Below, piece by piece: positions 1 through 64,000 of a stretch of 64,000 nt of DNA. How positions within the stretch are numbered: position 1 is the stretch's first letter; every line of letters begins with the position of its first letter. Where the stretch lies: positions 1,101 through 65,100 of the forward strand of contig CAXMSF010000251.1 of the NCBI GenBank assembly GCA_964196055.1. Direction: 5' to 3'. The translations under genes and the position numbers were made by a program. The notes beneath the pieces are model-generated. The model ran no database searches and was not told the DNA's origin. It was given only the letters and a program-made list of their open reading frames with translations. This DNA is from an uncultured Gammaproteobacteria bacterium. GTDB lineage: Bacteria > Myxococcota_A > UBA9160 > SMWR01.

Positions 1-283
1 AGCCGCAGAAACGGTTCAACGTGACGCCGGTCGAAGTGTCGTACGGCCAGCCCGCGTCGAGAATCGCCATCCGCGCGATGCAGGCTCCCTGTTCGCCGAC
101 TGCCGAAACACAACCCGCTACCACGTCCTCGACGTCGTGCGTGTCGATGCCGGTGCGATCCTTGACCGCGTTCAAGCACTGAGCCAGAAGGCGTTGGGGA
201 TGCACTTTCGAAAGCGCCCCCACCTCGGCCTTGCCCTTGCCACGCGGCGTCCGTACCGCATCGATGATCCACGCTTCGCCCAT
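1..283 (-). CDS. acetyl-CoA acetyltransferase / thiolase, N-terminal part (gene continues beyond window start)
   Basis: Manual minus-strand translation from ATG (283-281): [18 protein letters not shown]...[28 protein letters not shown]. This is a thiolase N-terminus ending at the active-site Cys context. It is absent from the ORF track because no stop lies inside the window. Confidence 0.8.
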
Positions 284-466
284 CGGGAGCTCCCCTTGCT
301 TTCCTTCGATATTCCGCGCCGCCACGGCAACCCCGAGGACTGCGGACCGATTTCTGTGGCCGGCGAGTCTACCAGCCCGATGTTGCGGACGCCCCCTCGG
401 GCGTAACGGTCGAGGCGCCGCCGGTCGCGCGAGTTCGTGTGAGAGAGGCCGGGCGCCGTGCGAATC

Positions 467-1669
467 TCACGAAAGGCTGCGGGTCACGAACCAGAAGAGC
501 CCGAGACCGCAGACGGCCGCCGATCCGACCTCCACGACGAGACGTTCCACGCGAGAATCGAAGCTTCGCGCGACGAAGCGCAATGCCGGCCACGCAACGG
601 CGACCACCGCGAGCTGACCGAGCTCGACTCCGAGGTTGAATCCAAGCAGTGCCGGAACGAGCCGGTCGCTCGGGAGCGCCATCTCGGCGAGCACGCCTGC
701 AAAGCCGAAGCCGTGGATCAATCCGAACGCGAACGCGACCGCGGTGCGTAGCGGAGCCGGCCGTTCCGCAGCGCCCAGCAACGCGAAATGGCAGGCGGTA
801 AAGAGCGCAAGCCCGATGAACACAGTACGCGGAACCGCGCCGAAACCCACGACCGCGAAACCCACCAGCACACTGATCGCGACTCGGGGAATCATCCGTC
901 CGCGCCCCGAGAGGATCCAGGCGTTCTCGACCGCGACGAGTGCGATCGAGAATCCGATCAGGGCTTCGACGACTCGCCCTTCCGGGTGTACCACTCCGAG
1001 TACCGCGAGGCCAAGCGTCACGCTGTGCGCCACCGTGAAACTGGTTACGAGCGCGGCAACCTCGCGTACGCTCGCTGCGAGCAGCAACAGCGCCACGACG
1101 AAGGCCAGATGATCCCAGCCCGACAGGATGTGCTCGACACCCAGCCCGAGGTAACTCCCGAACGAACTACCGACGACGGCCGGGGCGGTGGAAATCGCCG
1201 GGGCCTCGAGCAGCCAGCTCGTCTCAGCCTCGGACAACACGCGCTCGACACCGTGCTCGCCCAAGACTCGAGCGAAGTGCAGATGCGATGGCGCGACATC
1301 GAGCAACAATCGACTGGTGATCAACCGGTCACCGCGCTGCGGACACTCGAGCCGCCAACCGAACACCACCCAACCCGTCTCCGCGGGCAGCGCGACGGGA
1401 CTCCCGTGGATCCCGCACGGTCGATCCCCGGATCGCAGCTCCAGTGCCTGTACCAACAGGCGCCCCACTGCTTCCGACTGCTGCCGCGACGCGGTCGGAT
1501 CGAGCGCGAGACGCGTCAGCTCGAGGCGCGAAATCCGGGCACGAACCTCCGCCCCCGCCTCATCGAACGCCCAGGTCGAATACGAGACACTGCGGCCGTG
1601 CGCCGACACCGATTCGGCGACGAGCAGACACAGCGCAACCGCGACCAATCCGATGCGCTGGGGCCTCAC
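467..1669 (-). CDS. HupE/UreJ-family membrane protein with N-terminal periplasmic domain
   Basis: Signal peptide (LLVAESVSAHG). The C-terminal half has HILSGWDHLAFVVALLLL plus several hydrophobic helices, as in HupE/UreJ-type proteins. Confidence 0.55.
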   Translation of the reverse strand: MRPQRIGLVAVALCLLVAESVSAHGRSVSYSTWAFDEAGAEVRARISRLELTRLALDPTASRQQSEAVGRLLVQALELRSGDRPCGIHGSPVALPAETGWVVFGWRLECPQRGDRLITSRLLLDVAPSHLHFARVLGEHGVERVLSEAETSWLLEAPAISTAPAVVGSSFGSYLGLGVEHILSGWDHLAFVVALLLLAASVREVAALVTSFTVAHSVTLGLAVLGVVHPEGRVVEALIGFSIALVAVENAWILSGRGRMIPRVAISVLVGFAVVGFGAVPRTVFIGLALFTACHFALLGAAERPAPLRTAVAFAFGLIHGFGFAGVLAEMALPSDRLVPALLGFNLGVELGQLAVVAVAWPALRFVARSFDSRVERLVVEVGSAAVCGLGLFWFVTRSLS

Positions 1670-2562
1670 TCGACCTTGTCCGACAACTCGAGCGCAGCGG
1701 CATCGCGGAGGCGATCGAGCAGGCTGCGCACCGCATCGTCGCCAGCCCGACGCTTCATCTCGGCACGCACCTCGTTCGCAATCGTCTCGATCGCCGGAGC
1801 CACCGACAGCTCCCGGTCGACCAGCAGGAAGACTCGGACCGCGCTCTTCGAAACCAGCGGATCGCTCACATCACCGACCCCGAGCCGGTCGATGACGCTC
1901 AGGGCCGAGGGGCCGACGTATTCCCGAAGTTTGGCGGGTGGCAACATTCCGTCCGGCACGGGCGCCACCGGACGATCTCCGACCGCGTTCGCGACGACGT
2001 CGAAAGCCTCCCCCGCACGCAACCGCTCCACCGCGGCCTCCGCCCGAGCGAGCGCCTCGGCGGCCGTTCGGTCGGGTGCCGCGCGAATCCACAGACCGCG
2101 CACCCGCAAGCGACCCGGTGATCGGAAGAAATTCTCGTTCTCGCTATAGAACTCGAGCACTGCGTCGTCTGAAGGCGTGGCGCCGTCGACCGACGCCACC
2201 TGCGACGCGAGCACTGCGGACACGAGATCCGAGCGAACTCGACGATCGCGTTCGGCGAGACCGAGCGCGAGCCCGTATTGCACCAGCAGTTCTTCGTCGA
2301 TCAGCCGATCGAGGATGTGACGACGATCGGCCGAGGTGAGCGCCGACCGACGATCGGATTCCATCGCCGCGACCGCGCGCTCGAACTGACTCTCCCGGAT
2401 CAAGGTGCTGTTGACTCGAGCCAGCGCTCCCTCCGGTAGCGCCGCAGTTCCGCTCGGCGAAAGCAGGCTCGCAACCGCGATCGCGATGCCGACCACCGCT
2501 CCGAGCCCGAGCAATGCGATCGGCCGACGCCCGCCACCTCGTGCGGCCCGTGCGCCGCTCAT
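1666..2562 (-). CDS. membrane-anchored SurA-N/parvulin-like peptidyl-prolyl isomerase
   Basis: N-terminal TM anchor, SurA-like chaperone segment and a C-terminal parvulin-like segment (RLRVRGLWI...GDVSDPLVSKSAVRVFLLV). 4-nt overlap with the downstream gene. Confidence 0.5.
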   Translation of the reverse strand: MSGARAARGGGRRPIALLGLGAVVGIAIAVASLLSPSGTAALPEGALARVNSTLIRESQFERAVAAMESDRRSALTSADRRHILDRLIDEELLVQYGLALGLAERDRRVRSDLVSAVLASQVASVDGATPSDDAVLEFYSENENFFRSPGRLRVRGLWIRAAPDRTAAEALARAEAAVERLRAGEAFDVVANAVGDRPVAPVPDGMLPPAKLREYVGPSALSVIDRLGVGDVSDPLVSKSAVRVFLLVDRELSVAPAIETIANEVRAEMKRRAGDDAVRSLLDRLRDAAALELSDKVE

Positions 2563-2634
2563 CGTTCGGCATCCGTGGCGCCTACCCGATTGCGGCTGAA
2601 TCGATCGATGCGGCGCTGCACTCTCATCCGGGCT

Positions 2635-3015
2635 TCAGGAGTTCGATCGTTCGGACGCAGGCAGCGGCCGTTGCGTGATCAGGAATTCCTCGACCGGCCG
2701 ACCTCCGATGAGGTGTTCCTGGATGATCCGCTCGAGGACCTCGGGCGTGCAGGAGTGATACCAGGTCCCCTCCGGGTATACGACCGCAACCGGCCCCTGC
2801 AGACAGACCCGGAGACAATTCGCCTTGGTTCGGAAGACACCGCCCTCCTTGACGAGATTCAACTCGGTCAGCCGCTCCTTCAGGAAGCGCCATGACTCGA
2901 GACTCACGCCGCGCTCGGAGCACTTCGGGTCGGTCTGATCGGAGCACAGGAAGATGTGGCGCTGGATGCGATCGATCCCGAGCCCCTTCACCGTGCTTTG
3001 CAGTCGATCGATCAT
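2635..3015 (-). CDS. thioredoxin-like [2Fe-2S] ferredoxin family protein
   Basis: [14 protein letters not shown]...[22 protein letters not shown]. The Cys pattern and length are typical of (2Fe-2S) ferredoxin-domain proteins. Confidence 0.6.
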
Positions 3016-4805
3016 CGGCTGCGCACGCTCCCCTGCCCGCCCGAATCTTCCGTCGAGCCCGCGTCCCCCATGAATTCCCCCAGCGAGCCGGGACGCTCCG
3101 CCCTAGTGATTTCCCTCACGGACGAATCTTCCAAGGCATAGATGCGGTCCGCAACCTCGAACAACGCTGGTTGATGCGAAATCGCGAGCACCGTCGTCTT
3201 CCCGCGGAGTTCCCTGACAGCATCCCAGATCACCGCTTCGCTCTTCGGGTCGAGCGCAGCCGTGGCTTCATCGAGGATGAGCAGTCGAGGCTGCTTCAGC
3301 ATCGCACGCGCGATCACGAGGCGCTGCCTCTGACCGCCCGAAAGCGCCATACCGCGCTCGCCGACGACGGTGTCGAGTCCGTCGGGCATCTCCGAGACGA
3401 AGGCCCAGGCGTGCGCATCCTTCAACGCCTGAACGATCTGGTCGCGCGAAATCTCCGGATCGCCGAGGCCGACGTTCATCGCAACCGTATCGTGCAACAA
3501 GAACATCTCTTGCGGGACGTAGCCCACGCATGCCCGCCAGCCCGCGAGATCGATCTCTTCGAGCGAAGTCCCGTCGAGCACGACCTCGCCTGCCTGCGGT
3601 TTCACGAGGCCGACCACCAGGTCGACGATCGAAGTCTTACCCGCCCCGGAGGGGCCCGTGAGCGCGGTAATGCGACCGGCCGGGATTTCGAGCGAGAAAT
3701 CCTCGAACAGCGGAACATCGCCGTACCCGAACGTCACCGCACGCAGCTCGATCGCGCCATCGAGATGTGCCGGCGCAGCACCGTGCCACGACTCCTTCGC
3801 GCGCTCCGCTTCGACGATGGTCTGCATCAGCGCGTGATAAGCGCTCTCTTGGACCGCGACGCGCTGGTAACGGCGCTGCGCACGGTTGAGCGCGTCGAGG
3901 GTGCGCGCAACCGCCAACGTCATCACGCTCATCGACGCAATGTTGAAGCCCAATCGCAACATCGCGAACAGCCCGAGGCACAGCATCCCGACCATGATCG
4001 GTTCCTGCAGTGCCGCGATTGCTTCGCGCGACAGAATCTGCCTGCGCGTCGCCCGCTCCAGCGCCCGCGTGCCGTCCTCGAGTAGTGGGCCGACGCAATC
4101 CTCGCGCGCCATCGCCTTGAGGGGTTTCACGCCCTGGAGGATATCGGTGAGCGAAGCAAGCACGCTCCGGAACAGCTTCGTCTGCTTGACACCGGACTTG
4201 CGGCCGACCCGGACCAGTGGCCCGAGCACGGCTACCACGACGACCCCGACTCCCACCGCGAACAGCGTGGCCTGCCACGAGATCGCGAAGGCGATCCCCA
4301 CGTAGACGACCACCTGAAGCCCGAGCATCACCACCCAGGTGGCGTTCAGATAGCCGCGCGCTGCGCGAGTCGTTTCGGTCGCGTAGGCGTTTGCGAACGA
4401 CCCGACGCGCTGCGCAACCAGGTAACTCCAGCTGGTTGCGAGCAATGAACGAATCAGCCTCAGGCGCAGCTCGCGCGCCACGCGGGCGACCGTGTATCCG
4501 ATCTCCCGCCTGGCGAGCAGGATCAGGACAGCGCGCAGCGCGAATCCCGCGGGCACTACGAGCAGCAGTGTCCCGAGTGTCGGCTCGAGGCCAAGCCACT
4601 GGAGCCCCTCGATCGCGCGCGCTTCGAGCCCGTCCGGCTCTGGCGCGAGTCCGTCCCCGGCCCCGACCGGGCCCGCCAGAGCCGACACCAGCGGCAACAG
4701 GGCTGAAAACGCAACGGCCTCAGCCGCCGCTGCCACCAGCAGGCACGACATCATCAGCAGGCTGTGCCACGGGTGGGCGCGCGTGAAATCGAGCAGCAAC
4801 CTCAT
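3012..4805 (-). CDS. ABC transporter, fused permease/ATPase (MsbA-like exporter)
   Basis: Six-TM N-terminal half; Walker [10 protein letters not shown], signature LSGGQRQRL, Walker B LLILDEAT. Start moved to the internal ATG at 4805 ([13 protein letters not shown]). The 143-aa upstream extension of ORF 3012..5234 is Arg-rich and overlaps the opposite-strand PLD gene region. Confidence 0.85.
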
Positions 4806-5069
4806 GCCGTCCCCGATGAGCGAGTCAGGTCCATTGCGTTGCGGTGCCACTTCCGGTCGCGGTGCTGAAAGGTCCCCGGAACGCGACCGGAGTCGAATTC
4901 CGGTCCGACCAGCCGAATGACGAAAGCACGCAGCATCGATCGAAAGGCCCCCGGCTCCTCGCCCCGTCTGGAGCGACCCGCAGCCGCGATCATAGTCCGC
5001 ATCGCGGGGCAGGCGGAGGGCTTGGCGGGCAGCCTCTCCGGACCGCTCGCGATCCGCTATCGGTATGCG

Positions 5070-6152
5070 ATGAACGCGCAAGACGTCTACTTCGGGGGCC
5101 CCGATCATCCCCCGGGTCGTTTGCGTGACCTGCTCGCGGAACACATCGAAGCCGTCCCAAGCGGTGGCGCGATCGACTGGGTCACCTACTACTTTCGCGA
5201 CCGGCGCCTCGCGGAGGGACTCGCTCGGGCGCACGACCGCGGCGTGCGAGTTCGCGTCACCGTCGAAGGATTGCCGCGTTCGCCGAGTGCGAACGCCTGG
5301 GTGATCGAATTCCTACGAGAGGCCCTCGCGGGAGACCTGCGAGTAGTGCGTGCCATCCATGACAGATGGTTCTGGAACAAGCGGATCCGCCCCAGACTTC
5401 ATGAAAAGCTTTACATATTCTCCGGCCCGGAACCGACGGCATTCATCGGCTCGTTCAATCCCTCCGGCGACGAACCCGAGCTCGAACCGGACACCATCCG
5501 CGAGATCGGCGACCAGGACCGCGGACACAACCTACTGGTGGCGCTGCGCGATCCGGAACTGGTCGCTTCGCTCGTCGAACACGCTCGCGCGCTCCACACG
5601 AAGAGGCACGCGTGGCTCGAACGTTTCCTGCCCAGCGCAAGCCGGGTGCTCCAGAGCGAGGGCCTGAGCGTGCATTTCCTGCCGCGCTGGCGCGCCCATC
5701 CGGTCGACGTTCTGCTCGAGCGATGCGGGGCCGGGCACCGAGTTCGAATCGCGGCTTCGCATCTGAGCGGGAAGTCCTCGACCCAGGCCCTGAAGGCCCT
5801 CGCCCAGCGCGGCGCAAGCATCGAGATCCTCGCCGGGGCCACCGAGCGCCGCGTTCCACCCCGAGTAGAAGAAGAGCTTCGTTCCGCCGGGGTCTCATTC
5901 GAACGGCTGGTTCACTCCGAGGGCTTCCCCATGCACGCGAAGTTCGCCCTGATCGACGGCTGCGACGACCATACCGTCGTATTCGGTAGCTTCAATTGGA
6001 CCCAGCGATCACGCCACCTGAACCGCGAAGTCGTCGCGATCGCGACAGATCCGGAACTCTTCGACGTATTCGCAAAATACTGGGACGCGATTCGGCAGCC
6101 GTCGCTCGTGCCCGCCCGGAACGACGCCGACTCGCTCAGCGCGAAATCGTGA
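5070..6152 (+). CDS. phospholipase D-like (two HKD-type motifs) protein
   Basis: HEKLYIFSG...GSFNPS and HAKFALIDG...GSFNWT, i.e. duplicated HxK(x)4D...GSxN motifs. Start placed at ATG 5070 (MNAQDVYFGG). Confidence 0.7.
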   Translation: MNAQDVYFGGPDHPPGRLRDLLAEHIEAVPSGGAIDWVTYYFRDRRLAEGLARAHDRGVRVRVTVEGLPRSPSANAWVIEFLREALAGDLRVVRAIHDRWFWNKRIRPRLHEKLYIFSGPEPTAFIGSFNPSGDEPELEPDTIREIGDQDRGHNLLVALRDPELVASLVEHARALHTKRHAWLERFLPSASRVLQSEGLSVHFLPRWRAHPVDVLLERCGAGHRVRIAASHLSGKSSTQALKALAQRGASIEILAGATERRVPPRVEEELRSAGVSFERLVHSEGFPMHAKFALIDGCDDHTVVFGSFNWTQRSRHLNREVVAIATDPELFDVFAKYWDAIRQPSLVPARNDADSLSAKS

Positions 6153-7500
6153 ACAGGTGCTCGGACTGCGATTCGACGCGCACGCCTTCGAACCGCCCGA
6201 GCAGACTGCCGAATCGCGCGATCTTCTCCCGGAGTTCGGCTGCGTCCACGCCGGGGAAACGATGCCGGTGGAACTCGAGGTTGGCGCGGTGGCCCACGCG
6301 GTGGCGATTGAAACGCTTCACGGCCGTCCGGCCGGCCAGGTGGACCCGCGCCACGCGGGAACGAAGTAGCTTCGGCGCCGGGCGCGGCCCCGCGTAACCA
6401 GCCGCCTCGAGCACGTCGACCACCCGGTCCGCTGCCAACCGACCATCGAGCGCATCGAGGTGCGCCGCCAGAATCGAGCGCACCTCTGGGTCGTCACGAA
6501 CGCCGAGTTCGCCGCTGAGGATCGATCGCAACGTCTTTTCGGTGTCTTTGATGTCGGCCGCCTGGTGGCTCAGGGAATTCGGCAGCACCATGTCGTAGAC
6601 GGCGTCGCGTACGGGCTGGTAGGCAATCGCGGGGGTGCCGAGGATCATCGCTTCGACGGCCGTGGTGCAGCCGTTGTGGATCAGCGCATCACACGCCATC
6701 AGCCACGGGTAGACGTTGCCCTCGTTCGCGACTTCGACATCGTCGAGTTCCGCCGCAATCGCGCGCCATAGATCGTGACGCTCGGACGGGTGCGGCCGCA
6801 CCACGATCCGGAGGCCCGGGAGCGACCGGCTCAGCTCGGGAATCAACCGCTTGAAGTGCTCGAGCACCCGATTCCGGAAGGCCGCTCGCCCGGCCATGAA
6901 GACGTCCGGCTTCGCAGCACCCCCGGTCACGAGGTTCTTCGTCAGCTCGCTCAGGTTGTCGTGGAAATGGTTCAGGCCCGAGAAATTCGTGTTGATCAGT
7001 ACGAATCGTCCGAAGCGCGCCCGAATCGCCGCAACATCGCGATCGAAGAAAGCGCGGATCTCGGGCCGCATCAGGTCGATGCGTGGGTTGCCGGTGACGT
7101 GGATCGGACAGCCCGGGTAGCCCGCGAAGCCGGCGAACGCGCGAGCGTCATCCTGCCCCCACGCGAACAGGATCTTCACTCGTTCGAGCGCCTTCGCGGA
7201 CAAACGCCGCTGGTAGTAGAACGGGTCGGGAAAGCGGACCAACCCTTCTTCGTCCCAGGCGACGATCTCATGGCCGAGATCCGAGATGATGCCGAACATG
7301 CGATCGCTCGCACGGCGCATACTCTTGGCGACGTAGATGCCCCTCGGGACCGCAGCCATCGCGTGATGGACATAGGCACGCGAACCGAAGACCACTGAAA
7401 AGCCGCGCTCGGCCGCGACCGCCGCAAGCAGCAGCTTCGCGTCCAGCTCCCGGACCTGGCTCTCGACTGGGACGATCAAGCTCGGCTGTTGCGAAGACAT
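6136..7500 (-). CDS. 'surface carbohydrate biosynthesis protein'-type paralog 1 (putative GT-B-like transferase)
   Basis: 454 aa. Shares the N-terminal block SLIVPVESQVRELDAKLLL..GHEIVAWDEEGLV, the central VTGNPRIDLxRPE, RPHPSE, the HNGCTTAVEA block and the C-terminal RFPGV...RF.G..VE...H tail with three other ORFs in this window. Confidence 0.7.
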   Translation of the reverse strand: MSSQQPSLIVPVESQVRELDAKLLLAAVAAERGFSVVFGSRAYVHHAMAAVPRGIYVAKSMRRASDRMFGIISDLGHEIVAWDEEGLVRFPDPFYYQRRLSAKALERVKILFAWGQDDARAFAGFAGYPGCPIHVTGNPRIDLMRPEIRAFFDRDVAAIRARFGRFVLINTNFSGLNHFHDNLSELTKNLVTGGAAKPDVFMAGRAAFRNRVLEHFKRLIPELSRSLPGLRIVVRPHPSERHDLWRAIAAELDDVEVANEGNVYPWLMACDALIHNGCTTAVEAMILGTPAIAYQPVRDAVYDMVLPNSLSHQAADIKDTEKTLRSILSGELGVRDDPEVRSILAAHLDALDGRLAADRVVDVLEAAGYAGPRPAPKLLRSRVARVHLAGRTAVKRFNRHRVGHRANLEFHRHRFPGVDAAELREKIARFGSLLGRFEGVRVESQSEHLFTISR

Positions 7501-7504
7501 GCCG

Positions 7505-7514
7505 CCCCCCCCCC
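7505..7514. repeat. homopolymer C10 (G10 on the coding strand of 6136..7500), 4 nt upstream of its ATG
   Basis: Read directly. The plus strand reads ...gacat|gccg cccccccccc atcagc, so the minus strand reads GGGGGGGGGG-CGGC-ATG. Confidence 0.9.
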
Positions 7515-7688
7515 ATCAGCGGAGATTGGTTCGAAGATCGATATGGCGCATTGGGGAACCCCCTGAGTATACGTCGGAACCGGCGCCGGGGTTCCACCCC
7601 CCTGGGGCAAATTGGCGATTCGGTGGGTGCGCTGATACATCACCGAGAACACATCTCGAGGCGGTGCCTCCTGAAATCGGGAATCTCG

Positions 7689-9116
7689 ATGGCTCGACAA
7701 CCCAGATCGCTGATCGTTCCGGTCGAGAACCAGGTCCGGGAGCTGGATCCCAAATTGCTGGTCGCCTGCGCGGCCGCCGAGCGCGGCTTTCGCGTCTTTC
7801 TCGGCTCGCGCACTCGGATCGACTTCAGAATCGCGTCGTTCCCACGCGGGTTCTACCTGGCGAAAGGCATGACCCCCAAATCGGCGAAGATGTTCCGGAT
7901 CATGCGCCGAATCGGCCACGAGATCGCCGCACTCGACGAGGAGGGACTCGTCTACCACTCGGCTGCGGAATACTGCGCGCGCCGAGTCTCGGACGAAACG
8001 CTGCAGCTCGTCACGATGCTGTTCACCTGGGGCGACGCCGGGGCCAAACTGCTCCGCGACCATCTCGGAGACTCCGCAACCCCGGTACGAGTCACCGGCA
8101 ACCCTCGGATCGACCTGTTGCGGCCCGAGTTGCGCGGCTACTTCGCCGAGGATGCCGCACGAATCCGCGCACGCCACGGACCGTTCCTGCTGATCAACAC
8201 CAACTTCGCCAAGGTGAACGCCTACTTCCCGAAGATGAACCTGCTCGTACCGCCGACCCAGCCCGGTCAGCAGAGCGAACTCGGTGCGGCGGGCATCGGT
8301 CTGCCGCGTGATTTCGCGGAGGGCCTGGCCGCTCACAAGAGCGCGCTGTTCGAACACTTCCGCGCGATGATCCCTGCGCTTCACTCGGCCTTTCCAGGTC
8401 ACCGCCTGATCGTCCGACCGCACCCTTCCGAGAACCGTGCGCCATGGCAGGCGGTCGTCTCGGAGCTCGCGCGGGCCGATGTGATCCACGAGGGAAACGT
8501 GATCGCCTGGCTGGAAGCATCGAGCGCGTTGATCCACAACGGCTGCACGACCGGAATCGAGGCGCTCTGCCTCGGCAAGCCCGCGATCGCGTACCGGCCC
8601 GTGTCATGCGATCCGTTCGACCTGGAGCTACCGAACACGCTCAGTCGGCAATGTTTCGATCTCGACGCGCTGCGCGAGGCCGTCGCGAGCGCGCTCGACG
8701 AGAAGTTCGACGCCCACCCGAACGAAGCTCAGCAACGCCTGGTCGAACACCACATCGCCGCGCGCGACGGCGAGTTGGCAGCCGACCGGATCGTCGACGC
8801 ACTCGTGGAACGCGCGGCCGAAGCCGCGCCACTCCCGTCCGCGCCTCTGCGGCTGCGCGGCCGGCTCGCCGCCACCACGCGCAGCCTCGTGAAGCGCCAC
8901 ATCAAGGCGCGCGTCCCGCAGCACCGCAACAACCCGGCTTACCAACGGAACCGCTACCAGGGTGTATCGGAGCACGAGTTGGAGCAGCGGATCGCGCGCC
9001 TCGGCGCCTGCTTGAATCGCTTCGACGGGCTACGGGTGAGGCCGGTCGCTGAGCACATTCACGAGATCCAGGCAGCCCCCCCCGCAGGGAATCCCCCTGC
9101 TCACGATTCCATATGA
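7689..9116 (+). CDS. 'surface carbohydrate biosynthesis protein'-type paralog 2
   Basis: Start set at ATG 7689 (MARQPRSLIVPVENQVRELDPKLL) by alignment with the other paralog N-termini. Same conserved blocks (VTGNPRIDLLRPE, RPHPSE, HNGCTTGIEA, RYQGVSEHELEQRIARLG). Confidence 0.7.
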   Translation: MARQPRSLIVPVENQVRELDPKLLVACAAAERGFRVFLGSRTRIDFRIASFPRGFYLAKGMTPKSAKMFRIMRRIGHEIAALDEEGLVYHSAAEYCARRVSDETLQLVTMLFTWGDAGAKLLRDHLGDSATPVRVTGNPRIDLLRPELRGYFAEDAARIRARHGPFLLINTNFAKVNAYFPKMNLLVPPTQPGQQSELGAAGIGLPRDFAEGLAAHKSALFEHFRAMIPALHSAFPGHRLIVRPHPSENRAPWQAVVSELARADVIHEGNVIAWLEASSALIHNGCTTGIEALCLGKPAIAYRPVSCDPFDLELPNTLSRQCFDLDALREAVASALDEKFDAHPNEAQQRLVEHHIAARDGELAADRIVDALVERAAEAAPLPSAPLRLRGRLAATTRSLVKRHIKARVPQHRNNPAYQRNRYQGVSEHELEQRIARLGACLNRFDGLRVRPVAEHIHEIQAAPPAGNPPAHDSI

Positions 9117-9290
9117 GCGTTCGAACCCGAAACAGGGGGGCGGCATCGAACCGATCGTTGCGCAGCGGTTCCGAGCGACCTCGGCTATTTTCGCCGCGGC
9201 CGCGCGAGCTGAGGTGATGGGCCTCACGCTTCGGACCCGAATCACGACGTGTCGCTGTGATCATCCACGCGGACCCCGAGGTAATCGGAC

Positions 9291-10388
9291 ATGTACAAGG
9301 TCAAGGTTCTGGGAGCCGGCTCGATCGGCAACCACCTCGCCAATGCCTCGCGCCGATGCGGCTGGCAGGTGGCGATCTGCGATCTCGACCCGGCCGCCCT
9401 CGCCCGCACGCGCAACGAGATCTACCCCAGCCGCTACGGCGCCTGGGACGAAGCCATCGAACTCTACCCGACCGGCGACGCGCCGAAATCGGTCTACGAC
9501 CTGATCGTCATCGGAACCCCGCCGGACGCGCATGTCGATCTGGCCATCGAGGCGATCGCGGAGGGCCCACGCGCCGTACTGGTCGAGAAACCGGTATGCG
9601 GTCCCGACCTCGCGCGGGCCCAGGAGATGTTCGACCTCGCAAAGGAGCGCGGCGTCCAGGTATTCGTCGGCTACGACCACGTCGTCGGAGCCTCCGCAGT
9701 CCACGCTCTCCAGCAGGCCCGCACGCTCGGCCGAATCGAGACTCTCGATGTCGAATTCCGCGAGTACTGGGGCGGGATCTTCGCCGCACACCCGTGGCTC
9801 GACGGCCCCCAGGACAGCTACCTGGGTTTCTGGCAGCGCGGCGGCGGCGCCAGCGGCGAGCATTCCCACGCGATCAATCTGTGGCAGCACTTCGCCCGCG
9901 AACTCGGAGCCGGGCGTGTCATCGAAGTGACCGCGACTCTCGATTACGTCAAGACGGATCTCGTCGACTACGACAGCCTGTGCCTGCTCAACCTGCGCAC
10001 CGAATCCGGCCTGGTCGGGCGTGTCGTACAGGATGTGGTCACACAGCCTCCCCGCAAGTGGGCGCGCATCCAGGCCGAAAACGGCTACGCGGACCTGTCG
10101 ATCGGCTTCGAGCCCGGCATCGACCGGGTCGAGTCCAGACTGGGAGAAGCCGAGGCCGAAGAGCACGTCGTCGAGAAGACGCGACCGGACGACTTCATCG
10201 CTGAACTCGAGCACATCGAAGCCGTGCTCGAGGGGCGCAGCGACTCCGAAGCACTGCACATCGAACGCGGCCTCGACACCATGCTCGTGGTCGCAGCTGC
10301 GCACCGCTCGGCAGCCGAAGGGCGATGCGTCACCATCGACTACAGCGCCGGGTACACGCCCGCAGCGCTCACGACCTCCAGGTCCTGA
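9291..10388 (+). CDS. Gfo/Idh/MocA-family NAD(P)-dependent oxidoreductase
   Basis: Rossmann N-terminus MYKVKVLGAGSIGNHLA, then IGTPPDAHVDLAIEAI...VLVEKP, typical of the family. Confidence 0.7.
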   Translation: MYKVKVLGAGSIGNHLANASRRCGWQVAICDLDPAALARTRNEIYPSRYGAWDEAIELYPTGDAPKSVYDLIVIGTPPDAHVDLAIEAIAEGPRAVLVEKPVCGPDLARAQEMFDLAKERGVQVFVGYDHVVGASAVHALQQARTLGRIETLDVEFREYWGGIFAAHPWLDGPQDSYLGFWQRGGGASGEHSHAINLWQHFARELGAGRVIEVTATLDYVKTDLVDYDSLCLLNLRTESGLVGRVVQDVVTQPPRKWARIQAENGYADLSIGFEPGIDRVESRLGEAEAEEHVVEKTRPDDFIAELEHIEAVLEGRSDSEALHIERGLDTMLVVAAAHRSAAEGRCVTIDYSAGYTPAALTTSRS

Positions 10389-10414
10389 ACCAATACAGCA
10401 AAGGGTGTGAGAAC

Positions 10415-11989
10415 ATGGAATCAAAGTTCGAGTTTCGCGATCTCTTCGTCCTCGACCTGGCAAACAACCACCAGGGCAACGTCGATCACGGCAAGAAGAT
10501 CATCCAGTCCATGTCGGACGTGTGCAACAAGCACGGGGTCCGAGCTGCGATCAAGTTCCAGTTTCGCCAGCTGGACAGCTTCATCCATCCAGACCACCAG
10601 CAGGGGAGCGATCTCAAGTACATCCAACGCTTCCAGGGAACGCGCATGGAGCGAGCGGGTTTCGAAGAACTGCTGCAGGAGGTCTGGTCACGTGGCCACC
10701 TCGCCGCCTGCACTCCGTTCGACGAGGAGTCGGTCGAAGTCATCGACGAGATGGGATTCGACGTCATCAAGGTGGCGAGTTGCTCGGCGAAGGACTGGCC
10801 GCTGCTCGAGGCGGTGTCGGCCTCCGGGAAGCCGGTGATCTGCTCGACGGGCGGGCTCACCACCTTCGACATCGACAACGTCGTGAGCTTCTTCCAGCAC
10901 CGAGCCGTCCACTTCGCACTGATGCACTGCGTGTCGATCTACCCCACGCCGGACGAGAAGCTCGCGCTGCAGCAAATCCGAAACCTCGACGAACGCTATC
11001 CCGGCACCGTGATCGGCTGGTCGACCCACGAGGACCCGGACGACACCGTCCCGGTCGGCATGGCAATGGCTCTCGGCGCACGCATGTTCGAACGGCATGT
11101 CGGCGTCGCGACCGACGAGATCACGCTGAACGCCTACTCATCGAGCCCCGAGCAGCTCAACCAGTGGATGGCCGCACACGCGCGCGCAAAGGTGATGCTC
11201 GGCCCGCTGGAGCGGCCGCCCGTGGCCGCCGCTGAACAGGAGGCGATCGACAGTCTGCGGCGTGGCGTCTATGCCCGCGAGGAAATCGGCAAGGGCAGCC
11301 CGATCTCGCGCGACCAGGTCTTCTTCGCCATGCCCTACGTCGATGGCCAGCTCGAAACCGGGCGCTGGAAGGAGGGCATGGTGGCAACCGAGGACGTCGC
11401 GGCGAACGGCCCCCTTCTCCTCGATGACCTGCTGGTCCCCGAGAACGAAGACGTCCAGGTGATCAAGTCCGCAATCCACGAGGTGAAGGCGATGCTGAAC
11501 GAGGCCCGCATCCACCTCGGGCCCGATTTCGTGACCGAGTACTCGCACCACTACGGCATCGCGAACTTCCGCAAGTTCGGCGCGGTGCTGATCGAGTGCA
11601 TCAACCGCGAATACTGCAAGAAACTCGTGGTCCAACTGCCGCTCCAACGACACCCGTCTCATTACCATGCCCGCAAGGAGGAGACCTTCCAGATCCTGTA
11701 CGGGAAGCTCTTCTCCAAGATCGACGGTCACGTCCGCGAGCTCTACCCGGGCGACACCGTACTCGTCCAGCCGGGCGTCTGGCATTCCTTCTGGACCGAG
11801 GACACCGGCGTGATCTTCGAGGAAGTGTCGACGACGCACTACAACAACGACTCATTCTACGAGGACAAACAGATCAACAAACTCGAACGAGCCGAGCGCA
11901 AGACCGTCGTCGACAACTGGGGGCGCTTCCAACTCTCGAAGCACAAGGACGTGGCTGCCGAGGAGGCGTCCGAAGCCGACGAGCAATGA
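10415..11989 (+). CDS. NeuB-family sialic-acid-type (nonulosonate) synthase fused to a SAF domain and a C-terminal D-lyxose/D-mannose-isomerase-like cupin
   Basis: Start ATG 10415 (MESKFEFRDLFVLDLANNHQG). NeuB-like TIM barrel (VIKVASCS..., CSTGG..., MHCVSIYPTP). SAF-like RRGVYAREEIGKGSPI. C-terminal HPSHYHARKEETFQILYG...PGVWHSFWTEDTGVIFEEVSTTHYNNDSFYEDK matches my memory of lyxose-isomerase cupins. Confidence 0.7.
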   Translation: MESKFEFRDLFVLDLANNHQGNVDHGKKIIQSMSDVCNKHGVRAAIKFQFRQLDSFIHPDHQQGSDLKYIQRFQGTRMERAGFEELLQEVWSRGHLAACTPFDEESVEVIDEMGFDVIKVASCSAKDWPLLEAVSASGKPVICSTGGLTTFDIDNVVSFFQHRAVHFALMHCVSIYPTPDEKLALQQIRNLDERYPGTVIGWSTHEDPDDTVPVGMAMALGARMFERHVGVATDEITLNAYSSSPEQLNQWMAAHARAKVMLGPLERPPVAAAEQEAIDSLRRGVYAREEIGKGSPISRDQVFFAMPYVDGQLETGRWKEGMVATEDVAANGPLLLDDLLVPENEDVQVIKSAIHEVKAMLNEARIHLGPDFVTEYSHHYGIANFRKFGAVLIECINREYCKKLVVQLPLQRHPSHYHARKEETFQILYGKLFSKIDGHVRELYPGDTVLVQPGVWHSFWTEDTGVIFEEVSTTHYNNDSFYEDKQINKLERAERKTVVDNWGRFQLSKHKDVAAEEASEADEQ

Positions 11990-12660
11990 TTCGCTGTGTC
12001 GGCTTCGATTTCGACGGAACGCTGGTCGACTCGAACGCCATCAAACGCAGCAGTTTCTTCGATGTCTTTTCGGACGTAGATCCCGGCGGCGAAACGGTCG
12101 CACACGTGCTCGACGAGGTCCGCCCGGGCGACCGATACGACATCGTGCGTGAAGTCGCCGTTCGGTTGCGCAACCTCGGAGCGATTCCGATCGAGTCCGG
12201 CATCGAGGCCTTCGCCCGACGTCGGGCTGCGGCCTACACGCGGCGCTGCGAAGAAGCCGTCGCGAAGTGCCCCGAGATTCCGGGGGCGACCGCCACCCTC
12301 GAGTGGCTGGTCGCCCGCGGACTTCCGCTCTACGTGAACTCCGCGACTCCCCAGGAGCCCCTGCGGCGAGTGCTCGAATTGCGATCGATGGCGCAGCACT
12401 TCCGTCTCTGCCTCGGCCGGCCCGCGGATAAGGGTGAAAACCTCGGGACGATCTGCGCCGATGCGGGCGTGCCACCACAGGCGATGCTCTTCGTCGGCGA
12501 CGGCGAGGACGATCGCGGTGCGGCGCTGACCTTCGGCTGTCGCTTCATCGCGATCGTGCGGCCCGGCCCGAACCGCTTCGAGGCCACTCCGACGAACTGC
12601 ATCGCCGACCTCCACGCGTTGCCGGCGCTCGTCGAGCGACTTCAGGAGGAAATTCGATGA
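11986..12660 (+). CDS. HAD-superfamily phosphatase (subfamily IA-like)
   Basis: MIRCVGFDFDGTLVDSN (DxDGT motif I) and a late motif FVGDGEDD. ATGA start/stop overlap with the preceding synthase. Confidence 0.7.
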   Translation: MIRCVGFDFDGTLVDSNAIKRSSFFDVFSDVDPGGETVAHVLDEVRPGDRYDIVREVAVRLRNLGAIPIESGIEAFARRRAAAYTRRCEEAVAKCPEIPGATATLEWLVARGLPLYVNSATPQEPLRRVLELRSMAQHFRLCLGRPADKGENLGTICADAGVPPQAMLFVGDGEDDRGAALTFGCRFIAIVRPGPNRFEATPTNCIADLHALPALVERLQEEIR

Positions 12661-13376
12661 TCGGCAACAAGCGGATCCTGGCGGTCTGCCCTGCGCGCGG
12701 CGGCAGCAAGGGCATCCCGCGGAAGAACCTGAAGACCTTCCGCGGCGTGCCGCTCGTCGCAATCGTGGGCCAGGTGGTCGCGGAGGTCCCCGAGATCGAC
12801 CGCGCGGTGGTGAGCACCGACGACGACGAAATCGCACGCGTGGCCGAGGAATCCGGACTTGCGGCGCCGTTCCGGCGGCCCGAGGCACTCTCCGGCGATC
12901 GCATCGGTGACCTCGAAGTTCTCACGAACGCGCTCGAAGAGATGGAGGCGATCGACGGCGTTCACTACGACATCGTGCTGATGCTCCAGCCCACCTCCCC
13001 GCTACGCCGCGTAGGGCACGTGCGCAACGCACTCGCGATGCTCGGGAAGGGCGGCTTCGACGCGGTCTGGACGGTGTCGGAGACCGATTCGAAGGAACAC
13101 CCGCTGAAACAGCTCACCGTCGACCGCGACAGCGGTCGGATGGACTTCTACGATGCCGACGGCGGGAAGATCATCGCGCGCCAACAGTTGACCCCCGTCT
13201 ACCACCGCAACGGAGTCGCGTACGCGATCTCGCGCAGCTGCCTGCTCGACCAGAAGAACATCAAGGGCGCAAACACCGGCGCCCTCGTGATCCCCGGCCA
13301 CATGGTCAGCATCGACACCCTCTGGGATCTCCAACTCGCCGAGTACATTGCCGAGCGAGAAGACCCGCGCCGCTGA
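12657..13376 (+). CDS. acylneuraminate cytidylyltransferase family (CMP-nonulosonate synthetase)
   Basis: ILAVCPARGGSKGIPRKNLKTFRGVPLV...MLQPTSPLR, the classical CMP-NeuAc/CMP-KDO synthetase family signature. ATGA overlap with the HAD gene. Confidence 0.8.
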   Translation: MIGNKRILAVCPARGGSKGIPRKNLKTFRGVPLVAIVGQVVAEVPEIDRAVVSTDDDEIARVAEESGLAAPFRRPEALSGDRIGDLEVLTNALEEMEAIDGVHYDIVLMLQPTSPLRRVGHVRNALAMLGKGGFDAVWTVSETDSKEHPLKQLTVDRDSGRMDFYDADGGKIIARQQLTPVYHRNGVAYAISRSCLLDQKNIKGANTGALVIPGHMVSIDTLWDLQLAEYIAEREDPRR

Positions 13377-13592
13377 CCGGCCTCGGTACCGGCGAAACCG
13401 GGTCACGGCTCCCAGCAGCCGCTCCTCCCGGCAGCGCGACCGAGCCGCTACGGAAGTCGCCGCAAATTCCCGTGCTAGCCATTGCGCAGCAGCAGCGTTC
13501 GACTCGCCCTTCGATCGACCGCTAGACTCCGGGTGAAGGTGCTGCGTACCCCGCCGCGACACGCCGGGATCTACCTATGAGGTCGAAGCCCA

Positions 13593-14114
13593 ATGAGTGA
13601 CGACCCCGATGCTCCCAAGCCGCGCTTCGGGCGCTACCTGGCTGGTCTGGCATTCGTCTCGATGCTCGGCTTCGTATTTCTCAACTACCGGGATCCATGG
13701 CCCCCGATCGTCTCGCCTCCGCTCGTACCCGCGCCCGAGGTCCCAGCACCGCCAAGCACGAACACGTTGTCGCTCGCGCCGCCGCCGGCCGTCGAAGCCG
13801 ACCAATCCACGACCCCCGAACACGCCGCCGAAGCCGAAATCGAAGACACGATTCCAACGACTTCACTGCCGTTGCGCCTGAACGCGACCGTGGTCCAAGA
13901 GGATCCATCGCGTTCGTTGGCACGCGTCGAGGATGCGCAGTTGTCGAATGCGCAGATGTTGTTGCAAGGACAGATCTTCGAGGGGCGCCCGCACGTCAGA
14001 CTCATCACGATCGAATCCGACTCGGTACTGATCGACAACTACGGCACGCTCGAACGGTTGCCGCTCGAACCGGGCGGCCTGCAGTTCACCGCCGAGTCAT
14101 CGCACGACGAGTAG
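13593..14114 (+). CDS. membrane-anchored protein with GspC-like (type II secretion protein C HR-domain-like) C-terminus
   Basis: N-terminal TM, Pro-rich linker, then LRLNATVVQEDPSRSLARVED...GQIFEGRPHVRLITIESDSVLIDNYGTLERLPL, resembling the GspC/PulC HR domain. No other T2SS genes are nearby. Confidence 0.45.
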   Translation: MSDDPDAPKPRFGRYLAGLAFVSMLGFVFLNYRDPWPPIVSPPLVPAPEVPAPPSTNTLSLAPPPAVEADQSTTPEHAAEAEIEDTIPTTSLPLRLNATVVQEDPSRSLARVEDAQLSNAQMLLQGQIFEGRPHVRLITIESDSVLIDNYGTLERLPLEPGGLQFTAESSHDE

Positions 14115-14216
14115 CAGGCAGCTTCCGCACCATCGCGTGAAAACCGCTGCCAGTGGATGGCCCCACGCCCGGGATCACGCGGACCCGGCCCCCGTCAGCG
14201 GACGGGCATCATCCGC

Positions 14217-15404
14217 TCAGGCGCCGATCTCCGCGATCACGGTCTCCATGATCTCGAAGCGATTGATCTGGTTGGTGCCTTCGTAGATCTGGGTCAGTTT
14301 GGCATCCCGCAGCAGCTTCTCGACGCCGTACTCGTGCATGTAACCATTGCCGCCCAGCACCTGGATCGCATCGGTCGCGTTGGCCACCGCCGCATCCGAG
14401 GCGAAGGTCTTGGCCATCGAGGCGAGCTTGAGTGACGGCTTCCCCGCGGCGGTCGCGGCCGCCGACTTCCACACCAGCCCACGCGCGGCTTCGACACGGA
14501 TCGCCATGTCGGCGAGCATCAGTTGGATCGTCTGGTGGTGCACGATCGGCTTTCCACCCTGAACCCGCTCCGCGGCGTAGTCGAGTGCTCGGTCGTAGGC
14601 GGCGCGCGCGATTCCGAGTGCGATCGTCGCAACCGGTGTCCGCGTCACCGACATGATCAGCCGGTTCAACTCCCAGCCTCCGCCCTCTTTACCGATCAGG
14701 TGGTTATCCGGCACGAACACGTCGTCGAAGAGAAGCTCGGTAGCGGGGCAGGCACGCTGCCCCATCTTGTCGAAGACCTGCCCCACTGCAAAGCCGGGGG
14801 TGTCGGCCGGGACCGCAAAACAGCTCATGGACTCGCGAATCGGTGCGTCCTGATCGTGCGTGGCAAAGACGGTCACCAGATTGGCGATCGAGCCGTTGGA
14901 GATGAAAACCTTGCGACCGTTGATCAGGTAGCCGTCCGCCTTGCGTTCGACGCGTGTCCGGGCCCGCCCTTCGGAATGTCCCTGGATGAAGTCCGAGCCC
15001 AGCCCCGGCTCCGTCGCCGCGAGCGCCGCCATTCGGGGCTGATCTGTCTCCCACGACGCCGACATCGGCCTCACGAAGCGCTCGATCGCCTCGAGATCAC
15101 CCGAGGCCAGGATGGGGGCTAGGCCCAGCATCGTCGCGCCGAGGAGCACGGTGCAGCCGGAGCACGCGGCCGCGAGCTCTTCGGTAACCAGGGCTCCCGT
15201 CACTGGGTCGTGGCCCTGCCCACCCAGGAACTCCGGGAGGTTGGAGCCGATGAGGCCGGCTCGCGCCGCCTCGCGGATGAGCTCTTCCCGCGCCGGACTC
15301 TCGGGATTCTTGTCCAGCTCGAGCGCACGTGGCGCCAGATGGCGACCCGCAAACTCACGCGCCCATTCTTGAATTTCGCGCTGCTCCGTCGTCAGCTCGA
15401 TCAT
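14217..15404 (-). CDS. acyl-CoA dehydrogenase
   Basis: 395 aa with characteristic ACAD blocks (ATEPGLGSD, FISNG, YEGTNQI). Confidence 0.85.
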   Translation of the reverse strand: MIELTTEQREIQEWAREFAGRHLAPRALELDKNPESPAREELIREAARAGLIGSNLPEFLGGQGHDPVTGALVTEELAAACSGCTVLLGATMLGLAPILASGDLEAIERFVRPMSASWETDQPRMAALAATEPGLGSDFIQGHSEGRARTRVERKADGYLINGRKVFISNGSIANLVTVFATHDQDAPIRESMSCFAVPADTPGFAVGQVFDKMGQRACPATELLFDDVFVPDNHLIGKEGGGWELNRLIMSVTRTPVATIALGIARAAYDRALDYAAERVQGGKPIVHHQTIQLMLADMAIRVEAARGLVWKSAAATAAGKPSLKLASMAKTFASDAAVANATDAIQVLGGNGYMHEYGVEKLLRDAKLTQIYEGTNQINRFEIMETVIAEIGA

Positions 15405-16135
15405 TTCCGTACCTCCCGCTTGATTCGTTTCAGCACTTCACCGGCGGGGATCGTGTTGTCCGAGAGCATCACGATCATGGCTCCCTCGTCCTCGGGAATC
15501 AGATCGGCGATGGGGTCGTGCTCGGAAGGCTCACAGCGAATTCGAGCCTGGCCGATCTCCTGTTCGCGAGGAATCAACTCGATCTGGGTCTTGGTGATTT
15601 CCTCGATCTCGATTTCACCCGCAGGTCCCGGAATCAGCTTGTAATTGAGTGCCGGCATTTCGGGGCCGGATACGCCCCCGGCAATGGCCGCCTCGGGCAT
15701 CGGCCCCTGAACCCGGCCCTCGACCGACAGGATCCGCTTGCCCCAGCGAGTCACTGTGCCGTGGATGCGGTCGCCGTCGCGTCGCCACTCGACCTCGGCC
15801 AGCTTCTTCGGAAAGCCGGCGATCTCGCGACCCGGAATCAACGCCTCGTCGGTCGTCACGTAGATGTAGGGGATGTAGTTCCCCAGAGTCTCGTCGACCC
15901 GCACCGGGACCATCACCACCGCTTCCTCGAACGGATGCTGGAACTCGGTCTGCGGGTAGCTCAACAGGGTCACCATTCCGGGCCCGTCGGCCGGCTCCAT
16001 GCTGGGCGGCAGCAGGGGCTCCACCGCGCCGGGGCGCGGCATGAATGGAAAAGCGGCGATCCGAACCCCCTGCCAGCAGTGCGGAAGTTCGCCGAACGTG
16101 GGAGAGGACCAGGGCATGCTGATGGGCTGAGTCAT
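15401..16135 (-). CDS. acetoacetate decarboxylase-family protein
   Basis: YIYVTTDEALIPGREIAGFPKKLA resembles the ADC-family core. 4-nt overlap with the ACAD gene. Confidence 0.6.
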   Translation of the reverse strand: MTQPISMPWSSPTFGELPHCWQGVRIAAFPFMPRPGAVEPLLPPSMEPADGPGMVTLLSYPQTEFQHPFEEAVVMVPVRVDETLGNYIPYIYVTTDEALIPGREIAGFPKKLAEVEWRRDGDRIHGTVTRWGKRILSVEGRVQGPMPEAAIAGGVSGPEMPALNYKLIPGPAGEIEIEEITKTQIELIPREQEIGQARIRCEPSEHDPIADLIPEDEGAMIVMLSDNTIPAGEVLKRIKREVRK

Positions 16136-16256
16136 GACTCGTACTCCTTGTGCCTGCGATGGATTCCTGCGTTCGAGCTTCTCATGGCGCTCGCTTTCAA
16201 TCGCGCCGCAGCGGCCGAAAGGGCCGTGCTCGTGTCATTCGTGCAACCGCTTCACT

Positions 16257-16943
16257 TCACTTCCCTCCGGAGACGGAAGCTGCCCTGGCTGCAGCAGCCT
16301 CGGCGACGAGGCGCTTCAATGGTGGCAGCCTGCGGCCCGCGATCTCTGCAGCCTCCTTCGGTCGCAGTCCCAGCAGTCGCAGCAACTCCTCCGCCAGGAA
16401 GCGGTCCGCGTCCCTCGGTAGCCCCGTCTCGAGTTTGACCCGCATCACCCCCAGCAGCGCTCCACCGAATGCCGCCAGCGTCGTCTTCTCGTCGTAGCTG
16501 GCGAAGCGACCGGCATCGAAGCCCCGCTGCAGGTCCCGCGCGAGGCGACCTCCCAGGGACGATTGAAGCTGGGGAGCATACAGGCCGGTGCGAACGGCGA
16601 ACCAACCCCAGATCGGATCGTGATCCACCATCCGCACCGTCAGCCGAATGTTCTGGGCGAGAATCTCCGCGATGTCGTCCTTCCCCGCGTGGATCCGATC
16701 GAGAGCCGCGCCGTGGGCCTCGAAAGTGTCGGAGATCACCGCCTCGAGGAGTTGATCCTTGGTGGCGAAGTGGTTGTAGAAGGATCCGACGCCGACACCG
16801 GCCTCCTCGGTGATCTCGGAAATGGGCGTGGCCTCGATCCCCCGGGTCGCTGCAATTCGCCTCGCCGCCTCGATCAACCGAGAACGCGTGCGGAGCCGCC
16901 GCCCGCTTTCCCGAGCAAGGCTGTCCGTAGCGGCTTGCGTCAT
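16257..16943 (-). CDS. TetR/AcrR-family transcriptional regulator
   Basis: N-terminal HTH RSRLIEAARRIAATRGIEATPISEITEEAGVGVGSFYNHFATKDQL. Confidence 0.85.
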   Translation of the reverse strand: MTQAATDSLARESGRRLRTRSRLIEAARRIAATRGIEATPISEITEEAGVGVGSFYNHFATKDQLLEAVISDTFEAHGAALDRIHAGKDDIAEILAQNIRLTVRMVDHDPIWGWFAVRTGLYAPQLQSSLGGRLARDLQRGFDAGRFASYDEKTTLAAFGGALLGVMRVKLETGLPRDADRFLAEELLRLLGLRPKEAAEIAGRRLPPLKRLVAEAAAARAASVSGGK

Positions 16944-18022
16944 CGCAGCGGCCTCTTGAAAACGTTGAAGCCGAGCGCGGCCTCGAGCTTCGCGTGCACC
17001 ATTTCGCAGATCCGGAGTTCGTCAGAGGCCAGCTCCCGGAAGTGCTCGACGGCAGGCTTCCCCGACTCGACGCTCTCGAGGATCGCCTCGCCCGCGGCCT
17101 TGCCCGACGTCAAGGCAGATGTGATCCCTTCGCCTCCTCGCAGGAAACCTCCCGCCTCGCCCACGAGCAGGAGATCCTCCGAGCCCAGGCAGTAGTTCTT
17201 CTGCGCGGACATGTCCGTCAAACAGATGCTGTGGCTAGCGAGCATCTCCTTTACGACCAGGCCGTGCTTCGCCTCGAGGTGAGACCGAAACGCCTGGAAG
17301 TACTCTCGCACCGGCTCCTGACGATGCGCGCCGGTTACCAGCTGTATTCTGCCTTCATCGTGGAACACGGTGGCGAAATAGCCCGTGATGCTCCGGTCCA
17401 GGAACAGGTGCAGCCAGCCCGGCGCGAGGTCGATGTCCGCGAGATAGAACTCCTCATAGTTGGGAATCATTCCGATGCCTTCGTCGAAATCGGGGAAGGC
17501 CCGCATGCGTACTTGGGAAAGGGTTCCGTCGGCGCCGATGAGGTACTTCGTCTTGACCGAGACCAGGCGGCCCTCGTGCTGCAGCTGGACGATGCTTTCC
17601 CGGCCGTCTCGCTCCATGTCTTCGAAGCTGCAACCGCCCACGAGTTGGGCGTCGCTCTGGGAGCAGAGCCAGTAGTCCAACTCACTCCGCGAGGTATTGA
17701 GGCCTTCCACTTCCATCCCCTCTTCCCCATCGAAGACGGCAAAAGGGGCGTCGAAGGAAGGCGCATCGATGCCGGGATAGATGCGGTTGCCTTCGACGAG
17801 TTCGGGACTGCACAGAACCTTGTCGGGAATGCGGCCGAAATGATCGGCGATGAACTTTCGGCCACTGGGGAACACGATCCCGCTGCACATCTTGAACCGG
17901 GGAAGCTCGTAGCGTTCAGCAATGAGCACTCTGAGCCCGGAGCCGGTCAATGCCCGTGCGACCCCCGCGCCGGCTGGGCCGGCTCCCACGATGACGACGT
18001 CATAGCGATCTCGCAGTTCCAT
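16940..18022 (-). CDS. FAD-dependent oxidoreductase (geranylgeranyl-reductase-like)
   Basis: YDVVIVGAGPAGAG dinucleotide-binding motif and a C-terminal GEAGGF block. Overlaps the TetR start by 4 nt. Confidence 0.7.
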   Translation of the reverse strand: MELRDRYDVVIVGAGPAGAGVARALTGSGLRVLIAERYELPRFKMCSGIVFPSGRKFIADHFGRIPDKVLCSPELVEGNRIYPGIDAPSFDAPFAVFDGEEGMEVEGLNTSRSELDYWLCSQSDAQLVGGCSFEDMERDGRESIVQLQHEGRLVSVKTKYLIGADGTLSQVRMRAFPDFDEGIGMIPNYEEFYLADIDLAPGWLHLFLDRSITGYFATVFHDEGRIQLVTGAHRQEPVREYFQAFRSHLEAKHGLVVKEMLASHSICLTDMSAQKNYCLGSEDLLLVGEAGGFLRGGEGITSALTSGKAAGEAILESVESGKPAVEHFRELASDELRICEMVHAKLEAALGFNVFKRPLR

Positions 18023-18053
18023 GGCCGCTTCTCCCGATTGCCCAAACTAAGCG

Positions 18054-18098
18054 AAGTTGAAGAAATCTTCAACTTTTAATTGAAGATTTCTTCAACTT
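18054..18098. promoter_or_regulatory. tandem palindromic operator-like site (candidate TetR operator)
   Basis: AAGTTGAAGAAATCTTCAACTT followed 6 nt later by its reverse complement AATTGAAGATTTCTTCAACTT. Each copy is itself a GTTGAAGA/TCTTCAAC palindrome. It lies 32 nt upstream of the oxidoreductase-TetR operon start. Confidence 0.55.
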
Positions 18099-18172
18099 TC
18101 GAGCAACGCAGGCCCACACGCCGTGTCCCGCACCACCATCGGCCTCCGGCCGACGTCCGCTAGCATCCCACG

Positions 18173-18745
18173 ATGCGAAGAACCCTCTGTGTGCTCGCCC
18201 TGCTTCTCTTCGTTCTCCCTGCTGCGGCCGGGGCTCCCACGACGCTCCACGCTTTCACGATGAATCGGATCGACGGTGCGAAGCAGGCGCTTTCCGACTA
18301 CGAAGGTCAGGTCCTGCTGGTCGTGAATGTCGCGAGCAAGTGCGGGCTCACGAAACAATACGCGGGGCTCGAAACCCTCTACGAGGAATACCGCGCGCAA
18401 GGCTTCGCGGTGCTGGGCTTTCCGTCCAACGATTTCCGCGGCCAGGAACCGGGGACGAACGCGGAGATCGCCGACTTCTGCCGCGCGACCTACGCGGTCG
18501 AGTTCCCGATGTTCGCGAAGATCCACGTGGCCGGTCCCGATCAGCATCCACTCTATGGCTATCTGACCGGGCTGCCGGCGCCGATCGGCGGCCCAGTCGA
18601 GTGGAACTTCCAGAAATACCTGGTCGATCACCATGGCCGCGTGGTCGCGCGATTCACACCAAAGCTGGAGCCGCGCGACCCGGCGATCGTCGAAGCGATC
18701 GAGGCCCTGCTCGCGGAATCGGGCGCCGGCAACGGGCGGGATTGA
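18173..18745 (+). CDS. gpx: glutathione peroxidase (Cys-type), with signal peptide
   Basis: LLVVNVASKCGLTKQY...LGFPSNDFRGQEPG...WNFQKYLV, the canonical GPx motifs. Confidence 0.9.
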   Translation: MRRTLCVLALLLFVLPAAAGAPTTLHAFTMNRIDGAKQALSDYEGQVLLVVNVASKCGLTKQYAGLETLYEEYRAQGFAVLGFPSNDFRGQEPGTNAEIADFCRATYAVEFPMFAKIHVAGPDQHPLYGYLTGLPAPIGGPVEWNFQKYLVDHHGRVVARFTPKLEPRDPAIVEAIEALLAESGAGNGRD

Positions 18746-18801
18746 CCACTCCAAGGATCTTCCATCGACGACCGCTTCCACCCGCTCTCCAGGAGGCCCG
18801 C

Positions 18802-19905
18802 TTGCCCTTATCGATCACCGGTGTTCCGCTCCACACCCGATCGCTGACGTCGGTCGCATCCCTGCGTGAAGATGGGCGCTGGTCGGTTCGTGGCGACGTG
18901 ATCGACCTGCGAAAGTGCGGCTTCGTCCCGATGACCCACGACATTCAGCCGTCCGGAATCATCCACCACATGACGATCGAGATGGTCGTCGATCCCGAGA
19001 CCCTTCGCATCGACGAACTCGTGACGTCTCAACCCCACATCGCGGTCGAGGCCTCCGCTCGCACCGACGGCGAATGTTGCCGCGATCCCGTGCCCCTGCT
19101 TCAGGCGCTCGAAGGCGAAATCATCGACGACGCCTTTACGAAGAAACTCTCCGGGACCTTCGGCGGTCCGCTCGGCTGCTCCCATCTCCTCACCCTGTTC
19201 TTCACGATGGCGGCTGCGATCCCGCGCGCCGTTGCGCGCGAGGCCGAGATCCGCCTCGAACACGAGGAATCACGGGCACCCGGGGAACGCCTCTTCTGGC
19301 GCAGCATCTTCATCGACGGCTACGAAATCGACGATGGCGGGGTCGAACTCTCGGTTCAGCTAGCGGATGTCCACAGCCATCCCCATCACGCCGTGCAGTC
19401 GCCCCTCGACCGGCTCGACCAGCAAGAGGAGGCACGCGTGATCGCCCGGGTCGAGCCGCCGGGTTTCAGCGTGGCACAGCTACGTGCGGCCCGACGCACC
19501 CGGCGCATGCCGAAGCTGGCCGACGCCGTCTGGGAAGACTGCAGCGAGGTCATCGCTCCGCTGATTGGATTTCCCGTGGTCCCAGGCCTCTCGCGACGCG
19601 TGCGTGAACTCCTGCAGGGCGACGAAGCCAACGCGCTCGTCCGGGATGCGCTGCTCCAGCTCGCCCCAGGACACATCCAGGTTCTGGCGGCGATCACGGA
19701 GCGCTGGTTCGCCCCGAGCCGAAAGCTGAAAAGCCAGGCGGATGGACCGAAGGGGGACAAGCTCCCCGCCGGCGGACCGCCGGTGGGCGCCATCGGGGGA
19801 ATGGTCGACTCCTGCTACATGTGGCGGAGCGGCAGTCCCCTGATCGCAGAGCGCGAACGCGTGATGCGATTGCGACTCGAGCGCGAGGCGGAGAGCAGCG
19901 ACTGA
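18802..19905 (+). CDS. DUF2889-like protein
   Basis: Start placed at TTG 18802, 5 nt after AGGAGG (18791-18796), because ORF 18340..19905 overlaps gpx out of frame. Core IIHHMTIEMVVDPETLRIDE...GCSHLLTLFF resembles DUF2889-type proteins from memory. Confidence 0.5.
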   Translation: MPLSITGVPLHTRSLTSVASLREDGRWSVRGDVIDLRKCGFVPMTHDIQPSGIIHHMTIEMVVDPETLRIDELVTSQPHIAVEASARTDGECCRDPVPLLQALEGEIIDDAFTKKLSGTFGGPLGCSHLLTLFFTMAAAIPRAVAREAEIRLEHEESRAPGERLFWRSIFIDGYEIDDGGVELSVQLADVHSHPHHAVQSPLDRLDQQEEARVIARVEPPGFSVAQLRAARRTRRMPKLADAVWEDCSEVIAPLIGFPVVPGLSRRVRELLQGDEANALVRDALLQLAPGHIQVLAAITERWFAPSRKLKSQADGPKGDKLPAGGPPVGAIGGMVDSCYMWRSGSPLIAERERVMRLRLEREAESSD

Positions 19906-19907
19906 AG

Positions 19908-19937
19908 TGAGCCGCGTTGCCGCCTAATCGCGGCTCA
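19908..19937. terminator. GC hairpin between convergent genes (9-bp stem TGAGCCGCG/CGCGGCTCA, 12-nt loop)
   Basis: Read directly. It overlaps the 3' end of the BI-1 gene. No U-tract. Confidence 0.35.
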
Positions 19938-20625
19938 TGAAGATCCGCAGCACGTACCAGAACATCAGCGCAACCGACGCGAACAACTGGAGCGCGCCTG
20001 CGACGTAGCGATCCTCGGGGTAGTGGTGCAACACGTTCGAGGTGTCGTACAGGATTGCAGCGCCCGCAAAGGCCACCATCGCCACCGAGAACCAGGTGCC
20101 GAGGTTGAATCCGAACAGGATGCCGCCCGCGATCGCGACCAGCGCAACCACGCCGCCCCAGCGCAACATGCCGCCGAGAAACGAAAAGTCCTTGCGGGTC
20201 GTGAACGCAACGGCCGTGAGGCCCGCGAATCCGATCAGCGTGACGATCGCAGCGCTCTGGATCGCGCCCGGTGCCATCGTGTCCGCCATGTAGAGCATCG
20301 GAACGAACAGGATCGAGTAGGCGACCACGGTCGCGGCCAGGCCCGCATATTGCGCACCGATCGACGGCGAAGTATGGGCGGCACGGGTCGCGAACCAGCT
20401 CACCAGCATGAATCCACCGAGGATCAGCAGCCACGACGTGCCCATCATCGCGGTGGCGATCGGCTCTGCCAGCCCTGAACTGAACAACCAGACCTCGATC
20501 AGCGTGAAGACGACGATCGCACCCATGAGGTGGTTGTAGGTACGCGTGATGAAGGCTGCGCGTGTGTCGACACCGCGCTGGCTGACCGGTACGTAGTCGT
20601 GCGGAAGCTCGAATTGGGAACTCAT
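19924..20625 (-). CDS. Bax inhibitor-1/YccA-family membrane protein
   Basis: Start moved to ATG 20625 (MSSQFELPHDY...). Seven hydrophobic helices and the typical C-terminal YLDIINLF-like tail (ALMFWYVLRIFMSRD). Confidence 0.75.
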   Translation of the reverse strand: MSSQFELPHDYVPVSQRGVDTRAAFITRTYNHLMGAIVVFTLIEVWLFSSGLAEPIATAMMGTSWLLILGGFMLVSWFATRAAHTSPSIGAQYAGLAATVVAYSILFVPMLYMADTMAPGAIQSAAIVTLIGFAGLTAVAFTTRKDFSFLGGMLRWGGVVALVAIAGGILFGFNLGTWFSVAMVAFAGAAILYDTSNVLHHYPEDRYVAGALQLFASVALMFWYVLRIFMSRD

Positions 20626-21356
20626 CGGACCACCTCTTGCTTTGATTCGGGTTCTCGGGCCAGCTCGACGCCACCCGACTCGCGCGGCACGACATTGTAC
20701 ATCGCGGTCTCGTTGAACATCATGCGCGGCGTCCAGCCTTCCGGCATCTGCGAATAACGCAGCATTTCCCGCGACATCGCACCGGTGGCGTCGATCACCC
20801 ACGGATCCGCAGGGTCTTCGAACCACACGCTCACCATGTGGTTTGCACCGTCGTAATCGCGTCGCACGATCAGGCGATAGATCTCGCCTTCCCTGAAGCC
20901 GGACTCCCGGAGCAGGCCGTATGCGATCAGATCGAGGCCGTCACAGTCATCTCCATTGGTCTCGAAGAACTCACGCAGCGTAGGCCAGTGATCGCCAGCG
21001 AGCGTCGTATCCGCATCCGGCTTGTAGTGCATCCGCGCCTGACGCTGGGACCACTCGGTGAATTCCCGCGCGAGACGCCGCTTGTGCCGGTTCAGCAGCC
21101 TCTCGAACTTCCCCCGCAGCAGGCCGAATGGGTATGCCTCCGGGTCGAGACTCGCTTCGTCCACCTCGGTCGTGACCTCACGCACGGGCGGGTCGAGGCG
21201 CTGCCGCTGCTGCCAGTCCGTGATCTTCGGGTAGAAAGGGTCGTCGGCCTGTGGCGGCGAAAAGAACTCGACACGTGGCTCGCTCGGCAGCGTCGCGCAG
21301 CCAAGCACGCCGCTGATGAGCAAAACGAGCGTGAGGTTCGCGGTGATTCGGTTCAT
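20622..21356 (-). CDS. lipoprotein, transglutaminase-like cysteine-peptidase-like (BTLCP-type) domain
   Basis: Lipobox LLISGVLGC. NGDDCDGLDLIAYGLL...GANHMVSVWF...WVIDATG suggests a Cys/His/Asp arrangement. ATGA overlap with the BI-1 gene. Confidence 0.45.
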   Translation of the reverse strand: MNRITANLTLVLLISGVLGCATLPSEPRVEFFSPPQADDPFYPKITDWQQRQRLDPPVREVTTEVDEASLDPEAYPFGLLRGKFERLLNRHKRRLAREFTEWSQRQARMHYKPDADTTLAGDHWPTLREFFETNGDDCDGLDLIAYGLLRESGFREGEIYRLIVRRDYDGANHMVSVWFEDPADPWVIDATGAMSREMLRYSQMPEGWTPRMMFNETAMYNVVPRESGGVELAREPESKQEVVR

Positions 21357-21682
21357 CGCGGAGATTCTAACCCACCCCACAAGCAACGCCGGGACGAGCC
21401 TTTCGGCCCGCCCCGGCGGTCTCGATTCCTACCGATACGCTTGCGCGAATCAGCTCAGCGTGATGCGCACAGCTTCCGCGCCCAATTCGAAGCTGGACAC
21501 CGGAGACATCCGAACTCAAGCTGATGACCACGCCATACTCGTTGCGCATGCTCACAGCAGCCGCACCGACGCCTGCCGCGCCACCGGCATCAGCGGCGAC
21601 GCGCCCGCCAAATCTTCGAGGCGATCGAGCTTCGAAACCGCACCGTCAGAAATCAGCTTGGCCGCGCCGAGGCTGACGGTCT

Positions 21683-21928
21683 CTAGCGAGAAGCCTTGTC
21701 GCTGTCCGTCAAAGCTGAGCCACGCTTCGCCTCAATCGAGATCGGTGACCGCGCCGATCGAGCTACTCCCGATCGAATATACTCCGGCGGTGCCAACGTC
21801 ACGGGCTCCTCTACCGGAGCGGCCGGCGGCGGAACCACGATGTCTTCACCACCGACGTCGTCGGCCACTGCCGAGAAACCCACAAAAGTCATGGCGATAC
21901 TGATCGCTGCAATTCGTCGAATCATCAC
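21683..21928 (-). CDS. small secreted hypothetical protein
   Basis: AAGGAG Shine-Dalgarno sequence 8 nt upstream of the ATG. Signal peptide MIRRIAAISIAMTFVGFSAVA, followed by a Pro-rich segment. Confidence 0.4.
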   Translation of the reverse strand: MMIRRIAAISIAMTFVGFSAVADDVGGEDIVVPPPAAPVEEPVTLAPPEYIRSGVARSARSPISIEAKRGSALTDSDKASR

Positions 21929-22075
21929 AAATCTCCTTTTGGCTCCCCATAACGAGCCAGTCTTCCGAGGCTGTATTCCCCACCCCCCTACGGGGAGGAC
22001 AGAGCGAATTTATCAGGCCCACACAGGGGTGCGCAAGGTGTTACAAAGACAAGGGGAATTTGAGTCAAATTAGGC

Positions 22076-22666
22076 TCAGGAGAAGGGTCGAGACCAGCTG
22101 AGTTCGAAGCCGGCGCTGCGCTTCTCGAGATCGGGGCCGATCACTCGAACGTTGCCATCCACCCCCGCTACATCGAAGAAGCCGGCGAAGATCTCGGCCG
22201 ATCCGTAGAGGTAATTCGGGCTCGCAGAGATCACGAGCGGAACGTCGAGCAGGTCGAGGCGGACCCGACCCGGCCGAGCCTCCCCCACCACCATCTCGCC
22301 TGCGTCGCGGTAGATGAGGCCCCAGACCTTGGGCGCCCAGCCGATCATCTTCCCGAGAGACCGGCCAAAGATCGAGAAGGCTCCGTCGAGAATCGGCTTG
22401 AGGATCGGGCGATCGAAGCTCTGTCGGAGGTTCTCACGCAGGGCCGCGCGCGCGCGGGCCGCACCCGCCACCGCGAAGAAGCACTCGGTCAGTTCGACGT
22501 CGAGGTCAACCGAGATCAGGCCGATCGCCGAAGCGGACTCGATCGCCTCACGAGTTTCGGGCTTGAGCCGTGCGCGGACCTCACGACCCAGCGCTGCATC
22601 CATGCCCTCGATGGCTTCCAACGAGGATTGGATGAAACCGGCCAGCATGCGGGGCGATGCACTCAT
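22076..22666 (-). CDS. hypothetical protein (resembles myxobacterial DUF2378-type proteins)
   Basis: 196 aa, no TM. The overall pattern (GLISVDLDVELTECFF...PNYLYGSAEIFAGFFDVAG) recalls DUF2378. Unverified. Confidence 0.35.
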   Translation of the reverse strand: MSASPRMLAGFIQSSLEAIEGMDAALGREVRARLKPETREAIESASAIGLISVDLDVELTECFFAVAGAARARAALRENLRQSFDRPILKPILDGAFSIFGRSLGKMIGWAPKVWGLIYRDAGEMVVGEARPGRVRLDLLDVPLVISASPNYLYGSAEIFAGFFDVAGVDGNVRVIGPDLEKRSAGFELSWSRPFS

Positions 22667-22764
22667 CCCCCACTCCCTCTTCGCGTCTCGGGACGCCTAT
22701 GGCTGGCGTTTCGGCACGCGCCGCACGCAGCTTGATCCCAAATTTCAGCTTGTGGAACGCGGGC

Positions 22765-22941
22765 TTAGGATTCGGCCTGCCGCTTGCTGAGCGCACAGCG
22801 GGCGCGCGCAGTCGCGCTGCAGCGGCAGGAGTCGCCGACGCCGCCGCAGGAGCCCCGGAGACGCCGCCCCGAAAGCAGCCCGATCGCCATCGCGAACATC
22901 ACCAGTGCGAAAACGGCGAGTGCTGCGAGGAAGGTCTCCAT
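22765..22941 (-). CDS. nqrM: (Na+)-NQR maturation protein NqrM
   Basis: Start at internal ATG 22941: METFLAALAVFALVMFAMAIGLLSGRRLRGSCGGVGDSCRC. One TM plus a Cys cluster, positioned after apbE as in known nqr loci. Confidence 0.7.
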   Translation of the reverse strand: METFLAALAVFALVMFAMAIGLLSGRRLRGSCGGVGDSCRCSATARARCALSKRQAES

Positions 22942-22978
22942 CCGGGATTCTCCGTTCGTGTTCGGCTCGAAAGACCGG

Positions 22979-24097
22979 CTAGCGGGCCGATGAGGGCAAG
23001 TCCGCTGCCTCTCCCGCGCCTGCTCGCGCCGCTTCGAATGCCGGGGTCGCGCGAGCGCTGAACGCGGTGCCCGCCTCGCGGACGATGAACAGCGCAGCCA
23101 GACCTTCGCGCTCGGCCAGAGAATAGCCCGCCTCGAAGCCGAGCACATTCAACGCGGTCGCCAGCGCATCGGCGTAGACGGCATCGCGGTGCAGCACGCT
23201 CACGGAGGCCAGCGCGTGCTCGATCGGGCGCGCGGTCCGTGGGTCGATGGTGTGTGAGTAGCGTCGTCCTCCGCTCTCATAGAAATTGCGGTAGTCGCCC
23301 GAGGTTGCGAGCGCGACATCGCGAAGCGGGAGGACATCGAAGGCGTCCCGCGCGCCCGCATCGGGCCGCTCGATCGCGACCCGCCAGGCGCCGCCGTCGA
23401 GCCGTTGACCGTGCGCTCGAATCTCGCCCCCCACCTCGACCAGGTGATCGCGGTAACCGCGTTGCGAGAGCGCCTCAGCGACGCGGTCGACCGCAAAGCC
23501 CTTCGCGATCGCCGAAAGGTCGCAAACGACGTCGCCGCGCGACTTACGGAGCGCTCCGCTCTGCACCTCGACGAGCCGATGCCCCACGCGCTCGCGCAGC
23601 CCTTCGAGCTCCTCGGGCGGCGGTGGGGCGGGAATGCGATCGCTCGCTCCGAATCCCCAGGCGGTCACGACCGGGCCGACCGTAACGTCGAAGGCGCCCC
23701 CCGAGAGCTCCGAAACTTCGCTTGCGATCCGGAACACCGCCAGAATCTCGGTCGACGCCGGGAACGGCTCGGTCGAGCCATGCGCGTTGAAACGCGACAG
23801 CTCCGATTCCGGCTGCCAGGTCGACATCGCTTCGTCGACCGCACGCAGCTCGGACTCGATCGCGCGCTTGATCTCGGCGCGCTCGGCTGCATCCAGATCG
23901 ACCACAGCCAGCTTGACCGACCAGCTCGTGCCCATGCTTTCGCCGCTGAATTCGGCTTGTGAGAGCGGGGGTGGCGCGCAGGCGAGTCGGTGGATCGAAG
24001 CCGCCAGCAACAGCAACAACACCAGCGGCAGCAGGACCTTTGCTCGCCCGCTGAGAGCGAGTCCCGATCGGCGCGGCGGTTCAGCCGCCGAAGTCAT
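22979..24097 (-). CDS. apbE: FAD:protein FMN transferase ApbE
   Basis: MGTSWSVKL..., [19 protein letters not shown] motifs of the ApbE family. Directly downstream of nqrF. Confidence 0.85.
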
Positions 24098-25307
24098 CGA
24101 AGAGGATGTTCTCCGGCTCGACTCCCAGGTCGGTCAGCATCTGGATCACCGCGTCGTTCATCATCGGCGGGCCGCAGATGTAGTACTCGCAGTCTTCGGG
24201 CGCGGGGTGGTCCTTCAAGTAGTTGTCGTACAACACCTGATGGATGAAGCCGGTCTGCCCGGTCCAATTGTCCTCTTCGAGCGGTTCGGACAGGGCGAGA
24301 TGCCACTCGAAGTTCTCGTTCTCTGCCGAGATCGCGTCGAAATCCTCGATGTAGAACGCTTCACGCAGGCTACGCGCGCCGTACCAGTAACTCGCCTTGC
24401 GTGTGCTGTGGAGCCGGCGGAACTGATCGAAGATATGCGAGCGCATCGGCGCCATGCCGGCGCCACCGCCGATGAAGATCATCTCGTTGTCGGTCGGCCG
24501 CGCAAAGAACTCGCCGAACGGGCCCGCGATCGTGACCTTGTCGCCGGGCTTCAGGTTGAAGATGTACGACGACATCACGCCCGGCGGCACGTCGGGCGTC
24601 CGCGGCGGCGGCGACGCGATCCGAACATTCAGCATGATGATGCCCTTCTCTTCCGGATAGTTAGCCATCGAATAGGCGCGCTCGACGCCCTCTTCCACTT
24701 TCGAGACGTAACGCCACTGGTTGAACTTGTCCCAGTCCTCGCGGTACTCGTCTTCGACCTCGAAGTCCTTGTAGTGGACCTCGTGCGGCGGGCAGGAGAT
24801 CTGGATGTAGCCGCCCGCCCGGAACGGAACCTCTTCGCCGGGGGGGAGTTCGAGCACCAGTTCCTTGATGAAGGTCGCCAGACCATTGTTCGAGCGGACG
24901 GTGCATTCCCATTTCTTGACGCTGAAGACCTCGGGCGGGATCTCGATCTTCATGTCCTGCTTGACCTTCACCTGGCATGCGAGGCGGCAACCTTCGCGGG
25001 CTTCGCCTCGCGTGACGTGTCCGGTCTCGGTCGGGAGCATCGCCCCGCCGCCTTCCACGACATTGACCTTGCAGACACCGCAACTGCCCTTGCCGCCACA
25101 GGCCGACGGGATGAATAGCTTGCTCGCCGCAAGGGTATTCAGCAGCGTGCCGCCGCTCTGGGCCGTGAGCGTGTGGTCGGGGTCGTCGTTGATGACGATC
25201 TGCACGTCACCGCTCGGCACGAGCCTGTCGCGCGCGAGCATCAACACCAGGACCAGCGCGAGGATAATTACCGTGAAACCGATCACGCCGAAGATAATCG
25301 TTACCAT
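24081..25307 (-). CDS. nqrF: Na+-translocating NADH:quinone oxidoreductase subunit F
   Basis: N-terminal TM, 2Fe-2S ferredoxin [19 protein letters not shown] domain RAYSMANYP...[11 protein letters not shown]. Confidence 0.95.
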
Positions 25308-25347
25308 GCCGGATCTACTCTCTAGTTCTCTGGTGACCGCGCGCGGT

Positions 25348-25959
25348 TCAGAGTTGGATTCCCGAGAAGGCCATGAACCCCAGCGACATCAGCCCGACGA
25401 GGATGAACGCGACGCCGAGCCCGCGCAGCGGCTCGGGAACATTGCTGTACTTGAGCTTCTCGCGGATCGCCGCGAGCGCAACGATCGCGAGCGCCCAGCC
25501 GATGCCGGAGCCGAGACCGAAGACCGTCGCTTCGCCGAGCGTGTAGTCGCGCTCGACCATGAACAGCGACGCTCCCAGAATCGCGCAGTTCACCGCGATC
25601 AGCGGCAGGAACACGCCCAGCGCGTTGTAGAGCTGGGGAACGTAGCGATCGAGCGCCATCTCGACGATCTGCACCGAGGCCGCGATCGTACCGATCAGGG
25701 TCAGAAAGGTGAGGAACGACAGATCGACGTTCGGCAGGCCCGCCCAGCCGAGCGAACCCGGCGCCAGCACATGGTTGTTCAGCAGTTGGTTCAGCGGGGT
25801 CGTGACGGTGAGAACGAAGGTGACCGCCAGACCGAGCCCCAGTGCGGTTTCGACCTTCTTCGAGCATGCCAGGAAGGAGCACATGCCCAGGAAGAAAGCC
25901 AGGGCCATGTTCTCAACGAAGATGGACTTCGTGGCCAGACTCAAATAGTGCTCCAACAC
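25348..25959 (-). CDS. nqrE: Na+-NQR subunit E
   Basis: [31 protein letters not shown], the characteristic NqrE N-terminus. Confidence 0.95.
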
Positions 25960-26584
25960 TGAAGTCTTCCTCCACTTGTTCGGGTTTGAAGCTGCGCACG
26001 ACCCAGATGAAGCCGCCGATCAGAAAGAATGCGGCCGGTGCCAGCAGCATCAGGCCGTTGGGGACGTACCAGCCGCCCTCGTTGACGGACTGCAGGATCG
26101 TGATGCCGAAGACCTTGCCCGAGCCGAAGAGCTCGCGCATGAAGGCCACCACCATCAGGACCAGCGCATAGCCGAAGCCGTTTCCGATTCCGTCGATGAA
26201 GGCGAGCTTCGGCGGATTCTGCATCGCGTAGGCCTCCGCGCGCCCCATCACGATGCAGTTGGTGATGATCAATCCCACGAAGACCGACAACTGCTTGCTG
26301 ATGTCGTAGACGAAGGCCTTGAGAATCTGATCCGTGATGATTACCAGCGATGCGATGATCGTGAGTTGCACGATGATCCGGATGCTCGCCGGGATGTAGT
26401 TGCGGAGCGCACTCACGGCCACATTCGACAGGGCCGTCACAGCGATCACCGCCACACTCATCACGAGCGCCGTCTCCATCTTCGTCGTCACGGCCAGCGC
26501 AGAGCAGATTCCGAGCACCTGTAGCCCGATGGGGTTGTTGTCGATGAGAGGGTCGAGGAACGCCTCTCGTTCTTTGCTCATCAT
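25913..26584 (-). CDS. nqrD: Na+-NQR subunit D
   Basis: [23 protein letters not shown]...[10 protein letters not shown]. The 3' end overlaps the nqrE start by 47 nt. Confidence 0.95.
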
Positions 26585-27360
26585 GTCCCCCGTTCGCTGC
26601 GCCGCTGCGCGAGATAAGGTGCGAAACCGTCTTCACCGAGCCAGAACGCCAGCAGATGGGTCACGCCGCGGCTCGTCAGGGTGGCTCCCGAGAGCCCGTC
26701 CACGTGGTAGGGATCCTGTTCGGGTGAGCCCGCGCTGCCTTTCTTCACGGCAATAGCCGGCTGCCAGTTCTCGTCGAAGGCCAATCGGCCCTTCCACAGG
26801 GCCTTCCAGCGCGGATTGTCGACCTCACCGCCGAGGCCGGGGGTTTCACCGTGCTGGTAGAAGGTAATGCCGCTGATGGTTCGGCCGTCGGGATCGAGTG
26901 CGAGAAAGCCATAGAGCGTCGACCACAAGCCCTTGCCCTCGATGGGCAGGATGATGGACCGCAGCACGCCATCCTCGATGACCTCGAAAATCTGCGCATT
27001 GTTCGGAATACGGGTCACCTTGGCCGCGTTGGGTGGTGCGAGTCGGCTCGTCGCCGGATCCGCGCTGGCCCTCTTCTGGTCGAAGGTCGCCGTGTCGACC
27101 CCCTCGACCGGGTTCCCGGTCGCGAGATCGATGATGCTCGGCCTGATGCTCTTCCCGAAGCGGCGTCGAACCTCGTCGGCCGGCAGCGACTCTCTCTCGC
27201 CCATCAGGCCCGCAACGACCAGCACCTTCTTCTGGATGTCGAGCGCCTTGTTGGCTTCCTGGCGATCCTTCAGGAGGACCGCCGAGCCCGCGACGAAGAC
27301 GGAACAGAACACGCAGACCGCTGCTGCGAACATCACGACGTAGCGCGCACTATGCTGCAT
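26581..27360 (-). CDS. nqrC: Na+-NQR subunit C
   Basis: N-terminal TM. The FMN-attachment context [12 protein letters not shown] is typical of NqrC. Confidence 0.9.
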
Positions 27361-28567
27361 TCCGGGCCAGCCTCCGGTTGATATTTCCCTGCACGACGAA
27401 ATGATCGATCAGCGGCGCAAACATGTTCATGAACAGGATCGCGAGCATCATGCCTTCGGGGTAGGCGGGGTTCACCACCCGAATCAGTATCACGAGCGCC
27501 CCGATCCCGAGCCCGTACCAGAAGCGTCCGATATTCGTGAACGCCGAGCTGACCGGGTCGGTGGCCATGAAGACCGCACCGAAGGCCCAGCCGCCGAGAA
27601 CCATGTGCCAGTAGAACGGCACCGCGAACATCGGATTCGACGCCGAGCCGGCCCAGTTCAGCAGGTTCGCCAGTGCAACCGTGCCGAAGACGATACCGAC
27701 GATCGTCTGCCAGGCCGCGACCCGCGTGATCAACAGGACCGCGAGACCGAGCAGGCAGCAGACGGCGGAGGTCTCACCCATCGAGCCGGGAATCCAGCCG
27801 TAGAAGGCCTTGCTCCAACTGGCGTGATCGAGCGCGCCCACAGTCCCGGCCGCCTGCGCAAGCCAGGTCGCGCCGGAGAAACCGTCGACCGCCTGGAAGT
27901 CCGCCGCGATCCACGGGGCGTCGCCGCTCATGTAGGCCGGGTAGGCGAAGAACAGGAAGACGCGCGCGGTGAGCGCGGGGTTGAGGAAGTTCATCCCGGT
28001 GCCGCCGAAGACCTCCTTGGCGAAGACCAGGCCGAATACCATGCCGAGGGCGACCTGCCACAGCGGGATCGTCGGCGGCAGCGTCAGCGGCAGCAACATG
28101 CCCGTGACAAGGAAGCCCTCGTTCACCTCGTGGCCGCGGATGATCGCTCCGCCGACTTCGACGAGCGTACCGGCCACGAAGACGGTGATGAGGACCGGCA
28201 GGAAGTAGAGAGCGCCGTGGATGATGCAATAGAAGGGGTTGGTCGCGTCGAAGCCGAGGCCGAGCAGCTGATAGAGTCCCATCCGCCAATCGTCGAGCGG
28301 CAGGGCTCCGTGATCGATCGCGTACTGAGCCTGATAGCCGGTGTTGTAGATCGCGAACAGGATGCAGGGCACCAACGCGATCACGACCGTGATCATCATG
28401 CGCTTCAGGTCGAGCCCGTCGCGCACGTGCGAGGCGGTCTTGGTGACGTCAGCGGGCGTGAACATCGCGGTGTCGTGCGCTTCCCAGAGCGGATAGAGCT
28501 TCTCGAGCTTCCCACCCTTTTCGAAAAGCGGCGCGACACCATCATGCAAGTCGCGGAGGAACTTCAT
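27350..28567 (-). CDS. nqrB: Na+-NQR subunit B
   Basis: Polytopic protein. The SGATWL flavinylation-type motif and overall NqrB/RnfD-like sequence. Confidence 0.95.
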   Translation of the reverse strand: MKFLRDLHDGVAPLFEKGGKLEKLYPLWEAHDTAMFTPADVTKTASHVRDGLDLKRMMITVVIALVPCILFAIYNTGYQAQYAIDHGALPLDDWRMGLYQLLGLGFDATNPFYCIIHGALYFLPVLITVFVAGTLVEVGGAIIRGHEVNEGFLVTGMLLPLTLPPTIPLWQVALGMVFGLVFAKEVFGGTGMNFLNPALTARVFLFFAYPAYMSGDAPWIAADFQAVDGFSGATWLAQAAGTVGALDHASWSKAFYGWIPGSMGETSAVCCLLGLAVLLITRVAAWQTIVGIVFGTVALANLLNWAGSASNPMFAVPFYWHMVLGGWAFGAVFMATDPVSSAFTNIGRFWYGLGIGALVILIRVVNPAYPEGMMLAILFMNMFAPLIDHFVVQGNINRRLARNAA

Positions 28568-29943
28568 CAGCCTTCCTTCTCGATCATCGCGAGATTCCTG
28601 CGGAGAACCGGCCCGTAATCCGTCTTGCCGGAGCAGACGAAGGTGCAGAGCGCGAGGTCTTCTTCATCGAGTTCGAGCACACCGAGTTTCTCGGCCTGCT
28701 CGATGTCGCCGACGAGCAGCGAGCGCAGCAGGAAGGTCGGCAGGATGTCCATCGGCATCACGCGTTCGAAGGTCCCGATCGGAACCATCGCGCGCGGCGA
28801 CCCGTTGGTGGTCGTCGTGAAATCGAAGCTCTTCACGCCGAACAGGCGCGAGAGGTAGATCGGAATCGTCGAGAAGCTCTTCATGCCGGGCGAGAGCCAG
28901 CCGAGGAAGATGCGCTCGTGGCCTTCGCGAAGCAGACTGATCTGGCGATCGAAACGGCCCATGTAGCCGAATTCCTCGCCCATGGCCTTCTTGCCCGACA
29001 GCACCGAGCCGGAAATGCAGCGGGTATCGTCCGCGGCGTCGTCAGCCACCAATTCCGCGACTGCGCAACCCAGGCGCGTCACGATCAGACGCGAATCGCT
29101 GCACGCCGGACCGGCGATCGAGATCACACGCTCGACGTCGAGCCGTCCCGTCGCGAACAAGCTACCGATCGCGATCACGTCCTGGTAACCGAGGTGCCAG
29201 ACGACCTTTTCGCGACTCACCGCGTCGAGCCGGTGGATGTGCAACCCGGCCGTGCCGGCCGGATGCGGCCCGCTGAATTCCTCGACCGTGACCGGTGCGG
29301 TGACTCCGCTCGCGACCCCGCTGCCCTCGCGAATGCACAGATAGGTCGACCCGTCGGTGAGCTTGGCGACGATTTCGAGCCCGCGCTGAAAATCGTCGCG
29401 ACGCTTCTCGATCACGACCTCCGGGAGTGGCGCAAGCGGGTTGGTATCGGTGGCGGTGACGAAGATCGAATGCGCCGTCGTCTCGGGGCTCGGCACTTTG
29501 CTGAACGGGCGCGTGCGCAGCGCGGTCCATTGTCCCGATTCGACCAGTAGTGCGACGATGTCCTCGCGGGACAGGTCCGACACGTCGCGCCCCGAGAATC
29601 GTTCGAAGGCCACGCACTCGCCCTGCTCTTCGCGGCCGCTGCGCTCGCCCTCCGAGAGTTCGATCACGATCGACTGGAGCGCGCGACGTGCACCGCGATG
29701 AATCGCGACCACCTTGCCGGCTCCCGGTGCCGTATGGAGCACACCGGGCGTCTTGCGGTCCGCGAACAGCACTTGACCGCGTTTCACGATGTCGTCGACC
29801 TGGACCTGCATACCCGGCTTCACCCCCGGGAAGTCGTCCGCCATCACGGCGACGCGGCTGACATCCTCGCGACCACGGATGATCTGCATCGGAGCGCCGG
29901 AAATCGGGAGGTCCAGGCCTTTCGTTATTCGATGGATTGCCAT
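28567..29943 (-). CDS. nqrA: Na+-NQR subunit A
   Basis: MAIHRITKGLDLPISGAP..., the canonical NqrA N-terminus. 458 aa. Confidence 0.95.
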   Translation of the reverse strand: MAIHRITKGLDLPISGAPMQIIRGREDVSRVAVMADDFPGVKPGMQVQVDDIVKRGQVLFADRKTPGVLHTAPGAGKVVAIHRGARRALQSIVIELSEGERSGREEQGECVAFERFSGRDVSDLSREDIVALLVESGQWTALRTRPFSKVPSPETTAHSIFVTATDTNPLAPLPEVVIEKRRDDFQRGLEIVAKLTDGSTYLCIREGSGVASGVTAPVTVEEFSGPHPAGTAGLHIHRLDAVSREKVVWHLGYQDVIAIGSLFATGRLDVERVISIAGPACSDSRLIVTRLGCAVAELVADDAADDTRCISGSVLSGKKAMGEEFGYMGRFDRQISLLREGHERIFLGWLSPGMKSFSTIPIYLSRLFGVKSFDFTTTTNGSPRAMVPIGTFERVMPMDILPTFLLRSLLVGDIEQAEKLGVLELDEEDLALCTFVCSGKTDYGPVLRRNLAMIEKEG

Positions 29944-30439
29944 GGGTCGATTGTCGTTTCCATCTCACCGCGCGAGGCGCGCGGGCTTGGTTTCAGATTG
30001 TTCTCAGCGGCTGCCGTGTGCCGTCCGAGGCCGAAGCGAGGGCCCTGATCGTGAACTTGCGAAAACGTCGGGGCCCTGGTCGATGCTGAGTGCCCGTGGG
30101 GGGACGGAGGCGGGACAGACAATAGGAGCCCCGCGCCTCCGGAACAACGCCGACACCAGAAGAAAATTCGCAGTTTGGCCCCGAAAGCCCGGGTGTTTCG
30201 GGAAGGATCTCTCCGGCTGACCGCTCGCGGCGGCGAGGCACCGTGCAGTCCACTCCGCGCGTGGAGTCCCCAGGGGCGATGCGCCTGGTTGCCCCGCAGG
30301 CCCAGAATGCCCCGCCCAAGCGATTAATTGTTGCACTCTAAATGAACGGAGGCGTACGCTCGGTCGCGATACTGGAGTTCTACGACGAGGGCGCTGCGAC
30401 CTCACTGTGGGTGGGGAAGGAAGGGCCCGAGGAGGCAAC

Positions 30440-30937
30440 ATGCCCCATAGCCACTCGCTTCCGATCGCCCGCGAGATCATGACGACCCGCCTTGTCACGG
30501 TGTTGCCCGATCTCGCAATCTTCGACGCCATTCGAATCCTGCTCCGAAATCAAATCTCCGGAGCCCCGGTCGTCGACGCGAGCGGCGCATTGGTCGGCAT
30601 GCTCTCCGAACTGGATTGTCTGAAGGTGCTCGCAAACGGCGAGTTCTACGACGACGACCACTCCGAGAAAGGCATCGTCCGCAATTACATGACCAGTGTG
30701 ACGCAGTCGATCGATCCGGAGACGGACGTCTACACGCTGGCGCAGTACTTCCTGAACCACACCGTGCGACGACTGCCGGTCGTGCGCGGCTCGCTGTTGC
30801 TCGGCCAGATCAGCCGACGCGACGTATTGCGCACGATCGAGGAGATGGGCCGCAAGCGCGTGCCGCGCAAGCACTACCCGGACTATCGCGAACCCATGGA
30901 CCGCGCCGATCGAACAGCCCACCTTCACCACCGTTAG
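30440..30937 (+). CDS. CBS-pair domain protein
   Basis: GGAGG at 30431 then ATG 30440. IMTTRLVTVLPD...ISGAPVVD and a second CBS repeat YMTSVTQSIDPE...VRRLPVV. Confidence 0.8.
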   Translation: MPHSHSLPIAREIMTTRLVTVLPDLAIFDAIRILLRNQISGAPVVDASGALVGMLSELDCLKVLANGEFYDDDHSEKGIVRNYMTSVTQSIDPETDVYTLAQYFLNHTVRRLPVVRGSLLLGQISRRDVLRTIEEMGRKRVPRKHYPDYREPMDRADRTAHLHHR

Positions 30938-31039
30938 GGCTGATCCACTTCCCCCGACTCGATCCGCTTTTGCTGGGGCCGCGGTGCCTCCCATACGGGC
31001 GGGGCGGTGGCTGCAGGTATCTAGTGCGCAATGGCTGGA

Positions 31040-31108
31040 GCGCGAGGTCTTGGGGGTGCCTGCCGCGAACGTTTGAAGAGAGCGGCAGGCACCCCCAAGA
31101 CCTCGCGC
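31040..31108. terminator. 27-bp perfect inverted repeat (15-nt loop) between convergent CBS and fumarase genes
   Basis: GCGCGAGGTCTTGGGGGTGCCTGCCGC (31040-31066) and its exact reverse complement (31082-31108). No U-tract. Confidence 0.5.
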
Positions 31109-31129
31109 GCGTTCCGATCGAGAGAGACC

Positions 31130-32782
31130 TCAGCCGATCTGGAGCGTGGGTGATGGTTTCTTGGACAGCAGGTCGGCGTAGAAGTCGTTGCCGTTTCCGT
31201 CCGTGACGATGAAGGCCGGGAAGTCTTCGACCTCGATGCGCCAGATCGCCTCCATGCCGAGTTCTTCGAACTCCTGCACCGCGACACTCTTGATGCTGTG
31301 GTCGGCGAGGCGCGCCGCAGGACCGCCGATCGAACCCAGGTAGAAACCGCCGTGCTTGCCGCACGCGTCCGCGACCTGCTTCGAGCGGTTGCCCTTCGCA
31401 AGCATCACCATACTGCCGCCGTGGCTCTGGAAGAGATCCACGTAGGAGTCCATCCGACCCGCCGTGGTCGGACCGAACGACCCGGACGCGCGGCCCTTGG
31501 GCGTCTTCGCCGGGCCGGCGTAGTAGACCATGTGATCCTTGAAGTACTGCGGCAGGTCTTCACCCGCATCCAGACGTTCTTTCAGCTTCGCATGCGCGAT
31601 GTCGCGCGCAACCACCATGGGGCCGCTGAGCGAGAGCCGCGTCGCGACGGGATACTTCGAGAGTTCCGCGAGAATCTCCGACATCGGGCGATTCAGGTCG
31701 ATCTCGACCACCTCCTGGCCCTCCTCGTCGCCCTGCACCTCCGGCAGGTACTTCGAGGGGTTGCTCTCGAGCTGCTCGAGGAAGACTCCTTCGGCGTTGA
31801 TCTTCGCGAGAATCTGCCGGTCTGCGGAACACGACACCCCGATCCCGACCGGGCACGACGCACCGTGCCGCGGCAGACGAATCACGCGCACGTCGTGGAC
31901 GAAGTACTTGCCGCCGAATTGTGCGCCGATGCCGGTCGCGTTGCAGAGCTCGTGGATCTTCTCCTCGAGTTCCGGATCGCGGAACGCGCGCCCGCCCTCG
32001 TTGCCGCTCGTGGGCAAGTCGTCGAGGTAGCGCGCCGACGCGAGTTTCACGGTCTTCAGCGTGAACTCGGCCGAGGTACCGCCGACCACGATGGCGAGGT
32101 GATACGGCGGGCAGGCCGAAGTTCCGATGGTCTTGATGTTCTCCTCGAGGAACTGCATCAGAGACTCGGGATTCAGCAGCGCTTTCGTCTGCTGATAGAG
32201 GAAGGTCTTGTTCGCCGAGCCGCCGCCCTTCGCCAAGAAGAGCAGCTCGTATTCGTCGCCGGGCTCCGCGTAGATCTCGATCTGGGCCGGCAGGTTCGTC
32301 GCGGTGTTCTTCTCGCGATACATGTCGAGCGGCGCGAGCTGCGAATAGCGCAGGTTCCGGATCTGATAGGCGTCGTAGATCCCGTGCGACAACGCCGCGG
32401 CGTCCTCGCTACCGGTCAGCACACGCTCGCCCTTGTGACCCATCACGATCACCGTGCCGGTATCCTGGCAGCTCGGCAGTTCACGCCCCGCGGCGATGTT
32501 CGCGTTCGTCAACAGCTCGAACGCGACGAAGCGGTCGTTGCTGGAGGCATCGGGGTCATCGAGGATCTTCGCGAGCTGCGCCAGGTGACCGGGGCGCAAC
32601 AGGTGCGAGACATCGTCCATCGCCTCCGCGGCGAGCAGTCGCAGTGCCTCGGGCGCAACCTCGAGTATGCGGCGACCGCCGACATCGACCGACTTCACGT
32701 GCCCTGACGCGGCGTCGAGTCGTCGGTACGGAATATCGCTGCCCGTGTGCTCGAACATCTTCTGGTATTCGAAATCTGCCAT
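31130..32782 (-). CDS. class I (Fe-S) fumarate hydratase, single-chain alpha+beta type
   Basis: Start at ATG 32782 ([16 protein letters not shown]), preceded by GGAGG. 550 aa with LPSCQDTGT and GGTSAE-type blocks. The 216-aa upstream extension in the ORF track is Arg/Ser-rich junk. Confidence 0.9.
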
Positions 32783-32978
32783 CGGAGGACCTCCAGGAGT
32801 CGGAAGCGGCACGTGTCGAGCGGGGGGGAAGCCGGTTCCAAGAGATGAATCGAACCGCCGATCGCGCGGGACGGGCGGTGCGGAGCAGAAATATAGGCCA
32901 TCCCCGCCGCACGGGCCGCGCGATCGCAGCTTGTCGCGCGTCGCGATCGCTGCCAAGATCGCCCGGTCAGGAGGTTCC

Positions 32979-33614
32979 GTGCCGGGTTCCACGAAAGTGG
33001 TGATGTTCGATTTCGGGGGCGTCTTCACCGACTCACCCTTCGAGGCCGTCGCGCGCGTCGGCGCGAAGCTCGGTGCGGCGCCCGGGCAGATCGAGGCGCT
33101 GATTTTCGGCCCATACCATGAGGACACCGACCACGCCTGGCACCGGCTCGAACGCGGCGAGATCGAACTCGAGACCGCAGTCCGCGAAATCGCGGCTGCG
33201 GGGGCCGCCGACGATCTCGAGGTGAACCCGGTCGACATTCTCATGAACATGGGCGGCGGCGGCCTGCGCGAGGTCCTCGTCGAACGCGTCCGCGCGCTGC
33301 GCGATGCGGGCCTCGCCACCGCGCTCGTGACCAACAACGTCGCGGAGTTCCGCCCGCACTGGCGCGCGATGCTGCCGGTCGACGAACTCTTCGACCTCGT
33401 CGTCGACTCCAGCGAAGTCGGTGTCCGCAAGCCCGACCCCGCGATCTACCGACTCGCGCTCGAGGGGCTGGGCGGCGTCGCTCCCGAACGCGCCCTCTTC
33501 CTCGACGACCATCCGAGCAACATCTACGCCGCCGAGGCACTCGGCATCCGCGGCATCCTGGTCGACAGCGACCTGAGTGAAACGCTCGCCGCGCTCGACC
33601 GGTTGATCGCCTGA
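32979..33614 (+). CDS. HAD-family hydrolase (epoxide-hydrolase-N-terminal-phosphatase-like)
   Basis: AGGAGG then GTG 32979. [14 protein letters not shown] motif I, TNN motif, LFLDDHPSN motif. Confidence 0.65.
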
Positions 33615-33741
33615 TCGAGCGCACAGCGCACCGGCCGCGCCACACACACCCGGCTCGACAGATCGCCGTGGAGGCGGCAAAATAGAACACGTTCCACTTC
33701 CCGTGAATCGTGCTCGATTCCGCGCCCCCCGAGAGGCCCCC

Positions 33742-34920
<1,179 letters not shown>

Positions 34921-34999
34921 ACCTGCGACCCGAGCAGGGTCACACGACGACTTGAAAGCGTTGGCCGCCAATCAGACGACGCGAATTCAGGAGACCCCG

Positions 35000-36112
35000 A
35001 TGGACTTTTCCTTCACGGACGAACAGCAGTCGATCGCCGACCTCGCGCAGCAGATCCTGCGGGACGCGTGCACGCAGGAGCGATTGAAGGCGGCCGAGAA
35101 GAGCGACGGGCCACGCTTCGACCGCGAGCTCTGGAACGACGTCTCCCAGGCGGGCCTGGTCGGCGTCGCGATCCCGGAGGATTGCGGCGGCGGCGGTCTC
35201 GGATTCTTCGAACTTGCGCTCGTCATCGAACAGATCGGCCGCACCACGGCACCGATTCCCTTCATCGAGACGAGCGTGCTCGGTGCACTTCCGATCGCGC
35301 AATTCGGCAGCGAAGCGCAGAAGAACGCACTGCTCCCGAAGGTGGCCGAGGGCGCACTGATCCTCACCGCGGCGTTGGTCGAGGACGAGCCGACGCTCGC
35401 CACCGCGGACGGCGACGGCTGGCTGCTCACGGGCACCAAGCTCTTCGTCCCAGCGGCCCAGCTTGCGGACCGCATCCTGGTTCCGGCCGACATCGCGGGC
35501 GGCGGATCCGGAGTCTTTCTCGTCGATGCCGGCGCGGATGGCGTCCGGATCGAAGACCTCGACACCACCAGCGGCCAGCCGGAAGCCGTCGTCACATTCG
35601 ACGCTGTACGGGTTGGCGGCAACGACCTGCTCGGCGACAAGAGCAATGGGGCCGAAATTGCGAGCTGGATCGAACTTCATGCCACCGCGGCCCTCGCCTC
35701 GCTCAGCCTCGGTGTGTGTGAAGAAGCGCTCGAACTCACCGCCGAATACACCAAGACGCGCAAGCAATTCGACCAGCCGATCGCGATGTTCCAGGCTGTC
35801 GGCCACCGCGCGGCCGATGCCTACATCGACACCGAGGGAATCCGCTTGACCTCATGGCAGGCCGCCTGGCGCCTGGGCGCGGGAATGCCCGCCGAGACCG
35901 AAGTGGCGGTCGCGAAGTTCTGGGCCGCCGAAGGCGGCTCTCGAGTCGTGCTCGCAGCGCAACACCTCCACGGCGGTGTCGGGGTCGACCGGGACTACCC
36001 GGTCCACCGCTGCTACATCTACGCGCGCCAGCTCGAGCTCACGCTCGGCGGCGGCACCCCGCAGCTGCTCACGATCGGACGCATGCTCGCCGACGAGCCT
36101 GCCACGGTCTGA
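35000..36112 (+). CDS. acyl-CoA dehydrogenase family protein (second subunit-like)
   Basis: Start ATG 35000 (MDFSFTDEQQSIADL). ACAD fold blocks. Adjacent to 33742..34920. Confidence 0.8.
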   Translation: MDFSFTDEQQSIADLAQQILRDACTQERLKAAEKSDGPRFDRELWNDVSQAGLVGVAIPEDCGGGGLGFFELALVIEQIGRTTAPIPFIETSVLGALPIAQFGSEAQKNALLPKVAEGALILTAALVEDEPTLATADGDGWLLTGTKLFVPAAQLADRILVPADIAGGGSGVFLVDAGADGVRIEDLDTTSGQPEAVVTFDAVRVGGNDLLGDKSNGAEIASWIELHATAALASLSLGVCEEALELTAEYTKTRKQFDQPIAMFQAVGHRAADAYIDTEGIRLTSWQAAWRLGAGMPAETEVAVAKFWAAEGGSRVVLAAQHLHGGVGVDRDYPVHRCYIYARQLELTLGGGTPQLLTIGRMLADEPATV

Positions 36113-36139
36113 GCCCCCCGAAGACCGAGGAGGAATTCC

Positions 36140-36601
36140 ATGCCCAAGCGCAGGGACGAGGTCGCGATGACCGACGCCGAGTTACGGGATTTCATCGAGA
36201 GCCAGAAGACCATCCAGGTCGCGACGATCAACAAGGACGGGACGCCCCACCTGGTGCCGCTGTGGTTCGCGGTTGTCGACGGTGACATCGTGCTCGAAAC
36301 CTTCACGAAGTCACAAAAGGTCGTGAATCTCGAGCGCGACCCACGCATGACGGTGCTGCTCGAGGCGGGCGAGGTCTATGAAGAGCTCCGCGGCGCAACG
36401 ATCTACGCCGAGGCCGAGCTCGTTCAGGACGTCGACCGGGTTCACGATCTCCACATGGCGGTGTTGACCCGCAATACCGACATCCCGGTCGAAACACTCG
36501 ACAAAGTCTCGCGTGGCATGGCGCCGAAGAAGACCGCGATCGTGGTGAAGGTCAAGCGCTGCTTCAGCTGGGACCACCGCAAGCTCGGCGGAGTCTACTG
36601 A
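36140..36601 (+). CDS. pyridoxamine 5'-phosphate oxidase-family (PPOX-class, possibly F420/FMN-dependent) protein
   Basis: IQVATINKDGTPHLVPLWFAVVDGDIVLETFTKSQKVVNLERDPR, a typical PPOX-class split-barrel N-terminus. Confidence 0.65.
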   Translation: MPKRRDEVAMTDAELRDFIESQKTIQVATINKDGTPHLVPLWFAVVDGDIVLETFTKSQKVVNLERDPRMTVLLEAGEVYEELRGATIYAEAELVQDVDRVHDLHMAVLTRNTDIPVETLDKVSRGMAPKKTAIVVKVKRCFSWDHRKLGGVY

Positions 36602-36645
36602 GCGCGACGCCGCTCGATCCCGAACTACCTCAGGGGGTTGTAGCC

Positions 36646-37305
36646 ATGGGCGAGCGCCGCCTGGACAGGCCCGAGCACGACGTGTTGAAGCGCGAGGTCG
36701 CAAACCGGCTGCGCGACGCGGTCGCAGCGCTGGCCGAGTGCGAACATCCCGACGGCGAACTCGCCGATGTCGCAGCCCTCGCGAAATCGCTGGCCGATCG
36801 GCTCGCGGGTCCGCACCGAAAGCGCTGGTACGAAGCCGACCCCGAAGACGAGGCCCTCCGTACGTCCTATCTCGACTACAGCCCGATCCGCGGGCCCTAT
36901 AACGCCATCGCGCCCGAGATGCAGCTCGACTACGTCGAAGGCTCGGACGGCCAGCGGCGCGTCGAGGGGCACGCGCGGCTGAGCCCCGCATACGAGGGGC
37001 CGCCGCACGGCGTGCACGGCGGCTGGGTCGCCGCGATCATGGATGAGCTGCTTGGCTTCGCACAAGGGCTCGCCGGGCAGCACGGCGTGACCGCGACGCT
37101 CAAGATCCGCTACCGGCACGTCACGCCGATCGACGAGGACCTCCGCCTCTCCGCCTGGATCCATGAAGATCGCGGTCGCGTGCTGATCGTCCGGGGCACC
37201 TGCCACGCGGGCGACACCCTCACCGCGGACGCCGAAGGCATGTTCGCCCGGATCCAATTCGACGAAATCCGCGACCGCATGCGCGAGCGACGCACAGCCG
37301 ACTGA
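36646..37305 (+). CDS. PaaI-family (hotdog-fold) thioesterase
   Basis: GPPHGVHGGWVAAIMDELLG...ATLKIRYRHVTP, a hotdog thioesterase core. Confidence 0.7.
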   Translation: MGERRLDRPEHDVLKREVANRLRDAVAALAECEHPDGELADVAALAKSLADRLAGPHRKRWYEADPEDEALRTSYLDYSPIRGPYNAIAPEMQLDYVEGSDGQRRVEGHARLSPAYEGPPHGVHGGWVAAIMDELLGFAQGLAGQHGVTATLKIRYRHVTPIDEDLRLSAWIHEDRGRVLIVRGTCHAGDTLTADAEGMFARIQFDEIRDRMRERRTAD

Positions 37306-37326
37306 GGGCCCGACTTCGCATCCGAC

Positions 37327-37357
37327 GGCGCCTGGCGCGCGGGCGCGAACAGGCGCC
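37327..37357. terminator. GC hairpin (GGCGCCTG / CAGGCGCC, 15-nt loop) between convergent genes, at the left edge of the glycan island
   Basis: Read directly. Confidence 0.35.
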
Positions 37358-37365
37358 CTACCCGA

Positions 37366-38136
37366 TCACGAGTAGAGTTCTTCTGTCTCCGGAATGTGGC
37401 CGAAGATCTCGAGTGAAAGCTCGACGAGTTCCTTGTCCTCGAACAGCCGGCGATAGCTCGGCTCGTCCCTGGACAGCTTCCAGCGCTCGAACAGGCCCAT
37501 GCGATCGGCATTCTTGACCTTCCGCTTTTCGAACGTGCTACCGCCGCCTTCGCGCGTCGTCCGGTTCCAATGCCTGCTCCTGTAGGAAACACCCAGCCGG
37601 TCGGCGAGCTCCCGGCGGTACTCTTCGTCCATCAACCACTTGTTGTAGTTGACCGCGATCATGTTGGGCAGGATCTTGGTTCGCCCGGTGAACTCGGCCG
37701 CATGGTTCTTCCACAGGTCGATCGTCCGCTGCGGGTCGGTAAGAAGCGTTTCGCGAATCCGGCGCCCTTCACCGTGGTTCAGGCGGCTCGAGAAGAGGTT
37801 GAAGGGATCGCGCATGCACAGCAGATAATGGGTGTCGAGGGCGTGCCCCACGTGTACCTCGTGATCCTGGATCAACCGACTCGGGCTGCTGATCTCCTCC
37901 CGCACCGGCTGATCTTCGTAGTTGACCATGAACAACTCGAGATCACCGCTCGTGTCGCCGTCGGCGATGTCCTTCTTGTTCGTGCCGAATTCATCCCGGT
38001 ACGACTTGCGGTTGTTGCAGAAAGTCTTCGGTGCGCCGTACATGCGGTAGACGAAGTGCACGATGGCATGCTGCCCGGAGCGCCGCATCGCAAAGACGAT
38101 CAATTGGTTCTTGGTGGTGCGCATGTCGAACGGCAA
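37366..38136 (-). CDS. sulfotransferase-like P-loop protein
   Basis: LIVFAMRRSGQHAIV (5'-PSB-like loop) and LLCMRDPFNLFSSRL (3'-PB-like RDP...S). Visibly more AT-rich than the flanking DNA. Confidence 0.5.
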   Translation of the reverse strand: MPFDMRTTKNQLIVFAMRRSGQHAIVHFVYRMYGAPKTFCNNRKSYRDEFGTNKKDIADGDTSGDLELFMVNYEDQPVREEISSPSRLIQDHEVHVGHALDTHYLLCMRDPFNLFSSRLNHGEGRRIRETLLTDPQRTIDLWKNHAAEFTGRTKILPNMIAVNYNKWLMDEEYRRELADRLGVSYRSRHWNRTTREGGGSTFEKRKVKNADRMGLFERWKLSRDEPSYRRLFEDKELVELSLEIFGHIPETEELYS

Positions 38137-38341
38137 CCCGTGTCCGGCGGACGAAATTTCGAATCACCCGAGAATAGGGTACGTGGAGTGTCTCTACCTC
38201 CGGTCGCGGCAGCCCACGGCAATGCGCCGAATCGGCTCGGGAGTCGGCCGTGCTACCTCTCCTCCGTGTTTTCGGGCTCGCCCCAACGGCGAACGCGCCC
38301 CGGGCATGGAGAGCGCCGACGCGCCCACTGCGGCCAGAGCG

Positions 38342-39124
38342 ATGGGAAAGATGAAAACTGCCTTTTCGATCCCCGCAAACGCCGATTCGTGTTGGGCGCA
38401 TCTGACCCATAGCGCCGCCCGAACCATCCAGATCCAAGACGAGTATGAGCGAGTCGCCAACCTGGGTTGCGGTACGGGATGGGCCATCGCGAGTCTCGCG
38501 GCCAGACATCCCGCTACGAAATTGGTAGGTGTCGATCCCGCCGCGCAAATGTGCGTTCAGGCCGTGCAACGAACGGAGTCTCTTCCCAACTGTCACGATT
38601 CTCGAAGGATCGTTCGAGGCGATTCCCCTCGAGAGCGCTTCGCTCGATTATCTGTACAGCACGCTTTCCTTCCACTGGTGCACGGACCTGGACAAGGCGG
38701 TGGCCGAGCTGAAGCGCGTACCCAAGCCGGGTGGAGAAATGGATCTGATGTTCATCGGCCGGGATAATGGCCGAGAATTCATCCAAGTCACGACGCCTCT
38801 CTTCCTGTCGTACATGGGGCCCAAGCTTCTTCTGGAATCCGCCCGACTCCGAAAGCAGCTGGAGCGAAACGCCGCGGAGGATCTGTTCCGGCAGGCGTTC
38901 CCGGACCGAATCCTGGAGGTGAGCGAGCGCTACGAGACCCACTACGACAGCCTCGAAGGACACTGGGGCTGGGGTGGGTGCGGATCGAGGGTCACTTCAT
39001 TCAGATCCCGCCGGCGAAGCAGCTGGAGTGCGACGCGAAGGTGAAGGCGGCGGTCGCGAGCCTGGAAAACGCTCGCGGCATCCCCCACACGACGCACCTG
39101 CTGCACGTGAAGTTGCGCAGGTGA
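38342..39124 (+). pseudogene. class I SAM-dependent methyltransferase interrupted by two compensating frameshifts
   Basis: The first frame gives VANLGCGTGWAIASLAARHPATKLVGVDPAAQM...ESLPN. After about 38591 the sense continues in the +1 frame: VTILEGSFEAIPLESASLDYLYSTLSFHWCTDLDKAVAELKRVPKPGGEMDLMF...EGHWGW. After about 38970 (G-rich run) it returns to the first frame: WVRIEGHFIQIPPAKQ...HVKLRR*. Confidence 0.6.
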
Positions 39125-39378
39125 CCCTGGGGTCGGCTATCGCCCCGAATGCGGTTCCAGCCTTCGCGCGAGTTCGTGCCCCACGAGCCGAGCGACCCGG
39201 CTACCCGATAGCGCCCAGGGTTCGTGGAGCGCTCGCATGAGAGCTCGCTCAGACGTCGAGCGAAGGCCCCAGAACCTCCTCAGATGATCGCCCCACGCCC
39301 CGGGGGGATCCCTGCGTTCGATTCCCAGCGGAGCAAGTTGACTTGTCGAGCTGCTAAGTAGAATTGAAAACTATTGCC

Positions 39379-39407
39379 TTGACGGAACTAGTCGATGGTG
39401 GGAAAAT
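39379..39407 (+). promoter_or_regulatory. candidate sigma70-type promoter (TTGACG-17 nt-GAAAAT) in an AT-rich patch
   Basis: Read directly. It lies 65 nt upstream of ATG 39472, and the surrounding 39340-39471 is the most AT-rich stretch of the window. Confidence 0.3.
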
Positions 39408-39471
39408 ACCTCACATAATACGCGCCAAGGCGGTGCGTGTTGCAAAATTAGAAAAATAGGGAAAATAGAAA

Positions 39472-40533
39472 ATGTCGACCTACTTCGTTCGAATCCTCCG
39501 CGGCGGCACCCGAGCTGCGGCTGCACTCGCGCTTCTCGCACTCCCCCTGGCCGCCAACGCGGCGGTCGAAATCGATCCCGGGTATACCGAGAGCAACCTC
39601 ATGGCCGACGGCTACAACACCCTCGAAAAGTGCGACGCGACTGACACCGAAGCCTGCGCGGTTGCGGCCGACGTCGCCGACAACGAGATCGGTGCACTCG
39701 TCAACGCCCAGATCCTTGGCGCCGGAGCCGCGAGCGGTGAGGTCTACACGGACTTCAGCATCAGCGGCGACAGCGAGGCCGTTCTGCTTGGCTCCTCTGT
39801 GGCGGCCCGGGTCGATGTCGACGGACTCCTCACGTCCCTCGCGGTCGATGCGATAGCGTCGGTCGATGTCTCGCTTCATGTCATGGACATGACTGCCGGC
39901 GTGTTGGTAGGCGCCCAGACGGTGGCTAACCACACGATCGTGAACGGGTTGTTGCCCGTCTCGCACTCGAACGCCGTGGTGATTCCCGTCGCGCTGACGC
40001 GCGGCCACGATTATCGAATCAGCCTGATCATCGCGGCGGAGGCCGTGGGCAGCGCCGTGGAACTGGGCGGCGGCAGCGCGCAGTCCGCCTTCATCAATAC
40101 GGCGAGATGGATGGGCTTGTCGGTGACCGCGGGACAGGATCCCTTCGGTGCGATCGCCGATCTCGAAGACCGCGTCTCGGACGTGGAGGACGACGTGGCA
40201 TGGCTGATTCCTGTGGTCCGGCAGCTGGTCGCTGATCTGGATGCCCTCGAGGCGCTCGTGGATCGGATCGCGAACGCGCTTCGGGATCTGCAGCAGACCG
40301 TCGCGGAGCTTCGCGAAGACTTCGACAATCACACCCACACCTACCTCACCGGGAAGGGCGTCGGACACAACAACACAGAGGCGACGACGACCTTGCCGAT
40401 GGATGGAGCTTCGATTCAACCGGTGACCACCCCGGGAAACAGCGGGAACACCAACCCGAACGCATCGTCATCCGAGTCGAGTGCATCGGAGAAATCGTGC
40501 AGCAGGAAAGACAGGCGGCGTAATCGCTGCTAG
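39472..40533 (+). CDS. secreted hypothetical protein with C-terminal coiled coil
   Basis: Signal peptide ...ALPLAANA|AVE. Acidic heptad-like region DLEDRVSDVEDDVAWL...LDALEALVDRIANALRDLQQTVAELREDF, then NHTHTYLTGKGVGHNNTEA, a Ser/Asn/Thr-rich tail and a basic Cys-containing end (KSCSRKDRRRNRC). Confidence 0.6.
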   Translation: MSTYFVRILRGGTRAAAALALLALPLAANAAVEIDPGYTESNLMADGYNTLEKCDATDTEACAVAADVADNEIGALVNAQILGAGAASGEVYTDFSISGDSEAVLLGSSVAARVDVDGLLTSLAVDAIASVDVSLHVMDMTAGVLVGAQTVANHTIVNGLLPVSHSNAVVIPVALTRGHDYRISLIIAAEAVGSAVELGGGSAQSAFINTARWMGLSVTAGQDPFGAIADLEDRVSDVEDDVAWLIPVVRQLVADLDALEALVDRIANALRDLQQTVAELREDFDNHTHTYLTGKGVGHNNTEATTTLPMDGASIQPVTTPGNSGNTNPNASSSESSASEKSCSRKDRRRNRC

Positions 40534-40545
40534 CGAGCGAGATAC

Positions 40546-40581
40546 CGCCGCCGCCGGGGCTCGTCAGCCCCGGCGGCGGCG
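40546..40581. terminator. 16-bp perfect GC stem (CGCCGCCGCCGGGGCT / AGCCCCGGCGGCGGCG) with a 4-nt loop between convergent ORFs
   Basis: Read directly. Confidence 0.5.
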
Positions 40582-40861
40582 AGCAACGCGCCACCCCGTC
40601 GCACGACGAGGGGGAACCTGGAAGAGACCGCGCGCGGCCTGCCGGACCTCCGGGTCGCTCAGGCGAAAGACCGCGCGATCGAGTGCGTAGTGGAGGAAGG
40701 CGGTCGCGAAGCCGATGGCGACGAGCGCCTGTACCCCACGCGAAATTCGACAGCGCATCCGCAACCGTCGGCATGACCTTTTTGGCGAAGCCCGGTTCGC
40801 CCTGGTCGAGTGCTTCGATTTCCATGATCGGGAGCAGCAGCGCCGAGAGCGCCACGAGCAC
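40564..40861 (-). pseudogene. 3' fragment of an integral-membrane-protein gene, with a frameshift in a G4 run
   Basis: One frame gives (A)ALSLVLVALSALLLPIMEIEALDQGEPGFAKKVMPTVADALSNFAWG. After the CCCC run at 40734-40737 the sense continues in another frame (VQALVAIGFATAFLHYALDRAVFRLSDPEVRQAARGL...*). Upstream the frame is closed by stops inside the 94-bp repeat, so the 5' part of the gene is missing. Confidence 0.45.
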
Positions 40862-40872
40862 GAGGCTGAGTG

Positions 40873-40966
40873 CCGCCTACGGTCCAGTCTCAGCCGCTTA
40901 CCCCATGGGAACTTGACACTTCGTACCTTATCGGAAATCGATCGCCCGCTTCTTTGTCCTACCCGT
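40873..40966. repeat. 94-bp repeat, copy 1
   Basis: CCGCCTACGGTCCAGTCTCAGCCGCTTACCCCATGGGAACTTGACACTTCGTACCTTATCGGAAATCGATCGCCCGCTTCTTTGTCCTACCCGT. Identical to 42659-42752 except for 2 substitutions. Confidence 0.9.
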
Positions 40967-41033
40967 TGAAGGACCTTTCCCAGGCGCACTACTTGAGCGC
41001 CGCGCAGATGATGGACCTCGAGGCCGGCGCTGC

Positions 41034-41492
41034 CTCGAGCGCCGCCAGATCGAACTGGTGGCGGCGCGCGTCTCCGCCGGCCGCGAGTGCTTCTACTGAA
41101 CCAGCTCCCACGCAATGCTGCTCCGTGCGAGCGGCGAGGTCTCCGGAAACGCGGTGGACGTCTCGGCCATCACCGACGACGCCGCCGCCCAGGCGAGCGG
41201 CATCGCCCACGCCGAAGCGCTGCTGGCCTTCGCCGCGGCGGCGGCCCGACGCGACGACGCCGGCCTCACGGCTGCACGAGCACGCCTGCTGGACGAGACG
41301 GGAGCGGAGGCGTTGGTGGGCGCCGCCGCGGTGGTAGGAAACTTCGAGCGAATGACCCGCATCGCCGACTCGACGGGCATCCCCCTCGACACGCCGACTG
41401 GCTCCCGAGATCGTCTGACTGGTTCGGGAAGCAGGGCTTCGGATGAGCCCCCGATGGAACAGTGCGAAGCGGCACACCCAGGGTTAGAGTGA
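41034..41492 (+). pseudogene. AhpD/carboxymuconolactone-decarboxylase-like ORF lacking a normal start, with an in-frame TGA at the second Cys of the CxxCxxxH motif (nonsense mutation or selenocysteine codon)
   Basis: Same-frame translation: LERRQIELVAARVSAGRECFY-TGA(41097-41099)-TSSHAMLLRASGEVS...AAVVGNFERMTRIADSTGIPLD. No in-frame ATG/GTG/TTG occurs between the upstream stop (40914) and 41058. Confidence 0.5.
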
Positions 41493-41499
41493 TGAAAAA

Positions 41500-42624
41500 A
41501 TGGATCCCACCTTCTCGGTCTTTGCGCGGGCGTTCCGAATCGAAGCGCCCTTCATGAACGAATGGCTGGAGTACCACGTTGGCATCGGTTTCTCGACCTT
41601 TTACATCGTCGTAGCGGGGCGGGGAGAGGACACGGACGAGGATCACGAATTTCTTCTCCAGCGCATCGCTCCCGAGTTCATACCGCGGGTAAGGTTGTTC
41701 AAGGCGCCGGACTGCATCCGCGTGCCCGAAGTTTCCGAACAGTTGAACCTCCGCAGCATCTGGGATGAAGACGAGCGGGTCCTGTTCATCGATATCGACG
41801 AGTTCCTGGTGCTGCAACGCCACGGCACCATTCAGGAATTCTGGGAACAGATGCCCGGGCGCAACGACGGGTTCTCTTTCGAATGGGTGAACTATCCATC
41901 GGACGATTGGGGATACGATGGGCTCAAGAGCCATATGCGCAGCAAATCACCCCTGGTGGGTGTCAACCGCAAGGGTATGGCCCGGATTGGATCGCTCGAA
42001 AAAATCGGAAATCATCGCCACTCGTACATCCCAGGGGCCTTCTGCCGGAAGGTAGAGATTTCCGACGCGTTCTTGTGTCACCTGTGCAACCGTGGACTCG
42101 CCGACACGATTTGCAGGATCCTCTGCGGATCGTTCAAATCGAACGATACCGACATCGCGTTGATGAAAGAGTTGATACGAGGCGCTGCCCCCCCGGCGAA
42201 TCTTCCTCGACGTCTGATCCTGATGCACGCACAATTATTGATGGCCGCGCAGAGCAACCATCGAGTCGCGCTCGCGAAACATCTGCCTGAGCTGCGCTAC
42301 GGATGCGACGACGATGCCCTGTCCGAACTAATCGGACGAGCGCTCGGTGCTGGAACCAATAAAGACGAGATCGAGCTGACGCGATGCGCGATGAACATCA
42401 CGAAGAAATACCGGGTGAAATTCGACATCTCCCCCAGAGAGATCCATGACCTGGGCGGCTTCGTGACGATCTGCAACAGACTGCGCGTCGTCGAACGAAA
42501 TGCGATCGGGGATGGTGAAGGAGAGCACGTCTGCTACACGCTGGCCGCCGTCCCGGAAGACGGAGGCAAAGGCCTTCTGCGGCAGTGGCGGCCCTGGAGC
42601 AGGTGGCTCCGGCGACGCATGTGA
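41500..42624 (+). CDS. glycosyltransferase family 92 (DUF23)-like protein
   Basis: FARAFRIEAPFMNEWLEYHVGIGFSTFYIV...VLFIDIDEFLVL, the characteristic GT92/Glyco_tranf_2_4 N-terminal pattern. More AT-rich than the backbone. Confidence 0.6.
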   Translation: MDPTFSVFARAFRIEAPFMNEWLEYHVGIGFSTFYIVVAGRGEDTDEDHEFLLQRIAPEFIPRVRLFKAPDCIRVPEVSEQLNLRSIWDEDERVLFIDIDEFLVLQRHGTIQEFWEQMPGRNDGFSFEWVNYPSDDWGYDGLKSHMRSKSPLVGVNRKGMARIGSLEKIGNHRHSYIPGAFCRKVEISDAFLCHLCNRGLADTICRILCGSFKSNDTDIALMKELIRGAAPPANLPRRLILMHAQLLMAAQSNHRVALAKHLPELRYGCDDDALSELIGRALGAGTNKDEIELTRCAMNITKKYRVKFDISPREIHDLGGFVTICNRLRVVERNAIGDGEGEHVCYTLAAVPEDGGKGLLRQWRPWSRWLRRRM

Positions 42625-42658
42625 CGCGAGCTGTTCAGCCAACAGCGGATTGAAATTT

Positions 42659-42752
42659 CCGCCTACGGTCCAGTCTCAGCCGCTTACCCCATGGGAATTT
42701 GACACTTCGTACCTTATCGGACATCGATCGCCCGCTTCTTTGTCCTACCCGT
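42659..42752. repeat. 94-bp repeat, copy 2
   Basis: Same orientation as copy 1. Differences: C->T (GGGAAC/GGGAAT) and A->C (CGGAAA/CGGACA). Confidence 0.9.
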
Positions 42753-42769
42753 CTCCCCCTACCGATAAA

Positions 42770-43003
42770 TGGCGTGTCGCGAAACAGTACGAGGTCGAAT
42801 TCGTCGATTCCCTGGAGGAAATCCGCGAGATCGGCGGTTTCGTCGCGATGTGCAACCGGCTGCGGGGCGCTCGCAGAAACGTGGTTAGAACGGGTGACGG
42901 GGAGCGCGCCCGCTACACCGTTGCAGCGGTTCCCCGCGAGACTGTGGATCAAACCGAGCCCCCGCGCTCTCGCTGGCGGCGATGGTTTCAGCGAAGAAGC
43001 TGA
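42770..43003 (+). pseudogene. C-terminal relic (~75 aa) of a second GT92-like paralog
   Basis: KQYEVEFVDSLEEIREIGGFVAMCNRLRGARRNVVRTGDGERARYTVAAVPRE...RWRRWFQRRS aligns with the C-terminus of 41500..42624 (KKYRVKFDISPREIHDLGGFVTICNRLRVVERNAIGDGEGEHVCYTLAAVPED...RWLRRRM). Nothing corresponds to the first ~300 aa. Confidence 0.6.
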
Positions 43004-43015
43004 CGGAATCCGGCG

Positions 43016-44410
43016 TCAGCGAGTGATGCGGAAGATGTGATCCGCGAGATTCTCCACCTTCAGGTCGTGAAACCTGTCGAGCTGCTCACCGAAGCGGCGG
43101 ATCCGGATGCCCAGTTCTTCGACGCTGGTCCCCGGAAATCGGTGGTCGTGATAAGCGGAGGAGTGGCGATTGCCGGGGATCGCGGCGGCATCGCGTTTGG
43201 CGACGGTTCGTTTACGCAGTTTCTTCCGCCCGTCCCAATACTGGTAGAGGGAATCACTGCGGAACTTCCGGTCGGCGAAGCCGGCGGCATTCAGTGCGTC
43301 GATCATCCGATCGGACGCGAGCGGCCCTTCCAAGGACGCGACGTGATGCTGGAGGATCTCGCTACGAATGGCCGCGCGCTCCTGCCTGCGCGGATCGCCG
43401 CCGACGATGTCGCGTACCGCGGAGATCAACTCTTCGACGCTATATGCCTGCTCGCTCAGCGAGTCGGGAAACTCGAAATCGAACCCCTTGTGCGACACCG
43501 GCCGGAAGGCGATCGCCGGGCGATCGAGGACGGCGGCCTCCACCGCGGTCGTGCAACCGTTGTGAACGAGGGCGCCGCAGGCGATCAGCCAGGGGATCAC
43601 ACTCTTCTCGCTGACGACCCGCACGTTCGTGTGATCCCCCGCGGCCTCCTTCCAGGCTGCGTGATCTTCGGCAGGATGCGGGCGCACGACGATCGTGTGC
43701 TCGGGAAATGCGGCTGCGATGGCGGGCACCAGCGCGCGGAAGTGGCCGAACAGCGCCGCCTTGTGCTCGGCAAGGCCCCGTGCGAACTCGGGCTCCATGC
43801 CGCGAGTGTTGTCGCCGAGAATCAACTCGCCACCCGACTCGGATGCGGGCTGCAACAGATTCAGGCTCTCTGCGAATGCGTTGACGAAGCCGAAATTGCA
43901 GTTGATCAGGATGAAGTCGCCGTAGTGGCGCCGGATCTCGCCGACTTCTTCATCGAAGTAGCCGCGCACATCGGGTCGCAACAGATCGACGCGTGGATTC
44001 CCGGTGACGGCCACCGGTGTGTCGCCGATGCCGGGGAACTCGCGGAGGACCTTCGCGTCATCCTCCCCCCAGGCGAAGATCCGCGAGACGAAGGCGATCG
44101 ACTCCTCGGCCAGGCGCCTGCGGTAGTAGTGCTCGCGGGGAAATCGTACCAGCGCCTCTTCGTCCCAGGCCACGACCTGGTGCCCGAGACCACGCAGGAT
44201 GCGGAACATCCTTTTCGCGATCGACCGCAACCCCTTGGCCAGGAAGACGCCCCGCGGAAGCTTTGCCATGGCGTTGTTGAGCGGCCCACGCGAACCGAGC
44301 ACCGCAGCGTAGCCGTGCTCTGCGGCGACGCAGGCCAGGAAGAGCTTCGCGTCCAGCTCTCGAACCTGGCTTTCGACCGGAATGAAGATCGTCGTCTGCT
44401 TTGCTGCCAT
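43016..44410 (-). CDS. 'surface carbohydrate biosynthesis protein'-type paralog 3
   Basis: MAAKQTTIFIPVESQVRELDAKLFLACVAAEHGY..., VTGNPRVDLLRPD, RPHPAE, HNGCTTAVEA, RFPGTSVEELGIRIRRFG. Confidence 0.7.
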   Translation of the reverse strand: MAAKQTTIFIPVESQVRELDAKLFLACVAAEHGYAAVLGSRGPLNNAMAKLPRGVFLAKGLRSIAKRMFRILRGLGHQVVAWDEEALVRFPREHYYRRRLAEESIAFVSRIFAWGEDDAKVLREFPGIGDTPVAVTGNPRVDLLRPDVRGYFDEEVGEIRRHYGDFILINCNFGFVNAFAESLNLLQPASESGGELILGDNTRGMEPEFARGLAEHKAALFGHFRALVPAIAAAFPEHTIVVRPHPAEDHAAWKEAAGDHTNVRVVSEKSVIPWLIACGALVHNGCTTAVEAAVLDRPAIAFRPVSHKGFDFEFPDSLSEQAYSVEELISAVRDIVGGDPRRQERAAIRSEILQHHVASLEGPLASDRMIDALNAAGFADRKFRSDSLYQYWDGRKKLRKRTVAKRDAAAIPGNRHSSAYHDHRFPGTSVEELGIRIRRFGEQLDRFHDLKVENLADHIFRITR

Positions 44411-44631
44411 CGACTGCGAACCATCTCACCCAGAAGAGCACGAGCGAGAAACGAGGATTGACATTCGAGTATATGCGGCTCGCCGGGAGTGTTCTAGTGG
44501 CCGCCGTATCGGATCTTCCGCAGCTGCGAAGAGCTGCGAGTGGCAGCCGAATCTCGCGAATGCCAAGCTTGGAGCCAGCGCCAGCCGCCCGACAGATCCC
44601 GGCCGCGGCAGCCTTACGACATGGAAACCGG

Positions 44632-45495
44632 ATGGCCACGACATCGAACCAGAACGTACTGATCGCTTCGATGCGGCGGTCCGGCGGGACGCTGCTGGTG
44701 CGGCTGCTCGAAGGGCATCCGGAGTGCAGTGTCTTCCCTTTCGAGCACTGCCATACCTCGAAGAAGGCGGTGTATCGCTGGCAGGACGACCGACTTTTCC
44801 GCTTCATGTCCCCGGGCAAGAAGATCCGAGTATGCGATTTCGGAAAGAACTTCCAGCGCAAGCTCACCCGCTACCACGGCGACGTCGACTCGACTGCGTT
44901 TCGACGCGACCTGATCGAGCTGGCTTCGCGAACGCACAGCGTTCGGGCGCTCTACCGGCCCGCAGCTTCGCTCTACTTCCAACACTTCCACGCTGCTTCG
45001 CTCCGACCCTCGCTCGTCAATCACTGCGCACGCCTGTGCATCCTGGCTCCCTGGCAGATCCGGCGCATCTTCGGTGATCACCGCTTGGTCGTCTCGGTTC
45101 GCGACCCGCGCGCCGTCTTCTCATCGCTCGAGCACAAGCGAAACCAGAGCTATGACGAAACGATCATCCCCGCGTTCTGCAACGAGTGGAAGCAATCAGT
45201 GGAGCGGTATCACCTGGGCGACGCACGAGCGATCTCGTTTCTCTTCGAGGATCTGCTGTCCGACCCGGAGCGGGTGATGCGCTCGCTGGCGGCCGAGCTC
45301 GACATCTCGTTCGACGAGGCCCTGCTCGATCCCACCAGACTGGGGGAACCAGCGAAGGCCAATACCAGCTTTTTACGCAGCACGGGGATCGACCCGTCGG
45401 CGGTCGACTCCTGGAAAGCCAGGCTGGACGAACGACCTCGGCGAGAAATCGAAGAGCGCCTCGGGCCGCTCATGCGACGCCTCGGTTACCTCTAG
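44632..45495 (+). CDS. sulfotransferase-family protein
   Basis: Start taken at ATG 44632 (MATTSNQNVLIASMRRSGGTLL; an upstream start at 44473 is possible). 5'-PSB-like MRRSGGT and 3'-PB-like VSVRDPRAVFSS. Confidence 0.6.
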   Translation: MATTSNQNVLIASMRRSGGTLLVRLLEGHPECSVFPFEHCHTSKKAVYRWQDDRLFRFMSPGKKIRVCDFGKNFQRKLTRYHGDVDSTAFRRDLIELASRTHSVRALYRPAASLYFQHFHAASLRPSLVNHCARLCILAPWQIRRIFGDHRLVVSVRDPRAVFSSLEHKRNQSYDETIIPAFCNEWKQSVERYHLGDARAISFLFEDLLSDPERVMRSLAAELDISFDEALLDPTRLGEPAKANTSFLRSTGIDPSAVDSWKARLDERPRREIEERLGPLMRRLGYL

Positions 45496-45564
45496 GCCGA
45501 TCGGCTGGCGGAATCCGCTGCGAGCGAAGCGTTCAGGTTTCCGCCGGGTTCCGAAGTCCCGCCA

Positions 45565-46389
45565 TCACGGGCTGGTTCCCGCTGAGGGGTCGGAGCTGCG
45601 GTGAACGGCGCCCGCCCGAATGTGCGGAAAGTCGGGCACCTCGGCGAATCCGAGGAACTTCGAGAGGGCGCGGTTGATCTCCGGGGCATCGAGATGCGTT
45701 CGCAGCAGTCGCCCGCTGCCCGCGAAGGTTCGGTTCACAGCATCCAGGTGCTCGCTGTAATTGCGAATCAGCGCGTCGCGATCCGACGGTTTCACCACAC
45801 TGCCCAGCGGCAGTCCGTACTGAATGGCCTCGAGGGCCCCGAGTACGCGATCACCTTCCGAGAGATTCCAATGGCGCGACAGCGAATCCCACCACTTTGC
45901 GGGCTCTCGCTCGACCACGATGAAGCGGCCGGCGGGGAAGGTCTCCGCCAGGCACTCATGCAGGCCGGGAAACGGCACATCGCCGAAGAAGTCGAAGCGG
46001 GCGAGGACGGGTGCCAGCGCCGCGACGCAACGCTGCGGATCACCCACGTAGGGTTGGAGGAGTTCCGCGTAGTGGACGCCGCAGTTCACGAAGACGGGCC
46101 AATGCAGGCCCCGCATGCCGAGTCTCTCGAGATACTCATGAACGCTGCGCGTACCGGTCTTCTGGTAACTGATGATGAAGACCAGCGGTCGATCCGAAAT
46201 GGAATCGAGTAACGCGCGCGCCGGTCCGAGTTGTGGACCTCCCAGCACCTTCTCGAGCTGCAGCGATGCGAGCCGCGGCCCCAGCCCCCTGCGCCTGATC
46301 CAGCGATTGAGCAGCTTTCGCTGTTCCCAACTGAGCCCGTCGGGCATGCCGGTTCTCAATAGGGCGAGCATGCCGTTGAACCAGGCCAT
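45565..46389 (-). CDS. sulfotransferase-family protein (Sulfotransfer_4-like)
   Basis: Start at ATG 46389, preceded by GGAG. P-loop-like ISYQKTGTRSVHEYL. Confidence 0.5.
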   Translation of the reverse strand: MAWFNGMLALLRTGMPDGLSWEQRKLLNRWIRRRGLGPRLASLQLEKVLGGPQLGPARALLDSISDRPLVFIISYQKTGTRSVHEYLERLGMRGLHWPVFVNCGVHYAELLQPYVGDPQRCVAALAPVLARFDFFGDVPFPGLHECLAETFPAGRFIVVEREPAKWWDSLSRHWNLSEGDRVLGALEAIQYGLPLGSVVKPSDRDALIRNYSEHLDAVNRTFAGSGRLLRTHLDAPEINRALSKFLGFAEVPDFPHIRAGAVHRSSDPSAGTSP

Positions 46390-46439
46390 CGAAAAATCTC
46401 CAGGATCGACATCGAACGGACCCATCACGGGGGCACGTG

Positions 46440-47480
46440 TCAAACAGCCGGGTGTGCCCCGGGCTTGGTCGGCTCCGCGGCCTCGATGTGAGCGAGGACC
46501 CGATCGACATAAGGATCCCATGCAACCCGGCCGAGGGCAAAGGCGCGGCCGAGCTCCAGTGGCGACGCCGCGATCCAGGTCCGGTAATAGGAGCGGGCCT
46601 CGTCATCGCTCATGTGCGCCGTCGCGAGTTTCCACGCCTGCTTCGGAAAGCGGACCTTCTTGCCGCTGGGCCAGTGATCCGGGTATTCAGCCATGCGGCG
46701 GTATTTCTGCAACCACTGTTCCGCACCGGAAATGTTGAAGTGATAGTGAAAGCCGGCGCGCTCGATGCGAACGACGTCCAGGCGGTCGGCGTCCGGCCCC
46801 GAGACCCTCGACCACTTGTGAGTGGTGCGAAGACGGAGATCGGCGGACGTGCGCGCAATCGTCTTGCCCTGGTCGTGACCGAACCAACAGCGCCGCAGCT
46901 GCCGCTCGCCGCCGGGCGCGTCGGGCATCCGTCGCCTGATCGCCGGCGGCCGCGCCCGCGGTTGGACGAAATGATTCTTCCAGAAGGGCTGCCCGGGCCC
47001 GAGCCGCTGGGGAACGACCTCGACCGTCTCCATCGACACGACTTCCGTGGCCTCGGCGATCCGACTCAGCATTCGAGGCAGATTGCCGCGGTCTGCGGGA
47101 TTCGAGTCGAAGCCATGCCGGAACCCAGCACTGCGCCAGTCGCCGTCGACGGGAAGCGACTCGCCGGACGCGAACTCGTCCGCGTCCACGGCCAGCAACC
47201 AGTCGAAACCCTCGTCGCGCGCGATCTCTAGAACCGAAGTGATGCTGTTCGCCAGGTAGTGGGGCAGATATTCCTCGTCGTCCGAGCGGTCACGTTCGAT
47301 GGTCCGCACCCACGGAAAGGACTTCGCGATCTCCGCGCTTCCATCGGTGCAGCGATCGAGCACCACGTAAGCGCGCGTGACGCCGAGCGAGTGGTGATAC
47401 CTGAGGTTGTCGGCCAGGAACTCCGCTTCGTTTCGAACGCAGCTGACCTGAGCGACGGAAGGCGAGGATCCTCCGGTCAC
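46440..47480 (-). CDS. glycosyltransferase family 2-like (Glyco_tranf_2_4/GT92-related)
   Basis: SCVRNEAEFLADNLRYHHSLGVTRAYVVLDRCTDGS...WLLAVDADEF. GTG start overlapping the stop of the upstream gene (GTGA). Confidence 0.6.
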   Translation of the reverse strand: MTGGSSPSVAQVSCVRNEAEFLADNLRYHHSLGVTRAYVVLDRCTDGSAEIAKSFPWVRTIERDRSDDEEYLPHYLANSITSVLEIARDEGFDWLLAVDADEFASGESLPVDGDWRSAGFRHGFDSNPADRGNLPRMLSRIAEATEVVSMETVEVVPQRLGPGQPFWKNHFVQPRARPPAIRRRMPDAPGGERQLRRCWFGHDQGKTIARTSADLRLRTTHKWSRVSGPDADRLDVVRIERAGFHYHFNISGAEQWLQKYRRMAEYPDHWPSGKKVRFPKQAWKLATAHMSDDEARSYYRTWIAASPLELGRAFALGRVAWDPYVDRVLAHIEAAEPTKPGAHPAV

Positions 47481-48424
47481 GATCGGGCCGCCGCCAACGC
47501 GCGCTCGAGAGGCCGGAGGAAGCGCTGGATCGTGCGGTCTTCGACCGGATTTCGCTCGATCATCTCGGAGAACCGCACTCGGCGTTCGGCGGCGAGATCA
47601 CCCGGCACACCATCGCTCTCGGTCGCCGGCCTGGCCGCGCTTCCCTTCGTGACCTTGCGCTGGAAGTCCTCTTTCGATCGCGTGAAGTAGTGGTTCAACC
47701 GGAAGACTTCGTCTGCGATCAGGTTGCGATCCTTGTAGCTCTTGTAGTCGACGCGTTCCTTTCGCTCATTGCATGCCGACCGCGCACCGGTCTTCATGTC
47801 GAACATGTGAACACCAACCACACGCGACACGCAGGTGGGATCGACGATGCACTTCACCTTGAGCAACTCGTCCTCATCCAGGGGCGGCGGGAACGGAGCG
47901 CGCATCACGTAGTTTCCGATCACCGTCCCGCCGGGTCGCGTCGCGTGACCTGAAAAACCGAACATCCGCCAGGGAATGGCGATGGCGGGAATGTCTTCGT
48001 AGCGTCGCAGTGCGTCCGTCAACGTCTCCGCCACCGCCGGGTAGAGGAATTCGTCCGCGTCGAGAAACGTCATCCAACGCCACTGTGGTCCGTACGTGCA
48101 CAGAGCGTGCGCATAGGCGTAGACCTGGGGACCGGTGTCCAGGTCGAAGCGGGGCCAATGAGTGAGGGTGACGAACCCTGCGCGCGCATAGCGCCCCAAT
48201 ATTTCGAGCGTATCGTCCCGACTGCCGTTATCGTAAACGTAGATATGCCCGCAGCCCATCAGCCGGTGGAACTCCAACCACTCTTCGATGTAGGCCCCCT
48301 CGTCCTTGACGATGACCACCGCGGCGAGTTCACCGAAACCGTCGCGCGAGCGTTCCACCGGAGGGATGGCCAACTTCTTCCGCGAGCCCAGCTTCCGGGA
48401 CTGCTTGCGGGATCTGAAGAACAT
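47477..48424 (-). CDS. glycosyltransferase family 92 (DUF23)-like protein
   Basis: Start ATG 48424 (GAAGGA upstream). VVIVKDEGAYIEEWLEFHRLMGCGHIYVYDNGSRDDT...MTFLDADEFLYP. Confidence 0.65.
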   Translation of the reverse strand: MFFRSRKQSRKLGSRKKLAIPPVERSRDGFGELAAVVIVKDEGAYIEEWLEFHRLMGCGHIYVYDNGSRDDTLEILGRYARAGFVTLTHWPRFDLDTGPQVYAYAHALCTYGPQWRWMTFLDADEFLYPAVAETLTDALRRYEDIPAIAIPWRMFGFSGHATRPGGTVIGNYVMRAPFPPPLDEDELLKVKCIVDPTCVSRVVGVHMFDMKTGARSACNERKERVDYKSYKDRNLIADEVFRLNHYFTRSKEDFQRKVTKGSAARPATESDGVPGDLAAERRVRFSEMIERNPVEDRTIQRFLRPLERALAAARS

Positions 48425-48738
48425 TCGAATTCCTTCCGGCCCGGACGCTCGCCGGCGAACGTTGCGAAGGCGCTGGAGGTTAGAGGAGCCCCGGCTGCGG
48501 AGGCAAGAATCGCGCTGATGCGCGCGAAAGATAGCCGCTGTCGCTCGCTCACGTGCGCGCTCGCGCGGCGTTCGGCAGACGCCTGCGACGCCGATTTGTA
48601 GTAGGATCCGCACCTCGCTCGGACCCGCGGGGTCCCGAGCGTTCTCCGACGCCCCTCTCGATGATTGCAGAGAGTGTGCGATCTCCTATTTCCCCCGGCT
48701 GGCGACGATGTTGCACGCTGCCCGGCTGCGGAGGATCG

Positions 48739-50073
48739 ATGCGCATTTGGATTGACGCCACCCAACCCGAGAGCCGGGTCGAAATCTTCTCAATGACGTT
48801 GTTGGAGCGCCAGTTACGGGCGATCGCCGACAGTTCGCGGAAGATTCGATCGCTCAAGGTCGCAGTCCAGAAAGCCGGCATCGACGCCGCGCGGCGATCG
48901 ATCGTCGGTCTCTCCAAGAAGTGCCTCCGTCCCAGCGAGATCTGGGTCGAGCTGTCACCCGGTGAACCGGATCCCAACTGGATTCCGGAAGAGTTCACTT
49001 CGAAACTCCCAATCCGTTGGATGCGGGAGCCGGGCTCGACGCGAGAGCGTCTACAACGAGCCTTGAAGAACGCGGCGGGTGAGACGGTGCTGGCGTTCTC
49101 GGGCGACTCCGTGATCGACCAGCGCTTGATCGAGCACATGGCCTGGTGGTCGGGGGGTAGTGCCGCATTCATCAGCGAGGAAGGCGACGAGAGCGCGACG
49201 ATCATGCGGCTGGAGCAGCCTCTTCCGGAGTCGTCCGCCGACGAGAATTCATTGCTCGAAGTCGCCCGCAATGCGGTCAAGGCGGGGGCGATCAAGCAAC
49301 TCGACCCGGGCGACATGGACACCTACATCAAGAAGCTTCGGCGCGATCTGGCGATGTACGCCTTCCGCGTCGCAGACGAAGCCGGCCGTTCCCGGATCGA
49401 ACGTTTCCTCTTCGACTCGAATTACAAGGGATCGACGGATTTCATGACCAAGTGGGTATACCCACCCTTGGTCTGGCGCATGCTGCTGCCGCTCACCCGG
49501 CGGCGTGTTCACCCGAACCTGGTGACGTTCATCGGCATGACAGCCTGCTTCGCGGCGGTTCCGTTCTTCGCCGCCGGCATGTGGCTACCCGGGCTCGTGC
49601 TCGCCTATGTCATGAGCATCCTCGACTCCGTCGACGGAAAGCTCGCGCGAGTCACCTTTCAGTCCAGCGAACAGGGCGACGTTCTCGACCACGGTGTCGA
49701 CACCATCCACCCCCCCTTCTGGTACTGGGCATGGGGCTGGGCGCTGTCCGGCGGCGACATCTCCTCGGGGGTCTTCCTCGCATCCCTGTGGATGTCGCTC
49801 TTCTACATCTTCGACCGGATCATGGAAACGCTGTTCACCGCGAGCACGGGCAAGTCGATCCACGGCTACACCGAGTTCGACGCTCGCATGCGGACCTTCA
49901 TCTCCCGGCGCAACGTGAACCTCGCACTGTTCACGGTCGCGCTTCCGCTCGGCCTCGCGATTCCGTCCTTCTACGTGATCGTCGGCTGGCAGGCCGCCAG
50001 TGCGATCTTCCACCTGAGCCGCGTGATCCATTTCTGGAACGTGAGTGACAGCGACGTGATGGATTCCGCGTAG
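48739..50073 (+). CDS. fusion of a nucleotidyltransferase-like N-domain (degenerate signature) with a CDP-alcohol phosphatidyltransferase membrane domain
   Basis: GGAGGA then ATG 48739. The C-terminal half carries DSVDGKLARVTFQSSEQGDVLDHGVD, i.e. D(x)2DG(x)2AR...G(x)3D(x)3D. The N-terminal half has the overall layout of IPCT/DIPPS-type NTP transferases but no GxGxR loop. Confidence 0.7.
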   Translation: MRIWIDATQPESRVEIFSMTLLERQLRAIADSSRKIRSLKVAVQKAGIDAARRSIVGLSKKCLRPSEIWVELSPGEPDPNWIPEEFTSKLPIRWMREPGSTRERLQRALKNAAGETVLAFSGDSVIDQRLIEHMAWWSGGSAAFISEEGDESATIMRLEQPLPESSADENSLLEVARNAVKAGAIKQLDPGDMDTYIKKLRRDLAMYAFRVADEAGRSRIERFLFDSNYKGSTDFMTKWVYPPLVWRMLLPLTRRRVHPNLVTFIGMTACFAAVPFFAAGMWLPGLVLAYVMSILDSVDGKLARVTFQSSEQGDVLDHGVDTIHPPFWYWAWGWALSGGDISSGVFLASLWMSLFYIFDRIMETLFTASTGKSIHGYTEFDARMRTFISRRNVNLALFTVALPLGLAIPSFYVIVGWQAASAIFHLSRVIHFWNVSDSDVMDSA

Positions 50074-50083
50074 CGCAGCGTTC

Positions 50084-51463
50084 TCAATCCGCCTCGATTC
50101 GATAGACATGCTCGGCCACCGGTTCGACCCCGACTCCGCCGAAGCGACCGAGGCAACCATCGAGACGAGCGATCAGGTCGCGCAGATCGGCTTCGGCGAC
50201 GCCCGGAAAACGCTTCTCGTGGCGTTCGCCCTTGCCCAGGTGGTGAGTCGGCGATGCGACGGCATGGCCCTTCTTTCGGCTCCGACGGCGCGCGGCCCGG
50301 CCTCCCCGCAGCCGGTCGAATAGCGAAGCCCGGGGGAGCTCCTTGCGCTCGGATTCCTGGTTTGCCACCACGTCGACGATTCGGTCGGAGGCAAACGGGC
50401 CGCTCAGGCTCTCGAGGTATTCGTCGATCGGCCTCCGCTCGGCCGGAGGCGGTGCGCACGGCAACTCGCCGCGGGCAGCCCGCTCGAGCATGGCGCGCAT
50501 TTCGTCGAGGCTCACGCATTCGTGGCCGAGCGAATTCGGAAGATCGGAATCAAAAGCGTCGGACTTCACGGGTCGGTAGCTGACGACCGGCCGGCCGAGT
50601 GCATACGCTTCGATCGCGGTCGTGCAGCCGTTGTGGACGAGAACGTCGGCAGCGAGAAGCCAGGGAATCACATTGCCGTCGTGAACGACCTCGACGTTGT
50701 CGTACCCCGCGGCGGCGGCGACCCAGGGCTCCGGCCGTTCGTTGGGATGCGGACGAACGACGAGAGTTCGATTCGGCAAGCTCGAAGCGACATCGGGAAT
50801 CATGGCTCGAAACGCGTCGAAGAGGGCACGTTTGTGCTCGAGATAGCCGGGCGAGAGGCCGCCGCCTGCTCCGCCCGGGGCACCCCGAGCCGGAGCAGGC
50901 GAATCCGACGCCTCGAGCTGGTAACGAAATCCGTTGACCTTCGAGAAGTTCGTGTTCAGCAGCGCAAACCTGCCGTGGCGATCGCGAAGACGACGCACGT
51001 CGTCGTCGAAGAACCCGCGCAGCTCGGGTCGCAGCAGATCGATGCGCGGGTGCCCCGTGGTGAAAATCGGAGTTGCGTCGAAACCGGGAAATTTCCGAAA
51101 CATCTCCGCATTGTCGCGGCCCCACGCGAACAGGAACGACACTTCCGCCAGCGCCTCCGACGACATGCGCCGTCGGAAATAGTGCTCGGCCGAAGGATAG
51201 ACGAGGGCCTCTTCGTCCCAGACGCCGATCTCGTGACCCAGCTTTCGCAGGATCCGGAACATCCGCGTGCTCCGGCGCGTCATGCTCTTCGACAGGTAGG
51301 TTCCGCGCGGAAAGCGCGTGATGTAATCATCGACCTGCGTGCGATGCCCGAGAATCGAGACGAAACCGCGTTGCGCGGCGACACAAGCCAGCAACAACTT
51401 GGAATCGAATTCACGAACCTGGATTTCGACGGGAATGATCAGCGTGGGTTTCGATGCCGACAC
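50084..51463 (-). CDS. 'surface carbohydrate biosynthesis protein'-type paralog 4
   Basis: KPTLIIPVEIQVREFDSKLLLACVAAQRGF..., TTGHPRIDLLRPE, RPHPNE, HNGCTTAIEA, RFPGVAEADLRDLIARLD. Start uncertain: GTG 51463 by alignment with the paralogs, while the ORF-track ATG 51589 adds 42 unrelated aa that overlap a thiolase relic. Confidence 0.65.
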   Translation of the reverse strand: MSASKPTLIIPVEIQVREFDSKLLLACVAAQRGFVSILGHRTQVDDYITRFPRGTYLSKSMTRRSTRMFRILRKLGHEIGVWDEEALVYPSAEHYFRRRMSSEALAEVSFLFAWGRDNAEMFRKFPGFDATPIFTTGHPRIDLLRPELRGFFDDDVRRLRDRHGRFALLNTNFSKVNGFRYQLEASDSPAPARGAPGGAGGGLSPGYLEHKRALFDAFRAMIPDVASSLPNRTLVVRPHPNERPEPWVAAAAGYDNVEVVHDGNVIPWLLAADVLVHNGCTTAIEAYALGRPVVSYRPVKSDAFDSDLPNSLGHECVSLDEMRAMLERAARGELPCAPPPAERRPIDEYLESLSGPFASDRIVDVVANQESERKELPRASLFDRLRGGRAARRRSRKKGHAVASPTHHLGKGERHEKRFPGVAEADLRDLIARLDGCLGRFGGVGVEPVAEHVYRIEAD

Positions 51464-51578
51464 AGCAGATGTTTGTAACAGCCGCACCCCGTTTCCGCCA
51501 TCGAACACCCGCTCACGACACCCGTGGCCAACAAAGGCATGTCCGTCCGGATCGAATTCGGCCGGACTCCCGACCGTG

Positions 51579-51780
51579 ATGCGCGACAAGCCGCTCTCGC
51601 CCTCGGACTACCTCGCGCGCCCGATACTCGTCGATCCGCTGCGAGTCGAGGACTGCTGTCTGATCTCGGACGGCGGCGCCGCCTGCATCATGACGACCCC
51701 CGAACGCGCACGGGATCTGCGCAAACCGCCGGTGCTGGTCGAAGGTGTGGGGATGGGGATGGTCGCGCAGCTGAATCAGG
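51579..51780 (+). pseudogene. internal relic (~65 aa) of an SCP-x/lipid-transfer-type thiolase gene
   Basis: MRDKPLSPSDYLARPILVDPLRVEDCCLISDGGAACIMTTPERARDLRKPPVLVEGVGMG matches the mid-region pattern of thiolase-like lipid-transfer proteins. No N- or C-terminal parts are present. Confidence 0.55.
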
Positions 51781-51786
51781 CCGTCG

Positions 51787-52197
51787 CTACTGCCCGTCCG
51801 CAGGAGCGGGTTCCGCCTCGGGGGGTTGGACGCGCTTGTAGGCGACGCGGCCGCTGGGCCTGTCGAGCACTACCCGGTTCTCGTCGACGATCGTGTAGAC
51901 GAGGCCCTCGCCATCCGGCCGGGTGACGATGACGCGGCCGTCCGCGATCTCGTAGCCGACCGATTGGGACTTTCCGCTCATCACCATCTTGTCCTCTCGG
52001 AACTCGATCTCCTCGACCCCGGAGAACCCCATGCTGATGACCGCACCGGCCGCTGCGAGACCTTCGCTCGCGTCGGCGTCGAAGACCCAGCGGCCGAGGA
52101 GAGGGTTGGTCTCGCCGCAGGCGGTCACGACGATGGGCAGGAGCAGAATGAGCGTCGCGAGTATCGGGTGAATCGGACGGAACGGACGGTTCATCAT
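51787..52197 (-). CDS. lipoprotein, hypothetical
   Basis: Lipobox LLLPIVVTAC, 136 aa. Confidence 0.55.
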   Translation of the reverse strand: MMNRPFRPIHPILATLILLLPIVVTACGETNPLLGRWVFDADASEGLAAAGAVISMGFSGVEEIEFREDKMVMSGKSQSVGYEIADGRVIVTRPDGEGLVYTIVDENRVVLDRPSGRVAYKRVQPPEAEPAPADGQ

Positions 52198-52454
52198 CGA
52201 AGCTCTCCTCGTTCTGAATGGATCGGCCCCGAGTCTAGCCCGGAGAACCAGGAGCGGAAAGTTGGGGTTGCGGGATCTTCGACGACCGTTGCGCTGATCC
52301 CGGAAACAATCGATCGAATCACAGGCCCGAGACGGGCGCCGACCGACATCGCCGGCGTGTTACCATCGATCCTCGAATTCGTGCGGTGTTGGGCGACCGG
52401 TCGAGCGCCCGGAAGCCCCCCCGACGAACGAACGGATCGGCGAGACGACCGACG

Positions 52455-53182
52455 ATGCGATGGCAACGCGGCCCCCGAAGTCGCAACCTGGAGTATCGGC
52501 GTTCACAACGCCCGCGGCGCGCGGGCTTGGGCGGTGGCGGGATCCGCGTGCCGCTCCCGCGTGGACGCGGCGGCCGGTTGAGCTTCACCGGGATTCTCGT
52601 CGTGCTCGGAGTCTCCTGGCTGCTCGGCATCAACCGCTGACCCTGCTCGGGGGTCTCGGTGCCGGAAGCCCCACTCGAGTGGGGATCGACCCGGGCCGGT
52701 CGTTCGGCGATCCACAGTCGGATGTCGGCGCGCGCGAGCCTCTCCGCACGACACCGGAAGAAGAAGAACTCGTCGACTTCGTATCCTTCGTCATCGACGA
52801 CGTGCAGCTCACGTGGACGAAGCTGTTGCCGGGCTACCGCGATGCGAAGGTGGTGCTGTTTCGCGGCGCAACCCAATCCGGCTGCGGTGTCGGGCGCAGC
52901 GAGATGGGCCCGTTCTACTGTCCGCGTGATCAGAAGGTCTACGTCGACCTCGGTTTCTTCGAAGATCTGCGGGCGCGCTTCGGTGCGCCGGGCGACTTCG
53001 CGCAGGCCTACGTACTCGGGCACGAAATCGGCCACCATATCCAGACTCTCACCGGCGTGAGCGAGCAGGTACGGCGCGAGCAGACCGCAAACCGCGGCGG
53101 CGCAATCGACCTCTCCTCCGACGCCTGCCTGATCGGGCACTGCTACTTCGCAGCATTTTTCTTCTATGCTCGTTCTTCGTGA
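52455..53182 (+). pseudogene. ypfJ: ypfJ-type neutral zinc metallopeptidase, frameshifted and 3'-truncated
   Basis: MRWQRGPRSRNLEYRR...GILVVLGVSWLLGIN then a stop. The sense continues in the next frame: LTLLGGLG...MGPFYCPRDQKVYVDLGFF...GDFAQAYVLGHEIGHHIQ. A 1-nt loss at about 52634 (aaccgctg versus the expected aacccgctg) would explain it. Sequence similarity ends near 53150, about 65 aa short of the E. coli YpfJ length as I remember it. Confidence 0.7.
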
Positions 53183-53697
53183 CCGTCGCGAAGAAGATCT
53201 GCATGCTCGGAGACCCGGGGGCCGGCAAGACCTCGCTGGTCCGCCGCTACGTGCTGGACGAGTTCACGGACGATTACCAAACGACCCTGGGCGTCAACGT
53301 CTACAAGTACGAAGACGAGATCGTGGCCGAGGGTGCCGTTACGCATTTCAAGCAGATTCTGTGGGACGTCGAGGGAGGGCTCCAGCGCGAGTCGCTGCTC
53401 GCCAACTACCTGGGCGGCGCATCGGGAGCCATCATCGTCGGTGACGTCACCTGGAGCGACTGCGCGGAGACGATGCGGGCGAATGCCGATCGCTTCCGAG
53501 AAACCTGCCTCGACAGCCCCGCGGTGTTCGCGGTGAACAAGATGGACCGAGTCGAGAAGTCCCGGCGGTTGGTCGATGTCGAGCGCCTCGCGCGAGAGTT
53601 CGGCGGCATTGTGAAATACACGAGCGCCGCTACCGGCGCCGAGGTCACTTCGTTGTTTCGGGCGCTCGCGCGCCGGATCCTGGGCGTGGCGGACTGA
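53179..53697 (+). CDS. Ras/Rab-like small GTPase
   Basis: G1 GDPGAGKTS, G3 WDVEGG (no catalytic Gln), G4 NKMD, G5 TSAATG. GTG start. Confidence 0.75.
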   Translation: MTVAKKICMLGDPGAGKTSLVRRYVLDEFTDDYQTTLGVNVYKYEDEIVAEGAVTHFKQILWDVEGGLQRESLLANYLGGASGAIIVGDVTWSDCAETMRANADRFRETCLDSPAVFAVNKMDRVEKSRRLVDVERLAREFGGIVKYTSAATGAEVTSLFRALARRILGVAD

Positions 53698-53703
53698 CGG
53701 CTG

Positions 53704-56031
53704 ATGTCCACGCTCTCCGAATCCCAACTGGAACGAGCTGCGGGCCTCCTCTTCACGTCGACCGACTACGGAATCGCAGTCCTCGATCCCGACGGACGAG
53801 TCACTGCCTTGGGGGGCGCGCTGGTCGACGGCATCGAGTCCGGCGAGGCCGCTTGCGACGCCATGCCCTTCCTCGTGGGTCTAGAGGACGAGCTCGCAGC
53901 AGCGGCCGGGGCGACGGGCAAACCATTCCATCTTCCGAACCTGAATCTCACGCTTCCCTCGGGCAAGGTTCGCTTCGTGTCGCTCTACATCCTGCCGGGC
54001 GAGGAGCCCGGGGCTGCAAGCGTCGTGCTTCGAGATACCACGGAGGCCTCGCTTCACCACCGCAAGGACATGCAGCGCAAGAATGAACTCGACCAGACCC
54101 GCCGAGAGCTCGAGACGACGAATCGCCTGCTTGCAGAGGCGAGCCATCGGGCCGAACAGGCGACCCGCGCCAAGTCGCAGTTCCTGGCGATGATGACCCA
54201 CGGAATCCGCACGCCGATGAACGGAGTGTTGGGAATGCTCCAGCTGCTCCTCGACTCCAACCTCACGTCGGAGCAACACAGCCACGCCCTGACCGCGTTC
54301 GCGTCCGGGGAGTCGTTGCTTCGCCTCATCAACGACATCCTCGACTTCTCGAAGATCGAAGCCGGCAAGCTCGAGCTCGAGCACGCGCCCTTCAGCCTGC
54401 GCGAGGTGGTCGAGGGAACGACCGAACTCCTCGCCCCGCTCGCACAGGAGAAGGGGGTCGAGATCGCGGCCCACATTGCCGCGCCGGTCCCCGATGCCCT
54501 CGTGGGTGACCGCGGCCGCCTGCGACAAATCCTCCTCAACCTGATCGGCAATGCCATCAAATTCACGTCTACGGGTGGGATCCACATTTCTGTCGAGAAA
54601 CGAGAACAGCCGCACGAGCTACTGCATTTCGAGGTGCTCGATTCGGGCATCGGAATCCCGGAAGCGGCCCAGGCGCAGCTCTTCGAGGACTTCACCCAGC
54701 AAGACGCCTCGACGGCCAGCCGATTCGGAGGCACGGGGCTGGGACTCGCCATTGTGCAGCGCCTCGTCGCTCGAATGGAGGGGAAGCTCGGGGTCGAGAG
54801 CGAGCCGGGCCGGGGCAGCAGCTTCTGGTTCGACGTACCCTTCGAAGTTCATCCGACCGCCGCCGCGGTCGCGCCGGAAGCCCAGGGAAGAGCCCTCGCA
54901 CTCTCGGCCAATGCCATCGCCCTTCGAAACTTCAGCGAACAACTCGAGGCCCTCGGCTACGCGCCCGTGGCCGCAAGCGACTTCAACGCCGTCCGGCGAC
55001 TCGTCGAGCAGGTACCGGAGGCGTTTGCGGCCGTGCTCGTGGACGAGTCACTTCCCGAGCTCGAGCGCGAGGCCATCGCAAACCTACCCCGATTGAGAGA
55101 CGCCCGTCGAATCCTCGCTTGTGCACAGAGCCACATCGGAGGCGACCACGAGCCGGGCACCGGCGGATATCACGCGCGCATACCCAAACCGGTGTGGGGC
55201 AAGAACCTGCGGGAGGCGATCGAATCCGACGGGCGCTCGACACGAGCCGCCCCCTTCGTCACCGCGCCCGCGACGCGCTCCGAGCGCCTGCTGGTCGTGG
55301 ACGACGGAGAAGCCAATCGCCGAGTGGCCCACGCCCTGCTCGCGAGATCGGGCTTTCCCGTCGACGCCGTGGCGAGCGGCGAGGAAGCCCTGCTCCGGCT
55401 CGAGCGGGATGCCTATGCACTCGTGCTCATGGACATCCAGATGCCTGGCCTGGACGGATTCGAGACGACCGAGCGAATCCGTGGCCTCGACGGAGTCGCC
55501 GCGCGAACGCCGGTCGTCGCCATGACGGCGAATGCAATTCAAGAATTGGGCGAGCGATTCGAGGCCGCAGACTTCGCGGGCTACATCCACAAGCCCGTGG
55601 CGAAGGCCGACCTGCTCGCCACCGTCGATCGCATTCTCGCTGCCGAGAGGTCGCAGCAGCTGCCGGCACATACCATTCCGGTACCGGAGTTGGTCGCTGC
55701 CGAAGTGCTGCAAGAGTTCTGGCATTCTGTCGGCGAACGGGCCTTCGACCGCCTCGTCGACACCTACTTCGAAGAGATTCGCGTACGACTCGAGTCGATC
55801 CCGACCGAACTCGCCGCACAACGACTCGACAGCGTCGAACGACTGGCCCACGACTTGAAGACCTGCGCTGCAGCCCTCGGCGGCCTCCCGCTGCGAGATC
55901 ACGCAGCCGCGCTCGAGCAGGCGAGCCGCGAGGGCGATGAAGAGACGACGCGGGCGATCGTGGCCGACATCGGCCCACTCGGCCGCGACACCCTGGCCAC
56001 CGTCGAAGCGCTGAGAAGCAGCATCGGCTAG
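53704..56031 (+). CDS. hybrid sensor histidine kinase (PAS-like N-domain, HisKA, HATPase_c, pseudo-receiver region, receiver, HPt)
   Basis: H-box SQFLAMMTHGIRTPMNG. N/G boxes LLNLIGNAIKFT, GGTGLGL. Receiver LLVVDDGEANR...VLMDIQMPGLDG. C-terminal HPt LAHDLKTCAAALG. Confidence 0.9.
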   Translation: MSTLSESQLERAAGLLFTSTDYGIAVLDPDGRVTALGGALVDGIESGEAACDAMPFLVGLEDELAAAAGATGKPFHLPNLNLTLPSGKVRFVSLYILPGEEPGAASVVLRDTTEASLHHRKDMQRKNELDQTRRELETTNRLLAEASHRAEQATRAKSQFLAMMTHGIRTPMNGVLGMLQLLLDSNLTSEQHSHALTAFASGESLLRLINDILDFSKIEAGKLELEHAPFSLREVVEGTTELLAPLAQEKGVEIAAHIAAPVPDALVGDRGRLRQILLNLIGNAIKFTSTGGIHISVEKREQPHELLHFEVLDSGIGIPEAAQAQLFEDFTQQDASTASRFGGTGLGLAIVQRLVARMEGKLGVESEPGRGSSFWFDVPFEVHPTAAAVAPEAQGRALALSANAIALRNFSEQLEALGYAPVAASDFNAVRRLVEQVPEAFAAVLVDESLPELEREAIANLPRLRDARRILACAQSHIGGDHEPGTGGYHARIPKPVWGKNLREAIESDGRSTRAAPFVTAPATRSERLLVVDDGEANRRVAHALLARSGFPVDAVASGEEALLRLERDAYALVLMDIQMPGLDGFETTERIRGLDGVAARTPVVAMTANAIQELGERFEAADFAGYIHKPVAKADLLATVDRILAAERSQQLPAHTIPVPELVAAEVLQEFWHSVGERAFDRLVDTYFEEIRVRLESIPTELAAQRLDSVERLAHDLKTCAAALGGLPLRDHAAALEQASREGDEETTRAIVADIGPLGRDTLATVEALRSSIG

Positions 56032-56051
56032 CGATCGGGTGGCCGCGCCGT

Positions 56052-57275
56052 TCAGATCCGGATGCGATCGCCCTCACGCGGGGCGACACAACGGACGGAC
56101 GAGCCCCAATCGGCCAGCAGACCCGCGACCGTCTCGAGCTTGGCGTCGATGGCGTCGTCGTTCTGGTCCGGGTCGTGGTGGAAGAGGTAGAGGGTCTCGA
56201 CCGAAGCGCGATGGGCCAGGTCCGCGACCCGACTCACGCACGAATGCCCCCATCCCACCCTGGCTGCATACTCCGCGTCCGTGTAGGTCGTATCCGTGAT
56301 CAACGCATCGGTGCCGCTGACGAACTCGATCAGCTGCGCCTCGTACTCCGCGCTGAAGTATTCGGAATCGGGCAGGAAGAGTTCGTTGTCGGTCACGTAG
56401 CAGAGCGAGCGCCCCCCGTAGGTGAGCCGATATCCCAGGCAATTACCCGGGTGGGAGAGCAGCATGGTCCGAAGCTCGATCTCGCCCAGCTTGTGACTAC
56501 CCGCGGACAGATCCTCGAACTCGACACTGGATGCGAACTCCTGGATCGTGATCGGGAAATACACCCCTTCCATCTGAGCCGAGACTAAGTCGCGAACACC
56601 CTTGTCGCCCTGCGACGCTCCCATGATCCGAATCGCATTGCCGGGGATGTAGAGCGGCGTGAAGAAAGGGATCGCGTTGATGTGATCCCAGTGAGGATGA
56701 GAAAGCAGGAGGCTCGCCTCGACGCGTCCTCGACTCATGAGGTGATCGCCGAGTCGCTTGATCCCCGAACCCGCGTCGAACACGAAGAGCGAACCCTTCG
56801 GAAACTCCACGGTCACACACGAGGTATTCCCGCCGTAGCGAAGCGAATCGGCCCCGGGTCGCGGCAGGGTTCCACGCACTCCCCAGAATTCGACTTCGAT
56901 CCGATCTTCGACGATTCGATCGATCTGTTGCAGAAAGGACTCGGCCCGGATCGGCTTCTGGATGTAGCCGTCCGCGCCGAGTTCCGCCGCGCGCCTCCGG
57001 TCGTACTGAAAGCCCTTCGACGAGCAGATCACGATCTTCAGATCGCTAAGCGCGGGGTTCTCACGCAGTCGGCGACAGACCTCGAAGCCATCCATGTCGG
57101 GCATCATCAGGTCGAGCAGCACGACCTGCGGACGCTCCCGCTCGATGGCCTCGAGGGCCGGGCGGCTTTCCGTGCACACCGTGACGCGGTGCCCCGCGTT
57201 CTCGAGCACGGCCTCGGCGGTCCTGGCCAGGGCCAGGTTGTCGTCCACGACATAGAAGTGGAGATCACCGCTCAT
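56052..57275 (-). CDS. response-regulator receiver fused to an MBL-fold metallo-hydrolase
   Basis: FYVVDDNLALAR...VLLDLMMPDMDG...KIVICSSK, then LLLSHPHWDHINAIPFF (HxHxDH). Confidence 0.85.
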   Translation of the reverse strand: MSGDLHFYVVDDNLALARTAEAVLENAGHRVTVCTESRPALEAIERERPQVVLLDLMMPDMDGFEVCRRLRENPALSDLKIVICSSKGFQYDRRRAAELGADGYIQKPIRAESFLQQIDRIVEDRIEVEFWGVRGTLPRPGADSLRYGGNTSCVTVEFPKGSLFVFDAGSGIKRLGDHLMSRGRVEASLLLSHPHWDHINAIPFFTPLYIPGNAIRIMGASQGDKGVRDLVSAQMEGVYFPITIQEFASSVEFEDLSAGSHKLGEIELRTMLLSHPGNCLGYRLTYGGRSLCYVTDNELFLPDSEYFSAEYEAQLIEFVSGTDALITDTTYTDAEYAARVGWGHSCVSRVADLAHRASVETLYLFHHDPDQNDDAIDAKLETVAGLLADWGSSVRCVAPREGDRIRI

Positions 57276-57534
57276 CGTGCCCTCACTGCAGCGGGGAGAG
57301 CCGCGACGTTACCATGAATCCGGGGCCATGAACCGAATCGGGCGAGGCGGCATCTCTAACACGCACCGCAACGCAAGTGGGTCGTGATCCCCCCGCGATC
57401 CGGCCGGTCAGCAACGCGGAGTGGTAGTGGCGACCGCCGCCGCATAGTATTCGGCCCCTCGAAAGCATTCGGCGAGGATGTCCGACCCGAGCGAAACATC
57501 AAGAATAATCGAGTACATAGAAGGAAATCAGCTC

Positions 57535-58524
57535 ATGTCCGAAGGTGTCGCAGGCGGCCAGATCGACGAGTCGCTGGCCAAGTTGGGGAGCTCGCTGCAG
57601 AGCGAGATCGGAAAAGTTCTGGTGGGGCAGGAGGCCATGGTGCAGGGTCTGCTGGTCGGCCTGCTGTCGTCCGGCCACATACTGATCGAAGGACTGCCGG
57701 GTCTCGCCAAGACGCTCACGGTGCACTCGCTGGCCCGGGCGATCCATACCGGCTTCTCCCGCATTCAGTTCACACCCGACATGCTCCCCGCGGACGTGAT
57801 CGGTACCCAGATCTTCAACCCGAAGGACGCGACCTTCAGCGTGAAGCAGGGGCCGATCTTCTCCAACCTCGTCCTCGCCGACGAAATCAATCGCGCGCCC
57901 GCCAAGGTGCAGTCGGCGCTGCTCGAGGCGATGCAGGAGCGACAGGTCACGATCGGCGGCGAGACCTTCCTCCTGCAGGAGCCTTTCCTCGTGCTCGCCA
58001 CCCAGAACCCGATCGAGCAGGAGGGAACCTACCCTCTGCCCGAGGCACAGATCGACCGCTTCATGCTCAAGCTCCGGGTCGGCTATCCCAGCCAGGAGGA
58101 GGAGCGGCGCATCCTCGATCGCATGGCCAGCGGACAACCCATTCCCGAGGTACAGGCGATCGCAACCGCCGACGACATCCTCGCCGCACGGCGTGCGGTA
58201 AGCGAACTCTTCGTCGACGAGAAGGCGCGCAACTACATCGTCGACCTGGTGCAGGCCACCCGCGAGCCGGGCACGGCCGGCCTGCCCGAGCTCGAGGGGC
58301 TGATCGAGCACGGCGCGAGCCCGCGCGCGAGCATCGCCCTGATGCAAGCCGCCAAGGCTCACGCATTCCTCCAGGGCCGCACCTACGTGACGCCTCACGA
58401 CATCCAGACCATGGCACCCGACGTACTGCGCCACCGCGTCTCGGTGAGCTACGAGGCCGAGGCGGAGGGGAAGTCGGCCGAGGACTTGATCCAGAAGATC
58501 ATGGACACCCTGCTGGTTCCCTGA
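57535..58524 (+). CDS. MoxR-family AAA+ ATPase
   Basis: Walker A GLPGLAKT, Walker B LADEINRAP, ATQNPIEQEGTYPLPEAQ(I)DRF. Start ATG 57535 (AAGGA upstream) is preferred over 57478. Confidence 0.9.
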   Translation: MSEGVAGGQIDESLAKLGSSLQSEIGKVLVGQEAMVQGLLVGLLSSGHILIEGLPGLAKTLTVHSLARAIHTGFSRIQFTPDMLPADVIGTQIFNPKDATFSVKQGPIFSNLVLADEINRAPAKVQSALLEAMQERQVTIGGETFLLQEPFLVLATQNPIEQEGTYPLPEAQIDRFMLKLRVGYPSQEEERRILDRMASGQPIPEVQAIATADDILAARRAVSELFVDEKARNYIVDLVQATREPGTAGLPELEGLIEHGASPRASIALMQAAKAHAFLQGRTYVTPHDIQTMAPDVLRHRVSVSYEAEAEGKSAEDLIQKIMDTLLVP

Positions 58525-58535
58525 GAGGCTGAACC

Positions 58536-59495
58536 GTGCTTCCCAAGGAGATCATGCGCCGGGTGCGCGAGATCCAGGTTCGCACCGGCCGCCAGGTGGC
58601 CGACGTGCTCGCGGGTGAGTATGTCTCGGTATTCAAGGGCAGCGGCATCGAGTTCGACGAGGTGCGCCCCTACATCCCCGGTGACGACATCCGCAGCATC
58701 GACTGGAACGTCACCGCGCGGATGGGCGAGCCCTTCGTCAAGCGCTACGTCGAGGAACGACAGCTCACACTGATGCTGATGGCCGACGTCTCCGCCTCCC
58801 TGGATTTCGGCTCCGGCGATCGCTCCAAGCGCGAGTGCGCGGCCGAGTTCTGCGCACTGCTCGGATTCTCTGCGAGCCGAAACGACGACAAGGTGGGCCT
58901 GCTGCTCTTTCACGGCGACACCGAGCGGTACATCCCGCCGCGCAAGGGGCTCAGACACGCCCTGCGTGTCGTCCGCGAGGTGCTGAGCCACGACGGCGAA
59001 GGCGACGCAGCGGCCACGACGGAGCCCGGTCTGCAACGTTGGTGGATGCTCCCGGGGCGCCGTCGTCCGCGCAGACCGCGCGAGGCGACGAACATCGCCA
59101 AGGCCATGGAGTTCTTCCTATCGGTCAACAAACGCCGCACGGTCTGCTTCGTAGTGAGCGACTTCATCGACGAGGGATGGGAGCGCGCACTACAGACGGC
59201 GAACCGCAAGCACGATGTGGTGGCGGTGCTGATCACCGACCCCAGAGAGCTCGAATTCGCGGACGTCGGTCTCGTCTCACTGGTCGACGCCGAGACGGGA
59301 CGAAGCCGAGTGGTGGACGGCGGCTCCCCGGCCTTCCGCGAAACCCTTCGCGACGAGGCCGAAAAGCGCGTCGAGGGCATTCGGCGCAGGCTTGCGCAGG
59401 CGGGCATCGACCTCATTCACGTCGACGCCGCGGGCTCGGTGGTCGACCCTGTGGTGCGCTTCTTCCGGGCGCGCGAACGCCGAGCGCGTCGATGA
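58536..59495 (+). CDS. DUF58 (vWA-like) protein, MoxR partner
   Basis: GEYVSVFKGSGIEFDEVRPYIPGDDIRSIDWNVTAR...LMADVSASLDFGS. Confidence 0.85.
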   Translation: MLPKEIMRRVREIQVRTGRQVADVLAGEYVSVFKGSGIEFDEVRPYIPGDDIRSIDWNVTARMGEPFVKRYVEERQLTLMLMADVSASLDFGSGDRSKRECAAEFCALLGFSASRNDDKVGLLLFHGDTERYIPPRKGLRHALRVVREVLSHDGEGDAAATTEPGLQRWWMLPGRRRPRRPREATNIAKAMEFFLSVNKRRTVCFVVSDFIDEGWERALQTANRKHDVVAVLITDPRELEFADVGLVSLVDAETGRSRVVDGGSPAFRETLRDEAEKRVEGIRRRLAQAGIDLIHVDAAGSVVDPVVRFFRARERRARR

Positions 59496-60493
59496 TGCGC
59501 GCTCTCGCCGCCGCACTCGTCTGGCTCACGCTCGCACCCGGCATCGCCGACGCCATCGAGCAGGAGACCCAGCTCGGACCGGTGACGGTGGTCGTCCGCC
59601 TCGAGCCCGAGGCTCCGGTGATCGGCGATGCCATGACGCTCAGCATCGAAGTACTCGCCGAGGAGGGAATCGAAGTGTTGATGCCCGAGTTCGGCGAGGC
59701 GCTCGAGCGGTTCAGCATCATCGACTTCGTGCCGCGCGAGCAGCTCGACCCCGACGGCCGCACGCATTTCAGCCAGCGTTACACGCTGCAATCGCCGCGA
59801 TCGGGAGAGCACGCCCTGCCCGCCATCTTGATCGAGTTCGTCGATCGGCGTCCCGGGCATGACCCGGCGCCCGAAGACCTCGATGCCTACGAACTGCTGA
59901 CGGATCCGCTCCGCTTCGATGTGGCTTCGGTCGTGCAGGGCGCCGACGACCTCGAGCTGAGCCCGCCGATGGGTGCGCTTCCGGCGCGAGGCGGCGTCGG
60001 AGCCAACCCGTGGTACTGGGTGGCCGGCCTGCTGCTGGCTCTCCTCGCGGTCACTCCCTTCGCCTACCGCGCCTGGGCGCGTCTGCGCAGCCGCGCCGCC
60101 GTACGCTCCGCCTACGAACTCGCGCGCTCGGAACTCGACGCGCTCCTGGCCGGGCCCAGGCCCTCGGGCGATCGCATCGGCGACTTCTTCGTCGAGCTGT
60201 CGGGCATCATGCGCCGCTACCTCGAACGGCGATTTCAGCTTCGCTCGCCCGAGCTGACCACCGAGCGCTTCCTCGAAGTCGTGAGCGACTCACCCGACCT
60301 GAGCGATGCGCACCGGCTGCTGCTGCGCGACTTCCTGAGCCAATCGGACCTCGTCAAGTTCGCGCACGTGATTCCCGACGCAAAGGCGATCAAGGACGCC
60401 GTCGATGCCGTCTCGAGCTTCGTCGAGGAGACGCGCGACGATCGGTCCCCGAGCACCACCACCGACTCCGTCATGCTCGGAGCAGAGGGCTAG
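59492..60493 (+). CDS. secreted/membrane protein, BatD-like N-part plus DUF4381-like C-part
   Basis: ATGA overlap with DUF58. Signal peptide, a single TM (WYWVAGLLLALLAV), then SELTTERFLE...DLVKFAH, typical of DUF4381 in Bat operons. Confidence 0.55.
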   Translation: MMRALAAALVWLTLAPGIADAIEQETQLGPVTVVVRLEPEAPVIGDAMTLSIEVLAEEGIEVLMPEFGEALERFSIIDFVPREQLDPDGRTHFSQRYTLQSPRSGEHALPAILIEFVDRRPGHDPAPEDLDAYELLTDPLRFDVASVVQGADDLELSPPMGALPARGGVGANPWYWVAGLLLALLAVTPFAYRAWARLRSRAAVRSAYELARSELDALLAGPRPSGDRIGDFFVELSGIMRRYLERRFQLRSPELTTERFLEVVSDSPDLSDAHRLLLRDFLSQSDLVKFAHVIPDAKAIKDAVDAVSSFVEETRDDRSPSTTTDSVMLGAEG

Positions 60494-60494
60494 C

Positions 60495-61514
60495 ATGGGC
60501 GGATTCGAGTTTCGAGATCCCTTCTTCCTCGTCTTCGGACTGCTGGCGCCGCTCGTCTATGCGCTGGCTTCCGGCAGCCCCTCGGCGGTGCGCTACTCGA
60601 GCCTGGCGCTGCTCAGGAGTGCGCCGTCGTCGTGGCGGGTCAGGCTGTTGCCGCTTCCCGCCGCCTGCCTGGCGCTCGCCACCCTCGCGCTCGCCGTCGC
60701 CCTGGCCGGCCCACGCACCGGCGACGCGAGCAGCAAGATCCACCGCGAGGGCATCGCGATGATGCTGGTGGTGGACCGATCGGGTTCGATGAATGCGCGC
60801 GACTTCGTACGCGGTGATCAGAGCATCGATCGCCTGCAGGCGCTCAAGCAGGTGTTGCACCGCTTCCTCGGCACCGATGGCGAGGGTCGCGGTCGACCGG
60901 ACGACCTGATCGGACTCGTGTCCTTCGCCGGCTACGCCGACAGCGTGGCACCACTGACGCTGGATCACGCCAATCTGATGGCAATCCTCGACGAAACGGA
61001 GATCGTGCGGGATCCCGACGAAGACGGCACGGCGATCGGCGAGGGACTCGCTCTCGCGGTCGAGCGGCTGCGCCGCCATCCGGCCAAGAGCAAGGTGGTG
61101 GTGCTGCTGAGCGACGGAGTGAACAACCGCGGCGACATCACACCCGCACAGGCCGCCGAACTGGCCGAAGCGCATAACATCAAGGTCTATACCGTCGGCG
61201 CCGGCACCACGGGCTTCGCCCCGTACCCGGTTCCATGGCGTGGGCGGATCGTACTGCGGCAGGTACAAGTCGAGCTGGACGAGCGCGAGCTCGAAGCCAT
61301 CGCAGAGCGGACCGGTGGGCGCTACTTCCACGCCGAGAACGCCGAAGCGCTGCGGGAGGTCTACGGCGAAATCGACGCACTCGAGCGCACGGAGATCATC
61401 GAGCTCCGCTACATGCAGTATCGCGAGCACTATGCGGGCTTCGCCGCCGGCGGGCTCTTGCTGATGCTGGCCGCAGCGCTCGCGAGTCGGACATTCCTGC
61501 GGAGGCTGCCGTGA
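60495..61514 (+). CDS. vWA-domain protein, BatA-like
   Basis: N-terminal TMs, MIDAS VVDRSGSM, LLSDGVNN. C-terminal TM. Confidence 0.8.
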   Translation: MGGFEFRDPFFLVFGLLAPLVYALASGSPSAVRYSSLALLRSAPSSWRVRLLPLPAACLALATLALAVALAGPRTGDASSKIHREGIAMMLVVDRSGSMNARDFVRGDQSIDRLQALKQVLHRFLGTDGEGRGRPDDLIGLVSFAGYADSVAPLTLDHANLMAILDETEIVRDPDEDGTAIGEGLALAVERLRRHPAKSKVVVLLSDGVNNRGDITPAQAAELAEAHNIKVYTVGAGTTGFAPYPVPWRGRIVLRQVQVELDERELEAIAERTGGRYFHAENAEALREVYGEIDALERTEIIELRYMQYREHYAGFAAGGLLLMLAAALASRTFLRRLP

Positions 61515-64000
61515 GCGAGCTGCACTTCGCGGAACCGCAATGGCTGTACGTCGCCGGGGTCGTGGGGGGGGTGCTGCTGGCGTTGGTCGCGCTCGATCGA
61601 CGTGGCGGGCGGGCACTCGAGCGCCTGGTCGGCACGGTGCTGCAGCCGCGTCTGGTCTCCAAACCGACCGCCTTGCGACGCCGCCTCCAGCTCGCGCTGC
61701 TCGGGCTCTCGGCCCTTTCGCTCGTGGTCGCGCTGATGCGCCCGCAATGGGGCGTCGAGTTCGTGAAGTCGCCCCAGATCGGGGCCGAAATCATGATCGC
61801 CATCGACGTCTCCCGCTCGATGCTCGCCGAAGACGTCGCGCCCAATCGACTCGACCGCGCCAAGGCGGAGATCCGCGATCTGCTGACCTTCCTCGACGGT
61901 GACCAGGTCGGCCTGATCGCCTTCGCGGGCCGCGCCAGCGTCGTATGCCCGCTGACACCGGACTTCGCTTTCCTCCGCATGGTGCTCGACGGCCTCGGGC
62001 CCCACACGGTGGGGCGCGGCGGCACCCGACTCGAAGAGCCGATCCGGAAGGCGACGGCGGGCTTCGGAAGTTCGGGAGACTTGTCGCGGGTGATCCTGCT
62101 CATCACCGACGGCGAGGATCACGACTCCTTCCCGATCGACGCCGCCAAAGAGGCGGCGGAACGGGGCATCCGCATCCTCGCCATCGGCTTCGGCGACGAA
62201 AACGGCAGCCCGATCACGCTCACGGATCCCGAGACCGGCGCCCGCACGACGCTGCGCGACGCCGACGGGCAGCCGGTGCGAAGCCACCTCGACGGCGACC
62301 TGCTCCGCGAACTCGCAATGGTGACCGAGGGAGCCTATGTGCCGGCGGGCACCGGTGTACTCGACCTCGACGGCATCTTCGCAGCCCATATCCGCCCGTT
62401 GATGCGGGCGACCGGCGAGGAACGCGGCCGCACGATCCGCAAGGACGCCTTCCAGTGGGCGATCCTGCTCGCCCTCGTCGCTCTGCTCGGAAGCGTGGCG
62501 ACGTCCGCCACGCGCCTGCGGGTCCTGCTGCTGATGCTGGCGCTCACGCCCGGCATCGACGCTGGGCAGGCCCACGCGCAAGCCCCCGCGCCACCCGACC
62601 CCGCAGTGAAGGCAATGGGCCTTCCGGAGCCCGAGGGAGCGCCGTCCGAATCCGATGAAGACGGTTCACGTGACCGCGTCCCCATTCCCGAGGAAGCGCG
62701 CGAGGCCTACAACCAGGGCGTCGAACGACTCGCTGACGGCCAACTCGACGAAGCCGAACGCCTGCTGGAGGCGGCGCGCAACAATGCACGGGGCGACGGA
62801 AGCGCGCGCTTCCGGGCCAGCTTCAATCTCGCCTGGGTCGAGATTCGGCGCTCGGAGGCAGTCCTCGAAAGCGACGGACCGGCAGCGCTGCGATCGCTGG
62901 AGCGCGCGGCGGACTGGTTCAGGGAAGCCATCGCCATCGATCAGAACAGCCAGGAGGCACGGCGCAATCTCGAGATCGTGCTCCGGCGAGCACTCGTGCT
63001 CGCGGATGCGCTGGCCGAGAAGGAGCCGCGCGACGTCGCCGCCCAGCTCGACGCGCTGATCGAATCGCAACGCGGCGTGGCCGCCAGCGCCCGGCAGGTG
63101 GCAGAGATGATCCAACAGGGCGGCGACCAGGAGTCTGCGCTGCGGTTGAAACCACAATTCAAACAGGTGGCTGTGGAGGCGCGACGCATCCTCGGGGAGG
63201 CGCGGGCGCTCGTGGACGTAGCGGCGGGCGAACTGGACTCCCTCGAGCAGCGCGCCGACGAGGAGCTCACACCCGAGGAGCGCATGCGCGCGGCGCAGCT
63301 TCAGGGCGTGCTCCACTACCTGCACCGCGCGCGCGAGCGGGTCGGCCAGGCGCGCAATCAGCTGCGTCAACGCCAGGCGGCACGCGCCTATCGCCGCGCG
63401 GCGGCGGGCCTCTCCGAGCTGAAGCGTGCCAGGGATCAATTGCGTCCCCCCGTGCAGCTGCTCGATGTCCTGATTCAAGACGCCGGCGACATCGCCGGCG
63501 AGACGCGCGCGCTCGCCGCATTCGAGCTCGGCGCGAGCATTCCAGCTGTCGGCCAGGATCAGCGAGCCGAAGCACCGAGCTGGCTCACGCCCCTCTACCT
63601 GGGCGAGGCCCAGGCTTCCGTCGCCGAGCGCATCGTCGAGCTCGACGCGCAGCTGCGAGCCGGGCTCGAGCAGTCGGGCACCGTCGAGGATCCCGAGCAG
63701 CAGGCGCTGCTCGATCGCGTGGCCGCGGCCGAGCCCTTCGTCGCGGAGGCGGGCGAGCACGCCGCGGCTGCCGCTGAGCGCCTCGGCGCCGAGGCGCTCC
63801 AGCCGGGCGCCGAAGCCCAGGCCGAAGCACTGACTGCATTGATCGCGGCCCGCGAACGATTCCTCGATCTGAAGGGCCTGATCGAGGTCGCCTACGCGGA
63901 CGAGCAGCGTATCGACGGGCTCTTGAATCCCAGCGACGAGGAAATCGACCCCGAGCGCATCCGCGAATACGGCCCGGCGCTGGGGGCGCTCCAGCAGCAC
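61511..64000 (+). CDS. vWA-domain BatB-like protein continuous with a BatC-like TPR/coiled-coil region (open to the window end)
   Basis: Not in the ORF track, since there is no stop in the window. I translated all 830 codons from GTG 61511 (GTGA overlap with batA) by hand and found no stop. MIDAS IAIDVSRSM, LITDGEDH, TM FQWAILLALVALLG, then a second signal-like segment LLLMLALTPGIDAGQAHA, a TPR-like segment EAYNQGVERLADGQLDEAERLLEAA and a long Ala/Glu/Arg-rich helical region. Confidence 0.75.
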   Translation, partial: MSELHFAEPQWLYVAGVVGGVLLALVALDRRGGRALERLVGTVLQPRLVSKPTALRRRLQLALLGLSALSLVVALMRPQWGVEFVKSPQIGAEIMIAIDVSRSMLAEDVAPNRLDRAKAEIRDLLTFLDGDQVGLIAFAGRASVVCPLTPDFAFLRMVLDGLGPHTVGRGGTRLEEPIRKATAGFGSSGDLSRVILLITDGEDHDSFPIDAAKEAAERGIRILAIGFGDENGSPITLTDPETGARTTLRDADGQPVRSHLDGDLLRELAMVTEGAYVPAGTGVLDLDGIFAAHIRPLMRATGEERGRTIRKDAFQWAILLALVALLGSVATSATRLRVLLLMLALTPGIDAGQAHAQAPAPPDPAVKAMGLPEPEGAPSESDEDGSRDRVPIPEEAREAYNQGVERLADGQLDEAERLLEAARNNARGDGSARFRASFNLAWVEIRRSEAVLESDGPAALRSLERAADWFREAIAIDQNSQEARRNLEIVLRRALVLADALAEKEPRDVAAQLDALIESQRGVAASARQVAEMIQQGGDQESALRLKPQFKQVAVEARRILGEARALVDVAAGELDSLEQRADEELTPEERMRAAQLQGVLHYLHRARERVGQARNQLRQRQAARAYRRAAAGLSELKRARDQLRPPVQLLDVLIQDAGDIAGETRALAAFELGASIPAVGQDQRAEAPSWLTPLYLGEAQASVAERIVELDAQLRAGLEQSGTVEDPEQQALLDRVAAAEPFVAEAGEHAAAAAERLGAEALQPGAEAQAEALTALIAARERFLDLKGLIEVAYADEQRIDGLLNPSDEEIDPERIREYGPALGALQQH

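Follow-up and report, generated by a model that had tools for sequence, protein, structure and literature searches.

A run of ten guanines stands directly before the start codon of a surface-glycan gene in the 64,000-nucleotide stretch of DNA analysed here (the window). Our results indicate that this tract is probably a Shine-Dalgarno (SD) sequence that recently turned into a hypermutable homopolymer in one sub-lineage, and that it still acts as a strong, multi-register SD buffered against slippage. This reading is built on the anatomy of the locus, its conservation among orthologs, a series of alleles in related strains and the modelled energetics of ribosome binding. The tract is probably not an on/off phase switch; at most it would grade translation.

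Results

The G10 run and its surroundings

The run lies in the 188-bp intergenic region (7501-7688) between two divergent paralogous genes. Positions 7498-7518 of the plus strand read CAT GCCG CCCCCCCCCC ATCA, which on the coding (minus) strand is TGAT-G10-CGGC-ATG. The elements before paralog 1 are:

7505-7514, minus strand: G10 homopolymer, core of the paralog 1 SD, at -14 to -5 from the AUG (sequence read directly)
7501-7504, minus strand: CGGC spacer from the tract to the start codon, including the tri-allelic position 7504
7498-7500, minus strand: ATG, start codon of paralog 1, invariant across all orthologs

The sequence confirms three points of the first-pass annotation of this DNA, namely a G10 run 4 nt before the ATG, its place in a divergent intergenic region of 188 bp, and its rank as the longest homopolymer of the window. 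Next in rank are a C8 at 9076-9083 and a G8 at 61564-61571. The same annotation had placed both inside coding regions and in frame, and the translations agree: the C8 encodes AAPPAG in the C-terminal tail of paralog 2, and the G8 encodes GVVGGV, 54 nt into a plus-strand ORF that starts with GTG at 61511. A frame break at this G8 was ruled out, as the plus-strand frame is open throughout.

By composition itself the G10 run is unremarkable. With independent bases at 64.8% GC, 1.15 G/C runs of at least 10 are expected in the window, and such a run is present in 12.5% of windows simulated by a first-order Markov model. These statistics are not significant, and the case therefore depends on comparative data. 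The other approximately 50 genes of the window have at most 5 G within the 25 nt before their start. What makes the G10 run distinctive is its position and its comparative behaviour.

The paralog pair and its glycan-gene context

The two genes that flank the intergenic region belong to the same family:

6136-7500, minus strand: paralog 1, TIGR04396 "surface carbohydrate biosynthesis protein", 454 aa, 361.8 bits against a cut-off of 125
7689-9116, plus strand: paralog 2, TIGR04396, divergently transcribed, 475 aa, 360.7 bits against a cut-off of 125

The paralogs share 45% identity in an alignment that begins at residue 1 of both proteins, and in both the TIGR04396 match covers profile positions 1-426 of 427, starting from protein residue 8. 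Both start codons are thus well supported. Paralog 1 also has a weaker, secondary match to the BFO_1060 glycosyltransferase family (59.5 bits, below the cut-off of 200). A search of solved structures by sequence found no relatives of paralog 1, so its fold had to be predicted. The AlphaFold model (pLDDT 86.8, pTM 0.88) has a GT-B fold with two Rossmann domains, and the nearest solved folds are UDP-GlcNAc 2-epimerases, GT-B glycosyltransferases and LpxB. The motifs DEEG and RPHPSE, invariant in the paralog 1 comparison, correspond to the D/E-D/E-G and HP motifs described in the nonulosonic-acid (NulO) transferases of Tannerella forsythia, BFO_1060 among them (PMC5420450). In the neighbourhood are a NeuB-like synthase fused to a cupin, a Gfo/Idh/MocA oxidoreductase, a CMP-sugar-type cytidylyltransferase, a PLD-like protein and an ABC exporter; the NeuB-like synthase and the cytidylyltransferase support a NulO pathway.

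The assignment of paralog 1 as a surface-glycan gene, already made in the first-pass annotation, is well supported by the TIGR04396 match, the GT-B fold and the NeuB-like, cytidylyltransferase and oxidoreductase neighbours. More specifically, it probably encodes a GT-B-fold nonulosonic-acid transferase, a reasonable prediction from the model and the motifs. Homologs come from uncultured "Deltaproteobacteria"/Myxococcota MAGs and from sediment metagenomes.

Orthologous loci carry an interrupted G-rich Shine-Dalgarno sequence

We compared 14 orthologous loci, at approximately 76-100% identity to the window, and aligned their spacers. The divergent layout of paralog 2 and paralog 1 is kept in all 14, and in all 14 a G-rich, SD-like block of the GGAGG/GGGTGG type occupies the same aligned columns. 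Outside the immediate sub-lineage of the window this block is always interrupted, and orthologs at 76-94% identity have G runs of 3-6 only. The sequences before the ATG, in order of increasing identity to the window, are:

L011, 76%: GAAGGGTGGTGGG
L010, 81%: GGCGGAGAGGTGTG
L008/L009, 82%: GGAGGGGGGTGAG
L004-L006, 84%: GGGGTGGGGTGGG
L007, 85%: GAGGGTGGC
L003/L012/L091, 87-88%: GGGAAGGGTGGG
L090, 93.7%: GGGGGAGGTGGC
L089, 97.7%: GGGGGAGGGTGGC
L001, 99.7%: GGGGGGTGGGTGGC
window, reference: GGGGGGGGGGCGGC (G10CGGC)
L088, 99.7%: GGGGGGGGGGGGGC (G13C)

The alleles form a graded series toward the window, from L090 through L089 and L001 to the window and L088. In 62 more distant loci of the family, from many phyla and other species, the longest G run within 25 nt upstream is 4, and the poly-G tract is therefore not a family trait. 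A flank-anchored pattern scan of metagenomes returned one locus only, with the L003-type allele. Judged from these sequences, the conserved element is the G-rich SD, with an ancestral form of approximately GGGGGAGGGTGG, and the uninterrupted run is strain-specific. A long G tract kept at orthologous loci, the check proposed in the first-pass annotation, was thus not what relatives have (3-6 G at 76-94% identity, at most 4 G in the 62 family members), and the recurrence in related strains or species that marks contingency loci is not seen here. Its placement of the tract in the SD position, on the other hand, was right, and can be put more strongly: the tract is the SD itself, at the columns where orthologs carry GGAGG or GGGTGG.

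Three alleles in three nearly identical strains

Three MAGs that are approximately 99.7% identical carry G6-T-G3-T-GG (L001), G10-C-GG (window) and G13 (L088), that is, uninterrupted G runs of 6, 10 and 13 at equal total length. In all three, the conserved CTCCGC stands equally far from the ATG. The runs of the window and of L088 fall within the uninterrupted G/C lengths of contingency loci (about 8-9 or more). Compared with the window, 18 of 5,878 positions differ in L001 (GCA_964196235.1) and 15 of 4,412 in L088 (GCA_964196265.1), both with zero gaps, so homopolymer lengths elsewhere were assembled consistently. The L001 differences elsewhere are mostly third-position synonymous (10 synonymous, 5 non-synonymous); they mark the strains as genuinely distinct and speak for reliable assemblies.

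Position 7504 is tri-allelic, with G in the window, A in L001 and C in L088 on the plus strand (C, T and G on the coding strand). The coding-strand T is ancestral, being present in all more distant orthologs. Two further sites vary in or beside the tract:

7508, minus strand: second hypervariable site, at the old interruption in the SD; G in the window and L088, T in L001, A in L089/L003
7516, minus strand: variable base in the TGA directly 5' of the tract; TGAT in the window, TGCT in L088

The A of L089/L003 at 7508 is the A of the ancestral GGAGG. With TGCT in L088, an 11-codon upstream ORF loses its stop and places an upstream ATG in frame with paralog 1; the gene is called there as 471 aa, with a start 17 codons upstream.

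The 18 nt at 7501-7518 hold 2 of the 18 differences between L001 and the window, 2 of the 15 between L088 and the window, and 3 of the 22 between L001 and L088 (binomial p = 1e-3, 1e-3 and 6.5e-5, for a region picked post hoc). Length differences appear in less close relatives: in L089 (97.7%) the sole indel in 3,570 bp falls in the tract (a -1 difference), and in L090 (93.7%) so does one of four indels (a -2 difference). Single-G length steps are thus found only against the 97.7% and 93.7% relatives, while the closest strains differ by substitution. Runs of 6-8 elsewhere have no indels, and both 8-runs are unchanged in every close strain that covers them. The tract is a real local hotspot of mutation, with substitutions in the majority. 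The first-pass annotation had called it slippage-prone; instability is indeed what we find, with three alleles in three MAGs of approximately 99.7% identity, but among the closest strains it takes the form of substitutions at constant length.

A Logan contig (L002, run ERR13301390) is 100% identical to the window and starts at 7505, the first C of the run on the plus strand. This break at the tract edge fits a co-occurring allele of G11 or longer, and is fitted equally well by low coverage or post-homopolymer sequencing error.

Modelled ribosome binding is insensitive to tract length

Translation was modelled for synthetic G4-G16 variants by combining pairing with the anti-SD ACCUCCUUA, a Salis-type spacing penalty and local folding. 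The anti-SD was taken to be canonical, because the 16S gene lies outside the window. The model is crude and ignores possible RNA G-quadruplex formation and over-strong SD effects. With this canonical 16S 3' end, to which it is complementary at 4-9 nt from the start, the G10 tract pairs at a modelled -10.9 kcal/mol with an aligned spacing of 5, among the strongest values in the window, where other genes use canonical GGAGG-type SDs. Together with its conserved position in 14 of 14 orthologous loci, this gives the tract both attributes of an SD. Modelled pairing plus spacing varied with run length as follows:

G4: -2.3 kcal/mol
G5: -6.9 kcal/mol
G7: -9.8 kcal/mol
G8 to G16: -10.9 to -11.1 kcal/mol

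The plateau between G8 and G16 has a geometric cause. The run always ends at -5, and one that outreaches the anti-SD always offers a register at the optimal spacing; from about 8 G upward, such an SD register of 5-7 nt is present. The proposal that a length change would alter the spacing or strength of the ribosome-binding site is therefore not borne out, since the 3' edge stays 4 nt from the AUG and the modelled energy does not move over this range.

Length does act on the folding term, which in the model shifts by 0.1-2.5 kcal/mol per added G. Minimum free energies of the folded leader are -21.3 (G9), -23.6 (G10) and -25.4 (G13), and the modelled total energies are 9.0 (G9), 11.5 (G10) and 13.3 kcal/mol (G13), a few-fold range. 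The leader of the window is no more structured than shuffled sequence (z = +1.72). A hairpin that sequesters the SD, by pairing of the upstream CUCC with the G run, was considered and set aside, as the window leader folds no better than its shuffles. The alifold consensus contains a weak helix (-3.7 kcal/mol) of CCAAUCUCC with the SD, for which the covariation term is unfavourable, and a perfect CTCCGC/GCGGAG hairpin in L010 does not generalise and was rejected as a conserved feature. No Rfam family matches the leader at E <= 1.

Conserved blocks of the intergenic region lie away from the tract

Two blocks of the spacer stand out in the alignment:

7566-7595, minus strand: GGAAC-N17-CGTATACT, the most conserved intergenic block, (nearly) invariant in orthologs at 76-100%
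7632-7644, no strand assigned: CTGATACATCACC, second conserved block, with invariant columns GGTGATGTATCAG

By its sequence, the former is a candidate promoter of paralog 1 with ECF-sigma-like -35 and -10 elements, and the latter, on the side of paralog 2, might be a promoter or operator element. The GGAAC-N17-CGTA motif has a single match in the window against 0.51 expected by chance; it was thus discarded as significant by itself and retained solely on the strength of its conservation. The spacer also holds an inverted repeat, GGAACC-N8-GGTTCC. A scan for a sigma-70 consensus promoter or a terminator spanning the tract found none.

If the 7566-7595 block is the promoter, the 5' leader would reach the tract after approximately 45-55 nt. 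The promoter-like blocks are at least 52 nt upstream of the tract, and nowhere is the spacer less conserved than around the tract. The tract is downstream of the conserved blocks of paralog 1 and approximately 120 nt from the block nearest paralog 2, a position that makes a promoter-spacing effect unlikely for either gene. This includes the divergent gene, for which such an effect had been suggested.

Discussion

The tract of the window resembles a canonical SD: it is purine- and G-rich, complementary to the 16S 3' end (CCUCC), located 4-9 nt before the AUG and conserved in position. It differs in that the A and the U of the GGAGGU core became G, which gives a mutation-prone homopolymer of 10-13 nt with many equivalent registers.

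It also resembles the poly-G tracts of Neisseria lgt and of Campylobacter capsule/LOS genes and the poly-C tracts of Helicobacter pylori LPS genes, as it is a G/C run of at least 9 at a glycosyltransferase-type gene with differences between strains (PMC5320596). In the LPS genes of H. pylori, intact tracts coexist among strains with T-interrupted, "stabilised" alleles, and the sub-lineage of the window likewise has intact tracts beside a T-interrupted allele (PMC1599737). However, glycan contingency loci have their tract in the ORF, where it shifts the frame, or between -35 and -10, whereas this one lies neither in the ORF nor in a recognisable promoter spacer, with no sigma-70-type promoter found to span it. 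Their tract length is polymorphic between and within strains, species-wide, while the tract described here keeps its length in the closest strains and occurs in a single sub-lineage. Repeat-mediated phase variation is classified into promoter-spacer, ORF and C-terminal tracts (PMC5320596), and the window tract fits none of the three.

Two other systems are closer in function. In Moraxella catarrhalis, a G8-G12 run upstream of the uspA1 ORF gives graded high or low expression, not an on/off switch (PMC7302503). In the window, too, a G run precedes the coding sequence of a surface factor; at uspA1, however, the tract affects mRNA level and is documented to switch length under selection, whereas the window tract coincides with the SD. 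In the 5'UTR of Mycobacterium tuberculosis espR, a +1 indel in a 7G tract refolds the UTR, exposes the RBS and changes translation post-transcriptionally (PMC11898584). A high-GC organism and a 5'UTR homopolymer are common to both cases. The espR tract, in contrast, lies outside the SD, with its beginning at the transcription start 144 bp before the start codon, and its indels recur across clinical lineages, while in the window tract indels are rare and substitutions dominate.

These precedents bear on the main alternative, which we consider unlikely: that the tract is a true contingency locus, at which slippage within the population would reversibly tune translation of the glycan transferase in a graded manner and diversify the surface glycan, for instance against phages. 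The G10 and G13 runs exceed known slipping lengths, and phase-variable loci typically involve genes of this class (PMC2192423, PMC5320596); yet the tract is absent from the orthologs and from the wider family, the lineage is an uncultured one from sediment, and the window holds no evidence of a wider phase-variable set, its two other 8-runs being unchanged. Three near-identical strains with three alleles, single-G steps in close relatives and a Logan contig that ends exactly at the tract edge are what such a locus could produce, although total length is equal in the three closest strains and their differences are substitutions. The proposed routes of such tuning are folding of the leader, a G-quadruplex in the RNA or an SD that binds too strongly, with graded effects like those of uspA1 and espR; SD pairing and spacing are length-insensitive in the model. 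Modelled leader folding does shift by up to approximately 2.5 kcal/mol per G, and homopolymers upstream of an ORF or in a 5'UTR have graded or post-transcriptional precedents (PMC7302503, PMC11898584), but the leader has no excess structure (z = +1.7), the SD-sequestering helix is weak and lacks covariation support, and no Rfam family matches. The T-interrupted "stabilised" alleles that stand beside intact tracts in H. pylori glycan genes would also agree with a contingency locus (PMC1599737). As for the candidate phase-variation switch of the first-pass annotation, what stands is a tract long enough to slip, a glycan gene and an unstable sequence; what speaks against it are the substitutions, the length-insensitive SD model and the absence from orthologs. 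It is tempting to go further and propose SD-embedded poly-G as a new contingency class, a translational rheostat that retunes one of several paralogous NulO transferases in an uncultured, free-living sediment bacterium, a proposal that we hold to be improbable. Slippage and run-extending substitutions would then continually retune dosage via leader or G-quadruplex folding or over-tight anti-SD pairing, and the series G6TG3TG2, G10, G13 would reflect diversifying selection on surface glycans, e.g. by phages.

Poly-G stretches are error-prone on short-read platforms, and the allele differences could be sequencing or assembly errors in a G-rich stretch where the three strains are truly identical. 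The three MAGs have adjacent accession numbers and so probably share a study and a platform, a Logan assembly breaks off at the tract, and three bases at one position would be unusual for real evolution in genomes 0.3% diverged. We nevertheless find an artefact quite improbable, given that the L001 allele is the ancestral GGGTGG state present in independent JGI and Logan assemblies from other samples, and that the C10 of the window is matched base for base by a Logan contig, possibly from the same reads. Zero indels occur in the 5.9 kb and 4.4 kb alignments, other runs of 6-8 included, the remaining differences are synonymous-biased like real SNPs, and the allele series at 94%, 98% and 99.7% is phylogenetically coherent. 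We find it very improbable that the tract works on the DNA itself, by binding a regulator, forming a G-quadruplex or setting a spacing, and thereby controls the transcription of one paralog or both. Poly-G tracts upstream of the transcription start are used in this way by the tpr genes of Treponema pallidum, and the divergent spacer is shared and has strongly conserved blocks, including GGAACC-N8-GGTTCC; but these blocks lie 55-140 nt off, the tract region is the least conserved in the spacer, no sigma-70-type promoter was found across the tract, and the tract adjoins the start codon, where orthologs carry their SD.

We therefore return to an SD that became a homopolymer as the probable explanation. 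According to this scenario, the lineage would have started from a G-rich SD as its ribosome-binding site, GGGGGAGG(G)TGG-C/G-ATG. Along the branch that leads to the window, the 5' G block would have gained single G's and the interrupting A and T would have been replaced, so that G6 and G3 fused into G10 in the window and the whole block into G13 in the sister strain. GGGGG can pair with the anti-SD CCUCC via one G·U wobble in several sliding registers, and the gain or loss of a G would leave an optimally spaced register available. With its 3' edge anchored 4 nt before the AUG and a length exceeding that of the anti-SD, the run would thus buffer ribosome binding against slippage. The hotspot is likely caused by misalignment-type mutagenesis of the G run or by fluctuating selection on SD strength. 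Folding of the 5' leader might grade translation by a few fold at most.

If the tract were instead a true contingency locus, repeat-based contingency would reach environmental Myxococcota-like bacteria, with the RBS as its point of action. If the explanation that we favour is true, the locus is a clean natural case of an ordinary regulatory motif becoming a mutable homopolymer, from a G-rich SD to G10 to G13, stepwise and within less than 6% sequence divergence. It would also mean that a run overlapping the SD is intrinsically buffered against slippage, and that the position of a run matters. The significance of the case is modest, that of an evolutionary snapshot and a caution for screening and not of a new mechanism: automated screens for phase-variable loci that flag long G/C runs near surface-glycan genes may flag runs of this kind, notably in high-GC MAGs.

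The divergent spacer between paralogs 1 and 2

We identified the following features in the spacer that separates paralogs 1 and 2, the two divergent TIGR04396 surface-glycan genes:

7566-7595, spacer: GGAAC-N17-CGTATACT, ECF-sigma promoter-like block
7576-7595, spacer: inverted repeat GGAACC-N8-GGTTCC, candidate operator
7517-7551, minus strand: 11-codon upstream ORF encoding MRHIDLRTNLR and a stop, opened by an upstream ATG at 7549-7551

According to the ortholog alignments, the GGAAC-N17-CGTATACT block is better conserved than any other part of the spacer, and its sequence resembles an ECF-sigma promoter. The inverted repeat overlaps this block and is a possible operator.

The upstream ORF ends at a TGA immediately upstream of the G run that occupies the Shine-Dalgarno position of paralog 1. 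In L088 (1497-1550), a nearly identical MAG locus with G13 in place of G10, this TGA reads TGC and the frame is maintained through the homopolymer. Consequently, the L088 gene is called 17 codons longer, as a protein of 471 aa with a W-G-G-G-G insert. The upstream ATG was looked for in the spacer alignment of the more distant orthologous loci L003, L007 and L090, and it was absent in all three. Because of this absence, we think that the upstream ORF is probably not functional.

The Logan contig of run ERR13301390, a short-read assembly 100% identical to the window, has its position 1 at window position 7505, right where the homopolymer ends. This contig end could reflect allele heterogeneity within the sample, either at 7504 or in tract length, or simply low coverage.

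Homopolymers within coding regions

The C8 run at 9076-9083 lies within the C-terminal tail of paralog 2, where the codons specify AAPPAG and some 11 residues remain to the stop. The run is the same in the MAG locus L001 (99.7% identity) and still C8 in L003 (88%), while in more distant orthologs it is broken up. A frameshift at this run would alter only the last ~11 residues of the protein.

Elsewhere in paralog 2, three substitutions fall within 4 bp (8604-8607) when L088 is compared with the window and L001. They change TCA TGC to AGA CGC (S306R and C307R) and represent either a single multi-nucleotide change or a tract of micro-recombination.

A G8 run was found near the window end:

61511 (GTG start) onwards, plus strand: long ORF with G8 at 61564-61571 and a von Willebrand-A/BatA-like motif (DVSRSM...)

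The GTG overlaps the preceding stop as GTGA. This ORF is missing from the ORF listing of the window, presumably because it continues past the window end. The run encodes GVVGGV, 54 nt into the ORF. An early-ORF position such as this is the classical site for frameshift phase variation, although a run of eight is of borderline length.

Neighbouring genes and further TIGR04396-like copies

Paralog 1 (minus strand) is convergent with the PLD-like gene (4917-6152, plus strand), and the two genes share 17 bp at their 3' ends (6136-6152). This overlap is retained in orthologous loci, for instance at 3849-3865 of L003.

Other genes noted in the window are:

10325-11989: NeuB-family synthase (554 aa with the start as listed) whose C-terminal domain is cupin / D-lyxose-isomerase-like
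43016-44410, minus strand: TIGR04396-like paralog
50084-51589, minus strand: TIGR04396-like paralog

As the listed start would give a 64-nt overlap with the oxidoreductase gene upstream, the real start of the synthase is probably an internal ATG (MESKFEF...).

The product of 43016-44410 is 44% identical to paralog 1, and blastn of the orthologs against the window gave 68-70% matches to this gene. The DNA match to the 50084-51589 gene is weaker and located at 50934-51450. Neither product had a Pfam match. Judging from these sequence similarities, the putative glycan transferase is present in the window in three or more copies, perhaps four.

Follow-up and report, generated by a model that had tools for sequence, protein, structure and literature searches.

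What kind of event leaves two near-identical copies of a short sequence at or next to points where genes have been cut? The question is raised by a surface-polysaccharide gene cluster within a 64,000-nucleotide stretch of bacterial DNA (hereafter the window), in which a 94-bp sequence, R, occurs twice. The initial annotation of this locus regarded R as a possible recombination site or scar of a cassette-exchange system, a non-autonomous mobile element or a small structured RNA. As set out below, the two copies have the appearance of a scar left by recombination in a cluster of surface-sugar genes, and not that of a new mobile element or RNA.

A foreign, non-coding repeat in two copies

Copy 1 (R1) occupies positions 40873..40966 and copy 2 (R2) positions 42659..42752, both on the plus strand. 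Pairwise comparison and pattern scans reproduced exactly these boundaries of the initial annotation, together with its count of two differences in 94 positions (C/T at R position 40 and A/C at R position 63). The copies are thus direct repeats of about 98% identity, approximately 1.8 kb apart. Three sub-patterns of R, each allowed up to three mismatches, match R1 and R2 only in the 64 kb, where about zero chance matches are expected. Identity ends sharply at both ends of both copies, and both begin at exactly the same base. The bases outside R read ...GAGTG/TGAAG... around copy 1 and ...AATTT/CTCCC... around copy 2, and the immediate flanks of R1 and R2 have no mutual similarity, as had been claimed.

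R is non-coding, compositionally foreign DNA. Its GC content is 56% compared with 65% for the window, it contains five TA dinucleotides where 1.1 are expected, and codon-position GC analysis detected no codon periodicity in it. The plus strand had been described as pyrimidine-rich, and pyrimidines make up 64% of it. The four spaced C(C/T)TA(C/T)(C/G) motifs reported earlier were recovered as CYTAYS at R positions 4, 25, 55 and 86 (spacings of 21, 30 and 31 nt); this motif averages 0.056 occurrences per 94 nt in the window, and four were reached in only 9 of 20,000 shuffles of R. A motif scan placed a fifth, CCTACC, in the 14 nt of filler directly to the right of R2 (42753..42766, plus strand), which may be a continuation of the R element in copy 2. 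A perfect TTGACA hexamer can also be read in R, and neither a sigma-70-like promoter nor an intrinsic terminator consensus is present in 40400-43100.

The hallmarks of transposons and of structured RNAs are absent. No terminal inverted repeats of R were detected, nor any inverted repeat within or between the copies (by eye, 7 of 15 positions agree when one end is reverse-complemented), and no target-site duplication surrounds either copy. As RNA, both strands of R fold worse than shuffled sequence (z +1.3 to +2.3); when the DNA is folded together with 10 flanking nt at either end, both strands do no better than shuffles (z -1.1 to +1.6). The earlier statement that R has neither terminal inverted repeats nor strong secondary structure therefore stands. 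The comparison with Rfam that had been proposed matched no family at gathering thresholds and nothing inside R at permissive ones (E up to 10), and a tRNA/tmRNA scan found no tRNA in the window. The pattern of a diversity-generating retroelement is not seen, the C/T and A/C mismatches not being confined to adenines of one copy, and no reverse transcriptase domain occurs among the window ORFs screened.

An assembly artefact, in which the two-copy arrangement would be a wrong path through a repeat node, is extremely improbable. The contigs do derive from metagenome assemblies, and short-k assemblies break at R. However, the arrangement and its flanks recur in two further MAG contigs from Arctic sediment that were assembled independently (99.5-99.8% identity), and the window and these two assemblies agree on the order and on the copy-specific SNPs. 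Both contigs were assembled per sample with MEGAHIT, whose default largest k of 141 exceeds the length of R. Because the two SNPs lie 23 nt apart, all k-mers of at least 55 tie each copy to its own flanks. Moreover, the points at which Logan contigs stop, R positions 10 and 30, are those that the two-copy structure predicts for k=31. Strains differ from the window by about 0.2% (L001) and 0.5% (L002). R2 is identical in L001, L002, L003 and L004 where covered, and R1 of L002 carries a 3-nt deletion and the R2 base at position 63, the latter being compatible with exchange between the copies.

The initial annotation had also proposed a search for further copies by BLASTN and in public databases, and none turned up. 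BLASTN of R against plasmid and phage records gave no match; exact-pattern scans with three sub-patterns found nothing in viral contigs, species-representative genomes or JGI metagenomes; blastn and tblastx at low stringency yielded no additional copy in the window or in more than 20 other loci; and, among 5.8 billion proteins, none carries the peptides encoded by the three open reading frames of R. R therefore counts two copies in the 64-kb window and zero elsewhere in the public collections searched. A local segmental duplication that included homologous flanks had been named as the finding that would speak against a distinct element. R is indeed confined to these two sites in all that was searched, but its flanks are not homologous in register: no same-register flank homology, as expected of a tandem duplication, extends beyond R. 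The sole related flanks are two glycosyltransferase 3' ends on opposite sides of R2, with 43% protein identity.

Gene scraps in place of a resident glycosyltransferase

Three related contigs (L007, L009 and L010) preserve the ancestral order, namely a 256-aa gene, an intact resident GT92-type gene and a gene for a TIGR04396 protein. Comparison with them shows that most of the resident gene has been replaced in the window by a patchwork of gene scraps. The resident gene retains its first ~8 and last ~78 codons, and the rest has given way to 4.39 kb (38373-42766). Everything from 38373 to about 42766, including the segment bracketed by R, is missing from all three relatives. The left stump (38350..38372, plus strand) consists of the ATG and about seven further codons and aligns to the point where the gene begins in L007 and L009; homology to the relatives stops at 38371/38372. 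The right stump (42767..43003, plus strand) was identified by protein and nucleotide alignment and comprises the last ~78 codons and the stop codon. It is 64% identical to residues 298-372 of an intact resident-type protein (P0002), compared with 43% to the new GT92-type protein of the window, and has 75% nucleotide identity to L007 1346-1573. Resident homology resumes at about 42767-42776, some 14-15 nt to the right of R2, which bears out the GT92-like 3' end noted there earlier. The right boundary of the replaced block thus falls within about 14 nt of R2. Synteny is anchored by the conserved right neighbour (43016..44410, minus strand), which encodes a TIGR04396 surface carbohydrate biosynthesis protein (NCBIfam, 349 bits) and is 83% identical to L007 in nucleotides from 43001 onward. 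In the genome collection, this protein has only relatives of 28-37% identity and no close genome. The proposal that R sits at gene-truncation junctions is borne out against the three related contigs, in which these prove to be real rearrangement junctions.

Within the patchwork, a broken methyltransferase gene, a 353-aa gene, a membrane ORF, R1, an AhpD_rel scrap, the new GT92-type gene and R2 follow one another. The first piece is a SAM-methyltransferase pseudogene (38373..39044, plus strand; Pfam), fused to the GT92 stump and missing from L007, L009 and L010. It carries a frameshift near 38580; the repaired translation matches Methyltransf_11 and Methyltransf_25 (E ~1e-19), whereas the uncorrected ORF matches Pfam in its C-terminal half only. 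The intact gene that follows (39472..40533, plus strand) encodes a 353-aa coiled-coil protein with no Pfam family, called an Lpp-like lipoprotein in some source annotations. Its homologues, at 58-67% identity, occur in unrelated contexts of other metagenomes; these contexts vary, and a homologue of the membrane ORF is present in none of them.

A small hydrophobic ORF or gene fragment on the minus strand (40564..40872) adjoins R1 and converges with the 353-aa gene, and a perfect 15-bp GC-rich hairpin read from the sequence (40547..40580; GCCGCCGCCGGGGCT-CGTC-AGCCCCGGCGGCGGC) sits between the two. Codon-position GC of 0.68/0.42/0.79 supports real coding on the minus strand. A 1-nt indel that differs between assemblies shifts the reading frame at about 40734 in the window as well as in L002, but not in L001. 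The initial annotation had seen here the fragment of a membrane-protein gene closed by stops inside the repeat. The coding ORF and its closure by a TAG at 40877-40879 (5-7 nt into R) are upheld; its truncation is plausible but unproven because the ORF has no detectable homologues, nor any significant family match. A candidate plus-strand N-terminal AhpD_rel fragment in the same place (TFLAKPGSPWS vs TFIAEPGSWWS, E 0.013 in a tiny search space) was set aside, since codon-position GC speaks clearly for the minus-strand ORF. A 6+5-nt resemblance of R (TCGATCGCCCGC) to the left patchwork junction (TCGATCCCCGC) was dismissed because 11-mers of this type recur throughout the GC-rich window.

The 1.7-kb segment from R1 to R2 holds one gene scrap and one intact gene. 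The AhpD-like ORF that had been noted without a start codon to the right of R1 (40967..41492, plus strand) is a scrap from the interior of an AhpD_rel_CFYUT selenoprotein gene. It matches NCBIfam NF041238 over model positions 214-340 of 357 (171 bits), its in-frame TGA at 41097-41099 is the Sec codon of this family, and alignment with full-length relatives (P0176 and P0200) reveals that it has also lost the conserved C-terminal tail. AhpD_rel-like residues (PFP) begin within about 10 nt of the right edge of R1. The idea that R itself is a decayed piece of this adjacent gene was rejected as unsupported. Weak likenesses in all three plus-strand frames (RTLSEIDRP vs RALSLIPRA, VP-x15-PFP and LDTSYL vs LESHYL) exclude one another and do not rise above noise in tblastn (E at least 10), and the NF041238 match grew no longer when residues encoded by R were added.

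The intact gene (41500..42624, plus strand), here GT92new, encodes a 374-aa GT92/GT2_4-type glycosyltransferase and is the functional cargo of the segment. In Pfam, it matches Glyco_tranf_2_4, with Glyco_transf_92 below threshold. It is 57% identical to the resident-type P0002, and its closest relative is P0005 (74% protein and 82% DNA identity). The locus of this closest relative, L008, has another junction, with another gene scrap and no R, right after the stop codon; patchwork junctions in this GT92 gene family therefore arise without R. The 34-nt spacer between the stop codon of GT92new and R2 (42625..42658, plus strand) has no homology to what follows the related gene in L008.

Origin of the repeat pair

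The best explanation, which we hold tentatively and at somewhat less than even confidence, is that the R pair records one single crossover at R, by which R, the gene scrap and the new GT92 gene were inserted. R would be a short non-coding DNA module serving as a crossover site, and the insertion would have taken place within the surface-polysaccharide gene cluster. Initially, one R would have lain at the right edge of the patchwork beside the leftover 3' end of the resident gene, where it probably extended some 14 nt further and included the fifth motif. Incoming DNA would have carried a second R joined to the scrap of the selenoprotein gene and to an intact, different GT92-type gene. A single reciprocal crossover between this DNA and the chromosomal R might have been of the RecA type, through 94 bp of homology, or might have been made by a putative enzyme that binds the phased CYTAYS motifs. 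If the incoming unit of 1,786 bp was circular or circularised, a single crossover would place R on both sides of the insert, as seen.

Because an intact replacement GT92 gene is bracketed by the R pair, the recombination scar suggested by the initial annotation fits. The cassette-exchange system suggested with it does not gain support: only two copies are known, the screened window ORFs contain no recombinase gene, and the junction in L008 is without R. We infer the order of events and any present-day activity of R, and the crossover itself is read from topology alone because neither a third R copy nor an empty or intermediate state (membrane ORF, R and GT92 stump) was found. Several points weigh against the crossover. 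No integrase, transposase or other recombinase is found among the Pfam-screened ORFs in 64 kb; R must pre-exist in two unrelated contexts, which the model leaves unexplained; a circular 1.8-kb intermediate with a gene scrap is ad hoc; and in L008 a GT92 relative is joined to a gene scrap without R.

Alternatively, R could be a remnant of about 100 nt from the end of a mobile element (an IS or transposon end with phased transposase-binding sites) or a tiny non-autonomous derivative, an unlikely but credible source. The truncations at its edges would then be adjacent deletions or one-ended events caused by the element, and the repeated pair with its cargo would look like an IS26-type translocatable unit. 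Such an element would account for truncated genes adjoining the copies, for the start of both at an identical base despite unrelated left flanks, and for a foreign composition with no coding signal but with a perfect TTGACA and four or five phased CYTAYS motifs. The fifth motif, just right of R2, suggests that copy 2 extends further and that copy 1 was cut at position 94. Yet it would take a coincidence for two truncations to arrive independently at nearly the same ~100 nt, and R lacks terminal inverted repeats, target-site duplications and subterminal hairpins. Furthermore, no transposase gene is present among the ORFs screened in 64 kb, no other copy lies in the window, plasmid and phage records, viral contigs, species-representative genomes and JGI metagenomes contain no match, and R-encoded peptides occur in no protein of the 5.8-billion-sequence database. 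A classical non-autonomous transposon, as first entertained, is thus disfavoured by the missing inverted repeats and target duplications.

It is also rather unlikely, though conceivable, that R is no element at all but an orphan scrap within a patchwork that arose through repeated illegitimate recombination, and that repair of the junction between GT92new and the stump copied 94 nt from 1.8 kb upstream by templated insertion or template switching. The block 38373-42766 is indeed a mosaic whose fragments measure about 100 to 1,300 bp and include several that are broken or scrap-like, L008 has a similar scrap junction without R, the only two known copies are 1.8 kb apart, and no recombinase gene is nearby. 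However, the edges of the copied piece would match the pre-existing R1 junctions within a few nucleotides, which is unlikely for a random copy, and the composition and motif content of R are unlike random genomic sequence. In addition, the copies differ by 2.1%, compared with about 0.2% (L001) and 0.5% (L002) between strains, so that the duplication, if any, was not recent. A functional cis-element or small RNA, such as a promoter/operator module or structured transcript duplicated to regulate the glycosyltransferase gene, is very improbable. The copies do lie upstream and downstream of the cargo, and the TTGACA hexamer and repeated motifs could be possible operator sites. Against this, 40400-43100 has no sigma-70-like promoter or intrinsic terminator pattern, and copy 1 of L002 tolerates a 3-nt deletion and a substitution. 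The small structured RNA considered in the initial annotation likewise gains no support, given the lack of any Rfam family even at E up to 10 and RNA folds that are worse than shuffles on both strands (z +1.3 to +2.3).

Known recombination systems and surface-sugar variation

The locus resembles several known systems in part. Like the Campbell-type attL/attR repeats of CIME-like islets, R forms near-identical direct repeats around DNA that relatives lack, the segment is excisable via the repeats and the cargo is an accessory gene. However, an integrase gene is missing, the target is neither a tRNA nor a conserved gene end, and the repeat consists of 94 bp of orphan non-coding DNA. The bracketed segment also makes up just a portion of a 4.4-kb replacement, and no empty single-R site was seen. 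IS26-type translocatable units and pseudo-compound transposons share the direct orientation, truncated genes at the repeat, the absence of target-site duplications and a unit in which one repeat is joined to its cargo, whereas R is 94 bp long, encodes nothing, has no terminal inverted repeats and has no cognate transposase in sight.

In integron attC cassettes and integrase-less attC clusters, likewise, a single promoter-less gene is followed by a site of about 60-140 bp, and chromosomal integron arrays can have near-identical sites. In contrast, R has no inverted core sites (R''-L'' ... L'-R') and no foldable bottom-strand hairpin, and its boundaries (...CCCGT/TGAAGG and ...CCCGT/CTCCCC) differ in the bases that follow GT, lack the conserved GTTRRRY core with its crossover at G/TT and have no RYYYAAC partner. 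The locus also differs in having no intI, no array (two copies) and a 'cassette' that contains a gene scrap. Neisserial intergenic mosaic elements and 'minimal mobile elements' are short repeat blocks where alternative gene cassettes swap by homologous recombination; they are abundant genome-wide and bounded by 20-bp inverted repeats. Here too, short non-coding repeat blocks mark gene swaps between conserved neighbours, but R is known in two copies and lacks inverted repeats.

It is improbable that R is the site of an undescribed trans-acting recombinase that acts on phased CYTAYS motifs and moves single glycosyltransferase genes among surface-polysaccharide loci. If true, this would be an integron-like cassette system without a hairpin site or a linked integrase. 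The locus would be important only if R were the site of such a dedicated recombination system, to which the motif pattern alone points.

GT92new is the only intact GT92-type gene here. Since the direct repeats on either side of it are 98% identical, ordinary homologous recombination could delete or amplify it. The deletion of the 1.7-kb segment by recombination between R1 and R2, foreseen in the initial annotation, is accordingly mechanistically plausible, although no deletion was observed. If the crossover reading is right, the locus is a clear natural example of a marine-sediment bacterium swapping a surface-glycan glycosyltransferase for a diverged paralogue, and the three relatives allow the states before and after the event to be reconstructed. 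It would thus bear on surface-sugar variation, yet as an expected kind of event.

The repeat pair in separate assemblies

The 94-bp direct repeat R is present on the plus strand in two copies, R1 (40873–40966) and R2 (42659–42752), which differ by two mismatches (C/T at position 40 and A/C at position 63). Identity breaks off sharply at both ends of each copy, and the four immediate flanks are mutually unrelated. Searches of the 64 kb with three non-overlapping sub-patterns of R, allowing three mismatches at most, each returned R1 and R2 only (approximately zero matches expected by chance). No second repeat family of comparable identity emerged when the entire window was searched for repeats. 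The near-identical copies with unrelated flanks reported in the initial annotation are thus confirmed.

The same locus is found in other assemblies. A neighbouring 464-aa protein is encoded with identical sequence on two further MAG contigs, L001 (GCA_964196265.1) and L002 (GCA_964196235.1), and on four short Logan contigs. R1 and R2 occur on both MAG contigs (99.5–99.8% identical overall), each copy with the flanks and distinguishing bases that it has in the window. Among these samples, at least runs ERR13301387 and ERR13301390 are surface-sediment metagenomes from the East Siberian Sea, each assembled separately using MEGAHIT (PMC11655862). The k = 31 Logan contigs stop inside R, where a k = 31 graph must branch; the short contig L004 ends at R position 10, and another, L023, spans R1 position 34 to R2 position 30. 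The default largest k of MEGAHIT is 141, which exceeds the length of R. Because the separate assemblies agree and the k = 31 contigs break inside R as predicted, it is very unlikely indeed that the two-copy arrangement is an assembly artefact.

Reconstruction of the gene replacement

A protein search with the intact GT92 gene of the window as query returned three full-length relatives (52–57% identity), located on contigs from related organisms: L007 (JGI metagenome) and L009 and L010 (Logan). Genes common to the window and L007 or L009 share 81–83% DNA identity. In L007 and L009, the order is a 256-aa gene (minus strand), the intact GT92 gene and a TIGR04396 gene (minus strand), and the short contig L010 contains the end of the 256-aa gene followed by the intact GT92 gene. 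In the window, the resident ATG and approximately seven codons are kept (38350–38372), after which homology ends. To the right of R2, approximately 14 nt of unrelated filler is followed by the 3′ end (last ~78 codons) of a different GT92-type gene, in agreement with the gene end first noted there; this stump shares 64% identity with residues 298–372 of the resident-type protein versus 43% with the intact gene between the repeats. Since both stumps match the resident gene, approximately 870 bp of that gene has been replaced by a patchwork of 4.39 kb (38373–42766), whose right edge lies ~14 nt beyond R2. From left to right, the patchwork consists of a frameshifted methyltransferase gene, a 353-aa coiled-coil gene, a GC-rich hairpin, a minus-strand ORF, R1, a selenoprotein scrap, the new GT92 gene, R2 and filler.

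The SAM-methyltransferase gene (38350–39044) is an in-frame fusion with the eight initial codons of the destroyed GT92 gene, and its frameshift near 38580 is also present in L002. Homologues of the 353-aa gene found elsewhere sit in unrelated contexts. Upstream of this gene, 39240–39470 is unusually AT-rich (~55–59% GC; runs such as AAAATTAGAAAAATAGGGAAAATAGAAA) and is probably the gene's own promoter and leader, brought into the patchwork. Within the gene, 39583–39716 differs between the window and L002 by 20 substitutions in 134 nt, whereas the flanking kilobases contain only isolated substitutions; the patch, either hypervariable or recombined, lies towards the N-terminus of the coiled-coil protein, which some sources call Lpp-like.

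The hydrophobic minus-strand ORF left of R1 is closed by a TAG 5–7 nt inside R. Its GC content by codon position (0.68/0.42/0.79) matches that of genuine genes in this genome, and it has no significant family match. Of the earlier description of a truncated membrane-protein gene, the stop inside R and the coding character stand, and truncation itself is plausible but unproven. A 1-nt indel at 40734 (C in the window and L002, absent in L001) decides whether this ORF is one continuous frame of ~100 codons or is frameshifted; the repaired translation gives a non-significant match to TrbC/VirB2 pilin (E 0.026).

The truncated AhpD-like ORF noted right of R1 can be described more precisely (40968–41492, plus strand). 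The frame from 40968 contains ECFY-TGA-TSSH and, with TGA read as Cys, matches NCBIfam NF041238 (AhpD_rel_CFYUT alkylhydroperoxidase-related (seleno)protein) with 171 bits over model positions 214–340 of 357 only. The TGA at 41097–41099 is the selenocysteine codon of this family, placed exactly in its C-F-Y-U-T motif. Approximately 200 N-terminal residues and the conserved C-terminal tail are missing; what is left is an internal scrap, with homology reaching within ~10 nt of R1 (PFP motif aligned at 40974–40982). A possible SECIS hairpin, a 7-bp stem closed by a CGUGC loop, lies ~17 nt downstream of the TGA, with a fold not better than shuffles. Most NF041238 homologues in the public protein library are annotated only from a Met after the TGA, and the family is therefore widely mis-split by gene callers.

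The new GT92 gene (41500–42624, plus strand) is intact, encodes a 374-aa protein of GT2_4/GT92 type and ends 34 nt before R2. Its closest relative, on contig L008 (82% DNA identity), is interrupted by an in-frame TGA. There, a 3′ scrap of a 256-aa-type gene (like window 37366–38136) directly follows the GT92 stop, with no R. L008 positions 1–903 correspond to contig JAZHCI010964942.1 of GCA_044343285.1, and the junction is a second, independent and R-free patchwork junction in this gene family.

The window also contains at least three GT92/GT2_4-type genes, at least three sulfotransferase genes and several diverged paralogues for TIGR04396 surface carbohydrate biosynthesis (6136–9116, 43016–44410 and 50084–51607). 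These paralogues yield direct and inverted repeats of 100–126 nt with 64–75% identity (families D1, I1 and I2). The only relatives of the TIGR04396 protein in genome collections share 28–37% identity, the closest two being alphaproteobacterial MAGs. Among the context genes (9285–13376 and 24081–29964), a NeuB-type nonulosonic-acid synthase with a cupin domain and a cytidylyltransferase lie upstream of the glycan-modification cluster, and a Na+-translocating NADH:quinone reductase (Nqr) operon is nearby.

Properties and distribution of the repeat

R has a GC content of 56% versus 65% for the window, five TA dinucleotides versus 1.1 expected and no codon periodicity. Its plus strand is pyrimidine-rich (64%), as first described, and the four spaced C(C/T)TA(C/T)(C/G) motifs are real. 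They lie at positions 4, 25, 55 and 86, with spacings of 21, 30 and 31 nt, or roughly two, three and three helical turns. Nine of the 38 such motifs on the plus strand of the whole 64 kb fall in or beside R, and four motifs were reached by nine of 20,000 shuffles of R, a large enrichment in a post hoc test. A fifth motif (CCTACC) lies in the 14-nt filler right of R2; R2 may therefore continue slightly beyond position 94, and R1 may be cut there.

An undescribed recombinase with its site at the phased motifs is improbable. Neither Pfam, run on the larger ORFs of the 64 kb, nor the precomputed annotation of the MAG contigs reveals an integrase, a transposase or a reverse transcriptase. No further copies of R were found in plasmid or phage records, in 2.9 million viral contigs (three patterns), in GTDB at one genome per species, in JGI metagenomes (two patterns) or in 20+ fetched loci (low-stringency search), and peptides from its three open frames occur in no predicted protein among 5.8 billion.

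The small structured RNA considered in the initial annotation fares poorly. R has no tRNA-like feature, belongs to none of the Rfam families tested even at E up to 10, and on either strand its RNA fold is poorer than that of shuffled versions. Positions 40400–43100 contain no promoter-like or terminator-like consensus, and an RNA or regulatory element is a highly improbable reading of R.

Origin of the repeat pair

The best explanation, held tentatively, is that the pair is the product of a single reciprocal crossover. Incoming circularised DNA carrying R would recombine with an R already in the chromosome, inserting a unit of one repeat plus cargo. This reading is preferred because the direct repeats bracket such a unit, with the outer repeat ~14 nt from the edge of the replaced block; the sharp edges, the lack of similarity among the flanks and the intact state of the cargo gene are all explained by it. 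The earlier presence of R in two unrelated contexts is left unexplained, and neither an empty site nor a circle was seen. At position 63, copy 1 of L002 carries the base of copy 2; an exchange between copies would fit this, and simple mutation explains it equally. Alternatively, R could be the end of a mobile element or translocatable unit, which is conceivable though unlikely: in its favour are the left edge common to both copies, the phasing of the motifs and the truncated genes alongside, whereas terminal inverted repeats (their absence was rightly reported at the outset) and target-site duplications are lacking, as are a transposase and extra copies in the sequences searched. It is also unlikely that R2 arose as a templated filler duplication. 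Such an origin would suit a region built like a scrap heap, as well as the L008 junction without R, but it explains neither why the copied piece has both its ends at older junctions nor why R is so unlike ordinary genomic sequence.

Among known systems, R resembles the direct repeats left by Campbell-type integration, and its layout is similar to that of an IS26-type translocatable unit. Unlike an integron attC site, R has no hairpin (its DNA fold, computed with 10 nt of flanking sequence at either end, does not surpass that of shuffles, consistent with the lack of strong secondary structure first noted), no core sites and no integrase among the screened ORFs, and it differs from a MITE in lacking inverted repeats and duplications. 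Its mismatches are not confined to adenines and the screened ORFs include no reverse transcriptase, unlike the template and variable repeats of a diversity-generating retroelement. Segmental duplication with homologous flanks does not fit the four unrelated flanks. The pair is filed here as a feature of a known kind, a scar left by recombination where a gene of a polysaccharide locus was replaced; this part of the earlier interpretation is retained, and the structured RNA, MITE and integron attC site are set aside. The single-crossover reading predicts that the cargo could be lost or amplified through homologous recombination. The useful result is the reconstructed gene replacement rather than the repeat.

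Follow-up and report, generated by a model that had tools for sequence, protein, structure and literature searches.

A probable pseudogene of the AhpD_rel_CFYUT selenoprotein family that keeps its predicted selenocysteine codon and a SECIS-type hairpin

Our analysis of a 64-kb stretch of DNA (hereafter the window, meaning the whole of that stretch) centred on an in-frame TGA at positions 41097-41099 of the + strand. This codon lies in what is very probably a pseudogene—a broken internal fragment of an AhpD_rel_CFYUT gene, unable to make a selenoprotein. Judged from its relatives, the TGA is a genuine selenocysteine (Sec) codon by descent, and what made the gene a pseudogene was truncation, rearrangement and a frameshift; the TGA itself was not the cause. 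The relic occupies 430 bases (40967-41396, + strand) and corresponds to residues ~202-348 of a protein of ~400, as delimited by tblastn, DNA alignment and the family model NF041238. The selenoprotein family from which it derives is already known and curated, and the locus does not represent a new selenoprotein.

Translation of positions 40854-41492 gives ...RRQIELVAARVSAGRECFY*TSSHAMLLRASGEVS..., with the asterisk standing for the TGA at 41097-41099. The frame is bounded by a stop codon at 40914-40916 and by a TGA at 41490-41492, and 130 sense codons follow the in-frame TGA, one fewer than the 131 counted in an earlier sequence-only reading of this DNA. That reading had placed the TGA at the second cysteine of an AhpD-like CxxCxxxH centre, a position borne out by the translation: the stretch at 41085-41111 (+) reads E-C-F-Y-TGA-T-S-S-H, and the codons TGC TTC TAC TGA ACC at 41088-41102 spell C-F-Y-U-T with TGA at U. 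The complete pattern is E-x11-C-x2-(TGA)-x3-H, in which E occupies 41050-41052, C 41088-41090, U 41097-41099 and H 41109-41111; the AhpD/CMD redox motif E-x11-C-x2-C-x3-H is present in the relic with a Sec codon replacing the second cysteine, and the redox motif E-C-F-Y-U-T-S-S-H is common to all relatives examined. Upstream of the TGA, the sole in-frame start is a GTG at 41056, already past the conserved glutamate. The 125-aa ORF P0001 (41115-41492, +), which begins at the first ATG past the TGA, is an annotation by-product generated by the gene finder.

The family assignment rests on NF041238, a curated equivalog model of 357 positions named 'AhpD_rel_CFYUT, alkylhydroperoxidase-related (seleno)protein' (NCBIfam), the name of which spells the very motif seen at the locus, C-F-Y-U-T. 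This model was the best NCBIfam match of the raw frame (E 2.6e-50, 171.7 bits, profile positions 214-340 of 357), and the frameshift-corrected relic scored 182.8 bits against it (E 1.1e-53, positions 194-337 of 357). The curated cut-off of 175 bits lies between these two values, with the corrected relic above and the raw frame below. The relic offers neither a full-length match to the model (positions 1-357) nor an uninterrupted frame with a start codon; the full protein of the related locus L005 scores 479 bits over positions 1-356. With the more general models, the relic reached 21.5 bits for Pfam CMD (PF02627), under the cut-off of 23, where an intact relative scored 27.2 bits over residues 224-275, and 23.4-23.8 bits for TIGR00778, below the threshold of 27.8. 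What survives takes in most of the AhpD-like domain, at positions 51-145 of 178 in TIGR01926.

A protein search returned ~90 relatives, nearly all of them ORFs of 115-160 aa that start just past the motif—the expected product of gene callers stopping at a Sec codon. When the underlying DNA of four related loci (L004, L005, L006 and L008) was inspected, an ORF of ~245 aa was found directly upstream of an ORF of ~150 aa in each, and the paired ORFs form a single ~400-aa frame with one in-frame TGA in the context ECFY*T..H. We also observed that every intact member across L004-L088 is split at the Sec codon into ORFs of ~245 aa and ~115-160 aa, both unannotated. Over the shared part, the nearest members are L005 (87% identical) and L004 (78% identical). 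The N-terminal domain of the relatives, ~200 aa long, contains an invariant C53-x2-C56 pair and had no match in a Pfam search. Among solved structures, those closest to the intact family are AhpD 6k40 (E 1.6e-6, residues 204-339) and the peroxidase-related proteins 2oyo and 2pfx.

Against this background of intact genes, the copy in the window is incomplete at both ends and broken in between. A tblastn search with four full-length relatives against the whole window recovered only residues 202-220 (40966-41022) and 223-348 (41028-41405, in the frame of the TGA), with the frame switching between 41022 and 41028, and DNA alignment with L005 and L004 showed that homology starts right after 40966 and stops at 41396. 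The frame change coincides with a 1-nt deletion at 41026-41029 (+), evident both in the tblastn frame change and in the DNA alignment with L005; the local context is GAGGCCGG-CGCTGC in the window and AAAGCGGGCCGCTGC in L005 (GGCCGGC-GC versus GGGCCGC). Beyond 41396, where homology ends, a non-homologous junction (41397-41499, +) separates the relic from the next gene, and the C-terminal ~50 codons are gone. Neither the N-terminal 200 residues (tblastn at permissive thresholds) nor the C-terminal ~50 residues (tblastn) were found anywhere in the 64 kb. Two candidate locations for the missing tail were rejected: a decayed tail past 41397 in another frame, for which permissive tblastn came back empty and the DNA resemblance at ~41430-41445 stayed at chance level, and a tail placed after the downstream gene ORF374 under an inversion model, where no tail sequence is present.

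The locus cannot make a selenoprotein because it has no start, lacks ~200 N-terminal and ~50 C-terminal codons and is frameshifted. Several of these features had been anticipated by the sequence-only reading, which noted the absence of an in-frame start (the 5' end of the relic has been replaced by a 94-nt repeat), a surrounding region of gene debris (a frameshifted methyltransferase and a glycosyltransferase fragment lie near the relic) and an ATG-ATG at 41008-41013 that sits in another frame and would need a 1-nt indel; the deletion at 41026-41029 does join the two frames. The suggestion that this ATG-ATG might serve as a start did not hold, as it encodes an internal Met-Met at about residues 215-216 of the ~400-aa protein. 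Taken together, the missing start, the 1-nt indel and the surrounding gene debris are decisive against a functional gene.

Drawing on these comparisons, we propose the following scenario. In intact members, the centre E-x11-C-F-Y-U-T-x2-H would carry selenocysteine in place of the second cysteine, and recoding of the UGA by SelB and Sec-tRNA would depend on a 7-bp hairpin located within the L-L-R-A/V-S codons. The UGA and the hairpin would both have passed to the window copy without change. This copy would have been inactivated when its 5' half was cut away where the 94-nt repeat now marks the breakpoint, its 3' end was lost on joining a glycosyltransferase gene that had been inverted or rearranged, and one nucleotide was deleted. 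On this view, the repeat would also have taken part in the rearrangement.

The repeat itself occurs twice in the window. The first copy, R1 (40873-40966, +), forms the 5' breakpoint of the relic, homology to intact genes starting at the first base 3' of it, and is 98% identical to the second copy, R2 (42659-42752, +). The two copies have sharp edges on both sides and differ from each other at two positions. A metagenome scan with the 28-mer at the 3' end of the repeat returned three contigs, L094 and L095/L096, the latter two representing one locus. The R-like copies on these contigs (L094 1648-1737, - strand; L095 2122-2214, + strand; L096 4474-4565, - strand) are 80-83% identical to R, of equal length and with the same right end. 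R and the R-like copies agree at every position of their last ~40 nt; the 5' part has drifted apart, with indel lengths not divisible by three, which argues that R is a discrete non-coding unit. It was recovered from at least two organisms and in four distinct flanking contexts, and a 3' gene fragment comes immediately after three of the four copies.

Further characterisation of the repeat gave a series of negative results: neither strand has a significant fold, Rfam and comparison with promoter and terminator consensus sequences gave nothing, the ends show neither inverted repeats nor attC-like GTTRRRY motifs, target duplications were not seen, the flanking ORFs match no Pfam or NCBIfam model and viral contigs contain no copy. 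A MITE-like element or a recombination site could be considered as candidates. That the repeat is an undescribed small mobile or recombination element which truncates and re-joins genes, with the relic as its by-product, strikes us as an unlikely proposition. As a separate observation, L095 carries a tRNA-Sec gene at 1179-1277 (RF01852, 69.9 bits; ARAGORN anticodon TCA), 850 nt upstream of the R-like element, with AT-rich DNA directly after the tRNA and a 175-aa secreted-protein ORF between the two. The tRNA-Sec and the repeat share no sequence similarity, and their proximity may be a coincidence or may reflect a selC-adjacent insertion.

The presence of a repeat exactly at the breakpoint raises the question of whether the break exists in the genome at all. 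The gene could be intact there if the 94-nt repeat had produced a chimeric join during assembly, a scenario that we regard as very unlikely. Several circumstances speak for it: the sequence comes from a MAG, one of the sister contigs stops ~160 nt to the left of R1, the Logan contig described below ends inside both repeats, another gene with a frameshift is found 2.5 kb upstream, and all four available assemblies are metagenomic and may share one project, which makes a shared error at a repeat conceivable. However, the same locus was recovered in three other assemblies—MAG contigs of GCA_964196235.1 and GCA_964196265.1, and a Logan contig—at 99.5-99.9% identity, with an identical frameshift context in all three. 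The window and both sister MAG contigs are collinear across R1, and the window and one of these contigs are also collinear across R2; the sister contigs, being 99.5% and 99.8% identical to the window, do not derive from the same reads. Moreover, the 1,783-nt Logan contig spans 40906-42688, running from inside R1, across the R1/relic junction and the 3' breakpoint, to inside R2, which suggests that the R1/relic junction is unbranched in the read set of that contig, and the repeat copies differ at two positions. Finally, neither the 3' truncation nor the frameshift is located at a repeat, and the missing N-terminal and tail sequences turned up nowhere else in the 64 kb.

To place the TGA among its relatives, species-representative genomes were scanned with the family alignment, which gave 80 loci from MAGs of Myxococcota/'Deltaproteobacteria', Binatia, Alpha- and Gammaproteobacteria, Acidimicrobiia, Chloroflexota, Planctomycetota and others. 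The motif region was covered in 86 of 88 loci (three of the 86 being the other assemblies of the window locus), and the aligned codon is TGA in every one of them; TGC or TGT occurs in 0 of the 86, i.e., no Cys-form member exists among the loci examined. This uniformity indicates that the TGA is ancestral.

A SECIS-type hairpin with a 7-bp stem and a 5-nt loop, GCUGCUC-CGUGC-GAGCGGC, was identified at 41117-41135 (+) by minimum-free-energy (MFE) folding, pairing analysis of 82 sequences and RNAalifold. It begins ~20 nt past the TGA, with a UGA-to-loop spacing of 24 nt, and folding each sequence singly over the 70 nt that follow the TGA gives the same hairpin for the window and for most relatives. 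In an ungapped alignment of 82 sequences, covering 50 nt counted from the TGA, 93.3% of the cells in columns 21-27 versus 33-39 are paired, a figure that drops to 28-49% when the 3' partner is slid by 1-3 columns; none of 500 shuffles matched the observed pairing or covariation score. RNAalifold independently paired columns 22-27 with 33-38, the pair 22-38 is kept via a double change in 10 sequences, and loop position 2 is an invariant G. Covariation is limited since the helix also encodes the conserved L-L-R-A/V-S. The bSECIS model allows 3-9 nt for the loop and 4-16 bp for the upper stem, and prescribes a G in loop positions 1-2 and a UGA-loop spacing of 16-37 nt (PMC13188914), and the undamaged hairpin in the window fits all of these constraints (loop of 5 nt, stem of 7 bp, G2, 24 nt). 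On comparative grounds, the hairpin probably acts as a working SECIS in intact members of the family.

These results revise the sequence-only reading in several respects. It had found no convincing SECIS-like hairpin in the 60 nt after the TGA, where a conserved one is in fact present, and the fold that it recommended does place a SECIS-type hairpin in the MFE structure of the window copy. Of its two proposals for the codon, the selenocysteine candidate stands insofar as the Sec codon was inherited, but truncation and frameshift leave the locus unable to make a selenoprotein; the fresh pseudogene by nonsense mutation is right as to the pseudogene, but the TGA is not the lesion, given TGA at 86 of 86 loci and the conserved hairpin. 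The alignment with homologs that it had proposed refutes a simple nonsense mutation, as the relatives carry TGA and none has TGC or TGT.

Could the gene nevertheless be functional and intact, its TGA read as Sec within a complete protein? The TGA and the SECIS hairpin are undamaged, the fragment is well conserved and its corrected score falls just above the family cut-off, such that the sequence taken alone looks 'alive'. This reading is nonetheless extremely improbable: there is no start, the N-terminal 200 residues with the C53/C56 domain are missing, as are the C-terminal ~50 residues, the frame is interrupted at 41026-41029, and the sole in-frame start ahead of the TGA (GTG 41056) lies past the conserved glutamate.

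It is hardly more credible that the relic is expressed as a shortened, stand-alone AhpD-domain selenoprotein starting in or at the repeat (GTG 40870) or at GTG 41056. The surviving part does cover most of the AhpD-like domain, and the open frame of the repeat is joined in frame to the pre-frameshift part of the relic, from GTG 40870; the same in-frame joining recurs after R2 and in L095. But a start at GTG 40870 would be separated from the TGA by the frameshift, a search for promoter-like sites came back empty, the domain has lost both of its ends and the fourth repeat copy (L094) is differently framed; the open frame would run on into the downstream sequence at three of four copies by chance with a probability of ~0.1-0.2. 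That a Cys codon of a Cys-type AhpD/CMD gene was freshly turned into a nonsense codon, an idea for which the pseudogene status of the locus amid gene debris might speak, has practically no chance of being correct in view of the TGA at all 86 loci (three of them other assemblies of the window locus) with no TGC or TGT, the conserved recoding hairpin 3' of the codon and a curated family, NF041238, that is named for the Sec motif.

The reading that we favour, a pseudogene with an inherited Sec codon, also has a time dimension. The dN/dS between the relic and L005 was 0.16 over 143 codons, a small sample, and changes polarised with outgroups numbered 9 non-synonymous and 11 synonymous on the window branch versus 8 and 17 on the L005 branch. 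Among the columns conserved at ≥95%, one of 21 is violated, by a D-to-G change at 41319-41321. The low dN/dS and the single change at a conserved column suggest that divergence took place mostly under purifying selection, and hence that the inactivation is recent.

The genomic neighbourhood carries further traces of rearrangement. Downstream of the relic lie a complete 374-aa glycosyltransferase-like gene, ORF374 (41500-42624, +; Pfam GT2_4 and weak GT92), and, directly after R2, a 76-aa C-terminal fragment of a second glycosyltransferase paralog detected by tblastn (42773-43003, +). In L005, the gene convergent to the intact AhpD_rel gene (5439-6329, - strand) is homologous to both—54% identical to ORF374 and, over its residues 222-297, 63% identical to the 76-aa fragment (tblastn). 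By virtue of this shared homology, the relic probably sits at the ancestral neighbourhood, since inverted, duplicated and cut; the convergent orientation of the homologue in L005 indicates an inversion and a partial duplication in the window.

Other genes around the relic also appear damaged. The methyltransferase 2.5 kb upstream seems to be frameshifted, with its SAM motif VANLGCGTG at 38453-38479 in a different frame from the C-terminal half of Methyltransf_11 (38529-39044) and the switch falling near 38580-38600; the same truncated ORF was called in the sister assembly L001. To the left of R1, at 40564-40861 (- strand), a protein-like N-terminus, MLVALSALLLPIMEIEALDQGEPGFAKKVMPTVADALSNFAWG, is accompanied by a protein-like stretch, GVQALVAIGFATAFLHYALDRAVFRLSDPEVRQAARGLF, in another frame; a Pfam search of this region gave no match, and the region could be a further frameshifted remnant. 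Elsewhere, the window consists of ordinary chromosomal DNA, with genes for an ABC transporter, NeuB, NqrA, acyl-CoA dehydrogenases and a hybrid histidine kinase. A DUF2889 gene is found at 18340-19905, and L006/L007 have another (L006 2701-3438), placed two genes upstream of their intact AhpD_rel gene. A scan of the window for pairs of ORFs separated by an in-frame TGA gave an excess of spurious high-GC ORFs, with no CxxU or UxxC context among the pairs.

The search for Sec machinery in the window covered tRNA-Sec and SelD. No tRNA-Sec was detected by ARAGORN or Rfam, nor any tRNA gene or Rfam match of any kind, and tblastn with the SelD fusion of L004 found no SelD homolog. When the SelD domain of L004 was used as a query against databases, many Myxococcota SelD proteins were returned, none above 69% identity, and the candidates P0192 and P0097 belong to other assemblies. 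In a check for a second copy of the AhpD_rel gene, the sole other NCBI/Logan match examined (P0006) came from a different sample. The relative L004 (78% identical) encodes, at 6741-8996 (- strand), a 751-aa protein in which a pyridine-nucleotide-disulfide oxidoreductase (Ndh) is fused to SelD (AIRS/AIRS_C). Its gene is two genes away from the intact AhpD_rel gene of L004, and the fusion type has been mentioned previously (PMC2398784).

With its UGA and SECIS still intact, the relic implies that the lineage used Sec until recently. 'Selenoprotein loss in progress' has been proposed as a process (PMC1794560), and the relic can be seen as a snapshot of it. Taken alone, the relic is of small importance: the family is curated already and the loss of one copy is routine genome decay. 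The findings bear more directly on annotation, where an in-frame TGA in the NF041238 family should be called as Sec instead of being rendered as two ORFs, and fragments such as this relic should be flagged as pseudogenes. In addition, the comparison of 82 sequences furnishes a clean, family-specific SECIS hairpin for NF041238.

Set beside known systems, the hairpin resembles the bacterial SECIS of the E. coli fdhF type in that both lie in the coding region shortly after the UGA; it differs in being short-stemmed, in having no bulged U and in its definition by comparative analysis. With AhpD of the M. tuberculosis type and the CMD proteins of solved structure (6k40, 2oyo, 2pfx), the family has in common the centre E-x11-C-x2-C-x3-H, but it has a predicted Sec for the second cysteine and an added N-terminal domain, and the similarity is weak. 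Further parallels are AhpD-like 1 (COG2128) and AhpD-like 2 (pfam02627), two selenoprotein families with a CxxU motif described in an ocean metagenome survey and widespread in uncultured marine bacteria (PMC2398784). The sequence-only reading had noted that AhpD-like selenoproteins were reported in such surveys, leaving aside which cysteine is replaced; the published CxxU shows that Sec substitutes the second one. These families and the one analysed here share an AhpD/CMD-type domain, CxxU and a predicted Sec for the second cysteine, but AhpD-like 1 and 2, compared by their descriptions, were defined by single-domain matches, whereas the family of the relic is ~400 aa long with an extra N-terminal domain of ~200 aa. 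Relative to NF041238 itself, the window copy shares C-F-Y-U-T, the upstream glutamate, the downstream histidine and the downstream hairpin, but it has no start, N-terminal domain or tail and is frameshifted, in keeping with a relic and not an expressible member of the family.
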